A program made the position numbers and the translations under genes. Positions 1 to 64,000 of a stretch of DNA of 64,000 bases are shown here, piece after piece (positions within the stretch are counted from its first letter, which is position 1; each line of letters begins with the position of its first letter). The notes beneath the pieces are model-generated. The model was not told the DNA's origin, ran no database searches, and worked only from the letters and a program-made list of their open reading frames with translations. The DNA comes from a virus. Lineage: Duplodnaviria > Heunggongvirae > Uroviricota > Caudoviricetes. The stretch lies in the IMG/VR virus record IMGVR_UViG_3300043399_001190; one strand, written 5' to 3'.

Positions 1-270
1 CCAACCGGAATAACTGCAAATGGAACATCTAGCAGAAGCCGTGATGACAATAAAAGAAATGCTTTAATCGTCTGTAAAGCTAGAGTTGAAAGATATTTCC
101 ATAAAGACACCGAAAGATTTCTTGCAGGCAAAGAACGAATTAGAACCTACCATGAACCAGACAATAGAGTTGTCGATCATGCTAGTGGTTTCTCTGACAC
201 ATATCAGAATGTGGTAATCAAAGGCTTCATCGATGAAATGATTGAAGCCCGTGCAAAAGTTAAAAGGTAA
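1..270 (+). CDS. 3' end of an upstream gene (partial, unknown function); open frame from pos 1 to TAA at 268-270
   Basis: uninterrupted frame 1..270 ending in TAA immediately before tRNA; no start in window. Confidence 0.3.
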   Translation, partial: PTGITANGTSSRSRDDNKRNALIVCKARVERYFHKDTERFLAGKERIRTYHEPDNRVVDHASGFSDTYQNVVIKGFIDEMIEARAKVKR

Positions 271-346
271 GCGCCTGTGGCCAAGCGGTTAAGGCAGTGA
301 ACTCATAATTCATTGATCGGGGGTTCGAATCCCTCCGGGCGCACCA
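271..346 (+). tRNA. tRNA-Met (anticodon CAU; could alternatively be lysidine-modified tRNA-Ile2), CCA encoded
   Basis: cloverleaf read by eye: acceptor GCGCCTG/CGGGCGC, D-arm GCC..GGC, anticodon stem GTGAA/TTCAT with loop CTCATAA, T-arm GGGGG-TTCGAAT-CCCTC, discriminator A + CCA. Confidence 0.8.
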
Positions 347-347
347 C

Positions 348-815
348 TCATTTTACGTAAGTTAAAAAACCCCAAATTAATATTGCGGATAAAGAAAGGC
401 CTATCAGTACAGCAGCAATAATTTCAAGTGTCTCCTGTAGTTCTTTCCTTTTTCTTATTTTTAATTCCTTTTCTCTTCTCACTCTATGAGCCTCTTCGAT
501 TTCTAATGATCGTGAGCGTTCTTTAATTTTATTCCAAACATCAATTTTACCGGCTTGCATAAAGAGAAGTTGTAATTGCTTTTCAAATTCTTCGGCTTGA
601 TGTATAGCCATTTCTATTTCAATAGCGATAGACATGGAAGATTTTTTTTCATCCGCTTTTGATTCAGAAACGGCTTTCGTGGCCACAGATTTTGCATCAA
701 AGTACTTACTTAATACTGGTCCAAGAGATGTAACATCATCGACAGTTTTTGATACTTTTTTGATTAACGCGACAGCACTCTGAATGCCGGCTAATGCTGT
801 TACTGGATCTATCAT
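348..815 (-). CDS. coiled-coil protein with C-terminal transmembrane anchor, unknown function
   Basis: ORF track; K/E-rich helical sequence ending in hydrophobic LEIIAAVLIGLSLSAILIWGFL; stop abuts start of next gene (815/816). Confidence 0.5.
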   Translation of the reverse strand: MIDPVTALAGIQSAVALIKKVSKTVDDVTSLGPVLSKYFDAKSVATKAVSESKADEKKSSMSIAIEIEMAIHQAEEFEKQLQLLFMQAGKIDVWNKIKERSRSLEIEEAHRVRREKELKIRKRKELQETLEIIAAVLIGLSLSAILIWGFLTYVK

Positions 816-1433
816 TTACTTTGACAATGGATTATCCATCGCCTTCTGTATTTTATTATCTACATCTTTCATTAGAGAATCAACATCTTTTTTAACTTCT
901 CTTTTCATCGTATCAACTTCACGGCTTATCTCTCTTCTAGCATCAATAAGTTCTTTTCTGATACCATTCACTTCTGCTCTTGCTTTCTCCAAATCTTCAC
1001 GAATATCTTTTCTAGCTTGACGCATTTCATTTTCTGTTTCACGTTGAGCTTGTTTAACTGAACGTTCAATTTGTTCTGTTACTGATTCGTTTCTTCGAAT
1101 ATCACTCTTCAAATCGTTTTTGATATCTCTGGTATAGTCTGAAGTTTTTTGGCTGTTTTCTTCAATCACAGCTAATCTTTTATCAAACTCCGATAAATCG
1201 GGTGCAACATATTCAGCAATCTTCTTCTTCATTCCAATATAGTCTTTGTATACTTCAAACGCACCATAAAGACCACCTAGTATAGAAGAAACAATCGTAA
1301 AAGCTACCATTAATTTAGCAGGTGTGAACTCATACCCACCAATGCTGATTATAGTATCTTTACTTGCATATTTTTTGACGGCGGCTTCCGCTTCGTCAAT
1401 TTTTTTGTTTACGTCTTTAATTTGTTCTGTCAT
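816..1433 (-). CDS. membrane-anchored long coiled-coil protein, unknown function
   Basis: ORF track; hydrophobic segment LMVAFTIVSSILGGLYGAF then heptad-rich charged region; tightly packed with neighbours. Confidence 0.5.
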   Translation of the reverse strand: MTEQIKDVNKKIDEAEAAVKKYASKDTIISIGGYEFTPAKLMVAFTIVSSILGGLYGAFEVYKDYIGMKKKIAEYVAPDLSEFDKRLAVIEENSQKTSDYTRDIKNDLKSDIRRNESVTEQIERSVKQAQRETENEMRQARKDIREDLEKARAEVNGIRKELIDARREISREVDTMKREVKKDVDSLMKDVDNKIQKAMDNPLSK

Positions 1434-1434
1434 T

Positions 1435-3354
1435 TTAGTTCCTGTATTGTTGGTTGACCATTTGTTGATGTAATCTATCAGATGATAGTTGTCTTAATGC
1501 TCTAACATTATCTACAGTCACTTGATTTCTATAAATCTCCTCAGATTTGTATAACTGACCATCCTTGAGTGCTAAACTGATATAAGCGTTAAATCCTGCT
1601 GGATTAACAGCAATAGATGATATGTCAACTCCCCTAGATAATTCATTTGGTGTCACATTAGTTTTGACTGAAGAATCTCTTGATGAATTATTCGTTTGCA
1701 ATTGAGGTATTTGTGTAGCATTGATTGTGTTCATCAGAGGACTCACGCCCGTTAATTTTAACCCCTCAGTTTTAGGTAAATCTTCTTGTAATTTACTCAC
1801 ATCAAATTTGGTTTCGACATATGTTGTCTGCTGATTTGTGCTAAATGTTGTAGCTTGTTCCGTGTAAGATGGTAAAGACAAAGTGTAAATATTTTCTTGT
1901 CTTGTTGATGTTGGTTGTGTAGACACTATTACAAGTTGTTTTGTTGGTTGCAATCCAAATTCTTGCATCTTATTTGCAGAATTTAAACCTAGATTAGTTG
2001 TTGATGCGTTGTTACTTTGAGATGGATTTGTGGCAAACATTGAAGCAGCTTGTGAAGCAGATTGACTTTGGTTAATTGTTGCCGCACTGATAGAAATACT
2101 ATCTTTTTGTGTCTTGTCACTTATTGCTTGTGCTTGTTCGACCGCTTGTTGTACAGTGCTTGTTTCTAGATTACCAATGCGTGTCTGTTCATTTCTTACA
2201 ATTGACAATATTTGACTCACTGAAGGTCCAGAAGTTTTTGCAGCACTTCCAGATACGGTAACTTCACCAACTCTAGGTTGTGGGTTTGTAGCACTAGGTA
2301 TTGGTGTTGAGCTAGAAGTAGAATTTGTTATAGTTACTGGTGCTGAAGCACTGGTGGTAGAAGTTGTTTGTGTTGGTTGTGTCTGTGTAACTTCTGTAGG
2401 AGTAGATGTAGAAGTGGGTGCTACTGTCGTTGTTGTCGGAGCTGCAAGAGGTTCTGAGGTTGTAAAAGTGTTGACAGTAGTAACTGTTTCTGTGGGAGTT
2501 GGAATTTTAGGCGTAGGTGGTGGAGTAGGTGAACTATTTACACCCAATTCACATCTCTTGTACACGCCACCAAGTGGATCTTTACCCCAAGCTCCATTAC
2601 TACAACTATAGGTACCTGCTTGCAACTCTTTATAATCCCACGTATCGTTGGCACCATATCGAATGACAGCAGCTTTTGATAATGTGAATTCGCCGTTTTC
2701 GTCAGCCACTTTATCCCAAGAAGAGAATGTTGGTAAAGGTGGTGGAGCTACTGTGTATTGTAATCTTACATCTATATTCCTGATTTGTGGTCCGTAGTAT
2801 CCTGCCCAAAAACGATCATCTTTACCTGTAAAACTTACATTTAGATTGCCTAAATTTGAAGGTGCATATTGTGTGCCAAAATTTTGGGTGCCAGACATTG
2901 TTGTCCAACCACTTGTAGTTTGTGGCATATTGTAATTATAGCTTTGAACAGTTGCACCTAAATTGTTCGTTACACTTATATTTCCAGTCAGTGTACCTCT
3001 ACTGTAATCTTGATTGAAATATTGCCAAGAATATTTAAAACCAGATACCTGTATGCCTGTTCCCGCATTAGCGAGTGCAAAATTTATAGCAGTGTTGTAA
3101 GCCACCGTTTGTTGCGTATAACCAAACACAAAAGTTCCAGTGCTTGAATTATATGCTGGCATATTGCCACCAGACAAGCCTCCTCCACCAGTATTTAAAT
3201 TTATAAATCCATTCCAATTGAATGGTGCGCCTGGCGGAGGAGGATTCAGTGTTGTATATACTATATTGTCAGTAAGTTCTTGACTTTTACTTGAAGAGGT
3301 TGTAAACAACCAAGCCAAGCAAACTACCAAGCCCAATATTTTTGTAAATTTCAT
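1435..3354 (-). CDS. secreted/surface protein: signal peptide, N-terminal Gly/Asn/Thr-rich domain, Thr/Pro-rich mucin-like linker, C-terminal domain
   Basis: N-term MKFTKILGLVVCLAWLFTTSSS signal peptide; RBS GGAAGT before ATG at 3354; linker SSPTPPPTPKIPTPTETVTT...; start overlaps 3' end of upstream gene by 68 nt in another frame. Confidence 0.55.
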   Translation of the reverse strand: MKFTKILGLVVCLAWLFTTSSSKSQELTDNIVYTTLNPPPPGAPFNWNGFINLNTGGGGLSGGNMPAYNSSTGTFVFGYTQQTVAYNTAINFALANAGTGIQVSGFKYSWQYFNQDYSRGTLTGNISVTNNLGATVQSYNYNMPQTTSGWTTMSGTQNFGTQYAPSNLGNLNVSFTGKDDRFWAGYYGPQIRNIDVRLQYTVAPPPLPTFSSWDKVADENGEFTLSKAAVIRYGANDTWDYKELQAGTYSCSNGAWGKDPLGGVYKRCELGVNSSPTPPPTPKIPTPTETVTTVNTFTTSEPLAAPTTTTVAPTSTSTPTEVTQTQPTQTTSTTSASAPVTITNSTSSSTPIPSATNPQPRVGEVTVSGSAAKTSGPSVSQILSIVRNEQTRIGNLETSTVQQAVEQAQAISDKTQKDSISISAATINQSQSASQAASMFATNPSQSNNASTTNLGLNSANKMQEFGLQPTKQLVIVSTQPTSTRQENIYTLSLPSYTEQATTFSTNQQTTYVETKFDVSKLQEDLPKTEGLKLTGVSPLMNTINATQIPQLQTNNSSRDSSVKTNVTPNELSRGVDISSIAVNPAGFNAYISLALKDGQLYKSEEIYRNQVTVDNVRALRQLSSDRLHQQMVNQQYRN

Positions 3355-4426
3355 TTTTTACTTCCGGTGCGTGTTTAGGAATTTTGTCTGGATTTTGTTC
3401 CCAGAACATTTTCGCTTGTTCTCCTATCTTACCCTCATAAGGGCAAGGAGTACCAGCGGCCATCATAGCATCAAACACGCGACGATCTTGGCACATGGTT
3501 GCAACAGCGGCAACCTTCATACCCATATCGTACAGAGTTTTACTAAGCTTTAAACGTTCACAGTTTAAATCTCTCACTGTTCCACCAGAACTAACACCAA
3601 AAATTTGTGTTTGTACAGCACCACTAGATCCTGTTGTACATAAGTCATTGTTTCCACCACTCATCATTGTTGGAGCAATTGCAGTAGGAGGTGGCTGAAT
3701 AACCTTCTGAGTGATTTCCGAAGTATTCAAATTGTTGTTGGTCATTGAACCACTTTGAATATTCTGATTCACATTGTTATTTGTTGAAGAACTTGTACTT
3801 GTATTATTATTGTTGTTTACATTACTGCTTGTACTTGAACTCACATTATTATTATTAAATGTCTGAGTACCAGAATTAATATTTGTATTCACGTTGTTAT
3901 TGGTGCTGGTACTGGTATTATTTGTATTCAGTGTTTGTGTACCAGAATTTACATTATAATTTGTATTACTGTTTGTACTTGTGCTTGTACTATTATTGTT
4001 GAATGTTTGAGTGCCCGAATTAATTTGATTCACGGTACTTGTGCTTGTGTTGACATTATTATTATTAAATGTCTGAGTACCAGAATTCACATTGTTATTG
4101 TTATATGTCATGGTACCTGAATTGACATTATTATTATTAAATGTCTGAGTACCAGAATTCACATTATTGTTATTGTTTGTATAAGTTACGGAACCACTCA
4201 TAACATTATTGTTGTTATTTGTTATAGTTCCATTTGTTGTAACCGTACTTGTACTAGTGCTAGTACTGTTAGTTGTGCTGGAGTTTGTAGTGTTTACTGT
4301 GCTGGTGCTAGTGGAATTATTATTAGTATCCACCAAAGTTGTCGAGTCATAGGTTGTTTGAGCAACACTAATTGATGTAATCATAGCAAAAAGCACCAAA
4401 AGCGGTGTCTTTTTGAATGACATTTT
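3287..4426 (-). CDS. secreted Asn/Ser/Thr-rich tandem-repeat protein with Cys-containing C-terminal domain
   Basis: track ORF 3287..4600 but likely start is internal MSFKKTPLLVLFAMITSISVA (signal peptide) at 4426 preceded by AAAGAGGTAAAA RBS; repeats VNSGTQTFNNNN. Confidence 0.5.
   Translation of the reverse strand, partial: KMSFKKTPLLVLFAMITSISVAQTTYDSTTLVDTNNNSTSTSTVNTTNSSTTNSTSTSTSTVTTNGTITNNNNNVMSGSVTYTNNNNNVNSGTQTFNNNNVNSGTMTYNNNNVNSGTQTFNNNNVNTSTSTVNQINSGTQTFNNNSTSTSTNSNTNYNVNSGTQTLNTNNTSTSTNNNVNTNINSGTQTFNNNNVSSSTSSNVNNNNNTSTSSSTNNNVNQNIQSGSMTNNNLNTSEITQKVIQPPPTAIAPTMMSGGNNDLCTTGSSGAVQTQIFGVSSGGTVRDLNCERLKLSKTLYDMGMKVAAVATMCQDRRVFDAMMAAGTPCPYEGKIGEQAKMFWEQNPDKIPKHAPEVKNEIYKNIGLGSLLGLVVYNLFK
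3700..4330. repeat. imperfect tandem DNA repeats (~60-66 nt units) inside the N/S/T-rich protein gene
   Basis: near-identical copies of attattattaaatgtctgagtaccagaattcacatt at ~3838, ~4059, ~4125 and related units. Confidence 0.7.
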
Positions 4427-4452
4427 TACCTCTTTCTTGCTATTTTTAGGTT

Positions 4453-4487
4453 GATATTTTCTTGGTTTATGATATAATGGAGTCTTA
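4453..4487 (+). promoter_or_regulatory. sigma70-type promoter (TTGATA-16-TATAAT) in divergent intergenic region
   Basis: ttgatattttcttggtttatgatataat read directly; sits between minus-strand block and plus-strand replication block. Confidence 0.55.
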
Positions 4488-4511
4488 TTATTTATGTCCT
4501 GGAGAAATAAA

Positions 4512-4823
4512 ATGGCAAATATTAGAGGAATTAAATTGGTAACGGGTGAGGAAGTTATTTCCGAGGTAATCATCCAGCCAGATGGTAGATTCTTACTCAA
4601 GAATCCTGTGCAGCTAAGGATGGTTCCACCACAGATTGCAGGTAGCCAGCCATCTATGGGCTTTGTTCCTTTCCCAGCCTTCGGCAGTCAAGGTGAAAAT
4701 ATATTTGTAGAACCACTACATATAGTGTACAATTACACTCCTGACGAACAAATCGTTTCAAATTACAACCAAATGTTCGGTGCAGGCATCATCACCCCAT
4801 CTAAACAAATTATAACTGGATAA
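4512..4823 (+). CDS. hypothetical protein upstream of DNA polymerase
   Basis: track ORF 4494..4823; start moved to MANIRG (GGAGA RBS); stop overlaps pol start (TAATG). Confidence 0.45.
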   Translation: MANIRGIKLVTGEEVISEVIIQPDGRFLLKNPVQLRMVPPQIAGSQPSMGFVPFPAFGSQGENIFVEPLHIVYNYTPDEQIVSNYNQMFGAGIITPSKQIITG

Positions 4824-7354
4824 TGAATTTTTACACAAACGTACAATGTATTGGCAACAACATCTTTTACCGTGGTGTTCTCGACGGTAAAAGAATCAAA
4901 ACTAAGATACCTTATCAGCCAACACTTTATGAAAAATCGAGAAGTGTGAAAAACTTCACATCACTTGAGGGCGACTATCTTATGCCCATCAAGTTTGGTT
5001 CAATTCGTGAAGCAAAAGAATACCTGAGACAGTTTGAAAATGTCTCGGGTAAAACCATTTATGGTCAAAACAGATTCGAATATGCATTTATCGGTGAACA
5101 ACATAAAGGTATGGTTGAATGGGATTTCGATCAAGTAATGATTGGCGTACTTGATATTGAGGTCGGCTCAGAAAATGGTTTCCCTGATCCTTATGAAGCA
5201 AATGAACCAATTACAGCCATTGCATTGAAATATGTTGGCGGTCACATGTTTGTTTGGGGTTGCGGAGACTATAACACAAAAGGTGATGAAAGATATCTGA
5301 AGTGTAAAGATGAATATCAACTGTTGAAGCTTTTCTTGAAATTCTGGCAAGAAAAATGTCCAGATGCACTGACTGGTTGGAACACGAAGTTCTTCGACGT
5401 GCCTTATTTGGTGAACCGCATTCGTAAAATTCTCGGTGAAGATGAAGCTAAAAAGCTTTCTCCTTGGAATATGATATCTCAAAGAGAAGCCTTTGTTATG
5501 AACCGAAAACTTGTGGTTTACGACTTGGTTGGTATCGGTGATTTTGACTACATGGAACTATACAAGTGGTATGCTCCTGGTGGTAAATCACAAGAATCGT
5601 ATCGACTAGACAACATCGCAAATGTTGAAATTGGTGAAAAGAAACTCGACTATTCTGAATATGATTCTCTACATCAACTTTACAAACTAGACTATCAAAA
5701 GTTTATTGAATATAACATCAAAGACGTTGAACTGATTCTTCGACTTGATGATAAACTGAAGTTGCTGGAACTTGGTTTGACTCTTGCTTATGATACCAAA
5801 ACAAATTACGATGATGTATTTGCACAAACACGCATGTGGGATGCACTGACATACAATCATTTGATGGAGCGTAAAATTGTTGTTCCACCAAGAATCATTA
5901 AAGAGAAAGATGCCGCTTTCGAAGGTGCTTACGTTAAAGAACCTCAAGTTGGTCAACACGAATGGGTTGCAAGTTTTGACTTGAATTCTCTGTATCCTCA
6001 CTTGATGATGCAATACAATATTTCACCAGAAACGTTGATTGAACCTGAAGATTATAATGAAGCAATGAGAGAAGTTCTTTCACAAGGTGTTTCTGTTGAA
6101 AAACTCTTGAACTGTCAAGTTGACACCTCAAGTTTGGTCAATGTAACTCTCACACCGAACGGTCAATTTTTCCGCACAGATATTCAAGGCTTTCTTCCGA
6201 AGATGATGGAAGAAATGTATGAAGATCGTAAGAAATTTAAAAAGTTGATGATTCAGGCTAAGAAAGAATACGAGGTAGAAAAAGATGCATCGAAAAAATA
6301 CGAAATTGAAAAGCGTATTGCCAGATACAACAATCTGCAACTCGCAAAAAAGGTCTCTCTCAATTCTGCTTATGGCGCTTTGGGTTCTCAGTATTTTAGA
6401 TTTTACGACCTACGGATGGCTTTGGGTGTCACTACTGCTGGCCAGTTATCTATTCGTTGGATTGAAAATGCTCTCAACAAATACATGAACGGTCTTTTGA
6501 AGACTGAAACTGATTATGTGATTGCATCGGATACTGATTCGATTTACTTGCGCCTTGGTGAATTGGTTAAAAAAGTGTATGGTACAAAAGATGGTATCTC
6601 TTTACCGAAAGAGAAAATTATCGACTTCATGGACAAAGTTTGTGAAGATAAAATTCAACCATTCATTGATAAGTCTTATAAAGAGTTGGCTGATTATGTA
6701 CATGCATTTGCACAAAAGATGCAAATGAAACGTGAAGCTTTGGCCGACAAAGGTATTTGGACTGCCAAAAAGCGTTACATCATGCATGTGTATGACAATG
6801 AGGGTGTTCGTTACTCTGAACCTGAAATGAAAGTCATGGGTTTGGAAATGATTAAGTCATCCACTCCTGCACCCGTGCGCGAGAAGATGAAAGATGCACT
6901 TCAAATTATGATGAAAGGTACAGAAAGTGATATTCACAATTTCATATCTTCATTCAAGGATGAATTTAAAAATCTTGCTGTCGAAGATATTTCTTTCCCG
7001 AGAGGTATCAACGGATTGAAAGAGTATGGTGATCGAACCACAATTTACAAAAAAGGTACACCAATTCATGTGAAAGGTGCATTACTATATAATTATTATC
7101 TACTTGAAAAAGATTTGTCAAAAAAATATCCACTGATCCAAGAAGGTGAGAAAATCAAATTTACCTATTTGAAGAAACCCAACCCCTTCAAAGATACCGT
7201 AATCTCATTTCCTGGTAGACTTCCTCCGGAATTTGACATTCAAGAATTTATCGATTATGATATGCAATTCGAAAAAACTTTCCTTGATCCGATTAAGGTT
7301 ATTTTGGATTGTATGAATTGGACAACAGAGAGAAAAAATACTCTCTTCGATTGA
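4823..7354 (+). CDS. 43: DNA polymerase, family B (T4 gp43-like) with 3'-5' exonuclease domain
   Basis: 843 aa; motifs FDLNSLYPHLM (motif A DxxSLYPS) and IASDTDSIYL (motif C YGDTDS), exo motif region; T4-like synteny with uvsX/41. Confidence 0.92.
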   Translation: MNFYTNVQCIGNNIFYRGVLDGKRIKTKIPYQPTLYEKSRSVKNFTSLEGDYLMPIKFGSIREAKEYLRQFENVSGKTIYGQNRFEYAFIGEQHKGMVEWDFDQVMIGVLDIEVGSENGFPDPYEANEPITAIALKYVGGHMFVWGCGDYNTKGDERYLKCKDEYQLLKLFLKFWQEKCPDALTGWNTKFFDVPYLVNRIRKILGEDEAKKLSPWNMISQREAFVMNRKLVVYDLVGIGDFDYMELYKWYAPGGKSQESYRLDNIANVEIGEKKLDYSEYDSLHQLYKLDYQKFIEYNIKDVELILRLDDKLKLLELGLTLAYDTKTNYDDVFAQTRMWDALTYNHLMERKIVVPPRIIKEKDAAFEGAYVKEPQVGQHEWVASFDLNSLYPHLMMQYNISPETLIEPEDYNEAMREVLSQGVSVEKLLNCQVDTSSLVNVTLTPNGQFFRTDIQGFLPKMMEEMYEDRKKFKKLMIQAKKEYEVEKDASKKYEIEKRIARYNNLQLAKKVSLNSAYGALGSQYFRFYDLRMALGVTTAGQLSIRWIENALNKYMNGLLKTETDYVIASDTDSIYLRLGELVKKVYGTKDGISLPKEKIIDFMDKVCEDKIQPFIDKSYKELADYVHAFAQKMQMKREALADKGIWTAKKRYIMHVYDNEGVRYSEPEMKVMGLEMIKSSTPAPVREKMKDALQIMMKGTESDIHNFISSFKDEFKNLAVEDISFPRGINGLKEYGDRTTIYKKGTPIHVKGALLYNYYLLEKDLSKKYPLIQEGEKIKFTYLKKPNPFKDTVISFPGRLPPEFDIQEFIDYDMQFEKTFLDPIKVILDCMNWTTERKNTLFD

Positions 7355-7365
7355 AAAGGAATAAT

Positions 7366-8418
7366 ATGAGCATACTTGAGAAAATCAAAAAAAATAGCAG
7401 CATCAAAGATTCAGCCATTCTGGCTAAATCTAAATTTTTCACTGATAAAGATATGATTCCCACTGCCGTGCCGGCGGTAAACATTGCTTTGTCTGGACGC
7501 CTAGATGGGGGTCTAACTCCAGGTCTAACAATGTGGGCGGGACCTTCAAAGCATTTCAAAACCGCATTTTCGCTTTTGATGGCTAAATCCTATCTAGACA
7601 AATATCCAGAATCCGCACTTTTGTTTTATGATTCTGAGTTTGGTACACCACAAGCGTATTTCGATACGTTTGGCATTGATGCAAATCGTGTGTTACATAC
7701 TCCTATCATGGATATTGAACAACTAAAATTTGACATTATGAATCAATTAACAAATCTAGAACGGGGTGATCGTCTAATCATTGTTATTGATTCTATTGGT
7801 AACTTGGCTTCGAAAAAGGAAGTTGAAGATGCTTTGGATCAAAAATCTGTGGCAGATATGAGTCGAGCAAAACAAGTCAAGAGTTTGTTCCGAATGGTTA
7901 CACCACACTTGACAATGAAAGACATTCCAATGGTTGTTGTCAATCATACGTATAAAGAAATTGGAATGTTCCCGAAAGATATCGTCGGTGGTGGAACCGG
8001 TTCTTATTATTCCGCCGATAACATTTTTATTCTTGGTCGTCAGCAAGAAAAAGATGGTACAGAAATTACTGGCTACAATTTTATAATCAATGTAGAAAAG
8101 TCACGCTATGTCAAAGAAAAATCTAAAATACCTGTTAATGTATCTTTTGGTGGTGGCATTAACAAGTGGTCTGGTCTACTTGATATTGCACTTGAATCTG
8201 GGCATGTTATTAAACCTAGCAATGGTTGGTATTCAAAAGTAAACATGGAAACAGGTGAAGTTGAAGATAAAAAATATAGAGAAAAAGATACAAATACTTC
8301 CGAATTTTGGTTGCCTATCTTGAAGCAAAAATCCTTCAGAGATTTTGTTGAAACGAAATATCGTGTTACCAATTCCGAAATTATTCAAGAACAGGATGAA
8401 GAAGATGAAACCGTTTAA
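7366..8418 (+). CDS. uvsX: UvsX RecA-like recombinase
   Basis: near-colinear similarity to T4 UvsX recalled from memory (NIALSG..AGPSK.FK, FYDSEFG, IDSLGNLASKKE, VNHTY, NVEKSR.VKEKSK); start set at MSILEK rather than track 7309. Confidence 0.93.
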   Translation: MSILEKIKKNSSIKDSAILAKSKFFTDKDMIPTAVPAVNIALSGRLDGGLTPGLTMWAGPSKHFKTAFSLLMAKSYLDKYPESALLFYDSEFGTPQAYFDTFGIDANRVLHTPIMDIEQLKFDIMNQLTNLERGDRLIIVIDSIGNLASKKEVEDALDQKSVADMSRAKQVKSLFRMVTPHLTMKDIPMVVVNHTYKEIGMFPKDIVGGGTGSYYSADNIFILGRQQEKDGTEITGYNFIINVEKSRYVKEKSKIPVNVSFGGGINKWSGLLDIALESGHVIKPSNGWYSKVNMETGEVEDKKYREKDTNTSEFWLPILKQKSFRDFVETKYRVTNSEIIQEQDEEDETV

Positions 8419-8737
8419 GGAAGGTGTTGACTTTGTTTACGAAATTCCAAAGACAGAAGATACAACAGTTGGAATTAAAATTATCAGAGGAGAATATTCT
8501 GATACCATTTACCAATATGGTAAAGTGAAATTTGAAGAAGAGTCTGATGGTGCCATTTATCTGAGATTCGTTTATAATGTCTTAGAATCTCCTTTAGATA
8601 AGGAGGAACTAGAAAAGAGTTCGCAGTTCAAAGACTATATCGGCGATATTCTAGTTAATATTATCTCAGCAAATTTGGACAAAGGATTGATTGATGAGGC
8701 TGGAACAGACTATTCTGAAGAACCTGATTCACAATGA
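8396..8737 (+). CDS. hypothetical protein in the position of T4 gene 40
   Basis: track ORF 8345..8737; internal ATG at 8396/8405 overlaps uvsX stop; overlaps 41 start by 46 nt. Confidence 0.4.
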   Translation: MKKMKPFKEGVDFVYEIPKTEDTTVGIKIIRGEYSDTIYQYGKVKFEEESDGAIYLRFVYNVLESPLDKEELEKSSQFKDYIGDILVNIISANLDKGLIDEAGTDYSEEPDSQ

Positions 8738-10094
8738 GGAATTTTTGAGGAAAGTTTTACCTTTCCTCAAAGAGGATTATTTCAATGATCGAACAGAAAA
8801 AGTTATTTTTAAAGAAATAACTGAGTTCACAAATCAATATAATAATTCACCAACAACGGAAGCTTTGGGTTTATCTCTGAAAGATAAGCGCAATCTAACA
8901 AGCGATGAGGTTGAAAAATGTGATGCCGTTCTAAAAGATTTGGCAATTGCACCGGTCGAAAAAACACAAATTCAATGGTTGATTGATAAGACGGAAAAAT
9001 TTTGCCAAGAAAAGGCAATTTACAATGCAGTTCTGGGTTCAATTTCTATTCTAGACGGTAAAGATAAAAGTCAAGACAAAGGTTCTATTCCTAAAATTTT
9101 GTCAGATGCACTTGCTGTCAGTTTCGATTCGTCGGTCGGTCATGATTATTTGGAAGATTATGATGAGCGTTATGATTTTTATCATCGAAAAGAGGAAAGA
9201 ATTCCTTTTGATTTGGAATACTTCAATAAGATAACCAAGGGTGGATTGCCTGCGAAGACTTTGAATATTGCTCTTGCTGGTACTGGTGTTGGTAAATCTC
9301 TTTTCATGTGTCATGTTGCCGCAGGTTGTATGACACAAGGTAAAAATGTATTGTATATTACACTTGAAATGGCTGAAGAGAAAATTGCCGAGAGGATTGA
9401 TGCGAACCTACTGAATGTTTCCGTCGATGATCTTATGCAATTGACTAAAGATATGTATGATAAAAAAGTCAAGCGTGTCAAAGAAATGACGACAGGTAAA
9501 CTTATTATCAAAGAGTATCCAACAGCCTCGGCTTCGTCCATACATTTTAGGACACTTTTAAATGAACTCAACCTCAAAAGGAACTTTGTTCCGGACATTA
9601 TTTTCATTGACTATCTTAATATTTGTTGTAGTGCAAGAATCAAAGCCGGAGCAAACGTTAATTCTTACACCTACGTTAAAGCCATCGCCGAAGAATTGCG
9701 AGGTCTTGCGGTTGAATTCGGAGTACCAATTGTTTCTGCGACACAAACAACAAGAAGTGGTTATACTTCTTCAGACCCAGGATTGGAAGACACAAGTGAA
9801 TCTTTTGGTTTGCCAGCAACCGCAGATTTGATGTTTGCACTCATTTCTTCCGAAGAAATGGAAGCACTCAATCAAATTATGGTCAAGCAGTTGAAGAATC
9901 GTTATTCTGATCCAACACAATACAAAAGATTCGTCTTGGGTATTGACAGGTCGAAAATGAGACTATATGATGTTGAACAGGATGCACAATATGGTATTGC
10001 GGATTCTGGTAAACAAGTGCAGGACAAACCTTTAAACACATTTGGAATGAGGGAAATGAAGCCGAAAAATAAATTTGCAGGAATTAAAGTATAA
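8691..10094 (+). CDS. 41: replicative DNA helicase (T4 gp41, DnaB family)
   Basis: strong similarity to T4 gp41 recalled from memory (VSFDSSVGHDYLEDYDERY, Walker A AGTGVGKS, LYITLEMAEE, KNFVPDIIFIDYL). Confidence 0.93.
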   Translation: MMRLEQTILKNLIHNEEFLRKVLPFLKEDYFNDRTEKVIFKEITEFTNQYNNSPTTEALGLSLKDKRNLTSDEVEKCDAVLKDLAIAPVEKTQIQWLIDKTEKFCQEKAIYNAVLGSISILDGKDKSQDKGSIPKILSDALAVSFDSSVGHDYLEDYDERYDFYHRKEERIPFDLEYFNKITKGGLPAKTLNIALAGTGVGKSLFMCHVAAGCMTQGKNVLYITLEMAEEKIAERIDANLLNVSVDDLMQLTKDMYDKKVKRVKEMTTGKLIIKEYPTASASSIHFRTLLNELNLKRNFVPDIIFIDYLNICCSARIKAGANVNSYTYVKAIAEELRGLAVEFGVPIVSATQTTRSGYTSSDPGLEDTSESFGLPATADLMFALISSEEMEALNQIMVKQLKNRYSDPTQYKRFVLGIDRSKMRLYDVEQDAQYGIADSGKQVQDKPLNTFGMREMKPKNKFAGIKV

Positions 10095-10115
10095 ATACTT
10101 TAATTTAGGGGTATT

Positions 10116-10865
10116 ATGGCTGCACAACAAGGTTTTCAATATGAAGTGAACGCCGCCAATGTTTTGAAACCTTTAGGATTGGTACCAAAAACATTTGTGC
10201 CAGCCGGTGCGGGCCACGATCAACCCGATTTAATGCTGGAATATAAAAAAATTAAGGCAGGTTGTGAATTAAAAATTACAGCAGCATCAGCCGGTTCTTT
10301 GGTTTTAAAATATGATTCGAAGGACAAAAAGAACCCCTGGAAATTTGGTGACATAAAGAAAGATGATGATGAAAAAATATTCATAAAGGAATTGGCAGAA
10401 GAAGTTGGCCTTTTTGATATTATCAAAAAGGAATGGAAAGAAATACCCTTTAAAAGAGATAAAGACCTTTTATGGGAATCGACAGCAGGAAAACTAACTA
10501 ATCAACAAAGATACGAAAGAGATAGGGACACATTTCCTGATATACGCGGTGAAATAAAAGCAGAAAAAATTGAACAATATTACAACAAAAAAGACACATA
10601 TTATGTAAATGTGGGTACACACGGCTTTTACATGATGGGAAAAAAGAATCCATTAAAATTGAAGAATGTACCTACATTCGCATCAGCAGCAAAAGCCACA
10701 TATCGAGCGAGAGTTCAATATAAAGGAGGAGGTAATTATCAATTTACTTTTGAGATGCAATTTTCTATTCCTGCTGCCAAAAAATCAAAATTTAATATTG
10801 CACCAGTTGACGGTAAAACCGTCAACATAAAAAAAGATCAATTAAATTTAACCTGTTTCATTTAA
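10116..10865 (+). CDS. hypothetical protein; possible PD-(D/E)xK nuclease-like motif (QPDLMLEYKK)
   Basis: ORF track; weak motif PD..EYK only. Confidence 0.4.
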   Translation: MAAQQGFQYEVNAANVLKPLGLVPKTFVPAGAGHDQPDLMLEYKKIKAGCELKITAASAGSLVLKYDSKDKKNPWKFGDIKKDDDEKIFIKELAEEVGLFDIIKKEWKEIPFKRDKDLLWESTAGKLTNQQRYERDRDTFPDIRGEIKAEKIEQYYNKKDTYYVNVGTHGFYMMGKKNPLKLKNVPTFASAAKATYRARVQYKGGGNYQFTFEMQFSIPAAKKSKFNIAPVDGKTVNIKKDQLNLTCFI

Positions 10866-10866
10866 T

Positions 10867-11148
10867 ATGCCATTAGACCTAAACATAGAAAAAATTCTCA
10901 AAGAATTTGATGAAGACGACGACTTCGGTTTTTCTGCCGTTTCTGAAGTTGAGTACAATAAAGTTATTAATGAATCTGCCGAAACGGCAGAAGCATACAA
11001 AGCTAAATTGGCTGAAGTTGAAAAACTTATCATACCCTTCTTAACCAAACTTTTGAAGACAGCCGACAAAGAATATATATACTGGCCAAATAGAAAACCA
11101 GCAATCGAAAAACAAATTGAAAAGATATTGAAACTGACTCGGAGTTAA
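10867..11148 (+). CDS. small acidic hypothetical protein
   Basis: ORF track, tight spacing. Confidence 0.4.
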   Translation: MPLDLNIEKILKEFDEDDDFGFSAVSEVEYNKVINESAETAEAYKAKLAEVEKLIIPFLTKLLKTADKEYIYWPNRKPAIEKQIEKILKLTRS

Positions 11149-11149
11149 T

Positions 11150-11881
11150 ATGAATCCTTTGGTGACGGTCATAACGCCAACTACGGCAAGTGACCAATTG
11201 CATGATGTATTGAAATCAATAGATAAACAAACATATCAAAACATTCAACACTTGGTTGTTGTAGATGGTTTTGACAAGTATGGCGTAAAAGCCACACAAA
11301 TAATGGAAGGCGCAAAACGATCCACTGCTTTTGCACTTCCTCACAATACCGGTTATGACCAATACAACGGTCATAGAATATATGGTGCAATGTCATATAT
11401 TGCAGAAGGTGAGTTCCTCTGCTTTCTGGATCAAGACAACTGGTACGAAGATACACACATAGAGTCTCTGGTTGAAGTAATTCGCCAAGGAAATCAATGG
11501 GCATATTCTCTAAGAAAAATTGTTTCACAAGAAGGAACATTCATTTGTAATGATGATTGTGAATCTCTTGGTAAATGGAAATCTATTCTAAATGACAATT
11601 TTGTGGACGTTAATTGTTTCATGATTCCTAAAATGGCAGCAATTGCATTTTCACCATACTGGTATCGTAGAGCTAGACACCCACAAGAACAACCAGAAGT
11701 TGATAGAATTTTATCGGCATTTATGATGCAAAATTTTAAAAAATTTGACACAAATGGTCAATATAGTGTAAACTATCGTGTAGCAAGTAGAGCAGATTCT
11801 GTACAAGATGTATTCTTCATTAAAGGTAATGAAGTGATGAAACAAAATATGAATGGAGAATTTCCGTGGCGAAAGACTTAA
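11150..11881 (+). CDS. glycosyltransferase family 2-like
   Basis: N-term VTVITPTTASDQLHDVLKSIDKQTY...VVVDGFD and DQDN (DxD) motifs typical of GT2. Confidence 0.55.
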   Translation: MNPLVTVITPTTASDQLHDVLKSIDKQTYQNIQHLVVVDGFDKYGVKATQIMEGAKRSTAFALPHNTGYDQYNGHRIYGAMSYIAEGEFLCFLDQDNWYEDTHIESLVEVIRQGNQWAYSLRKIVSQEGTFICNDDCESLGKWKSILNDNFVDVNCFMIPKMAAIAFSPYWYRRARHPQEQPEVDRILSAFMMQNFKKFDTNGQYSVNYRVASRADSVQDVFFIKGNEVMKQNMNGEFPWRKT

Positions 11882-12744
11882 TTATAGGTGCATATACAAA
11901 TTATGAATTCAATTTATTGAAACCTTGGATTTATTCCATCAAACAAACCGACTTCGATGGTGATATTGTTTTAATTGCCATTGATCCAGACGAAAACACC
12001 GTAAAACAAATAGAAGATGCTGGTGTAATAGTAGTTAAGGCTAGAAACGAACAAAAAATGAGAATTCATATGTTGCGTTTCTTGTACATATACAATTATC
12101 TAAAACACACAGATTATCGTTTCGTTATCACGACAGATGTTCGTGATGTTATCTTTCAGAACAATCCGACAAAATATCTTTACACAACATTTGGTAGCAA
12201 ATCAAAAGGTATCATTGCACAATCTGAGGCAATTAAAATTAAAGATGAAGCCTGGAATCGTGATAATATCATTAAAAATTTTGGAGAATATTTTTACAAT
12301 GATGTAAAGGACAATGAAGTATATAATGTTGGTCTGCTTGCTGGAACTGCCGAATATGTTAAAGATTTATGTTTTGCTTTGTTTCAAATGTCAAGCAATC
12401 GTCCAGATTGGGTCGCCGACCAGGCAGCATACAATATGTTATTGAGTTATAAACCCTGGTCCGATATTGCAATAAAACTAAAGCTTGAAGATGGTTGGGC
12501 TTTGAATGCACACGTAACAAACAAGCCAGATCAAATGCAAGAATTTGGTCCTTATTTGTTGGAAGAAAGACCGTATATGAAAGATGGTGTGGTTTTTAAT
12601 GCACAAGGAAAACCATTTACGATTGTACACCAGTATGATAGGGTTCCAGAGTGGACTATTTATTATATGGAAAAATTTCAATTTTCTATCAAATCGGACA
12701 CCAATACCGGCAGTTCACCTAAATACTTCATCTACAATACATAA
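11866..12744 (+). CDS. hypothetical protein of the glycan-modification cluster
   Basis: ORF track; overlaps neighbours. Confidence 0.4.
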   Translation: MAKDLIIGAYTNYEFNLLKPWIYSIKQTDFDGDIVLIAIDPDENTVKQIEDAGVIVVKARNEQKMRIHMLRFLYIYNYLKHTDYRFVITTDVRDVIFQNNPTKYLYTTFGSKSKGIIAQSEAIKIKDEAWNRDNIIKNFGEYFYNDVKDNEVYNVGLLAGTAEYVKDLCFALFQMSSNRPDWVADQAAYNMLLSYKPWSDIAIKLKLEDGWALNAHVTNKPDQMQEFGPYLLEERPYMKDGVVFNAQGKPFTIVHQYDRVPEWTIYYMEKFQFSIKSDTNTGSSPKYFIYNT

Positions 12745-12762
12745 TTTTATAAATATGAGGCT

Positions 12763-13599
12763 TTGAATATGAGCAAAATTTCTATCGTAACCGCTTTCTA
12801 TGACATTGGCCGAAGTGATTGGTCGATGGATGTACACAAAAATGGTGGTCCACTTCCACACTATTTACAAAGATCGACAGAAAAATATATCGAGCATTTC
12901 AAACGAATGTGCGAGATTGATACTGAAATCATTGTTTACACATCCTCTGATCTAGCATCAAAACTCGGTGAGATTTCACCGAATGTTAAAGTTGTCGAAT
13001 ATGACTACTTTAATATACATAAAGAACTCCGTGACAAGATTGAAGAAATACAAACATCACCTGAGTTCATAAAAAGAATAAATCCATATCAAGTAAGAAA
13101 TCCCGAATACTGGTCAAAAGACTATGTTGGTGTAACATCACTAAAGGCTTTCTATGTGAGTGATGCTTTTGAGCGTGGGTTAATCACCAATGAATGGGCT
13201 GCCTGGGTTGACTTTGGTTATTGTCGTGATGCAGAACATATTCCAAAAACCAAAAAATGGGAATATGATTTCACACCAGGTAAAATGCACTTCTTTAACT
13301 ATCGTGATCCGGACATTAATAAGAAACTTGAACAAATCCAGCTTGCGGTATTAAACAATATCGTCTATATCATCGGCGGTGTTTTTGTTGGTGAAAAAAC
13401 ACAATGGAAGATGCTTGAAGATAGTATGAGCAAATCAATGGAATTTTTAATGTACAACAAGCTCGTTGATGATGACCAAGGTCTTCTATTGAGTTCATAT
13501 TTTATGAATCCAGAAATGTATGAATTGCATAAAATGCCATTAGTTGCTCCAATTGAAGATGTTAGATCCATAATTAAGAAGTTTAATAATCATGAATAA
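12763..13599 (+). CDS. putative LPS/polysaccharide biosynthesis protein (HtrL/YibB-like N-terminus IVTAFYDIGR)
   Basis: motif recall only; TATAAATA-like sequence tttataaata at 12745-12755 just upstream. Confidence 0.35.
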   Translation: MNMSKISIVTAFYDIGRSDWSMDVHKNGGPLPHYLQRSTEKYIEHFKRMCEIDTEIIVYTSSDLASKLGEISPNVKVVEYDYFNIHKELRDKIEEIQTSPEFIKRINPYQVRNPEYWSKDYVGVTSLKAFYVSDAFERGLITNEWAAWVDFGYCRDAEHIPKTKKWEYDFTPGKMHFFNYRDPDINKKLEQIQLAVLNNIVYIIGGVFVGEKTQWKMLEDSMSKSMEFLMYNKLVDDDQGLLLSSYFMNPEMYELHKMPLVAPIEDVRSIIKKFNNHE

Positions 13600-14977
13600 A
13601 TTAGTAATTTTTGACCTTGATGGTGTATTAATTGATTCTAGAGAAATACACTATGATGCATTAAATGATGCTCTGAGAAAAGTGGGTGAACAATATGTCA
13701 TTTCTAGAGAAGAACATTTAAGCTTATACGATGGTTTAAATACGACTAGAAAACTTAAGATGTTGACCGAAAAAAAAGGTTTACCTGTTTCTGAATATGA
13801 TAAGATTTGGTCTGACAAGCAAGAAGCAACATTCACTATTGTTAGAGGTTTCAATAAAGAATATTGGTTACAAACCATGTTCAGAAAAATAAAAGCAAGA
13901 GGATATAAAATTGCTGTTGCTTCGAATTCAATTCGTGAGACAGTAAAATTGTCTCTTATAAGTATTGGGCTAATTGAAGAAGTTGATTATTTTGTTAGCA
14001 ATGAGGATGTAAGTAGAGCAAAGCCATATCCCGAAATGTATTGGAAATGCATGACAGCTTTGAATGCTTTACCCAAAAATACTATCATTGTCGAAGATAG
14101 TCACATCGGCCGACAAGGTGCTTTAGATTCTGGCGCACATTTATTACCAGTTGAAAACGCACAAGAAGTTAACAGTGAAAATATGATGCAAAGGATTTAT
14201 GACCTTATGAATACAATTGAAGGAACAAGTAAAAAATCTCTACCTTGGAGAGATAACAAACTAAACGTTTTGATTCCAATGGCTGGCGCAGGCTCACGTT
14301 TTTCTACTGCCGGTTATACTTTTCCAAAACCACTTATTGAAGTTCGCGGTAAACCAATGATTCAAGTTGTTGTCGAAAACTTGAATATTGAAGCTAACTA
14401 CATTTTCTTAGTACAAAAAGAACACTATGAAAAATATAACTTGAAGTATCTTCTGAATCTAATTGCTCCAAATTGTAAGATTGTGCAAGTAGATGGTCTA
14501 ACAGAAGGTGCAGCTTGTACGACTTTATTGGCAAAAGAATATATTGATAATGATGCGCCTCTAGTCATGGCAAATTCGGATCAATACGTTGATTGGAATT
14601 CTAATGAATGCATGTACGCTTTCTCAGCAGATTCTATTGATGGTGGCATTCTAACATTTGAAGCAACGCATCCGAAATGGTCTTATGCAAAACTTGATGA
14701 GAATGGATTTGTTTCTGAAGTTGCAGAGAAGAAAGTTATTTCCAATAATGCAACAGTTGGCATTTATTACTGGCGTCACGGTTCAGACTATGTTAAATAT
14801 GCTGAACAGATGATTAAAAAAGATATTCGCGTTAACAATGAATTTTATGTTTGTCCCGTTTTCAATGAAGCGATTGGTGACGGTAAAAAAATTCGTGTTA
14901 AAAATGTTGAAGCTATGTGGGGTATTGGAACCCCAGAAGATTTAAATTATTTTTTGAGCAATCACAAGGAAGATTAA
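13592..14977 (+). CDS. bifunctional HAD-family phosphatase/phosphomutase (N) + sugar-phosphate nucleotidyltransferase (C)
   Basis: HAD motif I IFDLDGVLIDS at N-term; nucleotidyltransferase signature LIPMAGAGSRF in C-half. Confidence 0.55.
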   Translation: MNKLVIFDLDGVLIDSREIHYDALNDALRKVGEQYVISREEHLSLYDGLNTTRKLKMLTEKKGLPVSEYDKIWSDKQEATFTIVRGFNKEYWLQTMFRKIKARGYKIAVASNSIRETVKLSLISIGLIEEVDYFVSNEDVSRAKPYPEMYWKCMTALNALPKNTIIVEDSHIGRQGALDSGAHLLPVENAQEVNSENMMQRIYDLMNTIEGTSKKSLPWRDNKLNVLIPMAGAGSRFSTAGYTFPKPLIEVRGKPMIQVVVENLNIEANYIFLVQKEHYEKYNLKYLLNLIAPNCKIVQVDGLTEGAACTTLLAKEYIDNDAPLVMANSDQYVDWNSNECMYAFSADSIDGGILTFEATHPKWSYAKLDENGFVSEVAEKKVISNNATVGIYYWRHGSDYVKYAEQMIKKDIRVNNEFYVCPVFNEAIGDGKKIRVKNVEAMWGIGTPEDLNYFLSNHKED

Positions 14978-14978
14978 A

Positions 14979-15593
14979 ATGAAATATTTTTTTGATGTTG
15001 GAGCACACTGGGGACAAGACTCTCTACATATTGCAAAAGATGACCCAGATACTACAGTTATTGCTTTTGAGCCAACGCCGGAGTTAGCTTCTAGATTGAG
15101 GTGGATTGCCAAAGAAGGGAAATTTGAAAGCCGCTATAAAGTATATCAGCAAGCAATTTCAGATTTTGATGGTGAATCAGATTTTCATCTTGTTGTCGGT
15201 GATACCGGTTCGGCCTCTCTTAACGAATTCAATGACAATCTACATCAAACTTGGCCAGGTAGAACAGACTTTGTTGTTAGAGGCTCAATCAAAGTAAATG
15301 TATACAGACTCGAAACGTGGCTGCCTTTGTTTGCACCGGAAGTAACAGAAATTGAACATTTACATATTGATGCTCAAGGCTCCGATTTAGCAGTTTTAAG
15401 AGGTCTAGGTTCCAAACTCTCGATGGTGAAATCTGGTGTCGTTGAAGTGCCACAAGCTGCTGCTTTACGACTGTATAAGGGTCAACACACGAAAGAAGAA
15501 ACTCTCCAATTTTTGGAAGAGAATGGTTTCGAAGTTACAAATGTGACTTCACAGGTTAATGAGGATAATATTTTCTTTCAGAGAAAAAAATGA
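14979..15593 (+). CDS. FkbM-family SAM-dependent methyltransferase-like
   Basis: N-term FFDVGAHWGQDS resembles FkbM motif (IDVGAN.G); 204 aa. Confidence 0.5.
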   Translation: MKYFFDVGAHWGQDSLHIAKDDPDTTVIAFEPTPELASRLRWIAKEGKFESRYKVYQQAISDFDGESDFHLVVGDTGSASLNEFNDNLHQTWPGRTDFVVRGSIKVNVYRLETWLPLFAPEVTEIEHLHIDAQGSDLAVLRGLGSKLSMVKSGVVEVPQAAALRLYKGQHTKEETLQFLEENGFEVTNVTSQVNEDNIFFQRKK

Positions 15594-16303
15594 AAGTTGC
15601 ATTGTTATTAACAGGTCATATGCGGTGTTGGAATCAAGTATTTCCAAATACCAAAAACCATATCATGGACAAATATAATCCAGATGTTTTCATCGAGACA
15701 TGGGATTCTGAAGCATACTGGGATCCACATTCTTCAAAGGGTATAACCGAAGGTGGTCCCAATTTGAATGTTGATGCGATTCAACGTACTTACAAACCAG
15801 TATACATGAATGTGGAAAAATACGAAGAATTTGAAGAAAATTTTTCTCAACGAGCTAAGGAATTTACTAATTTCTATCATGTACCGAAAAACCAAATTTC
15901 CATGTGGTTTAAAGTAGGTCGTGGTATGCTCGCTGTTGAAGAGCATATGATGTTGACAGGCAAAACATATGATGTTATAATTCGTATGCGTCCAGATTTG
16001 TACTTCAATGAACCTTTACCAGATTTTGATCCGAACAAATTTTATACCTTGGGATTTAGAAATCATATGGGTCAAGGAACCTCCGATATGATTCAAGTTG
16101 GAAACTTCTTTACCATGAGCTTATTCTGTAAAGTTCTTTATCATTTACCACATCTTTATAAGGAAACCGGTCTTTTGTGTCCGCATGTTATTTCAGAACA
16201 CTTCATTAAAAGATTGGGATTACCCTGGCAAGAATTTATGGTTAACAAAACAATAATGCACACACCTCTAGGCGAATATAAACACAAGAGTCTGTACCAA
16301 TGA
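15590..16303 (+). CDS. hypothetical protein, paralogue of 16751..17458
   Basis: MKVALLLTGHMR / KYNPDVFIETWD aligns with MRLALCLSGQPR / KYTVDVFFHTWV. Confidence 0.45.
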   Translation: MKVALLLTGHMRCWNQVFPNTKNHIMDKYNPDVFIETWDSEAYWDPHSSKGITEGGPNLNVDAIQRTYKPVYMNVEKYEEFEENFSQRAKEFTNFYHVPKNQISMWFKVGRGMLAVEEHMMLTGKTYDVIIRMRPDLYFNEPLPDFDPNKFYTLGFRNHMGQGTSDMIQVGNFFTMSLFCKVLYHLPHLYKETGLLCPHVISEHFIKRLGLPWQEFMVNKTIMHTPLGEYKHKSLYQ

Positions 16304-16794
16304 TACTAATTGCACACAGAGGTCTTTTCAGTGGGCCTGATATCGAAAAAGAGAATACACCAAAACAAATCGAACTTGCATTGGAAAAAAATTACGATTG
16401 TGAAGTTGATGTTTGGTACGTTAAAAATGAATGGTGGCTAGGTCATGACAAACCACAATATAAAGTTGATTGGAACTTTATTGGAAAGGAAGGTTTGTGG
16501 CTGCACTGTAAGAATCTAGATGCTTTATATGAACTGACTTACAGCCCATTCAAGTACACTTATTTCTGGCATCAGGAAGACGATTTTACTTTAACTTCGA
16601 ATCATTACATCTGGACTTATCCTGGAAAATCTCTAACCAGAAATTCAATTTCTGTGCAACCAGAAAGAACGGAAGAAATGTGGACATGGACCAAAAGTTG
16701 TTCACTAGGTATAGCTGGTGTTTGTACAAAATATGTTGAAAGATTTGTGAATGAGATTAGCACTTTGTCTATCGGGACAACCGAGAAGCTATAA
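16300..16794 (+). CDS. glycerophosphodiester phosphodiesterase (GDPD)-like domain protein, short
   Basis: IAHRG...ENT...E.D.W..K...LGHD matches GDPD signature. Confidence 0.5.
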   Translation: MILIAHRGLFSGPDIEKENTPKQIELALEKNYDCEVDVWYVKNEWWLGHDKPQYKVDWNFIGKEGLWLHCKNLDALYELTYSPFKYTYFWHQEDDFTLTSNHYIWTYPGKSLTRNSISVQPERTEEMWTWTKSCSLGIAGVCTKYVERFVNEISTLSIGTTEKL

Positions 16795-17458
16795 AAAAGC
16801 TTTTGAATTTATAAGTAGAAATTTACTTGAAAAATATACTGTTGACGTTTTCTTTCATACGTGGGTGAACGTACCGGAGAATAGTTATATTTTTGACGAA
16901 CTGCAACAACTTTATAGACCTGTTATTGCTTCTTATGACTATTCTTTACCGTCAAATGTAAATTCACACATGTTGGTTCCAAATGGCTCACATCCAGCCA
17001 ATTTTTGCACATCAATGTTTTACTCTATTAATGTTGCAAATGAATATAGGGTCAAGCATGAAGTTTTTGGTGCATTTCGTTATGATTTTGTTATACGAAG
17101 TAGATTTGATTTTGCGCTAAACAAAGTGATTGATTTTGGTTCTCTGGAAACAAATAAACTCTATGTTCCAAAAGATGTTGAAGGACCGGCACTTTTAAAT
17201 GACCAGTTTGCCATAGCTGATTCTGATACGATGAATGTCTATGCGTCAACGTTCTTATATCTGCAAAAATTGTATAATTCTGGAGTTCCACTTTGTGGGC
17301 ATGAAATGTTGCAGGAACAACTGACAAGAAATTCTACGCCAGTTGAACGTATCGACCTTGACCATCCTTTCGTTGATGGTGATTTTAATAGAGGAAGACA
17401 CTCTCTGATACGTGAAGATATGTCAAAATGGGTCGATATTAAAATTTGGGGCTACTAA
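16751..17458 (+). CDS. hypothetical protein, paralogue of 15590..16303
   Basis: see paralogue; overlaps upstream gene by 44 nt. Confidence 0.45.
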   Translation: MRLALCLSGQPRSYKKAFEFISRNLLEKYTVDVFFHTWVNVPENSYIFDELQQLYRPVIASYDYSLPSNVNSHMLVPNGSHPANFCTSMFYSINVANEYRVKHEVFGAFRYDFVIRSRFDFALNKVIDFGSLETNKLYVPKDVEGPALLNDQFAIADSDTMNVYASTFLYLQKLYNSGVPLCGHEMLQEQLTRNSTPVERIDLDHPFVDGDFNRGRHSLIREDMSKWVDIKIWGY

Positions 17459-17494
17459 ATAATCCATAGTCACAGTGTACTATCAGAGGATTTA

Positions 17495-18688
17495 ATGAAA
17501 CAATTTTTGCAGTATTTGCAGGAAGAACTGGACCCGGAAGAGGGTGCCAGTAGGCAAATAAAACACCTAACACATATCGAAGATCGTATTTTGCAAACCG
17601 GAGACAAAGGTGCAAAACACGCAATTTCGTCATTGGAAACTGCGGCTGAACACATCAGTCAAGGTAAAAAGTCATCGCAACTGACAACAAAATATGACGG
17701 TTCACCAGCAATCGTTTACGGTCATCACCCAGAAAACGGTAAGTTTTTTGTTGCTTCCAAGTCAGCTTTCAACAAAACACCAAAAATCAACTATACGCCT
17801 GCCGATATAGAAAAAAACCATGGCCATGCTCCTGGCTTGGTTGAGAAGTTGAAAGCAGCACTGAAACATTTACCGAAAGTTGCACCAGAAAAAGGTGTTT
17901 ACCAGGGTGATATGATGTTCTCGGATGTAGACAAGAAACACTCAAAAGATGCCGTTTCTTTCAGACCAAATCCCTCTGGTATAACTTACACTGCACACGG
18001 TCAACATGCAACAAAAGCTAAAAAGGCCAAAATTGGTGTAGTAACTCATTTATCATATGAAGGCAAAAATTCTGCTAGTTTAAATGCATCGCACGAAGTT
18101 GACCATGAAAATTTCGGGCAACATTCTGATGTATTCTCGGTTGACCCAAGAATGGACACTTCTAAAGTACATTTCGGTCCAAAAGACAGAGCAGAATTCA
18201 AAAAACACATTGCCGCAGCTAGATCAGTTCACGATACGCACGGTGACGACATGTATGCAGGAACAAAAGCACATCAAGGTATAGGTGGTCATTTAGAGAC
18301 TTACATCAATCACACTGTTAGGAGTGATGAAGAACCTAATCATGAAAATTTTAAAAAGTGGTTGGAAAATAAGAAAAATAAAGAAATTGAAAAATTGAAG
18401 GTTGAAAAAAATAAAAAGTCCAAACAGCAAGAGTTATCAGCGGAATTAGATAAGATTGAAAGAAATAAAAAGCACTATAATAATGTTTTCAAAATGCATG
18501 GTCATTTACAAAAAGCAAAAAATGTGCTGATTAATGTTCTAAATCAACATCAAGAATTTCAACATGAACACGCTGGTGAACCAGCAAATCCTGAAGGATA
18601 CGTTTTCCATCACGGAAAAGAATCGGATAAATTTGTAAACAGAAGCGAATTCTCAAAAAGAAATTTTGCCGGAATAAGAAACATATGA
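17495..18688 (+). CDS. putative covalent nucleotidyltransferase (KxDG motif, ligase-like) with T4 CTS-like N-terminus
   Basis: N-term MKQFLQYLQE; TTKYDGSPAIVYG (KxDG), later PEGYVFHHGK; assignment by motif only. Confidence 0.45.
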   Translation: MKQFLQYLQEELDPEEGASRQIKHLTHIEDRILQTGDKGAKHAISSLETAAEHISQGKKSSQLTTKYDGSPAIVYGHHPENGKFFVASKSAFNKTPKINYTPADIEKNHGHAPGLVEKLKAALKHLPKVAPEKGVYQGDMMFSDVDKKHSKDAVSFRPNPSGITYTAHGQHATKAKKAKIGVVTHLSYEGKNSASLNASHEVDHENFGQHSDVFSVDPRMDTSKVHFGPKDRAEFKKHIAAARSVHDTHGDDMYAGTKAHQGIGGHLETYINHTVRSDEEPNHENFKKWLENKKNKEIEKLKVEKNKKSKQQELSAELDKIERNKKHYNNVFKMHGHLQKAKNVLINVLNQHQEFQHEHAGEPANPEGYVFHHGKESDKFVNRSEFSKRNFAGIRNI

Positions 18689-20586
18689 AAAAATTTCTAG
18701 AAAAAGTGGAAGACGATTTGCAAACCAAAAGCCCAGTCGTAATGGCTTTTGGTAGAATGAATCCGCCCACAGTTGGGCATGAGAAACTTGTAAACAGAGT
18801 TAAAGAAATAGCTAAAGACTATAATGCTCCACACCATGTTATAATTTCACATTCTGTTGATGCAAACAAAAATCCACTTGATGCTAAAGCAAAACTGAAA
18901 CACGCCCAGAGATTTTTTCCTGGCACAAATTTATCAACTTCCAGTAAAGAACTTCCAACTTTCTTGCAACACGCTGCAAAGTTAAATGCAGCAGGACATG
19001 ACCATTTAATTATGGTTGCAGGCTCGGATAGAATTCCAGAATATGAAAAGAAGTTGCATGATTATAATGGACCAAAAGATAAAAATCCAAAAGCACTTTT
19101 CAATTTCAAAAAAATTGAGTTGAAATCTGCGGGGCATCGTGATCCTGACTCTGAAGGTGTTGAAGGTATGTCTGCCTCAAAAATGAGGGAACATGCAAAA
19201 AATAATGATTTTCATAGCTTCAAGATGGGTGTACCTGAGCATGTGCCCGAGAAACACGCCAGAGAACTTTTCAGAGATGTTAGAAAAGGTATGGGTATAC
19301 ATGAAGATTCTAGTCATGGTTTGTTCAAAGCACTCTTCATTTGTGGTGGTCCCGGTTCCGGTAAAGATATCATCATACGTGAAGCAATTGCTGAAAGAAA
19401 CGCGGTCGAACTGAATTCAACTCTTGCAATTAATATTCTCAACGACAAACATAAGTTACATGAACAGTCTAAAGATTTCAGAAGAGAAGCTATTCGCAAA
19501 AGAATGCCGTTGATTGTAAATGGCACAACGAATGAACAATTCAATATTATTGAAATTAAAAATGAGTTGGAAGAACTCGGTTACGAAACAATGATGATTT
19601 TCGTAAACACGACAAACGAAGCTTCGAAAAAAAGAAACAATGGACATGAAAGAGTTATGTCCGAATCTGTTCGTCAAGAAAGATGGGATAAGACTCAACT
19701 TGTAGCTGAAAAAATGAATCAAATTTTTACAAAATATCTGGAATTTGATAACTCTTTGGACTTGAATGAAGCTACAATTTTCGAAATGTCGGAGAAAGAA
19801 GAAGATATAGCAATCATTTATGAAATGTCCAACTGGTTTTTCGACACTCAAGTAAACAACGAAATTGCAGAAACTTGGTTAGAAAAAAATAGAAAAAAGG
19901 ATATAAACCAAGTATTCGAATCCTTTATTAAAAATCCTTTGAAAGGTAGAAAAAATGTTTCAGAAATTAAAGCAAATCGCAAGACTATTTTTGCCGAAAG
20001 TGGATGCAAATGCAAAACATCCTTTGGATATTCAGAAGTATCAGGTAGAGGAAAACAAAAGCTCACAGACAACATCTGCCCAAGTTGCGAGCTTACTAGA
20101 AAAGCCGGTAGAGAAGACGATGTTAGAGACGGAGACACCAAATCAAACATTAGTTACACATTCAGAACCTACCACGAAGGAACAACCCCAACCATCCAAG
20201 TCAACCCAGAGCCCAAAGAAACGCGCTTCCAGCAAGACAACGACAAGCAAAAAAACAGGAAACAAAAAGCCGCACCAAGCCAAAGCGGCAAAGTAATGAA
20301 CACTGCTGGTGTTAGCCCAGAATATGATACACGCGCTCAAGGTTCTGTTTACCCAATGTCTGGTCTTGGAAATGTTACATATAGAGAACAGAAAGAGAAT
20401 AAATATACCAGTACCGCAGAGGTAACACGCAAATCGTTTGTAAAATTCAGAAAAGAATCTATTGATTCTCCAAGTGTCGAAATGGGAGTTACTGGCGGAG
20501 AATATGGTCCTTCAAACAAAGAACCGTTGGAAACTCCAGGCGATAAAGTATTGAATCAAAATTCAAATAAAAAGAAGAAAAAATGA
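18685..20586 (+). CDS. HxGH nucleotidyltransferase (NMNAT/cytidylyltransferase-like) fused to P-loop domain (GGPGSGK) and long K/T-rich low-complexity tail; CTS-like N-terminus
   Basis: MKKFLEKVED N-term; FGRMNPPTVGHEKL; LFICGGPGSGKDIII; tail rich in K,T,S,N. Confidence 0.5.
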   Translation: MKKFLEKVEDDLQTKSPVVMAFGRMNPPTVGHEKLVNRVKEIAKDYNAPHHVIISHSVDANKNPLDAKAKLKHAQRFFPGTNLSTSSKELPTFLQHAAKLNAAGHDHLIMVAGSDRIPEYEKKLHDYNGPKDKNPKALFNFKKIELKSAGHRDPDSEGVEGMSASKMREHAKNNDFHSFKMGVPEHVPEKHARELFRDVRKGMGIHEDSSHGLFKALFICGGPGSGKDIIIREAIAERNAVELNSTLAINILNDKHKLHEQSKDFRREAIRKRMPLIVNGTTNEQFNIIEIKNELEELGYETMMIFVNTTNEASKKRNNGHERVMSESVRQERWDKTQLVAEKMNQIFTKYLEFDNSLDLNEATIFEMSEKEEDIAIIYEMSNWFFDTQVNNEIAETWLEKNRKKDINQVFESFIKNPLKGRKNVSEIKANRKTIFAESGCKCKTSFGYSEVSGRGKQKLTDNICPSCELTRKAGREDDVRDGDTKSNISYTFRTYHEGTTPTIQVNPEPKETRFQQDNDKQKNRKQKAAPSQSGKVMNTAGVSPEYDTRAQGSVYPMSGLGNVTYREQKENKYTSTAEVTRKSFVKFRKESIDSPSVEMGVTGGEYGPSNKEPLETPGDKVLNQNSNKKKKK

Positions 20587-21056
20587 AAACGTTTCTACAA
20601 TATTCAAAAGAGCGAGACAAGGAAGAGCTTGAAAGACAAATGCGCCATCATTTCGAAATGGCTCAAAGAAGTCTTGACACGGCTCAAGAATTGCAAAGTA
20701 AAGGTGACATGGATGGTTTTCACACATTTATGGCAAAGCACCACCATTTTCAAACTCAAGGTGAGTATTTAAAAACTCACTTGAATGAGGCTTCTCCAGC
20801 GTGGCAAAGAAAAGCTGGTAAAAGCCCAACTGGCGGTCTGAATCGCAAAGGTATTGCTTCTTATCGTCGTGAAAATCCTGGTTCAAAACTGTCAATGGCA
20901 GTGACAACACCTCCTTCAAAGTTGAAGCCAGGAAGCAAAGCTGCAAAAAGAAGAAAATCCTTCTGTGCAAGAATGGGTGGTATGCCTGGTCCAATGAAGG
21001 ATGAAAAGGGTCGCCCAACTAGAAAAGCTTTATCGTTACGTAAATGGAACTGCTAA
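20583..21056 (+). CDS. basic protein with CTS-like N-terminus (candidate internal head protein)
   Basis: MKTFLQYSKE N-term; K/R-rich C-terminus. Confidence 0.45.
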   Translation: MKTFLQYSKERDKEELERQMRHHFEMAQRSLDTAQELQSKGDMDGFHTFMAKHHHFQTQGEYLKTHLNEASPAWQRKAGKSPTGGLNRKGIASYRRENPGSKLSMAVTTPPSKLKPGSKAAKRRKSFCARMGGMPGPMKDEKGRPTRKALSLRKWNC

Positions 21057-21071
21057 TAAACGGAGAAAAAA

Positions 21072-21863
21072 ATGTTCAATAATATTTTCAAGAAAAATGA
21101 TCCTGTTGCTGATATGATCGCTCAAATTGCTGAAGCCGATTACAAAGCAAAAATGGAAGAGCTTAAAGGTCAACAGCATAAGATTGACAAAAACAAGAAC
21201 AACAAGATTGATGCACACGACTTTGCAATTCTTCGTGGCGAAAAGAAAGCCATGAAAAAAGAAGAAGTTGATAGTGTTGAAGAAGCTAACAATCCATTTG
21301 ATGTTAAGAACTACAAGAGTCAATTGAAATCAAAACCAGGTGAAAAAGCTGGCTTTGACTCCAAGAAAACATCTACTGGTACTGTTTATTCAAGAAAGCC
21401 AGTCAAAGATGAGCCAATGAAAAAGGAAGAAATTGACCCGAACAAGACAACAGTTGACACGTTAAATGGTCGTGAAAAAGATTCTAAGAATCCTTTTCTT
21501 TCGAAGAAAGTGTTCATGGATGTACCAGATAATGTAAAAGAAGAAACTGAACAAATTGATGAGTTGAAAAAAACGACTGTCAAATCTTATCTAAAGAAAA
21601 AAGTTGATACTCTCCCAGGAAAAGATCCAAAGAAAGACCAGGAAAGCATGATGAGAGCGCATCATCGTGTTACTGGTGTTAAACCAACTTCTGAAGAAGT
21701 TGAAAAAATCGACGAGCGTGAACTTACTAAAGGTGAAACCGCAGAAAAAGAACGTATCGTTAAAGGAATGAAAAAGAGTTTTGCTGGTTTCAAACAGCGT
21801 TACGGTGATAAAGCAAAATCAGTTATGTATGCTACCGCTACAAAGGCAGCTAAAAAGGATTGA
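21072..21863 (+). CDS. K/E-rich protein with TEQIDELKK motif (candidate scaffold/internal protein)
   Basis: shares (V/T)EQIDE(L) motif with next gene. Confidence 0.5.
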   Translation: MFNNIFKKNDPVADMIAQIAEADYKAKMEELKGQQHKIDKNKNNKIDAHDFAILRGEKKAMKKEEVDSVEEANNPFDVKNYKSQLKSKPGEKAGFDSKKTSTGTVYSRKPVKDEPMKKEEIDPNKTTVDTLNGREKDSKNPFLSKKVFMDVPDNVKEETEQIDELKKTTVKSYLKKKVDTLPGKDPKKDQESMMRAHHRVTGVKPTSEEVEKIDERELTKGETAEKERIVKGMKKSFAGFKQRYGDKAKSVMYATATKAAKKD

Positions 21864-23722
21864 TAATGAGTAAAGCAGGCAATCTCATTAAAAACATGGT
21901 GAAAGCGAAAAAAGAATCTGTCATGGGTAAATTGGCCAACGGTGACGATCCGATGGAACCATGGTCGAAAAGATTCGATGCTCCAATCAAAGAAGAAGAA
22001 TTGAACGAAGATACCTGGTTATATCGTTACATACGTTCTCTTGGTTGGGACCCGGAACACATGACATTTGCAGAACGTTCAAAATACGCTCGTTCGAATG
22101 CATTTAAACACTGGAAACAGTCACACATGAATCGTAGACCGGGTGAAACTGCCACAATGGAGAAACCAGTTCAGGAAGAAATTCTCGACGAAGCTGGAAC
22201 TGGCTTGCTCATGTCATATATTAAATCCAAGGGTCTTGATCCAAGAACAATGGACGGAAATCAAAAAGCCGCATATTCTAAATCCAGTGAATTTAGAATG
22301 TTTAAAATGCGTCATATGAAAGAAGTTTCGGGGATGGGTGAACGTGGTGATGATTGGAATGAAGAAAAGAAACCTGTGAAAGAGGCTGTCGATAAAGCAG
22401 ACACTGTTACAGTAGACATTCCATTGATGATTCGTCTTCTTGAATATGCTCGTGAAGATGCCAAAACCGATATGGATCTACACAAAGTTGTGGAAAATTT
22501 AATCAATATGCGTTCAGAAGGAACACTTTCAATGGATCATTACGATTCTATCGTAAATGTTAAGTCCATGAAAGAAGAGGTTGAACAAATTGATGAACTT
22601 GATAAAGCGACACTGACCAGCTATGCAACGAAAGCGAGAGCAGATGCTGAAAAGCTAACTAAGCAAGGTGATGCTGCATCAAAAAGAAGTTCCACGAAAT
22701 CTTTACAGACTGCTTATGACAAATATAAAAAAGCAGCAAAACGCACGATGGGTGCCGGTAGTGCAGAGTCGAAAGCTCGTCTAAAAGAAGACGAGCAATT
22801 AGACGAACTAAAAAAGATTCCTGATAATATGGATGCTGACGACCATATTACCCGTGAAGATTTGCGTCAGTGGTTTAGTAAAACACACCCAGAGGGTGAT
22901 TGGAAAAGAATCAATTCAAAAGGTGAAGTTGCAGGTCCTTGTGCCAGAGAGCCTGGTGAACCAAAACCTAAGTGCATGTCAAAAGAGAAACGCGCACAAT
23001 TGAGCAAGAGTGAACGTGCGGCCGCAGTTGCAGCAAAACGTAAACATGATCCTGTTGCTGATAGACCAGGTAAAGGCGGTAAGCCTATTAACGTTTCAAA
23101 TTACGGTAAAGGTAAACTGAGTGAAGAAGGTGTCGATGAAGCATGTTGGGATACACACAAACAAGAGGGAATGAAAAAGAAGGGCGATAGAATGGTCCCA
23201 AATTGTGTTCCTAAAAATGAATCTGTCGAACAAATTGATGAAAAAAACAAACCAACAAATCCAGGTTTGTGGTCTAGAGCAAAAGCAATGGCTCGTTCCA
23301 AGTTTGATGTTTACCCATCAGCTTATGCAAATGGTTGGGCAGCAAAATGGTACAAATCCAAAGGCGGCGGATGGAAGTCGGTGAAAGAAGATATTGTTCA
23401 AGAAGGTATTTACGGTATCGAGGATTCACCTTTGTCTGCGACAAATTCTGTTAAAGCTATGGAATCTTCTAACAGAAAAAAAGAAATGTCGAAATCTGCT
23501 AGAATGATTAAATCAATCTACAAAAAGAAAAATGTCAAAGAGACAATGTACGATTGGGAAAAGACTGAAAAGGGTGGTAAAGTTGTTGATGAGCCAACCG
23601 CAAAAGTTATTATGAAAGGTGGTACAACTATGACTGGAAAACCACGAGACACTATCGAAATAGAGCCTGTCTTAAAAACAAAACTTAACAGTCCGGCTGG
23701 TATGAAATCTAGCTTGCAATAA
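21860..23722 (+). CDS. 620-aa K/E-rich protein with internal duplications and three (V)EQIDE motifs (candidate scaffold/internal protein)
   Basis: repeats YIRSLGWDPEHMT..HWKQSHM / YIKSKGLDPRTMD..MFKMRHM; EEVEQIDELDK, ESVEQIDEKNK. Confidence 0.5.
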   Translation: MIMSKAGNLIKNMVKAKKESVMGKLANGDDPMEPWSKRFDAPIKEEELNEDTWLYRYIRSLGWDPEHMTFAERSKYARSNAFKHWKQSHMNRRPGETATMEKPVQEEILDEAGTGLLMSYIKSKGLDPRTMDGNQKAAYSKSSEFRMFKMRHMKEVSGMGERGDDWNEEKKPVKEAVDKADTVTVDIPLMIRLLEYAREDAKTDMDLHKVVENLINMRSEGTLSMDHYDSIVNVKSMKEEVEQIDELDKATLTSYATKARADAEKLTKQGDAASKRSSTKSLQTAYDKYKKAAKRTMGAGSAESKARLKEDEQLDELKKIPDNMDADDHITREDLRQWFSKTHPEGDWKRINSKGEVAGPCAREPGEPKPKCMSKEKRAQLSKSERAAAVAAKRKHDPVADRPGKGGKPINVSNYGKGKLSEEGVDEACWDTHKQEGMKKKGDRMVPNCVPKNESVEQIDEKNKPTNPGLWSRAKAMARSKFDVYPSAYANGWAAKWYKSKGGGWKSVKEDIVQEGIYGIEDSPLSATNSVKAMESSNRKKEMSKSARMIKSIYKKKNVKETMYDWEKTEKGGKVVDEPTAKVIMKGGTTMTGKPRDTIEIEPVLKTKLNSPAGMKSSLQ

Positions 23723-23754
23723 ATAACAGTATATTCTTTTAAGGAGAAACAGTA

Positions 23755-24309
23755 ATGTCAACAGCTTTTTGGACAATGACGGACGCTAACACTGGTGTTC
23801 CGCTTTTCGCACCAACAGCACTAAAACTTGCACCAACCCGTGCAAACGCAAATGTAATCTATGCTAACTCAAATACCGCACAAGCTTTTAGTGCAGCCGT
23901 TGGTGTTTGGGGTGTAGATACACAGGAAGCAACAAACACCCAAGTTACGCCAGCCGCAACAAAAATGGCTCACGCTGGTTGGGTTCAAAGAACCGCAGGT
24001 ATGGGTGGTATTGTTACAATTTCTGCTAACACCAATGCTTATAGCCCAGACGGTAATATTTTTGTTACTTTCGCAAATGGTGGTACAGGTGCAACACCTG
24101 CAAACGCTACAGTTGTTACCAATGGTGCAAAACTAATCACAGGTATCACTTTGAATGAACCAGGTTTGTATCTAACAACACCAACCGCCACAGTTGTAAA
24201 TAGTAACGTTGCTATCACAATCACTATGGGTGGTCGTGCTGGTAGAACACAATACGAAACTCTTGTTGCAACTGGTAGCATCACCGGCAACGGCGCAGTT
24301 ATTATCTAA
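23755..24309 (+). CDS. highly codon-biased Ala/Thr/Gly/Asn-rich protein (likely abundant virion/late protein)
   Basis: strong RBS AAGGAGAAACAGTAATG; GC and codon use shifted (ggt/gca/act); AATAAATA (late-promoter-like) at ~23721; hairpin after stop. Confidence 0.5.
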   Translation: MSTAFWTMTDANTGVPLFAPTALKLAPTRANANVIYANSNTAQAFSAAVGVWGVDTQEATNTQVTPAATKMAHAGWVQRTAGMGGIVTISANTNAYSPDGNIFVTFANGGTGATPANATVVTNGAKLITGITLNEPGLYLTTPTATVVNSNVAITITMGGRAGRTQYETLVATGSITGNGAVII

Positions 24310-24313
24310 TAAA

Positions 24314-24332
24314 AGGGCGGATTTTCCGCCCT
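24314..24332 (+). terminator. hairpin AGGGCGG-atttt-CCGCCCT directly after stop of 23755..24309
   Basis: 7-bp GC-rich stem; weak U-tract on plus strand (TATCATTAT). Confidence 0.45.
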
Positions 24333-24338
24333 ATCATT

Positions 24339-24725
24339 ATGTTTGATGATTTGACTGAAGACAATTTTATTATGTATGCTATGAAGGCATACTATTCGCC
24401 ACACTGTATAATGAGTGAATTTGAGAGCGACCTAAAAAGAACAAAATATCTAAAAAGACTTTTCAGGCGCTACAAAATAACGAAAGCATTAAAAGAAAGA
24501 TTAATCTTAAACCACATAATACTTCTTTATAATGTTTTTGGAGTCGAGGCGGCAACAAGAATATTGTTCTTCAGAATTGATGAAAAAGATTATGATGTTC
24601 TTAAAACTTTTTTGATTTATCTAAATTATATGCCAGATAAAATAAAAGGTATAGGTGGAAAAGATATTTTATCTTCTGATATACTAATTGATATGCATGT
24701 TGCAGATATACTAAGAAAAATATGA
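24339..24725 (+). CDS. hypothetical protein
   Basis: ORF track. Confidence 0.4.
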   Translation: MFDDLTEDNFIMYAMKAYYSPHCIMSEFESDLKRTKYLKRLFRRYKITKALKERLILNHIILLYNVFGVEAATRILFFRIDEKDYDVLKTFLIYLNYMPDKIKGIGGKDILSSDILIDMHVADILRKI

Positions 24726-24907
24726 AATCATTCAAACAATTTATTTTAGAAGATGGTATGGTGGGTTCTTCCGGACCAACAAATGTTGTAAGCACTGGTG
24801 CGATTGCTGGAACGGGGGAAAAAGGTGGTGAACCAGGTGTGCGTTTAAAACGTAAGCGTGCTGTTATAGTTCAACCAATGCAAAAACGAAAACCACCAAA
24901 GATGTAA
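24722..24907 (+). CDS. small basic protein with CTS-like N-terminus (IPI-like internal protein candidate)
   Basis: MKSFKQFILED N-term; Gly-rich middle, KRKRAV..KRKPPKM basic tail. Confidence 0.4.
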   Translation: MKSFKQFILEDGMVGSSGPTNVVSTGAIAGTGEKGGEPGVRLKRKRAVIVQPMQKRKPPKM

Positions 24908-24908
24908 A

Positions 24909-25331
24909 ATGTGGATATTACAGTGGTTACCTGACTGGTTTTTTTATGCTCTATTTTTCGTGGGCTTGTTGGGAATCGCTACTACATTTTTATTGAGATT
25001 CATACCTTTCTTTTATTTGTATAAGAATACAATTCAAGCTTTTTCTTTGTTATTGATTGTTATTGGTGTTTATATGTCAGGAGCAATCAGAGAAAAAGCT
25101 GCTTGGGAAATGAGAGTGAAAGAAATGGAGATAAAGCTTGCTGAAGCTCAAGCAGAATCTTCGAAAGTTAATACTGAGATAATTGAAAAAACTATAACAA
25201 AAACACAAATCGTTAAAGAGAGAGGTAACGATATTGTTAAATATATTGATCGTGAAGTGGTGAAATATGATAATGAATGTAAGATACCAAAAGAGTTCAT
25301 TGAAGCACATAACAAAGCGACAACACGATGA
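24909..25331 (+). CDS. membrane protein with N-terminal TM segments and periplasmic coiled coil (i-spanin-like)
   Basis: hydrophobic FYALFFVGLLGIATTFLL and AFSLLLIVIGVYMSGAI, then charged helical region; start overlaps stop of upstream gene, coupled to next gene (ATGA). Confidence 0.4.
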   Translation: MWILQWLPDWFFYALFFVGLLGIATTFLLRFIPFFYLYKNTIQAFSLLLIVIGVYMSGAIREKAAWEMRVKEMEIKLAEAQAESSKVNTEIIEKTITKTQIVKERGNDIVKYIDREVVKYDNECKIPKEFIEAHNKATTR

Positions 25332-25594
25332 AATATTTGTTGATTATTCTTACATTATTAACGGTGGGTTGTTCTACCACCGTGCCGGTCAAAGCAAAAT
25401 TTCCTGACCCTCCAGGAAAATTGATGACCGAAAGATGCCCACAATTAAAAACGTTGGCTGATGATTCGAAGTTAAGTGATGTTTCTAAAACAATCACGAT
25501 GAATTACACCGAATATTATATCTGTGCTGTCAAAGTGGATTCCTGGATCGAATGGTATGACAGTCAGAAAAAAATATTCGAAAGTGTAAAATAA
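25328..25594 (+). CDS. small lipoprotein (o-spanin-like)
   Basis: MKYLLIILTLLTVGC lipobox-like signal; 88 aa; overlaps neighbours. Confidence 0.45.
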   Translation: MKYLLIILTLLTVGCSTTVPVKAKFPDPPGKLMTERCPQLKTLADDSKLSDVSKTITMNYTEYYICAVKVDSWIEWYDSQKKIFESVK

Positions 25595-26217
25595 TGGAAT
25601 TAACAAAAGAACAACTAAAACAATTACTTCCAAAGAATCCATATATTGATTACTGGCACAATGCATTGTCGCAACTATTGCCAGATTATGAAATCAATAC
25701 ACCACAGAGAATAGCTGCATTTGTTGCACAATGTTCACATGAGTCTGGTGGATTCATGGTACTTAAAGAGAACTTGAACTATCGCTGGCAATCTTTGAGA
25801 AAGTTATTTCCAAAATACTTCCCAACAGATGAATTGGCACAAAAATATGCATCAATGCCAAACAAACAGGAAGCAATAGCCAATAGAATTTATGCAAATA
25901 GAATGGGAAATGGTCCAGAAGAATCTGGCGATGGTTACAGATATTGTGGTCGCGGTCTTATTCAACTAACAGGTCGTCAAAACTATACCTGGTTTGCAGC
26001 ATCACTTGAAATTACACCTGAAGAAGCAACCGAATATCTTGGAACATTTGAAGGTGCAGCACAATCTGCATGTTGGTTTTGGGAAACAAATAAATTAAAT
26101 CAATGGGCAGATAAAGGTGATATTGTTACACTAACGAAAAGAATCAATGGTGGAACAATAGGTCTAGAAGATCGTATTAAACATTACGAACATGCTCTAC
26201 ACGTTTTAGGTGTATAA
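25594..26217 (+). CDS. endolysin, glycoside hydrolase family 19 (chitinase-like)
   Basis: RIAAFVAQCSHESGGF ... YCGRGLIQLTGRQNY motifs typical of GH19 lysins. Confidence 0.75.
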   Translation: MELTKEQLKQLLPKNPYIDYWHNALSQLLPDYEINTPQRIAAFVAQCSHESGGFMVLKENLNYRWQSLRKLFPKYFPTDELAQKYASMPNKQEAIANRIYANRMGNGPEESGDGYRYCGRGLIQLTGRQNYTWFAASLEITPEEATEYLGTFEGAAQSACWFWETNKLNQWADKGDIVTLTKRINGGTIGLEDRIKHYEHALHVLGV

Positions 26218-26503
26218 AATGAATGATAAAAAATTATTCATAGCACTACTAGTACTCATTTCTTTACCAATTGCATTGGCTTTCTTTGGTAAAGATCGCT
26301 TTAGATATCCATGTCAAGATCCTGAAAATTGGGATAAAGATTTCTGTAAAATGCCTTTGTGCGATGTAACACGTACATGCCCGGAACATATTTTCAAAGG
26401 TCAACGTGATCCAAGATTGGGTCCACCAGAAACAAGAAATCAACCAATCGGTCAAGCTCAGTCTTGTCAAGCACAACCACAAGGAGGTAGCTGTGGAAAA
26501 TAA
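26210..26503 (+). CDS. small Cys-rich protein with N-terminal signal-anchor
   Basis: LFIALLVLISLPIALAFFG hydrophobic N-term; 8 Cys. Confidence 0.4.
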   Translation: MYKMNDKKLFIALLVLISLPIALAFFGKDRFRYPCQDPENWDKDFCKMPLCDVTRTCPEHIFKGQRDPRLGPPETRNQPIGQAQSCQAQPQGGSCGK

Positions 26504-26507
26504 TTTT

Positions 26508-26933
26508 ATGTATACAGAAGAACAATTGATGGCGCGATTGAAATTTTTCATTGGCGTCTGCTTGGCACTGACATTAACAGGTATCGTTTTTGTTGTACTT
26601 TATTCAATTATATTTGTTACGCAGCCTCTGAATGCAATAAGCCCAATCGATCAGAAATTTTTTGAGTTGATTGTTCCTATTGCAACATTTTTAACAGGCA
26701 CACTTTCCGGCATCATGTTAGCGGGAAATGATAAAGATTTGAGAGCAAAAGCTTTAGAGTCGGCGACAAAACCTCCGCCACCGCCTGCGCCAGTCCCAGT
26801 GCAACCAGTAAACACAATGAAGCGTGAGCCAGTTTTCACTGAAACGTTTGCACCAACAAATACTCAACCACAAATTGTTACCGGTTTCGGTGGAAAACCT
26901 GCGCCGGCTCCAGCATTCCAACCGGAAATTTAA
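26508..26933 (+). CDS. TM protein with Pro-rich segment (PPPPAPVPVQP)
   Basis: track ORF 26406..26933; start moved to MYTEEQ after upstream stop; one TM FFIGVCLALTLTGIVFVVLY. Confidence 0.4.
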   Translation: MYTEEQLMARLKFFIGVCLALTLTGIVFVVLYSIIFVTQPLNAISPIDQKFFELIVPIATFLTGTLSGIMLAGNDKDLRAKALESATKPPPPPAPVPVQPVNTMKREPVFTETFAPTNTQPQIVTGFGGKPAPAPAFQPEI

Positions 26934-26934
26934 T

Positions 26935-27174
26935 ATGTTAAAAACACTTTTATTGGATAGTCATGATGGATCGCTGAGTAGTAAAAGAGTCATAACTTTT
27001 TTCGCTTTCATTCTCTGCGGTATTGCATTCATTTCAAACTTGTTTTGGGGTTATAAGATTGATTCCGTTTTATTTGAAGGCATGATGTATATTGCAATGG
27101 TAGGTCTTGGAGTGACCGCTTCAGAAAAATTCGCACCAAAATCCAAAACAATAAATACAGACACGGAGAAATAA
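26935..27174 (+). CDS. small two-TM protein (holin candidate)
   Basis: track ORF 26824..27174; start moved to MLKTLL; TM1 VITFFAFILCGIAFISNLFWGY, TM2 MMYIAMVGLGVTA. Confidence 0.4.
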   Translation: MLKTLLLDSHDGSLSSKRVITFFAFILCGIAFISNLFWGYKIDSVLFEGMMYIAMVGLGVTASEKFAPKSKTINTDTEK

Positions 27175-27175
27175 A

Positions 27176-27376
27176 ATGAAAAAATTAATTACACTCTTTC
27201 TATTAGTATCTTCTTCACTAGTTTTTTCAGCCGAGACAAAAAAAGTATGCGTCGATGCTATAACTAATGATGGAAAACCAATCATCGATAAAAAAACAGG
27301 CAAACCAAAACAGGAATGCAAAGAAATGAAAGTTCACAAGAAATTGGAAGGAACAAAAGTTCCCGATAAAAAATGA
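27176..27376 (+). CDS. small secreted protein
   Basis: signal peptide MKKLITLFLLVSSSLVFSAE. Confidence 0.4.
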   Translation: MKKLITLFLLVSSSLVFSAETKKVCVDAITNDGKPIIDKKTGKPKQECKEMKVHKKLEGTKVPDKK

Positions 27377-27813
27377 GCGCAGATAACACCGAGTACACTC
27401 AACTTAAAGTTGATGTTGGTGTGCTTAAAACTCAAATATCGATGATAACCCAACTTTGTAATAAAATGGATACAGTTATCGAAAAACTGGCGGATAATCA
27501 TGACCGTATGGTCAATCAAATTTACAATGATATGGATAAAACAGAAGACGACACGAATGCGAACATAAAAGAACTGCATTCCAGAATCACAACAGTAGAT
27601 AGAAATTTGTGTGATAAGCTTGAGCTAACCGAACGTAGAATTATGGATGAGATTAAAAGCTTAAGACAACAAATCACAGAGCACAACAAAAAAGAAGATA
27701 CCGAAATAAAAAAAATCCTAGAGTGGAAATGGATGGCTGCCGGTGGTATAGTAGTCATCATATGGTTGATTTCTAACATAAAATTTGATATGATACTGAA
27801 GCTGTTCGGTTAA
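27373..27813 (+). CDS. coiled-coil protein with C-terminal TM anchor
   Basis: ORF track; WKWMAAGGIVVIIWLISNI near C-term. Confidence 0.45.
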   Translation: MSADNTEYTQLKVDVGVLKTQISMITQLCNKMDTVIEKLADNHDRMVNQIYNDMDKTEDDTNANIKELHSRITTVDRNLCDKLELTERRIMDEIKSLRQQITEHNKKEDTEIKKILEWKWMAAGGIVVIIWLISNIKFDMILKLFG

Positions 27814-27833
27814 TTTTCCCCTCTTCTTTTGTT

Positions 27834-28856
27834 ATGTCCATTTTTATTGATCGTAAATACCTAAACCTCCTTTCGCCAAAATTAAACAGGTTCTCTCAGA
27901 AAAAAGAGGACCTGTACAATTTCAGGTGCCCTTTCTGCGGCGACTCCCAAAAAAATAAATTCAAAGCACGCGGTTACATTTACCGCAAAAAGAATGACTA
28001 TTACTACAAGTGTCAAAATTGTGGTGTTGGTCATACAATGTATAATTTTATCAATTTTTTGGACCCCAATCTTGTTAAAGAGTACGCATTAGAGCGTTAC
28101 AGGAACGGTGAAACCGGAAACCAAAATTATCCAAAAAAGGAAATACAAGAACCAAAATTTGAAAAACCGGTTTTCAAGAAAAAACAAAAAATTAATTTAC
28201 CAAAAATTAGTGATTTGCCACAAGACCACTATGCACACAATTATTGCATAGGACGAAAAATTCCATCGGATACATATGGTAATCTATATTATGCAAATGA
28301 TTTCAAAGCCTTCATCGATGAAATTTTACCAGATCATGAAAAAGACTTGAAATTAGATGATCCTCGTCTTATTATTCCCTTCTATGATGAAGATGGAACG
28401 TTACTTGCTGTACAAGGGCGTTCGTTGCGAGATTCCAAAATCAGATATATAACAATCAAACTTACCGAAGAGAGTATAAAAATATTTGGTTTGGATAGAG
28501 TGAACAAAGAAGAAAAGGTGTATGTTACAGAAGGACCAATTGATTCCTTTTTTCTACCAAACTCGGTAGCAACTGCGGATGCCAACTTATCTAATGCGGT
28601 AAATTTTGTACCAAAAGATAAATTGGTTTTAGTTTTCGACAATGAACCCAGAAATAAAGATATTTGCCGTCTAATGGACAAAGCAATTGAGGAACATTTT
28701 CAAATTTGCATTTGGCCAGAGATGATTCAGGAAAAAGACATAAATGATATGATTCTTTCAGGATTTACTTCTGAAGAAATTTGTGATATAATAGATAAAA
28801 ACACTTTCGTTAATTTAAGAGCAAAAATGGAATTTATAGGATGGAAAAAAGTATGA
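27834..28856 (+). CDS. 61: DNA primase (T4 gp61-like), Zn-ribbon + TOPRIM
   Basis: CPFCGDSQKN...CQNCG zinc ribbon; position after 41 block as in T4. Confidence 0.8.
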   Translation: MSIFIDRKYLNLLSPKLNRFSQKKEDLYNFRCPFCGDSQKNKFKARGYIYRKKNDYYYKCQNCGVGHTMYNFINFLDPNLVKEYALERYRNGETGNQNYPKKEIQEPKFEKPVFKKKQKINLPKISDLPQDHYAHNYCIGRKIPSDTYGNLYYANDFKAFIDEILPDHEKDLKLDDPRLIIPFYDEDGTLLAVQGRSLRDSKIRYITIKLTEESIKIFGLDRVNKEEKVYVTEGPIDSFFLPNSVATADANLSNAVNFVPKDKLVLVFDNEPRNKDICRLMDKAIEEHFQICIWPEMIQEKDINDMILSGFTSEEICDIIDKNTFVNLRAKMEFIGWKKV

Positions 28857-29515
28857 ATGTAAAATTAATTAATTATTCAAGAAGCGATGACAACAAAAAT
28901 TTGTTGGAACAAATTGCCTATGTTGCGCGTGTATCGAATCCAGCTAATCAAGATAATGATGCTACAGCCGAAAAGCTTGTTCGTTATTTGATTAAGAATA
29001 ACCACTGGTCTCCTTTGGAGATGGTGAGTGTTTGTTTGGAAATCAATACAACTAGAGATATTGCACGACAAATTTTGAGACACCGCTCTTTCAGTTTCCA
29101 AGAATTCAGTCAACGTTATGCCGTAGCAGACTTGGGTTGGACTTTTAAAGAAGCAAGATTGCAAGATCAGAAAAATCGTCAAAATAGTACCTCTCTTGAT
29201 GTGATTAACAACGACGAAGATCGCAAGTTAGCCTATCAATGGGAAATGATGCAAAAAAATCTGGTCGATAGAGTAATTGAAACATATGATTGGGCAATTG
29301 ATAAAGGTATTGCCAAAGAGCAAGCACGGGCTGTTTTACCTGAAGGTATTACAAGGTCGAGAATGTATATGAATGGAACTCTACGTTCGTGGGTACACTA
29401 TATACAACTCCGTTCCGCCAACGGAACACAAAAAGAACACCAAGAAATTGCAATTGCATGTGCAGAAGCAATCAAACCTATTTTTCCTATGATTGAGGAG
29501 TTTGTAAGTGTATAA
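28841..29515 (+). CDS. thyX: flavin-dependent thymidylate synthase ThyX
   Basis: ThyX signature RHRSFSFQEFSQRY (RHR...S.R). Confidence 0.88.
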   Translation: MEKSMNVKLINYSRSDDNKNLLEQIAYVARVSNPANQDNDATAEKLVRYLIKNNHWSPLEMVSVCLEINTTRDIARQILRHRSFSFQEFSQRYAVADLGWTFKEARLQDQKNRQNSTSLDVINNDEDRKLAYQWEMMQKNLVDRVIETYDWAIDKGIAKEQARAVLPEGITRSRMYMNGTLRSWVHYIQLRSANGTQKEHQEIAIACAEAIKPIFPMIEEFVSV

Positions 29516-29858
29516 TGATGTAAAAACTTTTATTGAGGCTTGTGAACAAGAGCGCAACGAAAAAAATGTTGTTCTATATAAGTCTCTAATCAGAGAAGAA
29601 TTTGATGAATTCATTAAAGCGTTTATTCAAAACGATGAAGAAGGACAACTTGATGGTTGTATGGATTTGATTTGGGTAATATTGGGTTATTGTTATATGA
29701 AAGATTATGATGTGCAAGGTGCATGGGATGAAGTTGCACGTTCCAATCTTTCGAAAATTGATTCGGTGACCGGTAAAGTTATTAAAAATAGCAACGGAAA
29801 AGTTATGAAGCCTGAAGGTTGGACACCACCTAATCTAAAACCATTTACAAAAAAATAA
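29508..29858 (+). CDS. MazG-like all-alpha NTP pyrophosphohydrolase (candidate)
   Basis: EEFDEF (EExxE) and downstream D-containing helix; placed between thyX and nrdA. Confidence 0.4.
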   Translation: MYNDVKTFIEACEQERNEKNVVLYKSLIREEFDEFIKAFIQNDEEGQLDGCMDLIWVILGYCYMKDYDVQGAWDEVARSNLSKIDSVTGKVIKNSNGKVMKPEGWTPPNLKPFTKK

Positions 29859-29869
29859 TAAGGAAGAAT

Positions 29870-31660
29870 ATGGAATACATGGGTATTAAAATAGACTTAG
29901 AACGAGATAACTTGTTTGATGAACTTGGTATCAGACGTTTGAAAGAGTCTTACATGAGGGAGGAAGAAAAATCACCTCAAGAAAGATTTGCATTCGTTTC
30001 TGCAAAGTTTGGTTCGAATCCCGAACATGCACAAAGACTGTATGATTATTCGTCTAAACATTGGCTATCATATTCAACTCCTATTTTATCTTTCGGACGT
30101 TCGAAAAAAGGTATGCCCATTTCCTGTTTTTTAAATTACATTGAAGATACTGCGGAGGGTCTAGTTGATAATCTTTCTGAAACTAATTGGCTTTCTATGC
30201 TTGGTGGTGGCGTTGGTATCGGTTTCGGTATTCGTTCGTCGGATGATAAGAGCACAGGCGTCATGCCACACCTCAAAATTTACGATGCATCGTCTTTGGC
30301 CTATCGTCAAGGCCGTACTCGCCGTGGAAGTTACGCTGCTTACCTTGATATTAGTCATCCTGATGTTGTCGCATTCTTAGAAATGCGTAAGCCAACCGGC
30401 GATCCAAACGTTCGTTGTTTGAATTTGCATCACGGTATCAATATCACCGACGACTTCATGCAAATCATTGAAAAATGCATGATTGATCCTAATGCCTCTG
30501 ATGATTGGCAATTAAAAGATCCACACACAGGTGAGATTCGTGAAGTTGTTTCCGCTAAACATTTGTGGCAACAAATTCTTGAACTTCGTATGCATACAGG
30601 TGAACCATACATTCACTTTATTGATACAAGCAATCGTCACCTTCCGGATTTCCTGAAAAACAAAGGATTGAAAATACACCAGTCAAATCTATGTTCTGAA
30701 ATTATTCTGCCAACGAATGAAGAAAGAACTGCTGTATGTTGCCTATCTTCTTTAAACTTGGAGTACTATGATGCTTGGAAAAATGACAAACTTTTTCTAC
30801 GGGACGTGGCTGAGATGCTTGATAACGTTCTACAGTATTTCATTGACAATGCTCCTGACAGCATATCACGCGCAAGATATTCTGCTTCTATGGAACGCTC
30901 TATTGGTGTTGGTGCCCTCGGTTTTCATGCATTACTTCAAAAGAACGGAGTTGCATTCGAAGGTGTCATGGCAAAAGTACTAAACAATAAAATTTTCAAA
31001 TACATTAAGGAAAGTTTAGATGAAGCGAACCTTCAACTTGGTAAAGAACGTGGTGAAGCACCCGATGCTGTGGGCACTGGTAAGCGTTTTAGTCATGTTA
31101 TGGCTATTGCTCCAAATGCTTCTTCGTCTATCATCATGGGAAATACTAGCCCTAGTATTGAGCCTTATCGTGCTAATGCGTACCGTCAGGACACTTTATC
31201 GGGATCATTTCTAAACAAGAATAGATATTTGGATGAAATCATCAAAAAAGAATCCGAAAAACACAAAGAAGGATGGTATGAAGATACGTGGTCATCTATC
31301 ATTGCAAATGATGGTTCATGCCAGCACTTGGAATTTTTAGACGATAATCAGAAAGCAACATTTAAAACATCTATGGAGATTGACCAGCGTTGGGTTATTG
31401 AACACGCTGCTGATCGCCAACAATATATCGATCAAGCACAATCTCTGAATGTTTTCTTTAGACCTGATTCTCATATCAAATATATACATGCTATACACTT
31501 TATGGCATGGAAAAAGGGACTAAAAACACTTTACTATTGCCGTTCGGAGAAACTAGCGAAAGCAGATAAAGTTTCGAAGAAAATTGAAAGAAAAGTTATT
31601 GAAGAAATAGATATGTCACAAATTGCCCAAGGTAACGATTGTATTGCTTGCGAAGGATAA
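29870..31660 (+). CDS. nrdA: ribonucleotide reductase class I alpha subunit NrdA (no ATP-cone)
   Basis: catalytic motif QSNLCSEI; C-terminal CIACEG redox tail; 596 aa. Confidence 0.85.
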   Translation: MEYMGIKIDLERDNLFDELGIRRLKESYMREEEKSPQERFAFVSAKFGSNPEHAQRLYDYSSKHWLSYSTPILSFGRSKKGMPISCFLNYIEDTAEGLVDNLSETNWLSMLGGGVGIGFGIRSSDDKSTGVMPHLKIYDASSLAYRQGRTRRGSYAAYLDISHPDVVAFLEMRKPTGDPNVRCLNLHHGINITDDFMQIIEKCMIDPNASDDWQLKDPHTGEIREVVSAKHLWQQILELRMHTGEPYIHFIDTSNRHLPDFLKNKGLKIHQSNLCSEIILPTNEERTAVCCLSSLNLEYYDAWKNDKLFLRDVAEMLDNVLQYFIDNAPDSISRARYSASMERSIGVGALGFHALLQKNGVAFEGVMAKVLNNKIFKYIKESLDEANLQLGKERGEAPDAVGTGKRFSHVMAIAPNASSSIIMGNTSPSIEPYRANAYRQDTLSGSFLNKNRYLDEIIKKESEKHKEGWYEDTWSSIIANDGSCQHLEFLDDNQKATFKTSMEIDQRWVIEHAADRQQYIDQAQSLNVFFRPDSHIKYIHAIHFMAWKKGLKTLYYCRSEKLAKADKVSKKIERKVIEEIDMSQIAQGNDCIACEG

Positions 31661-31663
31661 AAA

Positions 31664-31909
31664 ATGAAAAAAGTTCTTAGATTTACTGCATCATGGTGTG
31701 GACCATGTAAAGCCTTAAGTAGTGTTCTAAATGAGGTTGAAACGGATCTTCCGTTTGAAGTTATTGATATTGATGTTCACCCAGAACTTGCAATTGAATT
31801 TGGTGTTCGTTCTGTGCCAACTCTTGTAATGATGGATGAAACTATTGAAATGAAAAGAACCACTGGAATGAAAACCAAAGAACAACTAACGGAGTGGTTG
31901 AATGCTTAA
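31664..31909 (+). CDS. thioredoxin
   Basis: WCGPCK active site. Confidence 0.85.
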   Translation: MKKVLRFTASWCGPCKALSSVLNEVETDLPFEVIDIDVHPELAIEFGVRSVPTLVMMDETIEMKRTTGMKTKEQLTEWLNA

Positions 31910-32885
31910 GAAAACACAATTCAAATTAACGGATGAAAGAAACAGTTTCAAACCTTTCAATTATCCGTGGGCTTATGATGCGTGGTTGAAACATGAGCAA
32001 AGTCATTGGCTTCATACGGAAGTTCCTATGGCAGAAGATGTTAAAGATTGGAAAAAACACCTAACAAATGAAGAGAAACAATTTCTCACACATATTTTCC
32101 GCTTTTTTACACAGGGAGATATCGACGTTGCTGGTGGTTACGTTCGTAATTACTTGCCTTATTTTCCTCAACCTGAAGTACGCATGATGTTGGCAGGATT
32201 TGCCGCAAGAGAGGCACTTCATGTTGCAGCATACAGTCATTTGATTGAAACTCTTGGATTACCAGAAACAACATATAATCAGTTTCTTGATTATCAAGAA
32301 ATGAGAGATAAACATGATTATGTCATGGACATATCTTCTAAAAATGGAACAGCCGAATCTACTGCAACACACATTGCAGTTTTCTCAGCATTTACAGAAG
32401 GTATGCAGTTGTTCAGTTCTTTCATAATGTTGTTGAATTTCCCTCGCCACGGAAAAATGAAAGGTATGGGTCAGATTGTTACATGGTCGATTGTTGATGA
32501 AACGATGCATGCCGAATCAATGATTAAATTGTTCAGAACATACATTGAAGAAAATAAAGAAATTTGGAACGATGAACTTAAATCAAAAATTTATACAATT
32601 GCTGAACGAATGGTGCAACTTGAAGACAAGTTTATTGACCTCGCTTTCTCTATGGGAGCAATGCACGGTTTGTCTAGCGATGATGTTAAGCATTACATCC
32701 GTTATATTGCTGATCGTCGTCTTATTTCTTTGGGTCTGAAGGGTATTTACAAAGTTAAGAAAAATCCATTGCCTTGGGTCGAAGAGATGATTAACGCACC
32801 AACACACACAAATTTCTTTGAAAATCGTGCAACAGATTATGCAAAAGGTGCAACAAAAGGTTCATGGGAGGAAGTTTGGGCATGA
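31902..32885 (+). CDS. nrdB: ribonucleotide reductase class I beta subunit NrdB
   Basis: ferritin-like diiron residues (E..H pairs), 327 aa, adjacent to nrdA. Confidence 0.85.
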   Translation: MLKKTQFKLTDERNSFKPFNYPWAYDAWLKHEQSHWLHTEVPMAEDVKDWKKHLTNEEKQFLTHIFRFFTQGDIDVAGGYVRNYLPYFPQPEVRMMLAGFAAREALHVAAYSHLIETLGLPETTYNQFLDYQEMRDKHDYVMDISSKNGTAESTATHIAVFSAFTEGMQLFSSFIMLLNFPRHGKMKGMGQIVTWSIVDETMHAESMIKLFRTYIEENKEIWNDELKSKIYTIAERMVQLEDKFIDLAFSMGAMHGLSSDDVKHYIRYIADRRLISLGLKGIYKVKKNPLPWVEEMINAPTHTNFFENRATDYAKGATKGSWEEVWA

Positions 32886-33106
32886 AAACACTTAGAGAGA
32901 TGATAGAGAGAAAATATCCAGACGGAACAAAAATTTCATCTAAATTGCCACCGAAATATGGTCCAGCAAAAGGATCGGAGAACTGTGCAAATTGTGGATA
33001 TTTCGTTTCAGCAACAAAACATTGTAAAAAATGGGATGCCAAAGTTAGACCAACTTATTGGTGTGCAAAATGGGAACCCAAGGGACATGAAGGGAAACAT
33101 AAATGA
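32882..33106 (+). CDS. small Zn-ribbon protein
   Basis: track ORF 32864..33106; ATG overlapping nrdB stop; CANCGYF..C..C. Confidence 0.4.
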   Translation: MKTLREMIERKYPDGTKISSKLPPKYGPAKGSENCANCGYFVSATKHCKKWDAKVRPTYWCAKWEPKGHEGKHK

Positions 33107-33288
33107 CAAATAGAATAATTACAGGAGAATGTGATAATTGCGAATCATCTTTTGAAGTTGCTTATTCAGAAGAAATGGTTTCAGAAGATATGCCAAATTT
33201 CTGCCCATTCTGCGGTGAGGTCATCGAAAATATTGAAGAAGAATATATAGATGATGATGACTTCGATGAGAATGAGGAATGGAAATAA
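33103..33288 (+). CDS. small acidic Zn-ribbon protein
   Basis: CDNC..CPFCG; DDDDFDENEE tail. Confidence 0.4.
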   Translation: MTNRIITGECDNCESSFEVAYSEEMVSEDMPNFCPFCGEVIENIEEEYIDDDDFDENEEWK

Positions 33289-33710
33289 ATTGGAAATATA
33301 ACGGAAAAGATTTTACCGAAGAAGATATAGCCGACAACTACGGTTTCGTGTACCTTATTACAAATTTGGTTACAGGTAAAAAATACATAGGAAAAAAACT
33401 ATTTTATTCTACCAAAACAAAAGTAATAAAAGGTAAAAAGAAAAGGTATAAAACATTTTCGGATTGGCAAACTTACTACGGATCCAACACCGAGTTGCAA
33501 AATGATGTTACAATATTGACTGAAGCCCTCTTCAGCCGGGAAATATTACATCTATGCAAAACAAAGGGTGAATGTAGTTATTTGGAAGCCAAAGAGCAAT
33601 TCGATAGGGCAGTTTTGGAATCCAACGAATACTACAACTCATGGATAATGGTTAAAGTTAGAAAATCACATATAAAGGCCTTCAATGAACGAATTCTTAC
33701 GAAAATTTGA
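33279..33710 (+). CDS. GIY-YIG nuclease domain protein (Seg-like homing endonuclease, short)
   Basis: GFVYLITNLVTGKKYIGKK = GIY...YIG motif pair; 143 aa. Confidence 0.55.
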   Translation: MEINWKYNGKDFTEEDIADNYGFVYLITNLVTGKKYIGKKLFYSTKTKVIKGKKKRYKTFSDWQTYYGSNTELQNDVTILTEALFSREILHLCKTKGECSYLEAKEQFDRAVLESNEYYNSWIMVKVRKSHIKAFNERILTKI

Positions 33711-34065
33711 AAATAGAGACTTCGATGGTTTAAATTTTTATAGAAATGAAAATGGTGATCTTGCCGTTGATGGTTTCGAATTTAAAAATTTCGGAGAAAA
33801 ACTTCCAGGTTCTGAAATCGGTGATTTATATGATATAATCATTTTCCCTGAAGAACCACCGAAAGCCCCTGAAAGGTTTAAAGCAATCTTAACTTCTCCA
33901 ATACATTATGTTTCGAGGATGATAGATGATGGTTTCTTAGGTGTTGTTGCAAAAGCGACAACAACCTCAGAAAAATTTATGAGTGACATTTTTGATGAAA
34001 TGCACAATATGGTGCTAGACTATATTGATGAATATGAGGAGAAAAATAATGATCGAAAAATATGA
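33685..34065 (+). CDS. hypothetical protein
   Basis: ORF track. Confidence 0.4.
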   Translation: MNEFLRKFENRDFDGLNFYRNENGDLAVDGFEFKNFGEKLPGSEIGDLYDIIIFPEEPPKAPERFKAILTSPIHYVSRMIDDGFLGVVAKATTTSEKFMSDIFDEMHNMVLDYIDEYEEKNNDRKI

Positions 34066-34315
34066 ATTGAAAGAAATGCTGCAAAACTCGGTATCTACCG
34101 TTGTATTTACTAAAGTTGATGGAACAGAACGTGAAATGAATTGTACACTTTTGTCCGAATACTTACCTGAGCCTGTTGCGGATAAACAACAACTCCTAAC
34201 AGAAAATTTGACAAGACGAGAAAATCCTAATACAATATCTGTATGGGACTTGGATAATAACGGCTGGCGTTCTTTCCGAGTTGATTCGGTCAAATCTATT
34301 ACTAGAAAGTCATGA
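34048..34315 (+). CDS. hypothetical protein
   Basis: track ORF 34025..34315, start moved to ATG after GGAG. Confidence 0.35.
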
Positions 34316-35391
34316 GACATTCTTCTTTAAAAGAATATGAAAAATCTCTTTCAGGTGGTGAACCCACCTGGAAAAACGGAAACGAATCCATAACCAGAGC
34401 ACTAAACTGGTACAACTATCATTCCGACACCAAAGAGAGTAAAAAATTCACAATCTCTTATCTGAAAGAAATAAAAGCAGATAAGAAGGATATTGAAATT
34501 CTCGAAAAGGTATCGGATGAATATTTCAAAAATCTGGGATTCGTTTGCCGAATGAAACTTCGTGGTGCACCTTTCTCCAAAAAAGAAGAGATGTGGATCC
34601 AAGATTCTATTGAAAATCTAAAAAAGAAAAATACACAATCTTCGGTTACTGTCGAATCGACACCAACAGTATCCATACAAGAACGTGTTGCAGAAAAAAC
34701 AAAATATTTTATTGCTGAAATTGAAGGTGCAATAGATGACTGTCTTTTTGTTAAAGATTTCACTCTGTTTGATCCTTACGAACAAATGCAAGCTTTGGGT
34801 ATGAAGGCTGCACATTCAAATGCTTTGGTAAAATTTTTCGATAAACGTCGAGAAGAAATTTCCCTTGCTCTTAAGGATAAAGAATTGGCCGAGGGCTATT
34901 CAAACTTCAAAAAAACAGAACTAAAAGAGTATTTGAAACTGCTGGAAAAAATTATTGCTGATGCAAAAAAACTTGCACACAATGCAAAGCTTTCTAGGGC
35001 TCCAAGGAAGAAAAAAGCTAAACCTGTTGATAAGGTTGTTGCCAAAATGCAGTATAAGAAAGAAGACAATGGGTATAAGATTGTTTCTATTAATCCTGTT
35101 GACCTTGTGGGTTGTACTCAACTTTGGGTATTTAATACCAAAACAAGGAAACTCGGAGTCTATAATTCCGTCGATGCGGATGGTTTGAATGTGAAAGGTA
35201 CAACAATAGTTAATTTTAATGAAGAAACTTCAATACAGAAAACCTTGAGGAAACCAGAAGTTACTTTACCTGAGGTAATTAAATCCGGTAAAGTTGCAAT
35301 TAGAAAGTTGCTTCCTAACATCAATGCAGTTGAGCAAAAGTTGACAGGAAGAATAAATGCTGATACAATTCTTCTCAGAGCTATTAAATAA
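34312..35391 (+). CDS. hypothetical protein (359 aa)
   Basis: ORF track; no recognisable motif. Confidence 0.45.
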   Translation: MRHSSLKEYEKSLSGGEPTWKNGNESITRALNWYNYHSDTKESKKFTISYLKEIKADKKDIEILEKVSDEYFKNLGFVCRMKLRGAPFSKKEEMWIQDSIENLKKKNTQSSVTVESTPTVSIQERVAEKTKYFIAEIEGAIDDCLFVKDFTLFDPYEQMQALGMKAAHSNALVKFFDKRREEISLALKDKELAEGYSNFKKTELKEYLKLLEKIIADAKKLAHNAKLSRAPRKKKAKPVDKVVAKMQYKKEDNGYKIVSINPVDLVGCTQLWVFNTKTRKLGVYNSVDADGLNVKGTTIVNFNEETSIQKTLRKPEVTLPEVIKSGKVAIRKLLPNINAVEQKLTGRINADTILLRAIK

Positions 35392-35399
35392 AGGTTTTT

Positions 35400-36248
35400 A
35401 TGATTCTCATTGATTTGAACCAAGTTTTGCTGTCCGGTTTGATGGCACAAATTGGTGGTCAAAAAAATATCAAGCTTGAAGAAGGCTTGGTGCGTCACAT
35501 GGTTTTGAACATTCTCCGTTCACACGTAAAACAATTTCGCAACGAATATGGTGAAGTTGTTCTCTGCTGCGACAATAAAAAATATTGGCGTAAAGAGTTT
35601 TTCCCGTTCTATAAAGCTGGTCGTAAGAAAACCCGTGAAAAATCGGAACTTGATTGGCATTTGATTTTCGATATCCTCGGTAATCTTAAAAATGAACTTA
35701 GGGAAAATTTCCCGTACAAAGTTATTGATGTTGAAGGTGCTGAGGCTGATGATATCATTGGCACACTGACTCCTCTTTTTTCGAATAGCGAAAAGATCCT
35801 GATTCTGTCCAGTGATGGCGACTTTCTGCAATTGCAACAATATAAGAACGTCAAACAATATAATCCAACACAGAAAAAATTTATTAAATCGGTTGATCCT
35901 CTTTTGGAACTAAAAGAGAAGATTATCACTGGCGATAAAGGTGACGGTATTCCGAACGTACTTTCTCCTTCAGATTGTTTCGTGCGTGAAATGCGCCAGA
36001 AACCTATCACCAAGAATAAAATGCAGCAAATGCTTTCAGAAAGCTTTTCTGACTGGCAAGATGAAGAAGCCAAAGTTGGTTTTTCTAGGAATCAAGTTTT
36101 GATTGATTTGCGTAATATTCCTGAAGAAATTAAAAAATCGATTATTGATACATATAATAATACAAAGCCGTGCCCACGTTCCAAGCTTATTAATTATTTT
36201 ATGGATAAAAAGCTTAAGAACCTTATGGACGTTATAGAGGAATTTTAA
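35400..36248 (+). CDS. rnh: RNase H / 5'-3' flap exonuclease (T4 rnh)
   Basis: strong similarity to T4 RNase H recalled from memory (VLCCDNKKYWRKEFFPFYKAGRKK, EADDIIG, ILILSSDGDFLQL, KNVKQYNP). Confidence 0.93.
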   Translation: MILIDLNQVLLSGLMAQIGGQKNIKLEEGLVRHMVLNILRSHVKQFRNEYGEVVLCCDNKKYWRKEFFPFYKAGRKKTREKSELDWHLIFDILGNLKNELRENFPYKVIDVEGAEADDIIGTLTPLFSNSEKILILSSDGDFLQLQQYKNVKQYNPTQKKFIKSVDPLLELKEKIITGDKGDGIPNVLSPSDCFVREMRQKPITKNKMQQMLSESFSDWQDEEAKVGFSRNQVLIDLRNIPEEIKKSIIDTYNNTKPCPRSKLINYFMDKKLKNLMDVIEEF

Positions 36249-36673
36249 TGAGAAAAAACATTTATGAAATTTTTGACGAATTTGCTGCGGTAAGTTCCAA
36301 AAAAGAAAAGATTGAAGTATTAGCTAAAAACTGGAATCCAACACTTAGATTGGTGTTGCAGCTTGCTTATGATCCTAATATTAATTGGATCGTTAAGGAG
36401 AAACCGGCCAACTATAAAAAGCCTGATACTGCACCGGGTATTTCTTTTAGCACATTGAATACGGAATTACGCAGATTGTATCTTTTTCAATCTGGAAATC
36501 CAAGTGCCGAAAAACTCACACCAAAAAGGCGCGAGGAACTTTTGTTGATTTTGCTAGAATCTCTTGAGCCAAGAGAAGCAGACGTAATAATTGGTATTTT
36601 CAAAAAAGATTTGGGTGTCAAAGGATTGACATATAAGTTTATCCGAGACAACATTCCTGGAGTTCTACAATAA
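36248..36673 (+). CDS. hypothetical protein
   Basis: ORF track; ATG overlaps rnh stop. Confidence 0.45.
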   Translation: MRKNIYEIFDEFAAVSSKKEKIEVLAKNWNPTLRLVLQLAYDPNINWIVKEKPANYKKPDTAPGISFSTLNTELRRLYLFQSGNPSAEKLTPKRREELLLILLESLEPREADVIIGIFKKDLGVKGLTYKFIRDNIPGVLQ

Positions 36674-36710
36674 GTAGAATAATTTTTAACTAAGACTAAT
36701 GGAGTTTTAA

Positions 36711-36896
36711 GTGGGTAAAACTTTTAATAAATCTCGTCAAGGCCGTGATTACTACGAAGACGAATTTATTTACGAAAAAATTGATAATAAGAAGCGTAAA
36801 AAACAAAACGCTGAATTGAGGAAAATGAGAATGCGTCAGTTTGACGATGATAATTATGGATACGAAAGTAATTCCAAAACATATCGTTATCGTTGA
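36711..36896 (+). CDS. small highly basic protein
   Basis: ORF track, K/R-rich. Confidence 0.4.
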   Translation: MGKTFNKSRQGRDYYEDEFIYEKIDNKKRKKQNAELRKMRMRQFDDDNYGYESNSKTYRYR

Positions 36897-36919
36897 GTTG
36901 TAATCCTACAACACAAAGC

Positions 36920-36948
36920 TTGATTTTAACCTAACAGCATTGTATAAT
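36920..36948 (+). promoter_or_regulatory. sigma70-type promoter TTGATT-17-TATAAT with flanking inverted repeat
   Basis: ttgattttaacctaacagcattgtataat; cctaacagc / gcttgttagg near-palindrome around -10. Confidence 0.5.
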
Positions 36949-36971
36949 GTAAGCTTGTTAGGAGATTTGTT

Positions 36972-37301
36972 ATGATGATCTATGCTAGGATTAAAAAGTC
37001 CAAACCGAAACTTCGCCCCAAAAAAGAACGTGAAGAATATGAGGCTTGGCTTCAAAAACACAAAGTCGGTGTTAAGGTGAAATCGTCTTATCAACCACTG
37101 TCTTATAGTCTATCTACGCCAGCAGGTAGAGAAACGAATCGTATTCCTTCGTTGAATACGGGAAATTCTCCTGCTCTTGCTAAGGACAAAAAAACGTACA
37201 CTGGCACAAAAATGCTTGGTATCGGAACTCTGCATAAATCAAATGCAGTTCCGGTCTTTTCCGAAGAAGAAGCACAAGATATGGCCAAAATGAGGCGATA
37301 A
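36972..37301 (+). CDS. basic hypothetical protein
   Basis: ORF track. Confidence 0.4.
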   Translation: MMIYARIKKSKPKLRPKKEREEYEAWLQKHKVGVKVKSSYQPLSYSLSTPAGRETNRIPSLNTGNSPALAKDKKTYTGTKMLGIGTLHKSNAVPVFSEEEAQDMAKMRR

Positions 37302-37302
37302 A

Positions 37303-37440
37303 ATGGATAAGATACAAATTAAAATCAAGACACCTAAACCTTTTTGTCGAACACCGATCAAGCCGGTGCAAGCACACAAAAATAGTGTAAAATATTCTCG
37401 TCAACCCAAACACCGTAATAAGGAAAATTATGCTCACTGA
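37303..37440 (+). CDS. small very basic peptide (45 aa), below ORF-track cutoff
   Basis: ATG 37303, TGA 37438-40; MDKIQIKIKTPKPFCRTPIKP... Confidence 0.25.
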   Translation: MDKIQIKIKTPKPFCRTPIKPVQAHKNSVKYSRQPKHRNKENYAH

Positions 37441-37579
37441 AAGTGAAATCAAAGAAATTGAAGACCGTCTGTATAGTATGTCTTGGGAAGAGTTGCAGGA
37501 AACACTGATGCATGTTGAAATGCTCGCTGCAATGAAGGCTAATAAGATTGTTTTCTCTGAATTTGATAAGGTGCAGTAA
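37430..37579 (+). CDS. small acidic protein (49 aa), below ORF-track cutoff
   Basis: ATG 37430 after AAGGAAAA; stop overlaps next gene ATG (TAATG). Confidence 0.3.
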   Translation: MLTESEIKEIEDRLYSMSWEELQETLMHVEMLAAMKANKIVFSEFDKVQ

Positions 37580-37962
37580 TGATTGACGACAGAAGTGATA
37601 AATTTTGGCACTCTTTTCATCTTTTTGAAGAAATTCTTGATGATACACAAATTGATTGTTTAGTTTATGAACTTATTAAGTTCAGACCCAACTTGGCCAA
37701 CGATCTTTATTTTGAATTAGATAAAAATTTAGTAAAAAAGACGCCTTGGCACGAAGAATTGACTAAAGTTGTGCATGAATGGGTCAATCCAACACAAAAA
37801 ACTTACGGTCCAATTACAATTGAAGATGCCAATGACGGGTCTGGCGACGGAATTCTCACTTTTCCGCCGGAATTTCTTGAGGAAACAGGCTGGAAAGAAG
37901 GAGACACGATTTCCATGGAAGTTTCCGACGACGGAAAACTAATTTTGCGAAAAAAAGACTAA
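37579..37962 (+). CDS. hypothetical protein
   Basis: ORF track. Confidence 0.45.
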   Translation: MIDDRSDKFWHSFHLFEEILDDTQIDCLVYELIKFRPNLANDLYFELDKNLVKKTPWHEELTKVVHEWVNPTQKTYGPITIEDANDGSGDGILTFPPEFLEETGWKEGDTISMEVSDDGKLILRKKD

Positions 37963-37976
37963 TTTTTTCAAAAAAC

Positions 37977-38020
37977 TTGACTTTTTTTGTGATTTTGCTA
38001 AAATACATACACAAAATCAC
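37977..38020 (+). promoter_or_regulatory. promoter TTGACT-16-TAAAAT embedded in 9-bp perfect inverted repeat GTGATTTTG / CAAAATCAC (operator-like)
   Basis: read directly: 37989-37997 vs 38012-38020 flank the -10; 12 nt before RBS AGGAGA of CobT-like gene. Confidence 0.55.
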
Positions 38021-38032
38021 TTAGGAGAAATC

Positions 38033-40255
38033 ATGCTTATCGAAGCCAAATCGAATCTTGCTCGTCTGATGGCTACGGAAAATCTGGTTGTCGAAGAACG
38101 AAACGTACAAACAGCTTATTTTGATCCGAAAAATCGAATTTTGACGGTCCCAATTCTTAACGGCGACCTTTCTTCTGAACTTTATGACCTCCTTCTTGGT
38201 CATGAAGTTGGTCATGCTTTGGAAACTCCACCTGAAGGTTGGCATGATTCTCTAGTCAAGCACAAAGTAAATAAAAGCATTCTGAATGTGTGTGAGGATG
38301 CACGTATTGAGAAAAAAATTAAACGCCGTTTTCCTGGTTTGAAACCGTCTTTTGCCAAGGGTTACCGAGAACTCTTGGAGATGGACTTCTTTGGCATTAA
38401 AGGTGTTGATGTAAATACACTCAATTTTATTGACCGAGTGAATCTGCACACAAAAGGCGGCGCATATCATGTTATTTCATTTTCCGACGAAGAAAAAGAA
38501 TTGCTGCGGGAAATTGAAAACACCGAATCCTTCGAAGAGGTTGTTGAAGTTGCATTGAAAGTGCAACAATATATGAAAGACCTGAAAGATATGGAACAAA
38601 AAGAAAAACAAGATAGCAAAAAAGGTCAAAAATCCGATTCAGCCGAAGAAGGTGAAGAGGAAGAATCTGAATCCTCAGATAAATCTTCCACCGGAAGTGG
38701 AGAAGATGACTCAGAAAATAAGATTAAACCGGATGAACTGGACGATGACTCATTGGAAATGAAAGAAGTCAACAAAGATGGATCTTCCGAGATTGATGAA
38801 AAGGGTAAAGGAAACAAAACCAAGAAATCGATGGAAGGTGGTGATGGTCCAGAATCCGACATTTCTTCGGTGACCGATCAAAAGTTCCGCGAAAAAGAAA
38901 AATCCCTTTACAACAACACAAATAAATCCGATATCATCTATTCTAACATTCCCGAGTATGATTCGGAAAAATGCATCTTTTCATATAAAGAGATTTTGCA
39001 AATTGTCGAGGAAGAAAACAAAAACTTTGTGGACAACTATACCAGGGAAAAATGTTATCGTCCCGAAGAAATGATGCAAAGTTTTGTGAAGTATAAAAAC
39101 CAATCGAATAAAGTGGTTTCGTACCTCGTCAAAGAATTTGAAATGCGTAAAAACGCAGAAAAACAAAACCGTGCTAGGACTTCCAAGACCGGTGAATTGA
39201 ACATGGATAAAATCTATGAATACAAATTAACCGATGACATTTTCAAACGTATGACTAATGTGCCCAATGGTAAATCTCATGGGCTTGTCATGTTCGTTGA
39301 CTGGTCCGGTTCTATGGACGAACACCTTGGTCCGACCGTTAAACAGCTTTTTAACTTGGTCATGTTTTGCAAGAAGGTTAACATTCCGTATGAGGTATAT
39401 GCTTTCACCTCAAATGGTATGGAAAATGTTCCACAAAGCAAACGAGTGCGTCAAAAACAAAAAGTTGGTGACCTTCAAGTGAATTTTCAATTCAATTTGC
39501 TGAATATTCTTTCCAGTAAAATGACGAATAAGGAATTCATGAAAATGGCTTCCATTCTATATTACATTGGTTGTGAAAAGCCGAGGTATGGTGGAATCAT
39601 GATTGTTCCCGAAATTCTTCGTTTGAGTGGTACTCCTCTGAATTCTGCAATTGTTGCAGCATTTGATATTGTTCCGAAGTTCAAAAAGAATAACAGACTT
39701 CAAATTGTGAATACTCTGTTTCTAACCGACGGTGAAAGCTCCATGCTTGAGGGTCGAATTAGTTTCCAAGAACGTGAAAGCAAACGTTTTGTTGTGTTGA
39801 ATGAGAATGTTCCGACGACCAGACGCCGTTGTTTCTACCGTGATCCGGTAACAAAAGCAACCGTAGAGGTTACATATCGTAATTATTCTATTTCTGGTGC
39901 AGAAACGGAAACTTTGCTGAAACTGCTGAAACAGCGTGTAGACTCCAATCTAATTGGTTTCTATGTGGCCCGTCGAAGAGACATTAACAATGCAATTAGT
40001 ATGTTTTGTTCCGATGAAAAAGAAGCTAATAAGCTTAAGCTTGAATTTCAGAAAAATGACAATACTGTCATCACAACATATGGATATGATGAATATTATA
40101 TGTTGCGTTCTGAGAGTCTGAACACCGAAGATGATGAAGATTTTGAGGTGAACAGTACAACGACACGGGGGCTTGTTAGTGCTTTTTCTAAATACACGGG
40201 TGGTAAAACATCGTCCCGTGTCATTTTGAACCGGTTCATCAAACTTATTGCATAA
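38033..40255 (+). CDS. CobT-like protein: N-terminal HExxH-containing region, acidic central stretch, C-terminal von Willebrand A domain
   Basis: LLGHEVGHALE; DSAEEGEEEESESSDKSS...; vWA MIDAS-like DWSGSM; architecture like aerobic cobaltochelatase CobT subunit homologues of marine T4-like phages. Confidence 0.6.
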   Translation: MLIEAKSNLARLMATENLVVEERNVQTAYFDPKNRILTVPILNGDLSSELYDLLLGHEVGHALETPPEGWHDSLVKHKVNKSILNVCEDARIEKKIKRRFPGLKPSFAKGYRELLEMDFFGIKGVDVNTLNFIDRVNLHTKGGAYHVISFSDEEKELLREIENTESFEEVVEVALKVQQYMKDLKDMEQKEKQDSKKGQKSDSAEEGEEEESESSDKSSTGSGEDDSENKIKPDELDDDSLEMKEVNKDGSSEIDEKGKGNKTKKSMEGGDGPESDISSVTDQKFREKEKSLYNNTNKSDIIYSNIPEYDSEKCIFSYKEILQIVEEENKNFVDNYTREKCYRPEEMMQSFVKYKNQSNKVVSYLVKEFEMRKNAEKQNRARTSKTGELNMDKIYEYKLTDDIFKRMTNVPNGKSHGLVMFVDWSGSMDEHLGPTVKQLFNLVMFCKKVNIPYEVYAFTSNGMENVPQSKRVRQKQKVGDLQVNFQFNLLNILSSKMTNKEFMKMASILYYIGCEKPRYGGIMIVPEILRLSGTPLNSAIVAAFDIVPKFKKNNRLQIVNTLFLTDGESSMLEGRISFQERESKRFVVLNENVPTTRRRCFYRDPVTKATVEVTYRNYSISGAETETLLKLLKQRVDSNLIGFYVARRRDINNAISMFCSDEKEANKLKLEFQKNDNTVITTYGYDEYYMLRSESLNTEDDEDFEVNSTTTRGLVSAFSKYTGGKTSSRVILNRFIKLIA

Positions 40256-40261
40256 TATGGA

Positions 40262-40657
40262 ATGACGACAAAGAAAAAGCAGTTTAAGGCTCACCTTATC
40301 AAGTATCGAACAAAAGATAATTCAAAGTTCCTGTGGTTCTGGGTCAACCCAGAATCCGGGTCCACTTTGTCTCCGTTTTTTCAAACACAGGAATTAGCCG
40401 AGGCTTGGTTCGATGAGATTCTTATGGTGCATAACGAAACATACAATTTAATTGATAGGGTCAAGAACGGTAAGTTTTATATGATTCGTGCAAGGGTCGA
40501 TGTGGAAGAAATGTTAACAACACCTAAAACGTTTGAGTGCCCGTTTACAATTCATCTAGAAGATGATATAATTGATGTAGAAGTTCTCGGAGTCTCTTTA
40601 GAGGACGCCAAATCGAGAGTCGAAGAATATTTTGATATTATAGAATGGATTGAATAA
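40262..40657 (+). CDS. hypothetical protein
   Basis: ORF track. Confidence 0.45.
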   Translation: MTTKKKQFKAHLIKYRTKDNSKFLWFWVNPESGSTLSPFFQTQELAEAWFDEILMVHNETYNLIDRVKNGKFYMIRARVDVEEMLTTPKTFECPFTIHLEDDIIDVEVLGVSLEDAKSRVEEYFDIIEWIE

Positions 40658-40953
40658 TGTTTGATGATATTGAATTTGAAATTAAGGAATACCCCATACA
40701 GGGTAAGATGGTCATTGGAACATATACATTATCCATGGCTGAGGCAATAAAACTTAACAACCAAATGACGGGCATGGTTGTCAAAGAAAACCTAACCCAA
40801 AAGATGGTTAATTTTATTTTGGAAAACAAGCTGGCCGAATTCACGATGCAAGAAAGCCCCGTGGATATAACCAAAACATATCGAATCCGTTGTTTCCTCA
40901 CACCAGACGATCAGGTGCGAGTGATACGTAAACTACATGATGTAAATGTATGA
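40657..40953 (+). CDS. hypothetical protein
   Basis: ORF track; ATGA overlap. Confidence 0.45.
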   Translation: MFDDIEFEIKEYPIQGKMVIGTYTLSMAEAIKLNNQMTGMVVKENLTQKMVNFILENKLAEFTMQESPVDITKTYRIRCFLTPDDQVRVIRKLHDVNV

Positions 40954-41079
40954 CTGAGGAAGAATCCAGTGAGGTCCTAGCGCGCCTCCTGCAAAAGTAT
41001 GGTGAAGACTTACCGGACCCAGAACACTATCCACAGATTTTTAGTTATTTGGTAAAACTATACCTCCGTGAATTGAGAC

Positions 41080-41661
41080 TTGAAAATGCAAACCCAATTT
41101 GACCCCTCCGCCGTATCATTTACAGTTGCTGGTAAAGCAATCAAACACCTAGCAAAACTACACCTAAACGAAAAGCTCAAGAACGTTCCATACAAACTCC
41201 GAGAATTCACAATAGCCAATTGTGTTCTTTCCGGTGGTTGTTTTGCGTCCCTTTTCCACAACGAAAAGGTCAACGACTTTGACCTCTACCTCAAAAACAT
41301 TTCCATGATAGTGGAATTAAACAACCTCCTTAAAGAATACAAAGGTTTGAATAAAGAATTGGTAGAAGAAGCTTATGCTGATGTTTTCGTAGACGGTAAA
41401 CTCACAACCATAAAAGCAGTCACCTTAGACAATAGACTACAGTATATCACTATGGTGGACTTCCAAACCGCAAAGCAAAACATGGATTATGTCCATTGTA
41501 CGGTGAGCTATGATCCGTCTAAGGATACTCTATGGCTCTCAGAACTCCAATTTGATTGCATTCAAAACAAAAAATTGGTTGCTAATAACCTAACATCAAT
41601 CACTGCTAAAAGGGGAGAAAAATTCCGTAGTAGGGGTTGGGTTTCATCATTTAGACCATGA
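41080..41661 (+). CDS. putative minimal nucleotidyltransferase (Pol-beta superfamily fold)
   Basis: VLSGGCFASLFHNEKVNDFDLYL fits hG[GS]-x(9-13)-DhDh; motif-only. Confidence 0.4.
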   Translation: MKMQTQFDPSAVSFTVAGKAIKHLAKLHLNEKLKNVPYKLREFTIANCVLSGGCFASLFHNEKVNDFDLYLKNISMIVELNNLLKEYKGLNKELVEEAYADVFVDGKLTTIKAVTLDNRLQYITMVDFQTAKQNMDYVHCTVSYDPSKDTLWLSELQFDCIQNKKLVANNLTSITAKRGEKFRSRGWVSSFRP

Positions 41662-42080
41662 AAACGATTATTGCGGGTTCCAGAGACTTCAATGATTTCG
41701 ATTACATGAAAGCATACCTTGCTACGATACCACCATGGATAGAAATCACTGAGGTCGTTTCCGGATGCGCCCAAGGTGCAGATACGCTAGGAGAGAAATG
41801 GGCAGAACTCAAAAGAATTCCAGTAAAACGCTTTCCAGCAGAATGGGAAAGACTAGGTAAGAGAGCAGGTCCAATAAGAAACGCAGAGATGGGAATCTAT
41901 GCAGAAGGGCTCATTGCTTTTTGGGACGGTAAATCCAGAGGTACACAACACATGATACTGTTCATGCAGCAGAATAATAAGTGGACCTATGTGGTACGTA
42001 CAGATATACCCTGGTGTGGTAAGTATGAAAACCGAAGCCCCGTGTTAAACAATGTAGAGTATACACAAGAGAGATTATGA
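41658..42080 (+). CDS. DUF2493 / SLOG-family (YspA-related) protein
   Basis: GSRDF..EVVSGCAQGADTLGEKWA..IPVKRFPAEWE..GKRAGPIRNAEM matches DUF2493 consensus recalled from memory. Confidence 0.65.
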   Translation: MKTIIAGSRDFNDFDYMKAYLATIPPWIEITEVVSGCAQGADTLGEKWAELKRIPVKRFPAEWERLGKRAGPIRNAEMGIYAEGLIAFWDGKSRGTQHMILFMQQNNKWTYVVRTDIPWCGKYENRSPVLNNVEYTQERL

Positions 42081-42265
42081 ACTACGTAGAATCATTCTTA
42101 ACCATATCAATATACCAACTGAACCTATTCTCATTTATGTTAGGTATGGTATATACCCTATGTAATGTGCGCTGGGGTAACCAGTCAAAACTCTGGATGC
42201 ATGTAGTGATTTACACTATGTTCGTAGCATTGTATTATTTTGCGAAGAGTAATGGTTACGTATAA
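42077..42265 (+). CDS. small hydrophobic protein
   Basis: ORF track; last plus-strand gene before GC-rich cassette. Confidence 0.4.
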   Translation: MNYVESFLTISIYQLNLFSFMLGMVYTLCNVRWGNQSKLWMHVVIYTMFVALYYFAKSNGYV

Positions 42266-42440
42266 ATTTCGAAACTCCTCTGGAACCTCCTGGAAAAAAT
42301 TTTGAGGATGTGCTAGATAGAAAACTCGAAAATGTGCTGGGGCCTCCAGAAAATAAATTTTAGAAAAAAAGAGTTTGGGCCATAGGCGAAAATTACTTAC
42401 ATAGCGTTATTTTTAGCACACTGCTGCCATATTTTTAGAG

Positions 42441-42464
42441 CCAAAAAAGGGCGCCGAAGCGCCC
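42441..42464 (-). terminator. rho-independent terminator for the minus-strand cassette (GGGCGC-TTCG-GCGCCC + TTTTTTGG on minus strand)
   Basis: plus strand ccaaaaaagggcgccgaagcgccc; U-tract only on minus strand. Confidence 0.75.
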
Positions 42465-42486
42465 CTAAATCACTGCCAGCCCCAAC

Positions 42487-42585
42487 TTAAACCACTGCCC
42501 TCCACACCATCAGGTCCAGAGCAAGCACAACAGCCGCAGCCATACCAACCACCACGAAACCGATCATTTCTGCTTTAGTATACAT
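42487..42585 (-). CDS. 32-aa hydrophobic peptide MYTKAEMIGFVVVGMAAAVVLALDLMVWRAVV
   Basis: AAGGAG RBS 6 nt upstream on minus strand; single TM; last gene before terminator. Confidence 0.45.
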   Translation of the reverse strand: MYTKAEMIGFVVVGMAAAVVLALDLMVWRAVV

Positions 42586-42596
42586 TTGTTTACTCC

Positions 42597-42818
42597 TTAG
42601 GCGATTTCTTTACGAATTTGGGACTCTTGCAATTCAGCCTGACGCTTGGCTGCGGTGCTGAGGTCTTCAGCGAGGAAAACGAGGTCATCAAAGGCCTCGC
42701 GGGCAATCTGGCGGTCGTGGGCGTGTTCAGACTTTTCCAGATCACGGGTGGCATGGAACTTGACCAGAGCCTCGGCGTAACGGATAGCGGCTTGCTCAAC
42801 GGTGTGGTTCAGAATCAT
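42597..42818 (-). CDS. small helical protein (73 aa)
   Basis: ORF track; AAGGAG RBS; promoter copy A upstream. Confidence 0.55.
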   Translation of the reverse strand: MILNHTVEQAAIRYAEALVKFHATRDLEKSEHAHDRQIAREAFDDLVFLAEDLSTAAKRQAELQESQIRKEIA

Positions 42819-42845
42819 TTGGTGCTCCTTTGTTTCAGTGGTTGG

Positions 42846-42873
42846 ATTATGGCGGATCTGGTAGGAATGGCAA
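42846..42873 (-). promoter_or_regulatory. cassette promoter copy A (TTGCCA-16-CATAAT, minus strand)
   Basis: revcomp of tggattatggcggatctggtaggaatggcaa. Confidence 0.6.
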
Positions 42874-42909
42874 CTGTATACTTTAGTATTCCACCGGAGT
42901 GGTCAACCA

Positions 42910-43091
42910 TTACTTTTCAATACGGACGCACATGGGTTTTTTAGTGGTCATTGCCGGGCGGGCATCATCCACGGCCTTGTAGAGGGCTACGGCAGCCACC
43001 TCACACTTTTCCTTGGAGGAAAACTCCGGTCCCACGCTCCAAGTGCTGGCGTGACCAAGAACAACCAAAACCCAAACAATCGTGTTCATTT
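42910..43091 (-). CDS. 59-aa protein with signal-peptide-like N-terminus (MNTIVWVLVVLGHASTWS)
   Basis: not in ORF track (below cutoff); RBS AAGGAAACGAAATG; promoter copy B upstream. Confidence 0.45.
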
Positions 43092-43118
43092 CGTTTCCTT
43101 ATCTACTATGGAATGGAT

Positions 43119-43146
43119 TATGACAGGATCCGTGGATTTGGCAACC
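43119..43146 (-). promoter_or_regulatory. cassette promoter copy B (TTGCCA-16-TCATAAT) followed by 10-bp inverted repeat CCACTCCGGT/ACCGGAGTGG
   Basis: read directly. Confidence 0.65.
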
Positions 43147-43175
43147 ACTCCGGTATTGTTGACCGGAGTGGTGGA

Positions 43176-43382
43176 TTACTTGCCATCCTCCCATGTGCCT
43201 GTAGTATAATCCACGGCTTCCGCCACCACCTCACCATCCGGACCAAACTTGGTGTAAGAATAAAAGTTTACACCAACCACCTGAGTGTAATAACCTTTGG
43301 TTTCTTCCACCACTGACATTTCCACATCATATTCCCGGAGAAGGGCATGGAGCTTTTGTTTGAATTCTTCGGTTCTGGTCAT
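43176..43382 (-). CDS. hypothetical protein (68 aa)
   Basis: ORF track; AAGGAG RBS. Confidence 0.55.
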   Translation of the reverse strand: MTRTEEFKQKLHALLREYDVEMSVVEETKGYYTQVVGVNFYSYTKFGPDGEVVAEAVDYTTGTWEDGK

Positions 43383-43409
43383 CGTGTGCTCCTTCGAATC
43401 AATGGTTGG

Positions 43410-43437
43410 ATTATGACAGAATCCGTGGATTTGGCAA
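43410..43437 (-). promoter_or_regulatory. cassette promoter copy C
   Basis: ttggattatgacagaatccgtggatttggcaacca. Confidence 0.65.
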
Positions 43438-43445
43438 CCAGTGGG

Positions 43446-43805
43446 TTACAGAAGAACCTCTAGGTCCGAGTGGTCCAGGCGGTCCTCAGCCTCAAAGGTC
43501 TCCGGTTCAAACTCCATGAGCTTGGGAGCCTTGGGTTCAGCCTTAGGCTTCGCCGCCTTCACCACCTTGGCTGGCTTGACCTCCTTACGGAGCACCACGG
43601 TATGCGGCACCGGTTCTTGAACCACCTTCACACTCTCCAGCACCTGGCCAGGCTGGCCATACTTTTTATGGAAGAATGCATCCACCTTCTGCCAGGTCTT
43701 ACGGAAGGCCTCAGCCTTACCACCATACCAGCCTTCGAAACCATTCCGATCCTTGCGGAAAACAATGGTAAAATCGGGATAACGGACTTGGGCTTTACGT
43801 GCCAT
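43446..43805 (-). CDS. hypothetical protein (119 aa), basic Lys/Pro/Ala-rich middle
   Basis: ORF track; AAGGAA RBS. Confidence 0.55.
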   Translation of the reverse strand: MARKAQVRYPDFTIVFRKDRNGFEGWYGGKAEAFRKTWQKVDAFFHKKYGQPGQVLESVKVVQEPVPHTVVLRKEVKPAKVVKAAKPKAEPKAPKLMEFEPETFEAEDRLDHSDLEVLL

Positions 43806-43834
43806 TTTTGTTCCTTTAGTGTATAATTAAGAGT

Positions 43835-43921
43835 TTAACGGAGAGCCATGGCTAGAGCCAAACCCATGGCAATGCCGGACAGGTAGGTTGTAATGAAAAT
43901 GAGATTTTGAATTTTTTCCAT
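43835..43921 (-). CDS. 28-aa hydrophobic peptide MEKIQNLIFITTYLSGIAMGLALAMALR
   Basis: AAAGGAAACCAAATG RBS; promoter copy D upstream; embedded in spurious track ORF 43835..44230. Confidence 0.4.
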   Translation of the reverse strand: MEKIQNLIFITTYLSGIAMGLALAMALR

Positions 43922-43952
43922 TTGGTTTCCTTTCTGATTTACTATGGAATGG

Positions 43953-43980
43953 ATTCTACAGGTTCTGGAAGGTTTGGCAA
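43953..43980 (-). promoter_or_regulatory. cassette promoter copy D (TTGCCA-16-TAGAAT variant)
   Basis: ggattctacaggttctggaaggtttggcaa. Confidence 0.55.
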
Positions 43981-44012
43981 CCACGGTTGGAATAGTTGAC
44001 CAATCCGGTGGA

Positions 44013-44660
44013 TTATGCGGCCACTGCCAAGCGGATGACCTTCGCCATTTTCCGACCGTGGGCGGGGTAGCCGACCACTGCCACGGACTTATCGTAGCAG
44101 GCGCGGCAGCCGTTACACTTTCCACCATGATTGTAAGCACCGCAAACCGTAACGCCAGCGGGGACCGTATCGGCATCCGGCAGGATGGTGGAGCCATGCA
44201 CACCAGCGGTGAAGGTACCATCCACGGCATCGGAAGAAAACCGAACCATTACATTGTCCAGCCTTTGCATGGCGGCGATGATGGGCTGGAATTTAGGGAA
44301 TTTTGCCATGCGGGTCGGCAACCAATGCTTAACGTGAGGAGTGCCAGCCATAACCTGGTAGATTTTCTCAGCCAGCCCCAGGCTGTACATATCGCCGGAA
44401 TCAAACCAGCGGAAATACTTGGCTTTTTTGAGGGCTTGGATCATATCAGCCACCCAGCCATCCCGCTGCCAGTCTTCCTTATTGAAGGCGCGGGGAGCCT
44501 TGACCGTGGAGAATGCATACATTCCCGTGGTGGCGTAGCATCCAGAGCAGGCGGAGACCAGTTTACCATCGGAACCAACCGAACCAGGGCATGTCTCCAA
44601 GGCTTCCAGGGACCAGGATTGGATGCCGTCAAGCTTAGAGGTTTTGGAGAGCTTTACCAT
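44013..44660 (-). CDS. Cys-motif protein (CPGS..CSGCYA), possibly phage Gp37/Gp68 (DUF5131)-like
   Basis: track ORF 44013..44723 trimmed to MVKLSK start after promoter copy E and AAGGACA RBS; family call tentative. Confidence 0.45.
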   Translation of the reverse strand: MVKLSKTSKLDGIQSWSLEALETCPGSVGSDGKLVSACSGCYATTGMYAFSTVKAPRAFNKEDWQRDGWVADMIQALKKAKYFRWFDSGDMYSLGLAEKIYQVMAGTPHVKHWLPTRMAKFPKFQPIIAAMQRLDNVMVRFSSDAVDGTFTAGVHGSTILPDADTVPAGVTVCGAYNHGGKCNGCRACYDKSVAVVGYPAHGRKMAKVIRLAVAA

Positions 44661-44691
44661 TTGGTGTCCTTGTTGCGTTACGATGGAATGG

Positions 44692-44719
44692 ATTATGACA
44701 GAACCGGAGGTTTTGGCAA
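44692..44719 (-). promoter_or_regulatory. cassette promoter copy E
   Basis: ggattatgacagaaccggaggttttggcaacca. Confidence 0.65.
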
Positions 44720-44750
44720 CCATCCTAGGATAGTTGACCGGAAAAGGAGG

Positions 44751-44975
44751 TTATTCCTCCTCAGCCTCTTCCTCTTCCTCAAAGTGTTCCAGAAGTTGGT
44801 CCCAATCCACGGCGGAGAGGTTGACCATGTCCTTCAGGGGACCATCCGGCATATCGTCATATTGTTCCTCCAGCATGTAGCGGATGGACTCTACATCCTC
44901 ACGGGATTCCGGATTGCACCAGACATTGACCAACCAGGTTTCGCGGTTGGTCCAGCCATTGTAACCTTGAGACAT
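44751..44975 (-). CDS. small Trp-rich protein with poly-Glu C-terminal tail (EEEEEAEEE)
   Basis: ORF track; RBS AAAGGAAACGAAAATG; promoter copy F upstream. Confidence 0.55.
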   Translation of the reverse strand: MSQGYNGWTNRETWLVNVWCNPESREDVESIRYMLEEQYDDMPDGPLKDMVNLSAVDWDQLLEHFEEEEEAEEE

Positions 44976-45003
44976 TTTCGTTTCCTTTCAAACTATGGAA
45001 TGG

Positions 45004-45031
45004 ATTATGACAGAATCCGTGGAGATGGCAA
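45004..45031 (-). promoter_or_regulatory. cassette promoter copy F
   Basis: ggattatgacagaatccgtggagatggcaaca. Confidence 0.65.
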
Positions 45032-45034
45032 CAA

Positions 45035-45163
45035 TTATTTGGTTCTGATTTTAAGATAGAACCGTCCATTGTGGACGTATCCGCGGAGGAGACCAGGCAG
45101 CCCGTATTCCTTAGCCATGGCTCGCATGGCTTGGTAGTGGTTGGTTTTGTGTTTTTTCATCAT
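45035..45163 (-). CDS. 42-aa very basic peptide MMKKHKTNHYQAMRAMAKEYGLPGLLRGYVHNGRFYLKIRTK (possibly leaderless)
   Basis: track ORF 45035..45217 trimmed because its 5' part is the promoter repeat; ATG 7-10 nt after -10. Confidence 0.3.
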   Translation of the reverse strand: MMKKHKTNHYQAMRAMAKEYGLPGLLRGYVHNGRFYLKIRTK

Positions 45164-45170
45164 GGAATGA

Positions 45171-45198
45171 AGTGTAGCAGAGCCAGAGGATTTGGCAA
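45171..45198 (-). promoter_or_regulatory. cassette promoter copy G (degenerate -10 TACACT)
   Basis: ggaatgaagtgtagcagagccagaggatttggcaacca. Confidence 0.4.
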
Positions 45199-45362
45199 CC
45201 ATCTGGAAATGACCCACCGGATCGGTCGGGTACTGGTTGCCGGGGGTTCGGATTGTGGTATAATAGACTCATTCGAAAGCGGGACTGGGGTGGACACGGA
45301 GGCTGCGCGTCATTCCGCACTGTAATACTTCCGTACTACCGCCGGCGGAAGACGTTTGGACC

Positions 45363-45392
45363 ATTATAACATGCGGAGCAAAGCTTTGGCAA
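45363..45392 (-). promoter_or_regulatory. promoter copy H (TTGCCA-18-TATAAT) with downstream TTGACCGGA flank
   Basis: attataacatgcggagcaaagctttggcaacc. Confidence 0.45.
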
Positions 45393-45456
45393 CCAGTCTC
45401 AAAAATACTTGACCGGAACACTGTAATACTTTTTGAATACTTGCCATTCTCGCTGA

Positions 45457-45744
45457 TTGTGTCATAATAGCATTATTGAAACAACGAATGAAAGTAAAAG
45501 CATGAAAGTAGTACAATCGTATTCATCTAAAGAATGTAACGAATTTGATATTGTCGTCAATGATGTTAAAATTGCATATTATATTGAACATTTCAAAGAT
45601 GAAAATTGTAATGTTCTAGAAAAAACATTATATGAAATTTATTATGATTATAATGAAGAAGATGACGATTATACATCATCTTTTGCAACTGATGATTATA
45701 ATGAATTGCAAGACGTTATAGATTCAATTTACGAAAATCTGTAA
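45457..45744 (+). CDS. acidic hypothetical protein (real start may be MKVVQSY at 45502)
   Basis: ORF track. Confidence 0.4.
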   Translation: MCHNSIIETTNESKSMKVVQSYSSKECNEFDIVVNDVKIAYYIEHFKDENCNVLEKTLYEIYYDYNEEDDDYTSSFATDDYNELQDVIDSIYENL

Positions 45745-45834
45745 TACTTTAGTAATCCAGCACTGTGCTGGGTTAATACTTGTCGGTGGCGGTCGGTGTG
45801 TTATAATGGCATTTTCAACAATGAAAGGCACTGT

Positions 45835-45996
45835 ATGAAAACACTGTATGAAATTACAGTAAAACTAACGGTCTACGCTGAGAATGAGCAAGCCGCTTAT
45901 GATATTATTGAGAATGATATAGATTCTCTGGTGTCAGAGTCGGAACAATTGCAGAATTATGCAATTGATAATGTTGTCACGGTTGAAACGGAGTAA
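45835..45996 (+). CDS. small hypothetical protein
   Basis: track ORF 45796..45996 trimmed to MKTLYEIT after promoter TTGTCG..TTATAAT (45783-45812) and GAAAGG RBS. Confidence 0.4.
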   Translation: MKTLYEITVKLTVYAENEQAAYDIIENDIDSLVSESEQLQNYAIDNVVTVETE

Positions 45997-46000
45997 AAGT

Positions 46001-46177
46001 ATGTTCAAAATTGAATATGATATTGAGAATGAAGTTTATAACGTCACGGAATCTGGCGTTATCGTAGAGTCCTTTGCAACCCTCTGGGATGCTATGGATT
46101 ATCGCGCCTCTATGATCTGGGAGCGGGATATGGCTTTCAACGATTATGGATGTGAGTTCGATATTGAGGAATACTGA
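46001..46177 (+). CDS. small hypothetical protein
   Basis: track ORF 45959..46177 trimmed to MFKIEYD after GGAG. Confidence 0.4.
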   Translation: MFKIEYDIENEVYNVTESGVIVESFATLWDAMDYRASMIWERDMAFNDYGCEFDIEEY

Positions 46178-46398
46178 GTCTCGGTGGCGTTTTTTTCGAA
46201 ATAATATGCTGAATTTTCTGGAAATTCGCTGAGAATATGTCACTAAGTCCAGCACATTCCAGCACATTCTCTATATTAATCGCACAAAAACCATACACCG
46301 CGACAGGCTTAGCGATATCTGCGAGGCGTGCGATAATCGCGCATTTTTCCCATACTAAATACAATCTTTTTTGGAATTTACTCTCTCGGTGGTGTTTT

Positions 46399-46602
46399 AT
46401 GAACGAACGAATTAAAAAACTGGCTGAACAATCTGGATTCATTGGGCAAAGTATGAATCCTATTATTGGTACTAGCCAAGAAACGGCATTGAAAAATTTC
46501 GCTGAATTACTTATTCGGGAATGTATATGTCAATGTGATGACCTCAATAGTATGAAATACATTGCCGATCATTTTGGTATTCAAATTGAAGGTTTGGAAT
46601 AA
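46399..46602 (+). CDS. member 1 of paralogous small-protein family (MNERIKKLAEQSGF...)
   Basis: within track ORF 46237..46602; aligns with 47640..47876 and 51467..51769. Confidence 0.5.
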   Translation: MNERIKKLAEQSGFIGQSMNPIIGTSQETALKNFAELLIRECICQCDDLNSMKYIADHFGIQIEGLE

Positions 46603-46648
46603 GTCGGTCGGTGGTGTTTTTTTACTAAGTTTCTAACGGAGTTTTCTC

Positions 46649-46948
46649 ATGGCTAAATTGCTGATTTCCACCCAGGTTTATGAAAACTATGGCGATGCGA
46701 TTAAACCCTATTTCAAACCCAAGGGTGGTTCGGATTATGTGGTGAAAAACTTTAATCATAAGAGTTTCCTTGATACCACGGAGATTGTAATGGCTCTCCG
46801 TTCTCAGGTTGAATGTGATAATGATTATTACCATGAGTATATCGTGGATTGGATTATCGAGGAAGATGATTATCTCACACCCTTTGAACGGGATCAGTTG
46901 GAATTTGAAGGTGTGATTCGGTTTTCTCCCAAGGAACTTTTCATTTAA
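46649..46948 (+). CDS. hypothetical protein
   Basis: ORF track. Confidence 0.45.
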   Translation: MAKLLISTQVYENYGDAIKPYFKPKGGSDYVVKNFNHKSFLDTTEIVMALRSQVECDNDYYHEYIVDWIIEEDDYLTPFERDQLEFEGVIRFSPKELFI

Positions 46949-46949
46949 T

Positions 46950-47168
46950 ATGGAGGCTATTATGGACTACGGAATGTTCACTGATGCTGGCAATGCAATG
47001 ATCCACGGTATCGTTGTCACCTCTAAAATGGCAGGTCTTGATTGGGACCAAGTGCTTGAAATTCTGCATGACATTAGCACCCTTGATGGTGTTGAAGAAG
47101 CCACCGATACTGCGGTACGGGAATGTGTGTACGATGCACTTGGTTTTAAATCTGGCTTTTATTGCTGA
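46950..47168 (+). CDS. hypothetical protein
   Basis: ORF track. Confidence 0.4.
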   Translation: MEAIMDYGMFTDAGNAMIHGIVVTSKMAGLDWDQVLEILHDISTLDGVEEATDTAVRECVYDALGFKSGFYC

Positions 47169-47192
47169 ATTCAAATTAAAGGAGTCTTTAAT

Positions 47193-47465
47193 ATGTCAAC
47201 CCTCACCCAATACACCCTGGAAATCTATAAATCCGATAAACGCACCAAAGAAGGGCGCCGGCTGTATGCTGTCCAGGACTTTGCACATTGCACCCAAGAT
47301 TATATTAATATTGTGGCTGAAAGTAAACGCAAACTTGGTTTTATCGTTGAAATCCACGAAACCTATGTGATTCGTAAAAATGCATTGGATGGGCGTGAGT
47401 TTGAGGAACGGTATGATACACCATATTATGCATCCCCCCGTTCTGAAACATATTGGAGCACTTAA
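47193..47465 (+). CDS. hypothetical protein
   Basis: ORF track; AAGGAG RBS. Confidence 0.45.
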   Translation: MSTLTQYTLEIYKSDKRTKEGRRLYAVQDFAHCTQDYINIVAESKRKLGFIVEIHETYVIRKNALDGREFEERYDTPYYASPRSETYWST

Positions 47466-47466
47466 A

Positions 47467-47643
47467 ATGAATTTTCTAATTATAGCAGAAAAATATGCGG
47501 AAGCCCATGATGATGAAATGTGGTTCAAAAACCTATACACTGGCTTCCGTGAGTATAACGATGTAAACGATTCGGTTTGGAAAACCCTGTCTTATCTTTA
47601 TGGTAACCGAGTTGCCAATATGTTGTCGGAGTTTAAATTATGA
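47467..47643 (+). CDS. small hypothetical protein
   Basis: track ORF 47380..47643 trimmed to MNFLII. Confidence 0.4.
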   Translation: MNFLIIAEKYAEAHDDEMWFKNLYTGFREYNDVNDSVWKTLSYLYGNRVANMLSEFKL

Positions 47644-47876
47644 ACGAACGAATTAAAGAACTTGCTTTAAAGGCTGGACTAGGTGACCACTTATGGTTGG
47701 ACATTTCCGATTCAGAAGATGTTAAAGTAACAGAAAAGTTCGCCGAGTTATTGATTCGGGAATGTGTCACATCCATTGAAAAGACTATTGACACTAACTG
47801 CGATACCGACAGTGAAAAGATAGGGTGTGAATTTGCTATTACAGATTTGTTGAAACATTTTGGAATTGAAGAATGA
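47640..47876 (+). CDS. member 2 of paralogous small-protein family
   Basis: MNERIKELALKAG...FAELLIRECV...HFGIEE. Confidence 0.5.
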   Translation: MNERIKELALKAGLGDHLWLDISDSEDVKVTEKFAELLIRECVTSIEKTIDTNCDTDSEKIGCEFAITDLLKHFGIEE

Positions 47877-48154
47877 AAACACGTAATTTCCATGTATATT
47901 CTGATCCTGGGCACGGCTGGTGCAAGGTTCATAAGAAACTGTTGGTTAAACTTGGTATCGAAAATAAAATTACCACTTATAGCTATATGCGTGGTGATTA
48001 TGCTTATCTAGAGGAAGATTGTGATCTTTCTACTCTGATAAATGCACTGAAAGCAAATGGTTGTATGAATATTTCTTTTAAAGAATTTAACACTAACCGC
48101 ACCAGTAAAATTCGTGGTTATTCTCATTATTCGGTTAAAGTGAATAACCACTAA
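47873..48154 (+). CDS. hypothetical protein
   Basis: ORF track. Confidence 0.45.
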   Translation: MKTRNFHVYSDPGHGWCKVHKKLLVKLGIENKITTYSYMRGDYAYLEEDCDLSTLINALKANGCMNISFKEFNTNRTSKIRGYSHYSVKVNNH

Positions 48155-48309
48155 CCCTATTGCCATCCTCACCGGTTCTGGTATAATCCACGTCACACCA
48201 ACCAAGGAAACGACATGAATTCGATAAAATACCGTATCTATTATTTCAAGAGAATGGTACATTCTTTTAAAGCCGGATTCATTTTCCTTTGGTATGTTAT
48301 TCGGGGTAA

Positions 48310-48516
48310 TTGATTATGTTCTATAAATCCAATCTGGTCTATGTGGCTGAAGATTTTCGGCTGCCCATTGGTCCATTTATCGACTATTGCCAACATAATT
48401 TCTCGGAATATGTCTGGGAAGTATTTGATGGCGTAGTTTATTGCCATTCCAATGATGCTGGCTTTTTAGCCGGCGAATATCGTGAGTTTCTTGAAAAGGT
48501 GAGCCGTTATGTATGA
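48310..48516 (+). CDS. hypothetical protein
   Basis: ORF track. Confidence 0.4.
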   Translation: MIMFYKSNLVYVAEDFRLPIGPFIDYCQHNFSEYVWEVFDGVVYCHSNDAGFLAGEYREFLEKVSRYV

Positions 48517-48715
48517 AGAATATCAAATTCATGTGCATCACAATGATGCTTACTCTTACAAAGTAATTGTAAGTGAATCTATTTTTGAAGTTTCTTATTT
48601 TGAATACCATAATGAATCAAAAGAACCGCGACAAACCCTGAGTTTCGGTTCTATTCAGGAAATGGAGGCTGTGGCTAATGCTATGCTGAAAACCATTAAA
48701 ATGCTCAAAGGTTGA
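48509..48715 (+). CDS. hypothetical protein
   Basis: ORF track. Confidence 0.4.
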   Translation: MYEEYQIHVHHNDAYSYKVIVSESIFEVSYFEYHNESKEPRQTLSFGSIQEMEAVANAMLKTIKMLKG

Positions 48716-48718
48716 AGA

Positions 48719-48955
48719 ATGATTCATTTTGACTTTATTGTTTCTGATGCTGAAGCTGAAGATATATTCAACATTCTCAATAACCAAATTCACCGTAATC
48801 GTGAAGAAATGTGTGGTATTTCTGGCGGTTTGCTTGAAATTGCAGAACAAATGCAAAAAGAATATGATGAAGATAATCTGTCGGCTATGCAACGAATTGC
48901 ATTCCGTGTTTTTATGCGTGAAATGGGTAAACTGTTTGCGCCTGCTGTGAGTTAA
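48719..48955 (+). CDS. hypothetical protein
   Basis: ORF track. Confidence 0.4.
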   Translation: MIHFDFIVSDAEAEDIFNILNNQIHRNREEMCGISGGLLEIAEQMQKEYDEDNLSAMQRIAFRVFMREMGKLFAPAVS

Positions 48956-48959
48956 TGAT

Positions 48960-49205
48960 ATGATAAAAAATCGTTATGGCGATGAATATGAGTTTGTTCA
49001 CCTTGGTGAAAATATGTACACCATTAAAGGTGAACTAAACCATTGGCGCATGGGTGCTAAAGAAGGATGCACCGATTGGACCGACCTAGATTTTGTGGAT
49101 CCAAGTGGTGGTCCATTTATTCGTGTTGGTCATTATGAGATTGAAGGGCGTAAGGTGAAAAGTATCACCTCCTTTGGTTCTTCTTTTGTTTTTGAGGTGG
49201 AATAA
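48960..49205 (+). CDS. hypothetical protein
   Basis: ORF track. Confidence 0.4.
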   Translation: MIKNRYGDEYEFVHLGENMYTIKGELNHWRMGAKEGCTDWTDLDFVDPSGGPFIRVGHYEIEGRKVKSITSFGSSFVFEVE

Positions 49206-49381
49206 TGTTGCGAATGGTTTATATTTGGTTGGTTCTTTCAACTCTTATTTTCGGAGGAATCTATACTTGGCGAGAATTGAGTAACCGTGAAAAGTGGCAG
49301 TTGACAAAGATTGCCGCTTATGCTACAATCTGCTCTCTGTTGTCGGTTTTGATTCTTTCTTTTATTGTTGTTCTTTTCTGA
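49205..49381 (+). CDS. 58-aa two-TM peptide (MLRMVYIWLVLSTLIFGG...)
   Basis: not in track; ATG overlaps upstream stop (TAATG). Confidence 0.35.
   Translation: MLRMVYIWLVLSTLIFGGIYTWRELSNREKWQLTKIAAYATICSLLSVLILSFIVVLF
49301..49329 (+). promoter_or_regulatory. promoter TTGACA-17-TACAAT located inside the small TM gene, upstream of the SPFH gene
   Basis: ttgacaaagattgccgcttatgctacaat. Confidence 0.5.
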
Positions 49382-49388
49382 GGATTAT

Positions 49389-50183
49389 ATGAAACGTTTT
49401 GCTCTCTCTGCTCTTGTTGCTGCTTCGGTTCTTGCCACGGGTTGCACCCGAATTGAGACTGGTGAGGTTGGTGTCCGCGTTGGTTTTGACAAGCAGGTCA
49501 AACCTGGTGAACTCCTGCCTGGCTCTTTTAACCAGGTTCTGGTTGGTGACGTTCTGACGTTCCCCGTCAAGGACGTTAACGTGGTGCTGGAGAATATGAC
49601 GCCAGTGGCTAAGGACAATTCCACGATGGCTGACCTTGATGCCGTGGTTGTTTATAATATTAACCAAAATCAAGTTGCGGAACTTTATAGTTCCAAGAAT
49701 AAGAGTTTTCATGCTGAAAGCAAAGGTGATGTTTATCTGATGTACAATTACATTGTGCAAAATGCACGTAATGCAATTTACAAGGCTGCACGTAAATACG
49801 AAGCCCTTGATATGGCAGATAATCGTACTGAAATGGAAAACTTCATTAAAGATGAAATTATCCGTAATCTTGCCGAGGAGAAGCTTGACGGTAGTTTGAA
49901 TATTACTCAAGTTATGATTCGTAATGTAGTTCCCGCACCAAGTGTTGTAGCATCGGCCAATGAATTGGTGCGTTCTAAGAATGAACTGAAACAAAAAGAA
50001 GTTGAAGTTAAAACGGCTGAAGCTGAATCTCGGCGTATGGCTGCACTAGCCAATAACTCTGCTAGTTCTATTGCATTTATGAATGCACAGGCTGCACTGA
50101 ATATCTCCGAAGGTATTAAGAATGGTAAGGTACAAACGATTGTCGTTCCAAGTAATATGACCAGTCTGATGCTGCCGAAGTAA
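49389..50183 (+). CDS. SPFH/band-7 (HflC/prohibitin-like) lipoprotein
   Basis: MKRFALSALVAASVLATGC lipobox; SPFH-like core then coiled coil; GC-shifted codon use; track ORF 49365 trimmed. Confidence 0.6.
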   Translation: MKRFALSALVAASVLATGCTRIETGEVGVRVGFDKQVKPGELLPGSFNQVLVGDVLTFPVKDVNVVLENMTPVAKDNSTMADLDAVVVYNINQNQVAELYSSKNKSFHAESKGDVYLMYNYIVQNARNAIYKAARKYEALDMADNRTEMENFIKDEIIRNLAEEKLDGSLNITQVMIRNVVPAPSVVASANELVRSKNELKQKEVEVKTAEAESRRMAALANNSASSIAFMNAQAALNISEGIKNGKVQTIVVPSNMTSLMLPK

Positions 50184-50188
50184 TTATA

Positions 50189-50210
50189 GGGACCGAAAGG
50201 TCCCTTTTTT
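50189..50210 (+). terminator. rho-independent terminator GGGACC-GAAA-GGTCCC-TTTTTT
   Basis: read directly after SPFH stop. Confidence 0.85.
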
Positions 50211-50221
50211 GGAGTTTAATA

Positions 50222-50398
50222 ATGAATAAAGAACATTATTTTGTATATCTCGACAATCTCCGAGAATCTGGTGAAACCAATATGTTTGGTGCTGCACCAT
50301 ATCTTGCTGATGTTTTTGAATTAACAAAGCAAGAGGCTCATGATATTCTATTGCAATGGATGCAAACATTTGATGAGCGACACAAGACAAAACATTAA
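50222..50398 (+). CDS. 58-aa hypothetical protein (below track cutoff)
   Basis: ATG after terminator, MNKEHYFVYLDNLRESGE... Confidence 0.3.
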   Translation: MNKEHYFVYLDNLRESGETNMFGAAPYLADVFELTKQEAHDILLQWMQTFDERHKTKH

Positions 50399-50548
50399 TG
50401 AAAACACTGAGACATTGTTGGTGGGCTATTCGTTACGGTGAATGGCATTGTGGTTGGGAAATGTATAAAGATAAACCCAAGTTCGGCTTCTATCATTTTT
50501 ATTATGATGGTAATTGTGCAGGGTTTCATTTATATAAGTTTTGGTTAA

Positions 50549-51046
50549 GTGTACGATACTGATTGGAATAATATGACAGATAAACCTAAATGCTATCAAC
50601 TCATTGGTATACCTGGCTCAGGTAAATCTACATGGGCAGAAAAAATGGGGCAAGTTATGCATTATACCTCAATAGTTTCAACCGATATGTGGGTTGAAAT
50701 GGAGGCTGAGCGTGTTGGTAAAACATACACTGAAGTTTTCCAAGATTATATGCCCAAGGCTGTAGAATTGATGGCTAATCAGGTTGGCCTGTTGCGTGAT
50801 ATTAAGAGTAATATTATCTGGGATCAAACCTCCACGACCATTGCAAGTCGCAAAAAGAAATTCAATATGTTGCCCAATTATGAGCATATTGCTGTAGTGT
50901 TTAAAACACCATCTGAAGATGAATTGAAGAAACGATTGGCTTCACGACCAGGTAAAGAAATACCATGGGAAGTGGTGCAGAGTATGATTAACCGGTTTGA
51001 AGAACCAACTATTGAAGAGGGCTTCAAAGAGATTTGGAGAGTTTAA
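50549..51046 (+). CDS. polynucleotide 5'-kinase-like P-loop kinase (T4 Pnk kinase domain only, no phosphatase domain)
   Basis: LIGIPGSGKSTWAEK closely matches T4 PNK N-terminus TIGCPGSGKSTWAREF; 165 aa. Confidence 0.55.
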   Translation: MYDTDWNNMTDKPKCYQLIGIPGSGKSTWAEKMGQVMHYTSIVSTDMWVEMEAERVGKTYTEVFQDYMPKAVELMANQVGLLRDIKSNIIWDQTSTTIASRKKKFNMLPNYEHIAVVFKTPSEDELKKRLASRPGKEIPWEVVQSMINRFEEPTIEEGFKEIWRV

Positions 51047-51507
51047 GAATGAGAGATTATGAAAAATACCAGGCTTTTGAAAAAGAAATGCACGAAAAGT
51101 ATCCGAAAATCTTTTCGCAACCTTATGGTGGGTTTGCCATTGGTGAAGGCTGGTATCAAATTATCCGATCCTTGTGTGAGAATATCCAATCGAGAATTGA
51201 TTCGGTTGAATGTTATAGAAACCAATTGATTCTGCGGAATCCACATAATAACCCACTGCCCGAACCTATCGAACAGGTTGTGGTTGAACAAATTAAAGAA
51301 AAATTTGGTGGGCTACGGTTTTACTACCAAGGTGGTGATGAGAAAATCTCTGGCATGGTACATATGGCGGAATCGTGGGCGGAACATACTTGCGAAACTT
51401 GTGGTAGTGTAGGCTCAAACCGTAGCATTGGGGGTTGGTTGACAACTCTATGCGATACCCATTATAATGAACGACTTGAACAATTTAAGGAACGCAATCG
51501 TGCATGA
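51034..51507 (+). CDS. hypothetical protein with C-terminal Cys cluster (CETCG...C)
   Basis: ORF track. Confidence 0.4.
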   Translation: MESLRMRDYEKYQAFEKEMHEKYPKIFSQPYGGFAIGEGWYQIIRSLCENIQSRIDSVECYRNQLILRNPHNNPLPEPIEQVVVEQIKEKFGGLRFYYQGGDEKISGMVHMAESWAEHTCETCGSVGSNRSIGGWLTTLCDTHYNERLEQFKERNRA

Positions 51508-51769
51508 GAAAACCAAGAAACTAGCCGAAGAGTCTGGCTTTATATTTTGGGCAGATGAAGATTGGAAACCAGAAGGTGAAGTAATCGACTGGTCTTCCAA
51601 TTATGATAATGAATTGGAAAATCTAGTTGAATTGGTTGTGCAAGAATGCATATCACAAATTGCATTAGTTGGTATTTCCAATTTTGAAAATGATGACCAT
51701 GGTGATATTTCTTGGACCGTATCAAAGTGTATTGAAATGATTCAGAAAAAATTTGGAGTAAAAGAATGA
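51467..51769 (+). CDS. member 3 of paralogous small-protein family
   Basis: KTKKLAEESGF...LVELVVQECI...KKFGVKE. Confidence 0.45.
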   Translation: MNDLNNLRNAIVHEKTKKLAEESGFIFWADEDWKPEGEVIDWSSNYDNELENLVELVVQECISQIALVGISNFENDDHGDISWTVSKCIEMIQKKFGVKE

Positions 51770-52152
51770 CAGCTTGGAAAGTAACCCCACAAATTAAGAA
51801 ATCCATCATCGAATATAATCATATGTCGAAAGATGGTAACACATTCATTATTGAAACTGGTTGGCGAGGCGGTGAGTTTATTGTTTACACTGAAGATGAT
51901 AATCCACCTGATTTGAAACCTGGCGTTGATATTATGAATTGTGGTTATGAATCAGAAATGGTCGAAACATTTGATGGCTGTTGGGAAGAGCACCATTATG
52001 ATGATTGTGATGATGAGGCACAAGAATTTATTGAAAACTTTCTAGAAGAAGGTAATTCTTATTTTGATCTAGAAGAACACGGTTGGGTTTTCACCGATTG
52101 TGAATTTATTATCGACTGTGAAATGAATATTGAAAAGATGGAAAATGAATGA
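51766..52152 (+). CDS. acidic hypothetical protein
   Basis: ORF track. Confidence 0.4.
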   Translation: MTAWKVTPQIKKSIIEYNHMSKDGNTFIIETGWRGGEFIVYTEDDNPPDLKPGVDIMNCGYESEMVETFDGCWEEHHYDDCDDEAQEFIENFLEEGNSYFDLEEHGWVFTDCEFIIDCEMNIEKMENE

Positions 52153-52342
52153 TAATGATGAATTGATTTACCGCGCATGGCGTGACTCCGAATCGTATCA
52201 AATACCAGTGACCGAAGAAGGTCAAAAGTTGGCAGATATTCGTTACCGTGCATTTAAGAAAGGTTGGGCATATGCACAATTCTATGCAAAACATGGTGAC
52301 ATTTATATGAAAGATTATCTGGAATATGGTGAGGAAGAATAA
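52130..52342 (+). CDS. hypothetical protein
   Basis: ORF track. Confidence 0.4.
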   Translation: MKRWKMNDNDELIYRAWRDSESYQIPVTEEGQKLADIRYRAFKKGWAYAQFYAKHGDIYMKDYLEYGEEE

Positions 52343-52485
52343 TGGAAGTTTTAATCATAGCCATCTATAATCTATTTCTAGTTGGCGGTACCGCATATCT
52401 AGTGGCATTATATGACTGGAGCCCATGGTGGTTTATTCTCACATTTCTGCTATTAGCAAACACGAGGTCAAATAATGAACGATGA
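52342..52485 (+). CDS. 47-aa hydrophobic peptide
   Basis: TAATG overlap with upstream gene; below track cutoff. Confidence 0.25.
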   Translation: MEVLIIAIYNLFLVGGTAYLVALYDWSPWWFILTFLLLANTRSNNER

Positions 52486-52651
52486 AAAAAGTATTTTTCT
52501 TATTATGATTGCTCTACTAATGGCATTTATGTTGTTTTATTTCTTTGGAGTATATCGAGAAAATAAAAGAATCTATGATAATTGTTTGCTGAATAATGGT
52601 GAATTAGTTCATAATGAGGCAAAGAAAATTTGTTATGAGGTCATAAAATGA
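52475..52651 (+). CDS. 58-aa single-TM peptide
   Basis: GAGGT RBS; below track cutoff. Confidence 0.3.
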   Translation: MNDEKSIFLIMIALLMAFMLFYFFGVYRENKRIYDNCLLNNGELVHNEAKKICYEVIK

Positions 52652-52851
52652 GTGAAGAAGAATATGATGTTGTTACTGATGTGCTGACAAAACACAGAGA
52701 TAAACTACAAGAAATGACCAATGCAAATCTAAAGTCTGAATATATCGGTTGGAATATTATGGACGATATTCGTGAGAAACAAATCTATCAAATCAACCAA
52801 TGCCTCACAATGTGGAAAGAATGGAACAGAATTAATTTGGATGACGAATAG
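52648..52851 (+). CDS. hypothetical protein
   Basis: ORF track. Confidence 0.4.
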   Translation: MSEEEYDVVTDVLTKHRDKLQEMTNANLKSEYIGWNIMDDIREKQIYQINQCLTMWKEWNRINLDDE

Positions 52852-52853
52852 AA

Positions 52854-53063
52854 ATGAACGTATCAACAACTCAACTATATGAAGAAAATCTGAAGCTCAA
52901 AGAAGAACTAAAACAATATCAAAAAGATATTCAGGTTTTTATTCCCAAAGAACAATTTGATGCAGTATTGGTAAAAACTAATATCGAACTAATTCAACGT
53001 GTCAATCGTTTAATTGAACTGCTAGAATCTAAAGAAGATAGCATAACACAAATTAAATTATGA
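52854..53063 (+). CDS. hypothetical coiled-coil protein
   Basis: ORF track. Confidence 0.4.
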   Translation: MNVSTTQLYEENLKLKEELKQYQKDIQVFIPKEQFDAVLVKTNIELIQRVNRLIELLESKEDSITQIKL

Positions 53064-53290
53064 GATATTTCAGTTACAATGAATATGATCCTGAAAGCCC
53101 GAAGGCTGATGAAACCGGAGGATATGTTGTAACTTTATCCGAGGAAGATATTCGCAAGGAATACTGGCCATATTGGTACGGTAAAATGTGTGAGAAGTTT
53201 GACAAAAAAACCGTGGATCAAAATTATTCTTTTGAGGATTGTCTAGATGATTGGTGTGTAGTTCATTGGGCATGGGAAGTAAAAAGTTAG
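53060..53290 (+). CDS. hypothetical protein
   Basis: ORF track. Confidence 0.4.
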   Translation: MRYFSYNEYDPESPKADETGGYVVTLSEEDIRKEYWPYWYGKMCEKFDKKTVDQNYSFEDCLDDWCVVHWAWEVKS

Positions 53291-53598
53291 AACTTTCTAC
53301 TGACTTGCCATTTTCTCCAGAAGTGGTAGAATACGTACATCAAATTTTGAAAGGAAGAAAAATGCCTTATGTGACCGTCGATGTGGATGTTGATTATTAT
53401 GAAGTTCTGGATCAAATGAATGACGATGATCTTATTGATGAATTGAAACGTCGAGGTGTGGATTATAACACCAAGTATGTTGGCGGTGATGCAATGCGTG
53501 AATTGCTGGAAACTATTTGGCTCAATCGCCGTAACGGTAAACCGTTTGATGCTGAACTTGATAAACTCATTTATGGTGTTCTTGGTAAGGTGATTTAA
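53272..53598 (+). CDS. hypothetical protein
   Basis: track ORF 53251..53598 (start uncertain). Confidence 0.35.
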   Translation: MGSKKLELSTDLPFSPEVVEYVHQILKGRKMPYVTVDVDVDYYEVLDQMNDDDLIDELKRRGVDYNTKYVGGDAMRELLETIWLNRRNGKPFDAELDKLIYGVLGKVI

Positions 53599-53599
53599 A

Positions 53600-53827
53600 A
53601 TGAAACGATTCGGTCAAAATCAAAAGTTTCGCATTGTAATTAACGAGGTGCATTTCTATACTAACGCCAAAACTATTCGTGATGGTGTTGGTGATAATAT
53701 GTTTGTGAATATGTCAATTCAAAAAGCACTCGAAGCACTTGAAGCATATCGTGCCGCAAACAAAATTAAAACTGTTGGTCTTGCCGGTTTCTGGGAAGGT
53801 CGTAATGTTCAAATTGATATTATTTAA
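53600..53827 (+). CDS. hypothetical protein
   Basis: ORF track. Confidence 0.4.
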   Translation: MKRFGQNQKFRIVINEVHFYTNAKTIRDGVGDNMFVNMSIQKALEALEAYRAANKIKTVGLAGFWEGRNVQIDII

Positions 53828-53836
53828 GGAATTAAA

Positions 53837-54235
53837 ATGGGAACTCGCTCACTCACTCTGGTTTATGATGAAGCCCGGCAGCCTATTATCAATATGTACG
53901 CGCAATGGGACGGTTATCCGTCTGGGCATGGTTTAGAATTGGCAGAATTTTTGAATTCTATCGAAGCCGTTACAAACGGTATTCTTGTCGGTGAAAAACG
54001 CAAAACTGCAAATGGTATGGGCTGTCTTGCGGCTCAAATGGTTGCACATTTCAAAACCGATGTTGGTTCTTTTTATTTGTATCCTGTTACTGCAAAAGAT
54101 TGTGGGCAAGAATATGAATATCACATTTATCATGACCGTGTAACCATTCGTTTTGGTAATGGAGAACAATTTTTCACAGGCCCTTGGTCAGAGTTTCTAA
54201 ATTTCTGTAAAAATCCTGTAGTAACTGAAGAATGA
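53837..54235 (+). CDS. hypothetical protein
   Basis: ORF track. Confidence 0.45.
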   Translation: MGTRSLTLVYDEARQPIINMYAQWDGYPSGHGLELAEFLNSIEAVTNGILVGEKRKTANGMGCLAAQMVAHFKTDVGSFYLYPVTAKDCGQEYEYHIYHDRVTIRFGNGEQFFTGPWSEFLNFCKNPVVTEE

Positions 54236-54543
54236 AAATTGTAATTAATGTTTGTTATGGTGGCTTCGGGCTTTCGAGAGAAGCCGTAGACCGCTATTGT
54301 GCCGAAAAAAGAATAGAACCTGGCGAATGGAATAAGACTTGGCATTTTTATTCCAATTTCCATTGCCGAGATATTCCTCGTGATGATGAATTGCTGGTTC
54401 GCCTTGTTGAGGAACTTGGTGACAAAGCCAATGGGCAATGCGCTGAATTGAAAATCGTAGAAATTCTTGAAGGTGTAGATTGGTACATCCAAGAATATGA
54501 TGGCTTAGAATGGGTTGCGGAACACCACCGCACTTGGAGTTAA
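54232..54543 (+). CDS. hypothetical protein
   Basis: ORF track. Confidence 0.45.
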   Translation: MKIVINVCYGGFGLSREAVDRYCAEKRIEPGEWNKTWHFYSNFHCRDIPRDDELLVRLVEELGDKANGQCAELKIVEILEGVDWYIQEYDGLEWVAEHHRTWS

Positions 54544-54544
54544 G

Positions 54545-54742
54545 ATGATAATTGTTAAGGTTAATCTAAACAAGTATCTTTATACTTTACTTGGCCGCCA
54601 AGAGTTAATAGATTCTTGGTGGCATTCTCCCAATAAAGCATTTGAAAATAAAACTCCTGATGAAGTATATCAATCAGGCGAAGAAGGTCGGGAAAAAGTT
54701 GCAAAATATATCCTAGGATTTATTGGCGCCGGCTATAGTTGA
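54545..54742 (+). CDS. hypothetical protein
   Basis: track ORF 54515..54742 trimmed to MIIVKV after GGAG. Confidence 0.35.
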   Translation: MIIVKVNLNKYLYTLLGRQELIDSWWHSPNKAFENKTPDEVYQSGEEGREKVAKYILGFIGAGYS

Positions 54743-54770
54743 CCGGACTGTGTGAGTACTTTTTTCTGAA

Positions 54771-54798
54771 TTGCCGTTTTCGCCAGTTGTGTTAGAAT
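54771..54798 (+). promoter_or_regulatory. promoter TTGCCG-16-TAGAAT preceded by ATAGTTGACCGGA motif (54734-54746)
   Basis: read directly. Confidence 0.5.
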
Positions 54799-54834
54799 TC
54801 TCTTATTGATTGATTAACACAACAAGGAGTTTTT

Positions 54835-55662
54835 ATGCCGCGTGGCGTTCCCAAAGCTGGTTTCCGCAACACCAAAAAGCGTATGGCTCAAGCCAATGAG
54901 GTCGTGATGGCCAAAGCCACCGAGTCCCGTTTCTCCATCAACCAGCGATTCGAATTCGTTGGTGATATGGTCCTCATGCTGGTTAACGGTGACCAAGCGT
55001 CCGTGGTTGTGTCTGGTCCTGGCGGTCTTGGTAAGTCTCACACCGTGACGGCTGCCCTTGAGTCTGCTGGTATGACCGATGTGACCGTGCTGGATGAGTT
55101 CCAGGTTGGTTCCGTGCTGAACACCGCCAAGTCCTACCGTGTTATCAAGGGCTACTCCACCCCCAAAGGTCTGTATCGTACACTCTACGAAAACAAGGAC
55201 GGCGTGGTCGTGTTTGACGATTGCGATTCCGTGCTTAAGGACCCAGTTTCTCTTAACCTTCTTAAGGCTGCTCTGGATTCGTATGACCGCCGTATTATCT
55301 CTTGGCGTGCTGACATGCGCGATGAGGAATTGCCACAGTCGTTTGAATTCAAAGGTCGCGTGATCTTTATTTCCAATCTTCCCTCTGAAGCCATGGACCA
55401 AGCCATCATTACCCGTTCCATGGCTGTTGATCTGTCTATGACTCCCGCTCAGAAAATCGAGCGTATGCAATTCCTGTTGGATCAACCCAACTTCATGCCT
55501 GAATATGCTAAGAATTTCAAACAAGATGCATTGGACCTTATCAATTCTCTCCGTGATTCTGTGAAAGAATTGTCTCTTCGCACTCTTATTCAAGTTACTA
55601 AGATTCGTAAATCGGCTGGTGCTAAGTGGAAAGACCTTGCTGAATATACTATCGTGGGTTGA
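54835..55662 (+). CDS. AAA+/P-loop ATPase (Walker A GPGGLGKS, Walker B VVVFDDCD), strongly GC/codon-shifted
   Basis: motifs read directly; codons ctg/cgt/ggt/tcc dominate unlike neighbours. Confidence 0.55.
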   Translation: MPRGVPKAGFRNTKKRMAQANEVVMAKATESRFSINQRFEFVGDMVLMLVNGDQASVVVSGPGGLGKSHTVTAALESAGMTDVTVLDEFQVGSVLNTAKSYRVIKGYSTPKGLYRTLYENKDGVVVFDDCDSVLKDPVSLNLLKAALDSYDRRIISWRADMRDEELPQSFEFKGRVIFISNLPSEAMDQAIITRSMAVDLSMTPAQKIERMQFLLDQPNFMPEYAKNFKQDALDLINSLRDSVKELSLRTLIQVTKIRKSAGAKWKDLAEYTIVG

Positions 55663-55754
55663 AAAATGAGCTATCGGTGGTATTTTTTGAAGAATGCGTG
55701 GTGACTACAAAAAGCAACCGCCATTTATTTGTGGTATTTTATTAAAGGTAAAAA

Positions 55755-56162
55755 ATGACTCAACCAGAAGATGAAAAATATTTCAAAGTTAATCTCGAAA
55801 AGGTGTCAAAAACAAAAGGTTATTTGTCCACCACTAGATTGTTGGCATATAGAATGTTGGAAAATCCATATATTACAGTAGAAGATTTTTTGCTTGACAT
55901 ATCCGACAGTGATCTAAAAGAATTGCTTTATAAAGTTGATGAGGAAGATGTAGAGGAAATTATTTTGCTTTCTGAAATGTTGGCAACAGGTGAAGGGCTT
56001 GAATACTCAAAAACTGATAGTGTCATGCTTGAACGAACAAACATTCTTGTTGGCTTTCTAACTATTGAAAGCTTGGCACGAAAAGGTTTGGTTAAAGTGT
56101 ATCGAGAGAATATGTCTTTCGGTGATGATTTTGCAAGTAAAATTATTGTGGAGAAAATGTGA
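55755..56162 (+). CDS. hypothetical protein
   Basis: ORF track. Confidence 0.45.
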   Translation: MTQPEDEKYFKVNLEKVSKTKGYLSTTRLLAYRMLENPYITVEDFLLDISDSDLKELLYKVDEEDVEEIILLSEMLATGEGLEYSKTDSVMLERTNILVGFLTIESLARKGLVKVYRENMSFGDDFASKIIVEKM

Positions 56163-56315
56163 TGATTGAAAATATCAAATGGACTTTTATGGTTGATTGG
56201 CTGACTGGTGATGAGGAAGCCCGTGACGAAAAGACCGCGGAAATTTTGGCAAATGCTATTGCCGGTAAAATTGTTGCAGTCAAGCAACACAAAAAACTGG
56301 CTAAAAGTTAAACAC

Positions 56316-56343
56316 TTGCCATTTTACATGGCTTTGGTATAAT
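56316..56343 (+). promoter_or_regulatory. promoter TTGCCA-16-TATAAT
   Basis: ttgccattttacatggctttggtataat. Confidence 0.6.
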
Positions 56344-56371
56344 AGTCTCTTCAATTCAAGAAAGGTGTAAT

Positions 56372-56653
56372 ATGTCTCGTATGTCTGATTTGCAAATTTC
56401 TATCGCCGAACAAATTAATGCCGGTGCATTCTTCGAAGATATTGTGGAATTTCTTGTTACCAAATACGGTTTCGATTATGACACCGCTGAAGATATGGTA
56501 TACACTGTTGAAGCTGAGGTAACCATGGATAATGAACAGGAATATTACGATGATTCCATGGATGGTGACCATGAATCTGCTCTAGCATCTGCTGGTTGGG
56601 GCACTGATGAAGATTATGGTTATTTCGATGATTACAATTACGATTACGAATAA
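56372..56653 (+). CDS. acidic hypothetical protein (DEDYGYFDDYNYDYE tail)
   Basis: ORF track. Confidence 0.45.
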   Translation: MSRMSDLQISIAEQINAGAFFEDIVEFLVTKYGFDYDTAEDMVYTVEAEVTMDNEQEYYDDSMDGDHESALASAGWGTDEDYGYFDDYNYDYE

Positions 56654-56655
56654 TT

Positions 56656-56913
56656 ATGGAAAAACTAATTCGATTTATTGATCTGCAAGCTACAATGATG
56701 GAAGACCTCTTTTGGTCTCTTTCTTCTTATGTAGAAGGTAACATGGAAGATGGAATGAAACTCCAATTGGATTTTCTAAAACATCATGATGAATTGGAAG
56801 ATATGTACTCTGAACTTCTAGAGGAAGAAAAGGAGGTATTGGAATGGATTCCGGACCTAATGGGAATTAATTCTGAAAGGCGGACATACCTATTTTATCC
56901 ATGTCAAGAGTAA
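56656..56913 (+). CDS. acidic hypothetical protein
   Basis: ORF track. Confidence 0.4.
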   Translation: MEKLIRFIDLQATMMEDLFWSLSSYVEGNMEDGMKLQLDFLKHHDELEDMYSELLEEEKEVLEWIPDLMGINSERRTYLFYPCQE

Positions 56914-56953
56914 ATGTCAACAGAAAACCAACAAGTTTACCGAAAAAAATTAA

Positions 56954-56982
56954 TTGCCATTTGACGAATTTATTGTTAGAAT
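56954..56982 (+). promoter_or_regulatory. promoter TTGCCA-17-TAGAAT
   Basis: ttgccatttgacgaatttattgttagaat. Confidence 0.55.
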
Positions 56983-57008
56983 ACAACTTTCTTTGATATG
57001 GAGTTTAT

Positions 57009-58172
57009 ATGAATCGTAATGCTCGCGCCTTTGTTGAAGCTGCAACCTCAGTGTATGGTAAGAATGCCGTTCTGACTCGCTCAGATATTGATGCGGTTGT
57101 AAACCATAAGTCCGTACCTTTTCCTTTTTGGTTTGTTACCAAAAGCGAATATCGTTATGGCCGCGGGCAATACCAACTTCCTTCTCTGCCAGAAGACGGT
57201 GTAAATACGGTTGCACAACAAACGGCGCCACAAAAATCTCAGCCTGAAGTTGTGGACATGGCCGCTACGGTGACCGTCTTGCGTCAAAAGCGCCTGCATG
57301 ATGATTCAGACACGGCTATTCCTAAAAAGTTTCCTGGTTTTGTTCCTTTTGGTTTTTATAAAGACCTGTTGAACATTCTACAGTCTAAACAATTCTATCC
57401 TGTCTTTATCACCGGTCTTTCTGGTAACGGTAAGACATTGATGGTTGAACAAGCATGCGCGGTGGAAAACCGTGAATGTATTCGTGTGAATATTTCCGTT
57501 GAAACGGATGAATCTGATCTTATCGGTTCAAATACTCTTGTTGACGGTAACGTTGTCTACCGTGATGGTCCTGTTATCACCGCCATGAAACGTGGTGCCA
57601 TTCTTCTGATTGATGAGGTTGACCGTGGTTCAAACAAACTGATGTGTCTCCAAGGTATCATGGAAGGTAAACCCTACTTCAATAAGAAGTCTGGTGAATA
57701 CGTGTACCCAGCACCAGGCTTTAACGTGATCGCCACGGCGAACACCAAAGGTCGTGGTTCAGAAGAAGGTCGCTATCTCTCTCAGATTCTTGATGATGCA
57801 TTCCTGGAACGTTTTCCTATTACCGTTGAGCAAAACTATCCTTCGGACAAAATCGAATTGAAGATTCTTAAACCTCTTCTGAATGATGATGAGTTTGCGG
57901 AAAATCTTGTGAAGTGGGCTGATGTTATTCGTAAGACATTTGCTGACGGTGGTGTTGATGAGGTAATTTCGACTCGCCGTTTGGTGCATATTGCAAAAGC
58001 CTATGGCATTTTTAAGAATCGGCAAAAAGCAATTGAATTGTGCGTTGCTCGTTTCGATGAGGAAACCAAGAATTCGTTCTTGGACCTTTATGCTAAAGTT
58101 GACATTAAAGTGGCAGAAGCCAATACTGCACCCGTGGTGACTGCTGTACCGAACGAAGAAATTCCGTTTTAA
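57009..58172 (+). CDS. CobS-like MoxR-family AAA+ ATPase
   Basis: Walker A GLSGNGKT, Walker B ILLIDEVD, sensor region; phage cobS-like. Confidence 0.7.
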   Translation: MNRNARAFVEAATSVYGKNAVLTRSDIDAVVNHKSVPFPFWFVTKSEYRYGRGQYQLPSLPEDGVNTVAQQTAPQKSQPEVVDMAATVTVLRQKRLHDDSDTAIPKKFPGFVPFGFYKDLLNILQSKQFYPVFITGLSGNGKTLMVEQACAVENRECIRVNISVETDESDLIGSNTLVDGNVVYRDGPVITAMKRGAILLIDEVDRGSNKLMCLQGIMEGKPYFNKKSGEYVYPAPGFNVIATANTKGRGSEEGRYLSQILDDAFLERFPITVEQNYPSDKIELKILKPLLNDDEFAENLVKWADVIRKTFADGGVDEVISTRRLVHIAKAYGIFKNRQKAIELCVARFDEETKNSFLDLYAKVDIKVAEANTAPVVTAVPNEEIPF

Positions 58173-58195
58173 ACCGAAAATAAAAAGCATAGTGG

Positions 58196-58224
58196 TTGAC
58201 ACCAGACTTCCACTATGCTATCAT
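58196..58224 (+). promoter_or_regulatory. promoter TTGACA-17-TATCAT
   Basis: ttgacaccagacttccactatgctatcat. Confidence 0.6.
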
Positions 58225-58258
58225 CGAATCTGGTAAAACTTCTATAAGGATTTATATT

Positions 58259-58594
58259 ATGCGTACAAATACCAAAATCAATCGTCATGAGCGTATTGCT
58301 GCTGTTCTGAAAAGTGGTAAAGCTGTTACACCTGCTGAAATTGAAGCCGTGTTCAAAGGCACGGATCAAGAAAAAGTTTTGTATCGACTTTCTACGAACA
58401 TCTACAACATCCGTAAAGATGGTGGTATTATCAAAGTGATTAAAGATGGTCGCAAGGTTGTTGCTTATCAACTTGTCAATCATGAGGAATTCAACAACGA
58501 AGGTCGCTTTATCGGTAAAGTGCAGCCTGTTACACCTGTCGCACCCGTTGCACCTGTGACTCCTGCCCAAAAAGTTGAAGCTGAAACTGTATGA
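58259..58594 (+). CDS. small protein with Pro/Val/Ala/Thr repeat tail (PVTPVAPVAPVTP); possible DNA-binding regulator
   Basis: track ORF 58196..58594 trimmed to MRTNTK after promoter and AAGGA RBS. Confidence 0.4.
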   Translation: MRTNTKINRHERIAAVLKSGKAVTPAEIEAVFKGTDQEKVLYRLSTNIYNIRKDGGIIKVIKDGRKVVAYQLVNHEEFNNEGRFIGKVQPVTPVAPVAPVTPAQKVEAETV

Positions 58595-58791
58595 ACGAAA
58601 AAGGCTTTAGTTTTAATCCAGCAAATTTCACTTATACAATTAACTCTAAAAAGTATAGTGGAGTTTTGTATGCGACACTCACCCTTCCTAGGGATATTGA
58701 TGCTGAAGTTGAAGCTAAACTAGCATCAATGAATGATGACTTTGTTGATGCCAAGAAAGTAATTGAAAGTGTGAAAAATGGAAACCTTTGA
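58591..58791 (+). CDS. hypothetical protein
   Basis: ORF track. Confidence 0.4.
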   Translation: MNEKGFSFNPANFTYTINSKKYSGVLYATLTLPRDIDAEVEAKLASMNDDFVDAKKVIESVKNGNL

Positions 58792-58835
58792 TAAGATAAT
58801 GTGGTTTTTCTACAGTTCAAGCATTTCTATCTTGG

Positions 58836-59057
58836 ATGTTTTTGTGGTCGTTATTCTTAACATGGTTGGTGGCTGGTACTGGCTACTGTTTATTCCTTGG
58901 TTCTTTTATTCAAGTTTACAAAAACAGAAATATGATTAATAAAATTATGCGTGAATTTCAATTCTACCTTGATGCATGGAAATTTTGTGTTGAGAATCAA
59001 ATTTCTTTGCAAAAGATTGTGAAGAAAGATTTCAAAACTTGGATTATCGTTGAATGA
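58836..59057 (+). CDS. small membrane protein
   Basis: ORF track; hydrophobic N-term. Confidence 0.35.
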   Translation: MFLWSLFLTWLVAGTGYCLFLGSFIQVYKNRNMINKIMREFQFYLDAWKFCVENQISLQKIVKKDFKTWIIVE

Positions 59058-60178
59058 CCACTGTACGTAGAGTTAAAAATTCATCGTTTTCTTATTTAAT
59101 AGATAAAATGATTGGTGTTCATCGTTCACATGCACGTCATTTGAAATACCCACCGCTTAGGAAAAAGAAAGTGTCTAAAATTACAATGAATGAAAATAAA
59201 ATTGTCCTTGGTGCAAGTGATATTACCGACTTCTTCATTTCTAATATCATTGAAGCTCGGGATAAACTGAAGATTGATACAAACCGAGAAAATTTTGGAA
59301 TCTATTGCAGCAAAAAAGATTGGCGTGAATTTTTTCCTCAACTGAGTGATTTGCGTATTCTGGATTTTGAAAGTGAAACCTATTTCTTCGACGATGAAGG
59401 TCTCAACTGGATTCGTACCAATATTCACTCGACACATGTGAGTGTGGAAATTACTGGTGATTCCAATTTCATTGAAAAATTTACGGATCGTTTTGCCAAG
59501 AATTTCGATTTCGTGAAGAATCACATTGAATGGATTTATTCTTCTGACGGTAACTCTATCGACATTCCTTTGCAGAATGATCGTATGCCTGTTACTGAGA
59601 TGTATCCGTTCCTAGGTGAACAATCTCTGGAAAAATACTACGATGACTTTATGAAGTCTTCGGCTTCTATTCTTCTACTGATTGGACCGCCAGGCACTGG
59701 TAAGACCACATTCATTCGTGGTATGTTGCAGCATACAAATTCGTCTGCTACACTTACCTATGATGCAAACATTCTTGAAAAAGATTATGTGTTTGCAAGC
59801 TTCATTGAAGGTGACAAGAGTGTTTTGATTCTTGAAGATGCTGATATGTTCCTGAAATCTCGTAAAGAAGGTAACACTATCATGCACAAGTTTCTGAACG
59901 TTGGTGATGGGCTTGTAACGATGCGTGGAAAGAAAATGGTTTTCTCCACAAATCTTCCGTCTATCAAAGATATTGATCCTGCTCTTATTCGACCTGGTCG
60001 TTGTTATGATATCTTGCATTTCTCTGAGCTGAATCAAGAGCAGGCACAAAAACTGGCTGAACGTTGCAATGTTACATTGAACGGTAAGCGTGACAAATGG
60101 TCTATTGCTGATGTTTTCTTCAATGAAAACACCAACAGTAAATTTAAAGTGAAAGAAAATAAGATTGGATTTGTATGA
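59054..60178 (+). CDS. AAA+ ATPase (Walker A GPPGTGKTT, Walker B LILEDADMF) with N-terminal extension
   Basis: motifs read directly. Confidence 0.6.
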   Translation: MTTVRRVKNSSFSYLIDKMIGVHRSHARHLKYPPLRKKKVSKITMNENKIVLGASDITDFFISNIIEARDKLKIDTNRENFGIYCSKKDWREFFPQLSDLRILDFESETYFFDDEGLNWIRTNIHSTHVSVEITGDSNFIEKFTDRFAKNFDFVKNHIEWIYSSDGNSIDIPLQNDRMPVTEMYPFLGEQSLEKYYDDFMKSSASILLLIGPPGTGKTTFIRGMLQHTNSSATLTYDANILEKDYVFASFIEGDKSVLILEDADMFLKSRKEGNTIMHKFLNVGDGLVTMRGKKMVFSTNLPSIKDIDPALIRPGRCYDILHFSELNQEQAQKLAERCNVTLNGKRDKWSIADVFFNENTNSKFKVKENKIGFV

Positions 60179-60366
60179 TCTATGAAATCTCTGAGCCGTA
60201 CCAGCAATATCAATACTTTATTGAAGTTAATGATGTGCGTGAGTTGAAGCATATTAAATTTACCACAAAATATCAAGGTGCAAAGTTTCCTGATGCGTTT
60301 CAAACCAAGTTGGAGTTTTTTCTAACCGAAAAAGAATGGGAAAACTTGAAGAAAGTTTTTGTGTGA
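60175..60366 (+). CDS. hypothetical protein
   Basis: ORF track. Confidence 0.4.
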   Translation: MIYEISEPYQQYQYFIEVNDVRELKHIKFTTKYQGAKFPDAFQTKLEFFLTEKEWENLKKVFV

Positions 60367-60422
60367 CTCCGAGGCAACAGAAATGTTGCCTTTTTTTATG
60401 ACTGTGTTATAATGGTTTTATT

Positions 60423-60674
60423 ATGAATGCAAATTGGTTTAGAAAACTCGTTTCGGATGAAATCCGTGAAGTCGTTATGTGGGCTGGTCTGGCTGACCAG
60501 TATGAGGGTATGAAGTCCAAGGAAGTTGATAGTAAGGGTAAAACCTTTTATCGGCTCACGACAAAAATTGGTGATATTCTCATTTATTCACCTAAGGTTA
60601 TCTATGTGAATGGGCATAAATGCCATTCCGTGAATGAGACCAAGCGGCACATTCAATACCGATACGTAAATTAG
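60423..60674 (+). CDS. hypothetical protein
   Basis: ORF track. Confidence 0.4.
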   Translation: MNANWFRKLVSDEIREVVMWAGLADQYEGMKSKEVDSKGKTFYRLTTKIGDILIYSPKVIYVNGHKCHSVNETKRHIQYRYVN

Positions 60675-61096
60675 ATTTTTTGATGACCCTTGAGCGCGGA
60701 ATATTTTGATGCATGACTTTTGCAACAAAATCTTTTAATTGATGAATTGATATATTTTCCACAACCGGGGAATAAACAATATAAAGTTATATTATCATTT
60801 TTCTGATATTCCCGTTTTTTCTTTTGTTTCTCGGCATTTATTTGATTTTCTGATTTTGTTTCATTTATAAGTTTGGTTTCGTATAAAAATGCAGATTTTC
60901 TATCAGGAAATTCAGAAATAATTTCAAAGTTGAAGTTGTCAAAATTCTTTTTCACATATTCATTTGAAGTAAAGTAGTAAACACCAAAATCTTCATTTGC
61001 CGGCACCCTATTTTTATAACGATAACCTATGTAAAATTTGCCGGTGTTTTTCTCTATGCATTTATAGACATAAGGTAGTGCTGTTTTAGTTACCAT
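60671..61096 (-). CDS. GIY-YIG homing endonuclease (Seg-like), only minus-strand gene in this plus-strand block
   Basis: TGKFYIGYRYKNR (GIY..YIG), Zn-finger-like C-term CLFPGCGK...CCKSH. Confidence 0.6.
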   Translation of the reverse strand: MVTKTALPYVYKCIEKNTGKFYIGYRYKNRVPANEDFGVYYFTSNEYVKKNFDNFNFEIISEFPDRKSAFLYETKLINETKSENQINAEKQKKKREYQKNDNITLYCLFPGCGKYINSSIKRFCCKSHASKYSALKGHQKI

Positions 61097-61233
61097 TTTG
61101 ACCTCACGAAATTAGTGTACCTCCTCTATTTATGTTTTTTTGTGCGGTTGCAACATGAAATTTCCTATATAATAAGTGTAGTGACGCTGTTGTGGTTACT
61201 ACTAATCAACTTGCTTATTTTAAGGAGAAAAAA

Positions 61234-61434
61234 ATGTTCGCATACAATACTTTTATTGATACTGTACAAACTGGTAAGAAAACTTTCGTCAATATGTTTA
61301 TCACTGACGAAAAAGTTAAAGCACCACTTAATGCATTTGTAGATGCACAAACAGCTTTTGTTAAACAAATCTTCAAGTCATATGAAGAGTTGTCTTCGCA
61401 TATCACTAACGAAATTCACAAGAAAACAAAATAA
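61234..61434 (+). CDS. hypothetical protein
   Basis: track ORF 61192..61434 trimmed to MFAYNT after AAGGAG. Confidence 0.4.
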   Translation: MFAYNTFIDTVQTGKKTFVNMFITDEKVKAPLNAFVDAQTAFVKQIFKSYEELSSHITNEIHKKTK

Positions 61435-61470
61435 TTATGTTGAACAAAGTTAGAAGTTTTATTTGTACGG

Positions 61471-61671
61471 TTGCAGAAATTTTGCAAAAATATAGAAAAG
61501 ATAAGAGGGCAAATCGTGTTCAATGAATTAGAAGAAATTGGTCTAAGACAAGAGATAGCCGAATTAGAAAATCTTATTGAAGACTATCAAATCAATGGCT
61601 TTAAAGTAAATCAATTCTTGCTTGCTAAACTAGAAATATTAAAAACCGAATTGGAAGAGAGCACTAAATAA
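61471..61671 (+). CDS. hypothetical coiled-coil protein
   Basis: ORF track. Confidence 0.35.
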   Translation: MQKFCKNIEKIRGQIVFNELEEIGLRQEIAELENLIEDYQINGFKVNQFLLAKLEILKTELEESTK

Positions 61672-61752
61672 ACGTGTCTTAAACATTTTGGTTTTATCAT
61701 GGATAATTTTGATTTTTTTCTGGATCAGGTAAAGTTACATAGAGAAATTGAA

Positions 61753-61808
61753 AAGCACCGTAAAAGAAGGTTCATTGCCTTGACTTTCGGTGCTTTTTTG
61801 TTTATAAT
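61753..61808 (+). terminator. structured terminator (AAGCACCG...CGGTGCTT + T6) overlapping a TTGACT-17-TATAAT promoter
   Basis: read directly; inner hairpin AAGG-ttcattg-CCTT. Confidence 0.5.
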
Positions 61809-61846
61809 GTCTTTACTATACTTTGTTTTCTTTTGAAAGGTAATTT

Positions 61847-62167
61847 ATGTCTCTATTCGTTGAAGTTAATTCTCTTGCACCTAAAAATTGTAAGCTGATT
61901 ATCAATCTGGATTATATCCTAGAAGTTGCACCTCTAATCACTGGTGGTTGTGTACTCACCATGGGCGCACAAGAAGCTGGCACATCCCGTACAATCACCG
62001 TATCGGATGATTACTCTGCGTTCAAACAATTTGTTATGCAGACTGTCACGGCCGATTCAATTCAAAAGCGTTTTCCTAAAACTGCAAAACCTACAGACAA
62101 CATTAAGCCACAGCAAGAAGGTAAAGGTGTTGAGTTTGACATTCCTACATTTGGGGGCCAAAAATGA
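61847..62167 (+). CDS. hypothetical protein
   Basis: ORF track. Confidence 0.45.
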   Translation: MSLFVEVNSLAPKNCKLIINLDYILEVAPLITGGCVLTMGAQEAGTSRTITVSDDYSAFKQFVMQTVTADSIQKRFPKTAKPTDNIKPQQEGKGVEFDIPTFGGQK

Positions 62168-62454
62168 AATTCGTACTGACATGCCAACATGATGAGTATG
62201 GTCCAAAAATCACTTATGAATTCAGTAATGTATTCTTGCCTGATGTGCTGGACAACCTACAAAATTTCTTGAAAGGTTGTGGTTTTGTCTTCGACGGCGT
62301 TCTTGATATTGTCGAAGAAGATGATGTAAAAGTACAAGTACCGCATGAACTGAAGGAAGAAGATGATATTCTTTACAAACCCGTAGGTGAAGATCCCAGG
62401 GCACTCAACCAAAATTATCGCAATGAAGATGTGGACATTGACGGTAGATGCTGA
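62164..62454 (+). CDS. hypothetical protein
   Basis: ORF track. Confidence 0.45.
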   Translation: MKFVLTCQHDEYGPKITYEFSNVFLPDVLDNLQNFLKGCGFVFDGVLDIVEEDDVKVQVPHELKEEDDILYKPVGEDPRALNQNYRNEDVDIDGRC

Positions 62455-62738
62455 TTGATTTTTTGAAGCCAACATTTGATTGGATTCGTGATGACTTTAA
62501 ATCTCATCCTGTTCGTTTTTGTATTGAGTTGTTTGCTTGGTGCATTAGTATCGGTTGTAGTATCACCATGGCTCTCACGGTACCCAATCCACCTCTGCTT
62601 GCACTCTATCCCATTTGGATTATTGGGTGTTCTTTGTACGCTTGGGCTGCTTATACACGAAAATCCTTCGGCATGTTGGCTAATTATCTCTTGCTAACAA
62701 CAATTGATACTGTCGGCTTGATAAGAATGCTTATATGA
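62448..62738 (+). CDS. multi-TM membrane protein
   Basis: ORF track; hydrophobic segments. Confidence 0.45.
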   Translation: MLIDFLKPTFDWIRDDFKSHPVRFCIELFAWCISIGCSITMALTVPNPPLLALYPIWIIGCSLYAWAAYTRKSFGMLANYLLLTTIDTVGLIRMLI

Positions 62739-63535
62739 AAATTAAAATTTTTATTGTTACATGGCAAGATGAAAAAGCTCTCGATAGAAATCTGGCGACT
62801 CTATTTGGGGGTTTTTTTAATTTGACGAAAGATGTGGACATTCACGTAAATATAATCAATAATCACACAAACTTCTCAATAAATCCAGAATATCAACCAC
62901 ATGTGAACATTCTCCATAATGTAGCACAACCGGACTTCGCTACAGCAATGTTGGCACGTATGTGGAATATAGCCCTCATACATGGATTTCGGGATTTAAA
63001 AAATCCCGATGCTGATATTGTTGTGACCGCACAAGATGATACACTTTGGGAGAGAGACTGGGTTGCAAAATTAAAATTGCTGATGTATAAATTTGATTTC
63101 TATGCCGATGATGCAGGAGATTTGGTTTGTGCATATAGACCAGAAGCTGTGAGGAAAATTGGATTATGGGATGAAAGATTTCATTATGGTTTTGGTGAGG
63201 GTGATTATTTTCTCCGTGCCATCCGTTACAATCCAGAAAAGTCCTCTATCAATGATTTTGCACATGGAAGAGTGTGGAATCCCACACTACATTTAGCCAA
63301 GAGACCTGAGCCAGACTTGAATCGTTTTAATGAACAAAATAGATCACATAAGTTTCGAGAACTATCTTGGGCTAATTTCCTATACAAATGGGGAACTGAG
63401 GAATTGGAGGGTAGTTGGCCGGAAAACATTCAAGAATTGGTATTGACAACACCAGTGGTACCTGCTACAATATTGTATCCATATTTTGAAATGGATGTAG
63501 AAAACCTCAAAGACAAAGGTTATATTGTACCATGA
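62735..63535 (+). CDS. hypothetical protein (266 aa)
   Basis: ORF track. Confidence 0.45.
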   Translation: MKIKIFIVTWQDEKALDRNLATLFGGFFNLTKDVDIHVNIINNHTNFSINPEYQPHVNILHNVAQPDFATAMLARMWNIALIHGFRDLKNPDADIVVTAQDDTLWERDWVAKLKLLMYKFDFYADDAGDLVCAYRPEAVRKIGLWDERFHYGFGEGDYFLRAIRYNPEKSSINDFAHGRVWNPTLHLAKRPEPDLNRFNEQNRSHKFRELSWANFLYKWGTEELEGSWPENIQELVLTTPVVPATILYPYFEMDVENLKDKGYIVP

Positions 63536-63819
63536 CAACAAAATTGAATACACAAATCGTAACTACCACATTCAATATGTCTTCAACGACATATCAGCCT
63601 GGTGGTCACTTTAAACTGGAAGTACCACAATCATCCGCGGTTATTGCAAAACCGGTTTCTTACGATTTTCGGGTAGCGGAATATGTGGATGAAGATGGTA
63701 AAATTTCCAAAGTGGGATTACAATATCGAATGTGGGAACATGATAATGATGGCACAGGAACAGTAGTACAAACTTGGACTGATGTTGAGCGAGTTCAAAT
63801 TCCAACCTATCTTGTATGA
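63532..63819 (+). CDS. hypothetical protein
   Basis: ORF track. Confidence 0.45.
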   Translation: MTTKLNTQIVTTTFNMSSTTYQPGGHFKLEVPQSSAVIAKPVSYDFRVAEYVDEDGKISKVGLQYRMWEHDNDGTGTVVQTWTDVERVQIPTYLV

Positions 63820-64000
63820 CTGAAGAACGTAAACATATTGGTTATATTGAACGCGAAGAGGGTTATTACAAACTGTATGCTCCTCCTAAAGATTCAATCG
63901 TGACACATGCATTTATTTTGTGTAAATATTGCAACGGTGCTATTGCCACCTGCATGGGACCAAAGTATGATGCAGTATGTTTTACTTGTTATGAGAAAGA
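63817..64000 (+). CDS. 5' part of a Cys-rich (CxxC..CxxC) protein, partial
   Basis: ATG overlapping upstream stop; runs off window end. Confidence 0.3.

What the first reader, a model, noticed from the sequence alone, without database searches (positions are those of the whole stretch)
18685..20586. Fusion of HxGH nucleotidyltransferase (NMNAT-like) and adenylate-kinase-like P-loop domain with a ~200-aa K/T-rich disordered tail
FGRMNPPTVGHEKL resembles the NMN/NaMN adenylyltransferase motif (GRF.P.H.GH). A downstream GGPGSGK P-loop follows, giving an architecture reminiscent of NadR (NMNAT + ribosylnicotinamide kinase) but without the HTH. The Walker A lacks the usual S/T after the Lys (GKD), so activity is uncertain. 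Phage NAD+ reconstitution pathways are a recently recognised counter-defence; an NR-kinase/NMNAT route delivered as a capsid protein would be new.
Basis: inference. Interest (0 to 1): 0.7.

Follow-up and report, generated by a model that had tools for sequence, protein, structure and literature searches.

The report
Phage nucleotidyltransferase–kinase fusion, probably virion-packaged
A marine T4-like phage gene fuses a nucleotide-transferring enzyme to an unusual kinase-like domain and a conserved basic tail; it sits beside an RNA-ligase-like gene, this gene set looks built to be loaded into the phage head, and the proposed NAD-making role is unproven.

Summary
The ORF (18685-20586, 633 aa) is real, and its full length is conserved in more than 120 metagenomic protein clusters. 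It has four parts.

- **Leader (aa 1-10).** It resembles the T4 capsid-targeting sequence (CTS).
- **Nucleotidyltransferase domain (aa 15-205).** It carries intact catalytic motifs (TxGH, MSASKMR). Its nearest solved folds are NMN/NaMN adenylyltransferases, with PPAT close behind. By sequence it is closer to PPAT, and it fits no NMNAT or NadR model.
- **P-loop kinase-like domain (aa 212-415).** It belongs to the Zeta-toxin / adenylate-kinase / polynucleotide-kinase group, not the NadR ribosylnicotinamide-kinase type. The odd GKD Walker A occurs in 30 of 32 such fusions. This clade has also lost the Asp and Arg motifs of stand-alone relatives.
- **Tail (aa 416-633).** It is basic, predicted disordered, yet strongly conserved, and has a Cys knuckle.

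The constant partner is the upstream DUF6267 gene, which I show to be RNA-ligase-like with a near-perfect CTS. Orthologous "cytidylyltransferases" were detected in two cyanophage virion proteomes.

Best reading: a head-packaged, ejected nucleotide or nucleic-acid-end processing module. NadR-like NAD+ salvage is possible but weakly supported. The substrate is unknown.

The parts
18685..20586 (+). Whole ORF, 633 aa: leader + HIGH nucleotidyltransferase + P-loop kinase-like domain + basic tail.
   Evidence: ORF listing. Full-length homologues at 55-85% identity. AlphaFold2 domain map.
18685..18714 (+). N-terminal leader MKKFLEKVED (aa 1-10), a partial match to the T4 capsid-targeting sequence MKTYQEFIAE.
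   Evidence: F4 is kept in 112/120 homologues, [LIV]8 in 108/120, E9 in 96/120 and E10 in 70/120. It deviates at residue 7 (K instead of an aromatic) and has D at residue 10. T4 rules come from PMC9026906. BLOSUM score against the CTS is 16, against a mean of -1.6 and sd 7.
18727..19299 (+). HIGH-superfamily nucleotidyltransferase domain (aa 15-205), the phage 'cytidyltransferase' family.
18748..18780 (+). FGRMNPPTVGH: the (T/H)xGH nucleotide-binding signature.
   Evidence: G23, R24, N26, P27, G31 and H32 are invariant across 7 distant phage homologues. Thr29 is at least 90% conserved.
19165..19188 (+). GMSASKMR: the ISxTxxR-type second signature of HIGH nucleotidyltransferases.
   Evidence: S163 and R168 are invariant. 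It aligns to the ISGTKIR / ISSS motifs of MJ0951 and CoaD.
19318..19929 (+). P-loop kinase-like domain (aa 212-415) of the Zeta-toxin / AAA_33 / NMP-kinase / PNK group.
   Evidence: Pfam AAA_33 1.4e-3 and Zeta_toxin 1.7e-3, both below cut-off. It is 27% identical to the stand-alone kinase HTVC008M gp129, which passes the Zeta_toxin cut-off. Structure neighbours are listed. Family profile against PDB sequences: AK1 5e-6, zeta 1e-4, T4 PNK 4e-3.
19345..19368 (+). Atypical Walker A, GGPGSGKD (Asp in place of Ser/Thr).
   Evidence: K227 and D228 are invariant. GKD occurs in 30 of 32 cytidyltransferase-fused kinases, against GK[ST] in stand-alone relatives.
19930..20583 (+). Basic, conserved, predicted-disordered tail (aa 416-633), ending in KKKKK.
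   Evidence: pLDDT below 50. pI 9.6, net charge +15. Blocks 541-600 are 78-82% identical in 120 homologues.
20005..20088 (+). Cys knuckle, CxC-x21-CPxC (C441, C443, C465, C468): a possible zinc site.
   Evidence: C465 and C468 are invariant; C441 and C443 are at least 90% conserved. Metal binding is inferred, not tested.
17495..18688 (+). Upstream partner gene, DUF6267: RNA-ligase-like covalent nucleotidyltransferase with a CTS-like leader MKQFLQYLQE|E. Its stop overlaps the start of the ORF.
20583..21056 (+). Downstream basic protein with DUF6321 and leader MKTFLQYSKE. Same operon, overlapping the stop of the ORF.
   Evidence: Pfam DUF6321 5e-23. CTS score 23. pI 10.3. DUF6321 is fused to the cytidyltransferase domain in 4 of 50 representatives.
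21072..23722 (+). Two further basic, low-complexity proteins (263 and 620 aa) with VEQIDE-type repeats. They share a module with the cytidyltransferase tail of phage Melnitz.
   Evidence: Translations. pI 9.2-9.4. The Melnitz cytidyltransferase tail matches window 23129-23245 at 61% over 39 aa, E 4e-9.
24722..24907 (+). 61-aa ORF with the best CTS match in the window (MKSFKQFILE|D).
   Evidence: Score 31, the top of 558 candidate starts. Strict regex: 3 hits against 0.17 expected.
24314..24332 (.). G+C-rich hairpin that probably ends the 17495-24309 transcription unit.
   Evidence: Terminator scan and upstream sequence of 24339.

Best explanation
The ORF is one component of a conserved three-enzyme module of T4-like (Kyanoviridae-type) phages. 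The module comprises an RNA-ligase-like protein (DUF6267), a HIGH-motif nucleotidyltransferase (the 'cytidyltransferase'), and, in some lineages, a Zeta/PNK/NMP-kinase-like P-loop protein. Here the last two are fused.

Members of all three families begin with a roughly 10-residue leader resembling the T4 capsid-targeting sequence. I therefore propose the following sequence of events (all inferred):
1. The proteins are loaded onto the prohead core.
2. They are usually clipped by the prohead protease after (L/I)xE.
3. They are held among the DNA by their basic tails.
4. They are ejected into the cell with the genome.

Once inside (also inferred), the N-domain transfers an NMP from an NTP onto a phosphate acceptor. 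This is the chemistry shared by NMNAT and PPAT: a 5'-phosphorylated nucleotide-like or nucleic-acid end gives an N(5')pp-X product. The P-loop domain binds ATP and either phosphorylates or merely holds the same ligand. The ligase-like partner seals or uses the activated end.

The likely purpose is immediate repair, or pre-emption, of host attack on RNA or nucleotide pools.

**Shown:** domain folds, intact nucleotidyltransferase motifs, gene linkage and fusions, conserved leader, virion detection of orthologues.

**Inferred:** packaging of this particular protein, the substrate, and kinase activity.
For: **Context.** The window is a T4-like replication module, syntenic with HTVC008M, Melnitz, S-RIM8 and S-SZBM1.

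**Linkage.**
- DUF6267 lies immediately upstream of the cytidyltransferase in the window, HTVC008M, Melnitz, S-RIM8, DLP_6 and S-SZBM1.
- The same holds in 27 of 41 further loci, 4 of them fused.
- Among 50 long cytidyltransferase representatives, Zeta_toxin is fused in 11 and DUF6267 in 7.
- In HTVC008M the kinase is a separate gene placed before the cytidyltransferase gene.

**Folds.**
- N-domain: NMNAT, NaMNAT and PPAT neighbours.
- Kinase: PNKP, Clostridium thermocellum Pnkp, PSTK and adenylate kinase.
- DUF6267: RNA ligases, plus the ligase motifs.

**Leader.**
- The T4 CTS is MKTYQEFIAE. Residues 4 and 7 govern targeting and residues 8 and 10 govern cleavage.
- DUF6267 matches all four positions in about 95% of 117 homologues.
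- Cytidyltransferase and kinase orthologues carry MKKFSAFLTE, MRFRQFIIE, MKKFSEIIE and MKTFAELQE.
- The strict motif occurs 3 times in the window against 0.17 expected.

**Virions.** Cytidylyltransferase was detected in CsCl-purified S-SZBM1 and S-CREM2 virions. S-SZBM1_140 is the positional orthologue (38% identity, E 3e-30).

**Charge.** Every protein of the block is basic, pI 9.0-10.3, as the T4 internal proteins are.
Against: - This ORF's own leader is the weakest of the set. It has K instead of an aromatic at residue 7, a key targeting position in T4, and D at residue 10. On its own it is not statistically unusual: the loose pattern gives 4 hits against 2 expected.
- No canonical late promoter precedes the operon. 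Only ACTAAATA lies at -41, and a perfect sigma-70 promoter lies 1.5 kb upstream.
- The proteomic detections are low-abundance (2-3 peptides), and the authors themselves allow for contamination.
- No phosphoesterase for 3'-end healing was found.
- No HIGH nucleotidyltransferase is known to act in RNA repair.
- In this clade the kinase has lost the Asp (NSD to NST) and the DGTGR motif (to NGTTN) of stand-alone relatives, so it may not phosphorylate anything.
- The alignments behind the structure models are shallow (58 and 44 sequences at 58% identity or more).
Confidence: 0.45

Rival explanations
1. NadR-like NAD+ salvage. The P-loop domain phosphorylates nicotinamide riboside to NMN. The N-domain adenylylates NMN to NAD+. 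This restores NAD+ against NADase defences.
For: - The nearest solved folds of the N-domain are NMN/NaMN adenylyltransferases.
- The domain order, nucleotidyltransferase then P-loop kinase, is the same as in NadR.
- The arrangement of the family's conserved motifs (GxxxPxTxGH, GSDR, an invariant Tyr, MSASKMR) resembles, from my own knowledge of NadD sequences, the NadD motif set.
- Phage NAD+ reconstitution is an established counter-defence (Osterman 2024, cited in PMC12801897).
- A published note calls the cyanophage enzyme an NMNAT homologue.
Against: - No NMNAT, NadR or NadD sequence model matches.
- PDB profile E-values are 0.3-0.5 for NMNAT and NadR, against 0.04 for PPAT.
- hhalign aligns E. 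coli NadD only over the ISST motif region, and NadR only over the HxGH region; nothing aligns to NadR's kinase domain.
- The first His of HxGH is Thr, as in PPAT.
- By sequence profile the kinase family is nearest to adenylate kinase 1, zeta toxin and PNK.
- About 550 of 560 phage genomes with the nucleotidyltransferase lack the kinase.
- The invariant partner is a ligase-like protein.
- The gene is core in Kyanoviridae rather than a patchy defence-island gene.
Confidence: 0.15
2. An ordinary cytoplasmic, non-packaged metabolic enzyme of the replication module. Examples would be a CoA-synthase-like PPAT plus 3'-kinase pair, or a nucleotide (NMP) kinase fused to a cofactor nucleotidyltransferase. 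On this reading the N-terminal similarity to the CTS is coincidental for this protein.
For: - The gene lies between the gp41 helicase and the primase and ribonucleotide reductase genes.
- E. coli CoaD is the best sequence-level match: 142 columns, E 5e-4.
- It has TxGH and a KKNPL-type motif as in PPAT.
- Dephospho-CoA kinase and adenylate kinases are among the kinase neighbours.
- A sigma-70 promoter lies upstream and there is no clear late promoter.
- The leader deviates at residue 7.
Against: - The leader is conserved across the whole family and is canonical in most orthologues.
- Orthologues were seen in two virion proteomes.
- A 218-aa conserved basic tail and a ligase-like partner are unexplained by cofactor synthesis.
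- No cellular homologues were found. All 41 genome-collection hits are phage-like, mostly MAG contigs.
Confidence: 0.2
3. A mainly structural or DNA-associated internal head protein. On this reading the enzyme-like domains are vestigial or serve only as nucleotide- or DNA-binding modules.
For: - The kinase active-site motifs are altered (GKD, NST, NGTTN).
- The protein has a long basic tail with modular, shuffled segments that it shares with neighbouring genes.
Against: - The nucleotidyltransferase catalytic signatures are invariant over very distant homologues.
- GKD is itself conserved in 30 of 32 fusions, which argues for selection on a working site.
- Both domains are as conserved as typical enzymes.
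Confidence: 0.1

Closest known systems
Cyanophage/pelagiphage 'cytidyltransferase' (phrog_395, phrog_3041; e.g. S-RIM8 SXDG_00170, S-SZBM1_140, HTVC008M gp130)
   Same: The N-domain is homologous (38-44% identity). The position after the gp41 helicase and DUF6267 is the same. Both have long tails.
   Different: Here a P-loop kinase-like domain is fused behind it. The tail is a different, clade-specific sequence that lacks DUF5824.
NadR (HTH + NMNAT + ribosylnicotinamide kinase) and NadM/NadD NMN(NaMN) adenylyltransferases
   Same: The HIGH nucleotidyltransferase is followed by a P-loop kinase. NMNAT and NaMNAT are the top structural neighbours.
   Different: There is no HTH. The motif is TxGH rather than HxGH. 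No sequence-model match was found. Nothing aligns to the NadR kinase domain.
Bifunctional CoA synthase (PPAT + dephospho-CoA kinase) and PPAT (CoaD)
   Different: The hhalign probability is only 30%. PPAT is absent from the Foldseek top 50. The domain is about 50 aa larger and has a GSDR motif. The kinase is closer to adenylate kinase, zeta toxin and PNK than to dephospho-CoA kinase.
T4 internal head proteins IPI-III and Alt (CTS-targeted, ejected with the DNA)
   Same: It has a short N-terminal leader of the MKTYQEFIAE type and is basic. The neighbouring genes carry leaders that match residues 4, 7, 8 and 10. Like Alt, it would be an enzyme carried in the head.
   Different: The mature parts share no homology. 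This ORF's leader has K7 and D10. Packaging has not been shown for this protein.
RNA repair sets: T4 Pnkp + Rnl1/Rnl2, and fungal Trl1 (ligase-kinase-CPDase)
   Same: An RNA-ligase-like enzyme is genetically coupled, and sometimes fused, to a PNK-like P-loop kinase.
   Different: No 3'-end healing phosphoesterase was found. A HIGH nucleotidyltransferase is present in addition. The kinase is optional, and in this clade it lacks the Asp that aligns with the catalytic Asp of zeta toxin and PNK.

Membership tests
HIGH-signature (cytidylyltransferase-like, PF01467) nucleotidyltransferase superfamily | (H/T)xGH motif after the first strand | tested here: met
   T29-V-G31-H32. G31 and H32 are invariant in distant homologues.
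HIGH-signature (cytidylyltransferase-like, PF01467) nucleotidyltransferase superfamily | ISxTxxR-type C-terminal signature | tested here: met
   M162-S-A-S-K-M-R168. S163 and R168 are invariant, and the motif aligns to the equivalent motifs of MJ0951 and CoaD.
HIGH-signature (cytidylyltransferase-like, PF01467) nucleotidyltransferase superfamily | Rossmann-like fold similar to solved members | tested here: met
HIGH-signature (cytidylyltransferase-like, PF01467) nucleotidyltransferase superfamily | Score above Pfam's or NCBIfam's curated cut-off | tested here: inconclusive
   This protein scores 13.5 bits against a cut-off of 21, and TIGR00125 22.5 against 27.7. Orthologues pass: S-RIM8 27.5 and Melnitz 27.4 bits.
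NMN/NaMN adenylyltransferase (NadD/NadM) | Match to an NMNAT-specific sequence model or significant similarity to a characterised NMNAT | tested here: not met
   No NCBIfam NMNAT model at E <= 0.1. PDB profile E-values are 0.34-0.5. hhalign against E. coli NadD gives probability 2.8%, aligning the ISST region only.
NMN/NaMN adenylyltransferase (NadD/NadM) | Nearest solved structures are NMNATs | tested here: met
NMN/NaMN adenylyltransferase (NadD/NadM) | NMN or NaMN + ATP -> NAD+ or NaAD activity | not testable with these tools
   This needs an enzyme assay.
NadR | N-terminal HTH domain | tested here: not met
   The first strand of the nucleotidyltransferase starts at residue 17. No HTH family matched.
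NadR | C-terminal ribosylnicotinamide-kinase-type P-loop domain | tested here: not met
   hhalign of the full-length alignment against E. coli NadD's relative NadR aligns only 39 columns around HxGH. The kinase family profile is nearest to AK1, zeta toxin and T4 PNK.
Phosphopantetheine adenylyltransferase (CoaD) | TxGH motif and full-length sequence similarity | tested here: inconclusive
Zeta_toxin / AAA_33 P-loop kinases | Walker A GxxGxGK[ST] | tested here: not met
   The motif is GGPGSGKD. Asp is invariant here and present in 30 of 32 cytidyltransferase-fused kinases.
Zeta_toxin / AAA_33 P-loop kinases | Asp about 20 residues after the Walker Lys, and a (D/E)GTxR acceptor motif | tested here: not met
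   This clade has LNST and NGTTN. Stand-alone relatives have NSD and DGTGR. Other fusions have INSD and NGTGD.
Zeta_toxin / AAA_33 P-loop kinases | Score above Pfam's cut-off, or homology to a member that passes | tested here: inconclusive
   This protein scores 18.3 against 22.3 and 19.3 against 27. It is homologous to HTVC008M gp129 (27% identity, E 4e-19), which scores 50 bits for Zeta_toxin.
T4-type CTS-bearing internal head proteins | Leader with the targeting residues 4 and 7 and the processing residues 8 and 10 ((L/I)xE) | tested here: inconclusive
   F4 and V8 fit. K7 does not. D10 in T4 blocks cleavage but not targeting. The neighbour DUF6267 and most cytidyltransferase orthologues fit all four positions.
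T4-type CTS-bearing internal head proteins | Physical presence in the virion | not testable with these tools
   Published proteomes cover orthologues only: S-SZBM1_140 (2 peptides) and S-CREM2 ORF154 (3 peptides).
ATP-dependent RNA/DNA ligase superfamily (for the partner gene DUF6267) | Motif I KxDG, plus motifs III, IV and V | tested here: met
   K66-Y-D-G, Q137-G-D, E367-G-Y-V and K379-x-V-x-R383 are invariant across distant homologues.
ATP-dependent RNA/DNA ligase superfamily (for the partner gene DUF6267) | Ligase nucleotidyltransferase fold | tested here: met

The most novel reading that the evidence does not exclude
The ocean's dominant T4-like myoviruses may carry, inside the capsid, a ready-made enzyme kit that they inject with the DNA. 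The kit would comprise an RNA-ligase-like enzyme, an NMNAT/PPAT-like nucleotidyltransferase and an atypical GKD kinase. It would rebuild a dinucleotide cofactor such as NAD+, or re-adenylylate and reseal damaged RNA ends, in the first seconds of infection, before any phage gene is expressed. That would be a pre-loaded counter-defence against NADase or anticodon-nuclease immunity.
Probability: 0.15. Interest if true: 0.85.

Novelty: new variant of a known kind. Interest (0 to 1): 0.55.

Why it matters
- The nucleotidyltransferase and DUF6267 genes are core genes of Kyanoviridae. The nucleotidyltransferase is found in all 460 or so cyanophage records searched and in thousands of metagenomic clusters. 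No function is known for either.
- If they are enzymatic internal head proteins, T4-like marine phages deliver catalytic activities with their DNA. That opens a testable route to early counter-defence in globally abundant phage-host systems.
- The conserved GKD P-loop variant is also an unexplored active-site type.
- If the packaging idea fails, the gene is simply an uncharacterised bifunctional nucleotide enzyme.

Tried and rejected
- **Direct sequence search against the PDB**, for the ORF and for DUF6267: nothing significant.
- **Profile searches against the PDB**, with 7- and 21-sequence N-domain alignments: every E-value was 0.007 or worse, so no subfamily could be assigned.
- **hhalign against E. 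coli NadD, NadR and HldE:** motif-only matches.
- **T4 late promoter TATAAATA:** only 2 copies in the window (4.4 expected), and none before the operon. Timing of expression is therefore undecided.
- **Cellular homologues that might reveal an operon context:** the 41 hits in the genome collection are phage-like, mostly MAG contigs, plus one 188-kb contig in a Nonlabens assembly. No informative bacterial neighbourhood was seen.
- **Role in the adjacent sugar-nucleotide island (10-17.4 kb):** rejected. That island has its own MobA-type nucleotidyltransferase and is absent from other phages that carry the module.
- **Literature:** there is no paper on DUF6267, and no transcription-class data for this gene were found. 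PMC5029184 is not held.
- **Megablast of 9 kb** against cultured phages: no match.
- **Not done:** The full-length model was used for both fold searches.

Full report
**1. Observation.**
ORF 18685..20586 (+) encodes 633 aa. It starts 4 nt before the stop of the preceding gene and ends 4 nt after the start of the next, so it sits in a tightly packed same-strand block.
- AlphaFold2, run on a 58-sequence alignment, gives two confident domains (aa ~15-205 and ~212-415, pLDDT mostly 80-90) and a tail (aa 418-633) below pLDDT 50.
- The tail is basic and polar: K 13%, S 9%, T 9%, G 8%, pI 9.6, net charge +15, 21% hydrophobic.
- The gene is real and selected. More than 6000 homologues were found, and the best 120 clusters span 97-100% of the length at 55-85% identity.
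The signature is TxGH, not HxGH; Thr29 is at least 90% conserved. The tail is as conserved as the enzyme domains: blocks 541-600 are 78-82% identical, and four Cys in a CxC-x21-CPxC pattern are (nearly) invariant.

**2. Genomic setting.**
The window is the replication module of a T4-like marine myovirus. It carries gp43 DNA polymerase, UvsX, gp41 helicase, gp61 primase and NrdA/B. There is no close cultured relative at the DNA level. Gene order matches Pelagibacter phage HTVC008M, Methylophilales phage Melnitz and T4-like cyanophages such as S-RIM8 and S-SZBM1.

**3. The N-domain.**
- PHROGs place it in the phage 'cytidyltransferase' families (phrog_3041 at 2e-61, phrog_395 at 2e-40).
- tblastn finds it in 560 phage records. 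These include essentially all T4-like cyanophages and several jumbo phages of enterobacteria and Pseudomonas.
- The library of 50%-identity clusters holds 3744 related clusters.
- Both catalytic signatures of HIGH nucleotidyltransferases are invariant over homologues down to 30% identity. I therefore regard it as an active NMP-transferase.
- Which subfamily it belongs to cannot be settled.
  - Sequence favours PPAT weakly. PDB profile E-values are 0.04 for PPAT and 0.34-0.5 for NMNAT and NadR. hhalign against E. coli CoaD aligns 142 columns (E 5e-4, probability 30%). NadD, NadR and HldE align only over a motif.
  - No NMNAT-specific NCBIfam model hits.
  - The TxGH variant is the PPAT form.

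**4. The second domain.**
- It is a P-loop kinase fold. Pfam AAA_33 and Zeta_toxin hits fall just below cut-off.
- It is homologous (27% identity) to a stand-alone kinase of HTVC008M, gp129, which passes the Zeta_toxin cut-off.
- The family profile's best solved-sequence matches are adenylate kinase 1 (5e-6), zeta toxin (1e-4) and T4 polynucleotide kinase (4e-3).
- Structural neighbours are PNKP, the Clostridium thermocellum Pnkp kinase, PSTK, Kti12, adenylate kinases and dephospho-CoA kinase. Nothing points to the NadR ribosylnicotinamide kinase.
- The GKD Walker A is not a one-off defect. It occurs in 30 of 32 nucleotidyltransferase-fused kinases from different 50% clusters, usually with NGTGD. 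Stand-alone relatives have GK[ST], NSD and DGTGR.
- The clade of this window has additionally changed NSD to NST and NGTGD to NGTTN. The Arg-rich lid (R317, N318, R323) is kept.
- So the site is selected but non-canonical, and kinase activity is uncertain.

**5. The conserved partners.**
- The gene upstream (17495-18688) is DUF6267 (1e-93).
- Its invariant residues are the ligase motifs: KxDG (K66), QGD, EGxV and KxVxR.
- DUF6267 directly precedes the nucleotidyltransferase in HTVC008M, Melnitz, S-RIM8, S-SZBM1 and Stenotrophomonas phage DLP_6. It also does so in 27 of 41 additional loci, in 4 of which the two are fused.
- Among 50 long family representatives, the fused domains are Zeta_toxin/AAA_33 (11), DUF5824 (9), DUF6267 (7), DUF6321 (4) and DUF5661 (3).
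- In HTVC008M the kinase is a separate gene placed before the nucleotidyltransferase. In Melnitz it is unlinked, among structural genes.
- Ligase-like, nucleotidyltransferase and kinase therefore form a recurrent module. The kinase is the optional member, present in only 8 cultured-phage records.

**6. The leader and packaging.**
- The T4 capsid-targeting sequence is MKTYQEFIAE (PMC8442874). In T4, residues 4 and 7 matter for targeting and residues 8 and 10 for cleavage. Asp at position 10 blocks cleavage but not targeting (PMC9026906).
- DUF6267 proteins begin M[LK]SF..[FY][LI].E in about 95% of 117 homologues, matching all four positions.
- Orthologues of the nucleotidyltransferase and kinase begin MKKFSAFLTE (S-RIM8), MRFRQFIIE (S-SZBM1), MKKFSEIIE (Melnitz cytidyltransferase) and MKTFAELQE (Melnitz kinase). 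Many metagenomic ones look similar.
- In the window the strict pattern occurs 3 times against 0.17 expected. Two of these are gene starts, 17495 and 24722.
- Scoring every candidate start against the T4 CTS puts 24722, 20583 and 17495 among the top four of 558.
- The target ORF's own leader, MKKFLEKVED, is conserved in its clade (F4, L5, [LIV]8, E9). It has K at position 7 and, in this window, D at position 10. Alone it is only a loose match.
- Independently, 'cytidylyltransferase' was detected by mass spectrometry in purified virions of S-SZBM1 (gene 140, together with its neighbour 139) and of S-CREM2 (ORF154). Peptide counts were low, and the authors note possible contamination.
- S-SZBM1_140 is the positional orthologue of the N-domain.
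- All proteins of the 17.5-23.7 kb block are basic, as the T4 internal proteins are.
- Against late, virion-type expression: there is no canonical late promoter upstream, and a perfect sigma-70 promoter lies at 15953.

**7. Mechanism.**
The best-supported picture is a head-packaged, ejected enzyme module. The N-domain performs NMP transfer to a phosphate acceptor. The P-loop domain binds ATP and acts on, or holds, the same ligand. The ligase-like partner handles 5'-phosphate and 3'-OH ends. The shared chemistry is activation of a 5'-phosphate as an N(5')pp-X species. That chemistry covers both NAD-type dinucleotide synthesis and nucleic-acid end adenylylation, so I cannot decide the substrate.
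- NadR-like NAD+ salvage remains possible (about 0.15). It lacks specific support and does not explain the ligase partner or the rarity of the kinase.
- A non-packaged cofactor or nucleotide enzyme (about 0.2) and a mostly structural role (about 0.1) are the other rivals.

**8. Novelty.**
The nucleotidyltransferase family is annotated, and its presence in virions has been noted in the literature. The held literature did not show the following: the ligase-like nature of DUF6267 (no paper mentions it), the shared CTS-type leaders in cyanophage-type phages, the recurrent three-way fusions, or the conserved GKD P-loop. I class the finding as a new variant of known kinds, namely bifunctional nucleotidyltransferase-kinase enzymes and CTS-targeted internal proteins.

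**9. Limits.**
- The structure models rest on shallow alignments.
- Both fold searches used the full-length model.
- All functional statements beyond fold and motif are inference.
- The packaging evidence concerns orthologues, not this protein.

Noticed in passing
window 17495-18688: DUF6267, a family with no literature, has all the ligase motifs (KxDG etc.), a confident model whose best matches are RNA ligases, and an N-terminal leader that matches the T4 capsid-targeting sequence at all four functionally mapped positions.
   Followed up: yes
window 24722-24907: A 61-aa ORF starts MKSFKQFILE|D, the best match to the T4 CTS in the whole window. Its Gly/Pro-rich body resembles the region annotated as S-SZBM1_134. 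It could be a small internal head protein.
   Followed up: partly
window 20583-23722: Three basic proteins follow the ORF: one with DUF6321 and leader MKTFLQYSKE, then a 263-aa and a 620-aa protein with repeated (V/T)EQIDE(L) motifs. They share short modules with the tails of cytidyltransferases in other phages (for example Melnitz, 61% over 39 aa at 23129-23245). Modules appear to be shuffled between tails and separate genes.
   Followed up: partly
window 10116-17458: An island of sugar-related genes is inserted between the gp41 helicase and DUF6267: a glycosyltransferase-like gene, a HAD + MobA-type NTP-transferase fusion, a methyltransferase and two DUF7796 genes. The related phages examined lack it. 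The only two TATAAATA late-promoter-like sites of the window (10090, 12748) and a perfect sigma-70 promoter (15953-15981) lie within it.
   Followed up: partly
representative proteins P0241-P0389: Kinase domains fused to the cytidyltransferase carry GKD with NGTGD. Stand-alone relatives carry GK[ST] with DGTGR. This is a coordinated, conserved change of three active-site positions, not random decay.
   Followed up: partly
L040-L043 (MAG contigs labelled Methanobrevibacter, Tenericutes, Firmicutes): DUF6267-cytidyltransferase fusion proteins of about 940-956 aa occur in gut-type metagenome bins. The module is therefore not restricted to marine phages. The host labels are probably binning artefacts.
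   Followed up: no
L008 (S-SZBM1) genes 191 and 192: Two small ORFs in the structural module, next to a 'virion structural protein', begin MKSFKSFLSE and MKTFKQYITE. They are further candidate CTS-bearing internal proteins in a cyanophage.
   Followed up: no
window 32882-33106: A 74-aa ORF overlapping the end of nrdB starts MKTLREMIER, the second-best CTS score. It is not the first Met of its frame, so it may be spurious.
   Followed up: no
window 42000-46000: G+C rises to 0.47 against about 0.36 elsewhere, and the GC skew dips. The ORFs there (for example 43944-45059, 371 aa) have no Pfam match. It may be acquired DNA.
   Followed up: no
window 271-346: tRNA-Met (CAU) gene at the left end of the window, next to minus-strand genes.
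   Followed up: no

Follow-up and report, generated by a model that had tools for sequence, protein, structure and literature searches.

The locus studied here raises the question of whether a marine T4-like phage encodes an enzyme of the ligase type and carries it in its head. The window, the whole stretch of 64,000 nucleotides of viral DNA that was analysed, encodes gp43, UvsX, gp41, a sugar/methyl-transferase island, an endolysin, a primase, ThyX and NrdAB, and represents that part of the genome of an uncultured T4-like marine myovirus which serves replication and nucleotide metabolism; megablast of the 10-30 kb portion of the window against 50,697 phage records found no near-identical relative, and the lineage is therefore considered uncultured. 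An ORF on the + strand (17495..18688) begins with ATG and encodes 397 amino acids, exactly at the coordinates of the initial annotation, which had pointed out three elements of its product: a K-x-D-G resembling motif I of ligases (TTKYDGSPAIVYG, residues 64-76, nt 17684-17722), a C-terminal segment resembling motif IV (PEGYVFHHGK, residues 366-375, nt 18590-18619), and an N-terminus (MKQFLQYLQEE) resembling the capsid-targeting tag (CTS) of T4 internal proteins. We read this product as a putative ligase-type (lysine-nucleotidylating) nucleotidyltransferase.

The protein is a member of a large family to which no function has been assigned. It matches Pfam DUF6267 (PF19782) over its full length (E 1.3e-93; score 314.8 bits, gathering cut-off 27; residues 23-392 aligned to positions 2-373 of the 376-position model) as well as PHROG 455 (E 5e-85), both of which are labelled "unknown function", and its homologues S-PM2d138, PHM2_162 and SSM1_189 carry the label T4-GC 71. 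A word-indexed search returned 5,563 homologues, the best of them 92% identical, and an exhaustive profile search of a library clustered at 50% returned 2,951 clusters, 1,156 of them at E <= 1e-30. The 468 sequenced phage records that match, all at less than 60% identity, belong almost entirely to T4-like cyanophages, with additional Pelagibacter, Methylophilales, Pseudoalteromonas, Vibrio and Stenotrophomonas phages; among the matches listed, these homologues are annotated as "hypothetical" or not at all. Few unannotated genes of marine T4-like phages are as widespread as DUF6267 (T4-GC 71), which most cyanomyoviruses carry. Cellular genomes were searched with two family-derived patterns taken from a narrower alignment, the 99-sequence alignment described below being too diverse, and the 185,579 species genomes yielded only four loci, each of them on a short contig of a marine MAG and probably mis-binned phage DNA; within the limited reach of this two-pattern search, the family looks phage-restricted. 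The literature searched, which did not cover the account of RNA repair systems by Burroughs & Aravind (2016), contains no earlier description: "DUF6267" is not mentioned anywhere in it, and the jumbo-phage survey of Iyer et al. does not mention the family.

The K-x-D-G element alone carries no information. The 76 + strand ORFs of the window that reach 90 aa or more hold four bare K-x-D-G sites, versus 5.3 +/- 2.2 expected from residue shuffles, which is chance level. The three sites outside the DUF6267 gene (ORFs 34025, 35400 and 49365, encoding an RNase H/FEN-type exonuclease, an SPFH-type lipoprotein and a 96-aa hypothetical protein, respectively) were dismissed as chance. Because the bare motif is uninformative in this window, the case rests on conservation and structure, and what raises the element of the DUF6267 ORF above chance is its conservation across the family. 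The initial annotation had kept in view that KYDG might be fortuitous; its frequency does not exceed chance, yet K66 and G69 are invariant in 99 sequences.

Those 99 sequences are 25-88% identical to the query, with a mean column identity of 29%, and only H24, K66, G69, K89, D139, E367, G368 and N390 are invariant in their alignment; a further set (D68, Q137, G138, H185, K342, K379 and R383) is shared by 95 or more of them. Judged by the kinds of residue conserved, the pattern is that of a polar active site rather than of a structural core. It bears directly on the idea that the protein has lost catalysis and serves as a structural or internal component of the head, with a ligase-like fold retained and KYDG functionally fortuitous. 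Such a protein would fit a gene that lies in a cluster with virion products in S-SM1 and S-CREM2 and whose sequence similarity to active ligases is undetectable, but the residues invariant over ~2,950 clusters are of the polar, nucleotide-pocket type (K, D, G, D, E, G, K, R) and not of the hydrophobic core, inactive paralogues normally lose exactly such residues, and DUF6267 is not among the proteins detected in cyanophage virions. We consider a dead head protein very improbable.

The candidate elements are arranged along the protein in the order I-Ia-III-IIIa-IV-V, all encoded on the + strand. They are preceded by the pre-motif K-H-L-x-H-x-E-D (17561..17584; family consensus KHLxHxED; H24 in 99/99 sequences, H27 in 98/99, E29 in 93/99 and D30 in 89/99), which possibly belongs to the active site. 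Candidate motif I, TTKYDGSPAIVYG (17684..17722; consensus (T/S)xK(W/Y/F)DG(A/S)P), bears out the motif I-like reading of the K-x-D-G element, with K66 and G69 in 99/99 sequences, D68 in 98/99 and P71 in 97/99. K66 stands at the end of strand 59-66 of the predicted model, followed by a turn and strand 72-77; sequence and predicted secondary structure together place an invariant lysine on a beta-hairpin loop, as in motif I of ligases, and K66 is predicted to be the nucleotidyl-accepting residue, the counterpart of the ligase lysine. Candidate motif Ia, FFVASKSAFNK (17744..17776; consensus FFV(G/A)(T/S)KSxFNK), is proposed from spacing and position, with the invariant K89 placed 23 residues after K66. 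Candidate motif III, VYQGDMMF (17897..17920; consensus QGDx(M/L)(F/Y)), coincides with strand 135-143 of the model and contains Q137 (98/99), G138 (95/99) and D139 (99/99); in this assignment an Asp would stand where classical ligases carry Glu. The tentatively assigned motif IIIa, FRPNPSGITY (17960..17989; consensus FxPN), contains F156 (90/99), P158 (95/99) and N159 (95/99), and the family has a further conserved strand with the consensus G(I/V)VxHTxYxG. Near the C-terminus, candidate motif IV, PEGYVFHHGK (18590..18619; consensus PEG(F/Y)V), contains E367 and G368 (99/99 each) and V370 (97/99). Candidate motif V, KFVNRSEFSKRNF (18629..18667; consensus KLV(D/N)RxEFSxxNF), contains K379 (98/99), R383 (96/99), F386 (98/99) and N390 (99/99), and has the form K-x-x-x-R versus the K-x-K of ligases. 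Assignment of a ligase-type active site makes a "hypothetical protein" accessible to simple bench experiments.

The link to the ligase/capping superfamily that the initial annotation had envisaged did not emerge at the sequence level from phmmer, HMM or hhalign comparisons. Neither phmmer nor an HMM of the 99 sequences found a ligase among PDB sequences, only low-complexity helical matches; a search of NCBIfam returned nothing, and neither did hhalign against gp30. With T4 Rnl2 as the target, either as a single sequence or as a profile of 24 sequences collected from viral contigs, hhalign gave E 0.1-0.3, which is not significant. Of the ordered candidates that follow motif I (QGD139, F156-x-P-N, PE367G-(F/Y)-V and K379-L-V-(D/N)-R383), only the IV-V block was aligned to Rnl2, again not significantly: PEGfV...KLVdRxEFS was matched with AEGYVLK...IKCKN-SKFSE, pairing E367 with E204 and K379 with K225. 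K66 was not paired with Rnl2 K35 by hhalign, even when the helical insertion was removed.

The likeness to ligases appears at the level of the fold. An AlphaFold2 model built on the 99-sequence alignment has a mean pLDDT of 93.2 and a pTM of 0.90, with disorder confined to residues 1-18, and the predicted structure contains a nucleotidyltransferase (adenylyltransferase) domain fold. Foldseek comparison of the model with the PDB found nothing significant; the matches of highest probability, themselves non-significant, are human Lig1, a tRNA ligase and the LigA adenylation domain. In structure comparison, 14 of the 15 top matches are ligases, which supports at fold level the earlier reading of the protein as a ligase-like nucleotidyltransferase: NgrRnl (8.0, with 175 residues aligned), TbREL1 (7.9), T4 Rnl2 (7.4 and 7.1), Trl1 ligase domains (7.4, 6.9 and 6.5), T4 Rnl1 (6.7), archaeal Rnl3 (6.7 and 6.5), ATP-dependent DNA ligases including those of T4, T7, Chlorella virus and human I, III and IV (5.4-6.8), and Pnkp-C (5.5). 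The remaining structural matches are helical bundles, which pair with an inserted module of ~120 residues (aa 229-349, 18179..18541, + strand) composed of five long helices, located between candidate motifs IIIa and IV and containing the near-invariant K342. The chain of the model stops 14 residues past R383, ending in a single helix (383-396), and therefore has no OB domain; neither an OB domain nor any other ligase accessory or known nucleic-acid-binding domain was found in the DUF6267 protein.

DUF6267 belongs to no described ligase family, as the signatures and accessory domains of DNA ligases, Rnl2/Rnl5 and LigA are absent from it. Compared with ATP-dependent DNA ligases of the T4 gp30 type, it lacks the OB domain, the DNA-binding domain and motif VI. 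It resembles the Rnl2/Rnl5 group (T4 Rnl2 and trypanosome REL1; Naegleria NgrRnl and Deinococcus DraRnl) at fold level without significant sequence similarity, but possesses neither the C-terminal domain of Rnl2 nor the N-terminal domain of Rnl5, and differs further in having the 120-residue helical insertion in its core and in being fused or linked to an HxGH nucleotidyltransferase. Of the NAD+-dependent LigA it has neither domain Ia for NMN binding nor the OB, Zn-finger, HhH and BRCT domains. The protein is best regarded as a new variant within the group of ligase-type nucleotidyltransferases.

The linked nucleotidyltransferase is encoded by the next gene (18685..20586, + strand), the start of which overlaps the stop of the ligase-like gene. 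Its product of 633 aa consists of an HxGH nucleotidyltransferase of NMNAT/PPAT-like type (aa 1-210), a P-loop kinase of the polynucleotide-kinase/PSTK/zeta type (aa 211-355) and a tail of ~280 aa with a CxC...CxxC motif. Matches of the P-loop domain are a Lichtheimia kinase (11.5), PSTK (11.0), RapZ (10.8), zeta toxin (10.6), Pnkp (10.6), Pnkp1 (9.8) and T4 Pnk (9.6), and every sequence match of the partner to NMNAT families falls below the curated cut-offs. It is distinguished from the NadR and NMNAT-Nudix enzymes of NAD+ salvage in that PPAT scores equally well for its nucleotidyltransferase domain and that its kinase is nearer to polynucleotide and tRNA kinases than to ribosylnicotinamide kinase. 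The association of the two genes extends beyond the window: in the S-PM2 clade DUF6267 and the nucleotidyltransferase are one polypeptide, PF01467 is carried by 14 of 47 long members of the DUF6267 family, and the genes for the two are overlapping or near neighbours, at most one small gene apart, in P-HM2, S-SM1, DLP6 and Melnitz. A second kinase in the window had been described earlier as a Pnk homologue at 50549; a P-loop kinase ORF is indeed present there, with weak matches to Pnkp/PSTK and to the PHROG polynucleotide kinase.

The association of a ligase-type enzyme with a polynucleotide-kinase-like domain follows the same logic as the "heal and seal" systems, T4 Pnkp/Rnl1 and Trl1. The NMNAT-like domain of the DUF6267 system has no counterpart in T4 Rnl1 and Pnkp or in Trl1, and whereas those systems combine a ligase with a polynucleotide kinase and, in Trl1, a CPDase, neither a phosphatase that heals 3' ends nor a CPDase domain was recognised here. 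A specific parallel to T4 tRNA repair, as proposed in the initial annotation, is a plausible reading by analogy and one of several. For T4 Rnl1 and Pnkp themselves, no packaging in the head is known.

The obligatory linkage or fusion to an NMNAT-like HxGH nucleotidyltransferase could also signify lysine-nucleotidyl chemistry that joins no strands, such as 5'-end adenylylation, a capping-like modification of RNA or DNA, or an NAD+-related counter-defence involving the NMNAT-like domain; the likeness to ligases would then hold at fold level only. The missing accessory nucleic-acid-binding domain, the atypical variants of motifs III and V, and conserved elements that are the family's own (HLxHxED, K342 and the C-terminal FS..NF) are consistent with such chemistry, as is the speculation of the S-CREM2 authors that virion-borne NMNAT homologues affect host NAD+ (PMC10665884). 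We regard this as unlikely, and favour strand joining by an enzyme that would be delivered to the host.

Delivery is suggested by the first ten residues of the DUF6267 protein, MKQFLQYLQE (17495..17524, + strand), a CTS-like propeptide that lies within the disordered residues 1-18 of the model and has a predicted gp21-type cleavage site at L8-Q9-E10/E11. Mutagenesis of the T4 CTS showed that the first ten residues suffice for incorporation into the head, that targeting depends on residues 4 and 7 and processing on residues 8 and 10, and that gp21 cuts after L/I-x-E (PMC9026906). T4 IPII and IPIII begin with MKTYQEFIAE and IPI with MKTFKEFTS. At the targeting positions the window protein has F4 and Y7, where T4 has Y4 and F7, and its L8-Q9-E10 fits the gp21 site (T4: I8 and E10); the CTS-like character noted earlier thus holds at each of the T4 determinant positions (F4, Y7, L8 and E10). 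The head-packaged and injected T4 proteins IPI-III and Alt share these decapeptide features (aromatic residues at 4 and 7, L/I at 8, E at 10), but their cargo is a restriction inhibitor or an ADP-ribosyltransferase, whereas here it would be a putative ligase-type enzyme and a kinase/nucleotidyltransferase.

The sequence (F/Y)-L-x-E occupies positions 7-10 in all nine of nine sequences of the window clade, and a strict CTS motif is found in 54 of 123 DUF6267 representatives, with others offset by one to three residues. DUF6267 of DLP6 begins with MMKFTQFLAE; DUF6267 of P-HM2, of S-SM1 and of the cyanophage clade of S-PM2 type has no tag. The tag is common to unrelated neighbouring proteins both in the window and in Melnitz, in which four consecutive genes are tagged, DUF6267 and the nucleotidyltransferase among them. 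In the window, the nucleotidyltransferase-kinase gene at 18685 encodes MKKFLEKVED, which differs from the CTS in having K, V and D at positions 7, 8 and 10, and the DUF6321 gene at 20583 (20583..21056, + strand; 157 aa; Pfam PF19846, E 4.8e-23) encodes MKTFLQYSKE, with S at position 8. On the evidence of a motif scan, the DUF6321 product is probably a further head-targeted protein of the same cluster.

Published virion proteomes show that tagged proteins of this locus reach the virion. The tag-bearing nucleotidyltransferase SSM1_190 (MKKFSAFLNE) was detected in purified S-SM1 virions with 25 peptide counts, together with the flanking products SSM1_188, SSM1_191 and SSM1_192, and the tag-less DUF6267 protein SSM1_189 (T4-GC 71) is absent from the list of detected proteins (PMC3037559). 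Purified virions of S-CREM2 contain the nucleotidyltransferase gp154 (MKNFSSFLTE) and the products of the next two genes (PMC10665884). The proteins listed as detected in S-SM1, S-PM2 and Syn9 virions do not include DUF6267, which carries no tag in cyanophages. Detection of the tag-bearing proteins of the locus but not of the tag-less one is as a functional CTS predicts, and by this analogy the tag-bearing DUF6267 protein of the window would be packaged in the virion.

A different role would be that of the "missing" replicative DNA ligase of T4-like phages of the cyanomyovirus type, which would belong to the replication module and seal nicks from Okazaki fragments and recombination in the cytoplasm, with the tag incidental or secondary. 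Cyanomyoviruses lack g30, and the literature has left a distant homologue possible (PMC2984593; PMC2993671); a tblastn search with gp30 agrees with its absence from cyanomyoviruses, and the placement of the DUF6267 gene beside gp43-uvsX-gp41 is in keeping with a function in replication. DLP6, however, carries both gp30 and DUF6267, and simple replacement of gp30 as the sole explanation is rejected for that reason. RNA ligases outrank DNA ligases among the structural matches, and both the kinase partner and the head-targeting tag speak for the repair of ends upon entry. We regard a replicative ligase as unlikely; the tag-less form of the family may be the long-sought cyanomyovirus ligase, and the result bears on the question, raised in the literature of 2010, of whether an unrecognised distant ligase exists in cyanomyoviruses without a gp30 homologue.

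Taken together, the fold, the active-site pattern, the partner and the tag lead us to favour, with belief and doubt about evenly balanced, a very divergent ligase-type nucleotidyltransferase that acts with a kinase/nucleotidyltransferase partner, is targeted to the head and is injected for the repair of breaks. Lys66 would be charged by a nucleotide, most probably ATP, to give covalent Lys66-AMP, and the AMP would be passed to a 5'-phosphate end that is then joined to a 3'-OH, as in the classical three-step ligase pathway. The protein would be an adenylyltransferase core alone, in which the 120-residue helical module replaces the OB and accessory domains and presumably serves to grip the nucleic acid; such a compact ligase scaffold of a single domain, with its new clamp-like insertion, could be of interest for enzyme engineering. 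The ligase-like protein and the product of the next gene would act as a unit, the kinase domain making 5'-phosphate from 5'-OH ends with the NMNAT-like nucleotidyltransferase alongside. The CTS propeptide would build the protein into the prohead core, a gp21-type protease would trim it after Glu10, and injection with the DNA would make a break-repair activity on RNA or DNA present before the expression of any phage gene; as to the substrate, we lean towards RNA. We rank an injected break-repair ligase first, followed by a replicative DNA ligase, nucleotidyl transfer without joining and an inert structural protein, in that order.

A broader proposal, which we make tentatively, is that T4-like marine phages of the window lineage inject a pre-made kit that consists of a polynucleotide ligase of a new family, a polynucleotide kinase and an NMNAT-like nucleotidyltransferase. 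If this is true, damage by nuclease defences of the host, for example anticodon nucleases, nickases or restriction, would be reversible before the phage needs translation. We know of no virion-delivered polynucleotide ligase described earlier, and this one would be the first. If the tag is functional, the T4 internal-protein strategy would extend from inhibitors and ADP-ribosyltransferases to repair enzymes, and the recurrence of "cytidylyltransferases" and kinases in cyanophage virion proteomes would be explained. Farther along the window, a + strand ORF of 61 aa (24722..24907) encodes a protein with a basic C-terminus and the N-terminus MKSFKQFILE, followed by D, with F4, F7, I8 and E10 at the CTS positions; by these features it is a candidate internal protein of the T4 type.

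Four genes within 7.4 kb of the window (17495-24907) begin with a decapeptide resembling the T4 capsid-targeting sequence (CTS): the ligase-like DUF6267 gene at 17495 (MKQFLQYLQE), its partner encoding a nucleotidyltransferase-kinase at 18685 (MKKFLEKVED), the DUF6321 gene at 20583 (MKTFLQYSKE) and a small ORF at 24722 (MKSFKQFILE). Judged by these N-termini, the region looks like a cluster of internal or ejected proteins, and a CTS-like cluster is arranged in the same way in genes 15-18 of Methylophilales phage Melnitz (L050). The small ORF (24722-24907, 61 aa) has a perfect CTS-like start (F4, F7, I8 and E10), a middle section rich in glycine and serine, and a very basic C-terminus (RLKRKRAVIVQPMQKRKPPKM); its product resembles a small internal protein of the T4 type.

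Beyond its kinase domain, the partner protein continues for about 280 further residues at its C-terminus (aa 361-633; window 19765-20586). This extension matches no family and may bind zinc or nucleic acid, as suggested by a CxC...CxxC motif (CKCKTSF...ICPSCEL) and the terminal residues NKKKKK. In Stenotrophomonas phage DLP6, the protein accompanying DUF6267 is AAY80_068 (L003 5724-7892; 722 aa), annotated as a 'cytitidyltransferase', whose C-terminus (…VIDGHHRWKA…) reads like a ParB/sulfiredoxin-type domain, whereas the third domain of the window's protein is a kinase; the HxGH nucleotidyltransferase thus seems to be a platform that carries variable add-on domains. Two genes downstream of the corresponding nucleotidyltransferase gene (gp154) of Synechococcus phage S-CREM2 lies gp156 (L049 4513-5226), a hypothetical protein that has been detected in the virion and contains a GG…D-x-D pattern (TGGNANYNYTPYSDIDLHLVV) reminiscent of Pol-beta-type nucleotidyltransferases, making it a possible further injected nucleic-acid enzyme.

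The kinase-only Pnk homologue that the initial annotation had placed at 50549 is present as a stand-alone P-loop kinase of 165 aa (50549-51046). It weakly resembles PSTK and the kinase domain of bacterial Pnkp, as well as the 'polynucleotide kinase' family PHROG 505 (E 4e-11), and would be a second candidate for an end-healing kinase in this genome.

Genes for sugar and methyl transfer form an island between gp41 and the ligase-like gene (10116-17458). They encode a GT2 glycosyltransferase, HtrL_YibB, a HAD hydrolase fused to an NTP-transferase-like domain, an FkbM methyltransferase and two DUF7796 proteins, and could serve to modify DNA or cell-surface glycans. A further region (42001-46000) has a GC content of 0.47, compared with about 0.36 elsewhere in the window, and contains overlapping long ORFs on both strands, including one of 371 aa and odd composition (43944-45059) that matches nothing in Pfam or PHROG. 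Neither Rfam nor the tRNA scan gave a hit in this region, and its only DNA-level matches are weak ones (65%) to two freshwater Caudoviricetes contigs. Both ARAGORN and Rfam (68 bits) identified one tRNA-Met (CAT) gene, which lies at the window's start (271-346).

Follow-up and report, generated by a model that had tools for sequence, protein, structure and literature searches.

A short Gad2-family nucleotidyltransferase gene and an adjoining SLOG gene of a marine T4-like myovirus are best read as separable accessory genes

The window analyzed here, a stretch of viral DNA of 64,000 nt, is part of a 179-kb public contig. Its family B DNA polymerase is 50% identical to cyanomyovirus polymerases, and a DnaB-like helicase, a ribonucleotide reductase, and an RNase H are also encoded. 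The locus is thus phage-borne, as originally predicted, and belongs to a T4-like myovirus. The two genes under study, ORF1 and ORF2, lie at the 3' end of a long plus-strand block of replication and nucleotide-metabolism genes (Table 1). They are members of a string of six genes (positions 40262 to 42265) in which all five junctions overlap, by 1, 4, 17, 4, and 4 nt; the 17-nt overlap is that of the 50-aa upstream ORF with the start of ORF1. The original prediction described ORF1 and ORF2 as a translationally coupled pair. The 4-nt ATGA overlap between them is real, but it is no special mark of this pair, because every junction in the string overlaps. The three upstream ORFs had no match in Pfam, PHROG, or PADLOC. 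A terminator-like hairpin separates the plus-strand string from a convergent minus-strand block of small genes. A megablast search of the locus against isolated phages returned no match.

Table 1. Coordinates of the genes and sequence features at the locus
Feature	Position (nt)	Strand	Basis or remark
Three small upstream ORFs (131, 98, and 50 aa)	40262..41102	+	Same overlapping gene string; syntenic in related contigs
ORF1, predicted short-form Gad2-family (PF26128) Pol-beta-fold nucleotidyltransferase, 191 aa	41086..41661	+	Likely start ATG 41086
NTase motif G50-G51-x12-D64-F-D66 (GGT GGT ... GAC TTT GAC); in full S-G50-G51-CFASLFHNEKVN-D64-F-D66-L	41233..41283	+	Read from sequence
D134 codon, third invariant carboxylate (M-D-Y-V-H-C; Gad2 counterpart F-D-F-T-V-C)	41485..41487	+	Family alignments
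ATGA start/stop overlap of ORF1 and ORF2 (ORF1 TGA 41659-41661, ORF2 ATG 41658-41660; ...CCATGAAA...)	41658..41661	+	
ORF2, stand-alone YAcAr/DUF2493 SLOG domain, 140 aa, with clade-specific C-terminal tail (about residues 115-140)	41658..42080	+	PF10686, phrog_289, AF2, Foldseek
Hydrophobic downstream ORF, 62 aa	42077..42265	+	Overlaps ORF2 by 4 nt; last gene of the plus-strand string
Terminator-like G+C-rich hairpin and T-run	42447..42466	-	8-bp stem, 6 G-C pairs

The reading frame of ORF1 is open from a TTG codon at position 41080, where the gene had originally been placed. The plus-strand ORF was confirmed, but its likely start shifts to the ATG six nucleotides downstream, since public gene calls and 26 of 26 homologues begin at this methionine. 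The motif had been given as hGG-x12-DFDL. GG-x12-DFD is indeed present, but the residue preceding the two glycines is serine and not hydrophobic. By itself, the motif is not significant: when the window's 702 six-frame ORFs were scanned for G[GS]-x9-13-D-h-[DE]-h, one match was obtained, against an expectation of 0.8 from shuffled ORFs. It becomes convincing because none of G50, G51, D64, D66, and D134 varies among 21 homologues (36 to 81% identity) and because the modeled fold is that of a nucleotidyltransferase (NTase). With the core fold, the hG[GS]-x9-13-Dh[DE]h motif, and a third carboxylate, ORF1 displays the features by which the Pol-beta superfamily is recognized.

Gad2 (Gabija anti-defence 2) is a protein of about 400 aa with an NTase domain predicted by AlphaFold. 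Knockout of Gad2 rendered the Bacillus phage SPbetaL7 sensitive to Gabija, and a homologue from a Brevibacillus laterosporus prophage cancelled Gabija defence; the anti-Gabija effect has been demonstrated only for these two proteins (10.1101/2023.05.01.538930). Precomputed matches to PF26128 ("Gad2") with E <= 1e-5 cover ORF1 and all 26 homologues retrieved from a large protein database, which are 36 to 100% identical to ORF1 and all about 180 to 197 aa long. In a BLASTP comparison, ORF1 residues 48 to 185 aligned with residues 29 to 161 of the verified Brevibacillus Gad2 (E 5e-7, 27% identity over 147 residues). Alignment by hhalign of a 21-homologue ORF1 profile with an 8-homologue Gad2 profile covered Gad2 positions 2 to 167 (probability 98.1%, E 7e-14). 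The Gad2 set (n=8) was drawn from Supplementary Table 10 of the Gad2 authors and comprised seven homologues in addition to the verified Brevibacillus protein. In this alignment, G50, G51, D64, D66, and D134 of ORF1 correspond to G31, G32, D45, D47, and D107, which are invariant in the eight Gad2 homologues, and the C-terminal signature R-x2-K-[FY]-x2-[RK]-G-[WY] is common to both families. In the Nature version of the Gad2 paper, active-site mutations reportedly abolish Gad2 function.

The PF26128 matches, the BLASTP and profile alignments, and the shared invariant residues together indicate that ORF1 is the N-terminal NTase domain of Gad2, about 170 aa, standing alone. The original label of a minimal NTase-like protein holds with respect to the fold and the intact catalytic triad, but the protein is not unclassified and falls into an already described family. 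ORF1 and the SPbetaL7 and Brevibacillus proteins share a homologous NTase domain with GG-x12-DxD, the FDF/MDY element, and the C-terminal signature, and all are phage-encoded. Unlike Gad2, however, ORF1 has only 191 aa, is no more than 27% identical, and comes from a marine T4-like myovirus instead of a Firmicutes siphovirus or prophage. The full-length architecture is not present, as the C-terminal half of Gad2 (~230 aa) is missing from ORF1. When the C-terminal domain was sought as a separate ORF in the window with the Gad2 profile, it was absent, and no other ORF of the window matched. Since this half is missing, the anti-Gabija activity of full-length Gad2 may not carry over to ORF1. Local Pfam, NCBIfam, and PADLOC scans gave no match for ORF1; the empty Pfam scan is explained by a Pfam copy without the PF26128 model, in which the verified BlGad2 was also unmatched. 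The PHROG matches of ORF1 were to families of unknown function only.

The short form makes up a large family. A profile search of 1.84 billion representatives of 50%-identity clusters returned 2,382 hits at E <= 1e-3, including 108 at E <= 1e-30, and nearly all of the best 150 of these 2,382 hits were 180 to 230 aa long. In isolated phages, the detectable relatives of ORF1 are N-terminal domains of proteins of 315 to 450 aa. Gad2 homologues of 214, 228, and 278 aa were already contained in the list of the Gad2 authors (10.1101/2023.05.01.538930).

An AlphaFold2 model of ORF1 built on the family alignment reached a mean pLDDT of 88.7 and a pTM of 0.84. In a Foldseek search of this model against the PDB, the first 22 places were taken by class II CCA-adding enzymes, A-adding enzymes, and Escherichia coli poly(A) polymerase I (best E value in this group, 8e-5, probability 1.00), with FAM46/TENT5 following thereafter. 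In structural comparison, the highest score was that of poly(A) polymerase I (PAP I; 3aql) with 11.2, followed by A-/CCA-adding enzymes (8.4 to 10.2), FAM46B (8.3), and a stand-alone 191-aa "CCA-adding enzyme head domain" protein (2la3; 7.4). Scores for cGAS/DncV-like cyclases were 4.9 or less, and those for MenT and the HEPN-associated minimal NTase HI0073 were 4.6 and 3.6, respectively. The model and the comparison confirm the predicted NTase fold, whose absence was to count against the original prediction, and they indicate a fold of the polynucleotide 3'-end-adding type, not of the cyclic-messenger type. The nearest structural relatives are the head domains of class II tRNA nucleotidyltransferases and PAP I (3aql, 3wfo, 4wby, 1miv, and 5hc9) and TENT5/FAM46. 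These relatives are 10 to 16% identical to ORF1, with no detectable sequence similarity. Solved relatives were also sought in the PDB by sequence, using ORF1, the family profile, the Gad2 profile, and a short Streptococcus homologue, and none were found. CD-NTases that operate with a SLOG-, SAVED-, or CARF-type sensor belong to the same broad Pol-beta superfamily, but the cGAS/DncV-like fold was not the class closest to ORF1. Such systems combine an NTase with a Rossmannoid ligand-binding domain, and their likeness to ORF1 and ORF2 is superficial.

The assignment of ORF2 to the DUF2493/SLOG group stood up well. The protein matched PF10686 (YAcAr) with an E value of 1.9e-12 and 47.3 bits, above the gathering cutoff of 28.2, over model positions 1 to 65 of 66, and phrog_289 with an E value of 8e-28. 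The DUF2493 strings quoted originally (SGCAQGADTLGEKWA...RFPAEWE...GPIRNAEM) are present, and the AlphaFold2 model (pLDDT 94.7) shows the alternating beta-alpha units of a SLOG fold. A profile match above threshold and a Rossmannoid fold thus place ORF2 in the YAcAr/DUF2493 family, part of the YpsA-like SLOG clade, whose members include the mycobacteriophage D29 gp61-like proteins and a phiEco32 "GTP-binding domain" protein. ORF2 covers the full length of the family model, but the family at large lacks its C-terminal tail of about 25 aa, which is common only to the closest marine homologues. Among 50,697 phage records, 1,239 contain relatives of ORF2, ranging from phages of Mycobacterium to those of Escherichia and Vibrio. 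Clusters of related proteins number over 3,370, and many isolated phages encode proteins that are 50 to 63% identical to ORF2. The nearest solved structures by Foldseek were ShosA (8zva, E 2e-4) and DprA (3uqz and 4ljl), with E values of 2e-4 to 4e-3, TM scores of 0.55 to 0.66, and 17% identity; the SLOG domain of ThsA ranked lower (E 0.03 to 0.05). ShosA is the antitoxin of the defence system ShosTA, but despite the close fold neither a ShosT-like partner nor a PADLOC hit is present here. A literature search for an experimental function of stand-alone phage DUF2493/YAcAr proteins yielded only annotation mentions, reports of fusions, and comparative-genomic predictions. The SLOG protein was also considered as a replacement for the missing C-terminal domain of Gad2. 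The two are unrelated (hhalign probability 0.3%), and a simple gene fission is therefore excluded.

The distribution of the two genes was followed in related contigs, which share a gene order of RNase H, DUF6433, a protein of 697 to 750 aa, and then small ORFs. Both genes occupy this slot in the window and in L049, L009, L010, L053, and L135/136. In L049, the ORF1 homologue is 81% identical and has the same 4-nt overlap with the SLOG gene, and in the other four cases an ORF of ~60 aa lies between the two genes. The slot contains the Gad2-like gene only in L007/8, L050/51, and L052, and the SLOG gene only in L134 and L137. The SLOG proteins of these last two loci are the closest to ORF2 (76 to 78% identity), and an Rv2179c-like exoribonuclease is encoded nearby. 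Of the 11 distinct loci in this phage clade, about 6 carry both genes.

An HMM scan of the fetched loci detected a SLOG gene in the flank of 8 of 53 Gad2-anchored loci. Seven of these belong to the clade of the window; the eighth, L035, carries its SLOG gene 2 kb away and is the only one with a SLOG gene among about 35 distinct Gad2-like loci outside the clade. The remaining loci (about 45 of 53) lacked a SLOG gene, and they include every long form except L035. Conversely, a Gad2-like gene accompanied only one of 80 SLOG-anchored viral loci. This was L067, an unrelated 162-kb viral contig in which the order is reversed, with the SLOG gene at 4001 to 4348 and a gene for a 230-aa NTase with GG-x12-DVD at 4352 to 5044. 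The SLOG/DUF2493 domain occurs in 7 to 31% of phages (PMC9503650), and by a rough, informal estimate, so common a domain would be expected to come to lie beside the other gene about once or twice independently by chance. This distribution is not that of a conserved two-gene module, in which the pair would recur across unrelated genomes and neither gene would commonly be found alone. ORF1 and ORF2 are best read as separable accessory genes in a variable slot, probably with roles in counter-defence. Each belongs to a known family, and the pair is not a new system.

We therefore favor, with moderate confidence, the view that this marine T4-like myovirus carries two separate accessory genes at the locus, one for a catalytically competent short Gad2-family NTase serving counter-defence and the other for a stand-alone SLOG protein. 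The best explanation of the data is that neither protein depends on the other. Both genes would be expressed within the string of six overlapping genes. ORF1 would use an NTP to attach a nucleoside monophosphate to a free hydroxyl group, most probably at an RNA or DNA 3' end, because its nearest structural relatives are the head domains of PAP I, class II CCA- and A-adding enzymes, and TENT5. By analogy with the action of full-length Gad2 against Gabija, it may serve as a counter-defence enzyme early or mid infection, modifying an end or a nucleic acid that is recognized by a defence system. A review from February 2026 lists the mechanism of Gad2 as unknown and names RecBCD inhibition and DNA-end sensing as triggers of Gabija (PMC12904381), which makes end modification a reasonable hypothesis. 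The short form may have a target other than that of Gad2, since the C-terminal half is missing. The most likely binding partner of ORF2 is a nucleotide-type ligand or single-stranded nucleic acid; at present there are two views of it, as a processor of ADP-ribose signals or as a DprA-like DNA binder. The enzymatic activity, the acceptor substrate, the role in counter-defence, and the ligand of ORF2 are thus what we infer from these comparisons.

The second of these views leads to an alternative that we hold only tentatively, in which ORF2 would be an accessory factor of replication or recombination. As a minimal Rossmann domain resembling that of DprA, it would bind single-stranded DNA and assist in loading a recombinase or helicase. 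ORF2 sits at the end of the replication module, and its closest solved structures are DprA and ShosA, itself DprA-like, with the ThsA match being weaker. In addition, some homologues match the DprA Pfam family PF02481, and depositors often name the relatives of ORF2 DNA processing or recombination-mediator proteins. DUF2493 is also found fused to an SF1B helicase in HelB of ICP1 (10.1101/671271) and to DciA in Streptomyces (10.1101/2022.01.24.477630), but Aravind's group takes the same fusions as ligand-regulated DNA enzymes (PMC9503650). Moreover, the likeness to DprA amounts to 17% identity and a similar Rossmann fold, as ORF2 is a bare domain without the SAM and winged-helix domains that flank it in DprA. 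The ORF2 gene is also dispensable among close relatives, which would be unusual for a core replication factor.

It is unlikely that ORF1 acts on RNA 3' ends without any connection to Gabija, its membership in the Gad2 family then reflecting shared ancestry and not function. Such an enzyme would act in tRNA repair or tailing in the manner of a CCA-adding or poly(A) polymerase head domain, restoring tRNAs damaged by host nucleases or marking host RNAs for decay. The Rv2179c-like 3'-5' exoribonuclease (PF16473) in the same variable slot of related phages suggests an island of RNA-end enzymes, and the lack of the C-terminal half of verified Gad2 would be compatible with a different role. However, ORF1 had no match to the Pfam family of class II tRNA nucleotidyltransferases and PAP at E <= 1, and only the head domain of 137 to 150 residues aligns with these enzymes. 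The neck, body, and tail domains, by which CCA-adding enzymes select the nucleotide and hold the tRNA, are absent from the 191-aa protein, whereas the similarity of ORF1 to Gad2, both in sequence and in profile, is direct.

The original prediction had combined the two genes into a dedicated two-component module for nucleotide signaling or anti-signaling, in which the NTase would make or modify a nucleotide-derived molecule and the SLOG protein would bind, sequester, or degrade it, for instance against Thoeris, CBASS, or type III CRISPR. We now consider this improbable. The adjoining genes with their ATGA overlap, retained in L049, the joint occurrence in about six of 11 clade loci, sometimes with the ~60-aa ORF between, and the pairs in L067 and, at 2 kb, in L035 speak for such a module, as does the prediction from comparative genomics by Iyer et al. 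(2022) that immune signals derived from ADP-ribose are sensed or degraded by the SLOG domains of viruses (PMC9503650). Against it, the genes are separable in both directions. Either one stands alone in the same syntenic slot, 79 of 80 SLOG loci have no Gad2-like gene, and the pair recurs within one clade only, so that the failure to co-occur elsewhere, which was named at the outset as a reason to abandon the idea, has largely been observed. Overlaps of 4 nt are usual throughout the gene string, and the nearest folds of ORF1 are end-adding enzymes and not cyclases. Gabija, the only known target of the Gad2 family, is a nuclease/helicase system that uses no messenger (10.1101/2023.05.01.538930; PMC12904381). 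A facultative two-part counter-defence unit, in which the NTase would nucleotidylate a nucleic-acid end or small molecule and the SLOG protein would recognize or process the product, having arisen at least twice (in the clade of the window and, reversed, in L067), appears more doubtful still, although such cooperation, if true, would reveal the mechanism of Gad2 and the function of the common phage DUF2493 domain together.

Three aspects of the locus add to what was known. The catalytic domain of Gad2 forms a large stand-alone family of proteins of about 190 aa in marine (T4-like) phages, with more than 2,000 clusters at 50% identity; the predicted fold of ORF1 points to end-adding enzymes and away from cyclases; and the NTase gene can occur without the SLOG gene, and vice versa. 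The anti-Gabija action of Gad2 itself is proven, and DUF2493 is among the commonest uncharacterized domains of phages. ORF1 is small and probably well behaved, which would make it suitable for biochemistry. Taken together, the stand-alone family and its modeled fold narrow the hypotheses on Gad2 toward end modification and away from messenger synthesis.

The pairing of a YAcAr SLOG gene with a Gad2-like nucleotidyltransferase (NTase) was also found in L067, a viral contig unrelated to the window phage. Here, the NTase, which carries the motifs GG-x12-DVD and FDYEH, begins 4 nt after the SLOG gene, and the order of the two genes is the opposite of that in the window, where the NTase precedes the SLOG gene. 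An hmmscan search against the Pfam-A copy used returned zero matches for both ORF1 (41086-41661), the short-form Gad2-family NTase of the window, and the verified Gad2 (Gabija anti-defence 2), because this copy does not contain PF26128; the family is present in the precomputed annotations of a large protein database.

At the syntenic position of the pair in related phages, the variable slot, the SLOG gene lies near an exoribonuclease gene in three contigs. Both genes occur with and without the Gad2-like NTase. The SLOG protein may have a general association with RNA-end enzymes. Alternatively, the variable slot may be a mere collecting site for accessory genes.

Features of the window and of related or comparison contigs
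Feature	Contig	Position	Strand	Details
tRNA-Met (CAT)	window	271-346	+	sole tRNA gene in window
397-aa gene	window	17495-18688	+	phrog_455; directly precedes 633-aa protein gene
633-aa protein	window	18685-20586	+	N-terminal cytidyltransferase-like domain, phrog_3041, E 2e-61
127-aa protein	window	37579-37962	+	MazE_antitoxin (SpoVT/AbrB-like, PF04014) match
740-aa protein	window	38033-40255	+	phrog_459 ('peptidase'), full-length match, E 3e-211
~57-nt repeated element	window	42800-45200	minus	6-7 copies
Rv2179c-like 3'-5' exoribonuclease (PF16473)	L009	7424-8002		variable slot, near YAcAr SLOG gene
Rv2179c-like 3'-5' exoribonuclease (PF16473)	L134	2814-3401		variable slot, near YAcAr SLOG gene
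Rv2179c-like 3'-5' exoribonuclease (PF16473)	L137	2545-3132		variable slot, near YAcAr SLOG gene
YAcAr SLOG (115 aa) + Gad2-like NTase (230 aa)	L067	4001-5044		IMGVR_UViG_3300019458_000024, 162 kb

The 633-aa protein is the product of a second nucleotidyltransferase-type gene in the replication block and is unrelated to ORF1; it also has a region in common with the preceding gene. A counterpart of the 740-aa protein, 697 to 750 aa in length, is kept in all syntenic contigs. This protein had no match in the Pfam scan and contains a long, acidic, Ser/Lys-rich low-complexity insert (approximately residues 190 to 290). No obvious toxin partner was annotated among the neighbors of the MazE_antitoxin protein.

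Small minus-strand genes converge with the replication block in a region with a G+C content of 0.47, versus about 0.36 to 0.39 in the remainder. Each copy of the repeated element, which includes …GTTGCCAAATCCACGGATYCTGTCATAATCCATTCCATAG… (minus-strand reading), sits upstream of such a gene and holds a sigma-70-like TTGCCA-N16-CATAAT. The repeats look like a set of early promoters for these genes. The tRNA-Met gene might aid host assignment.
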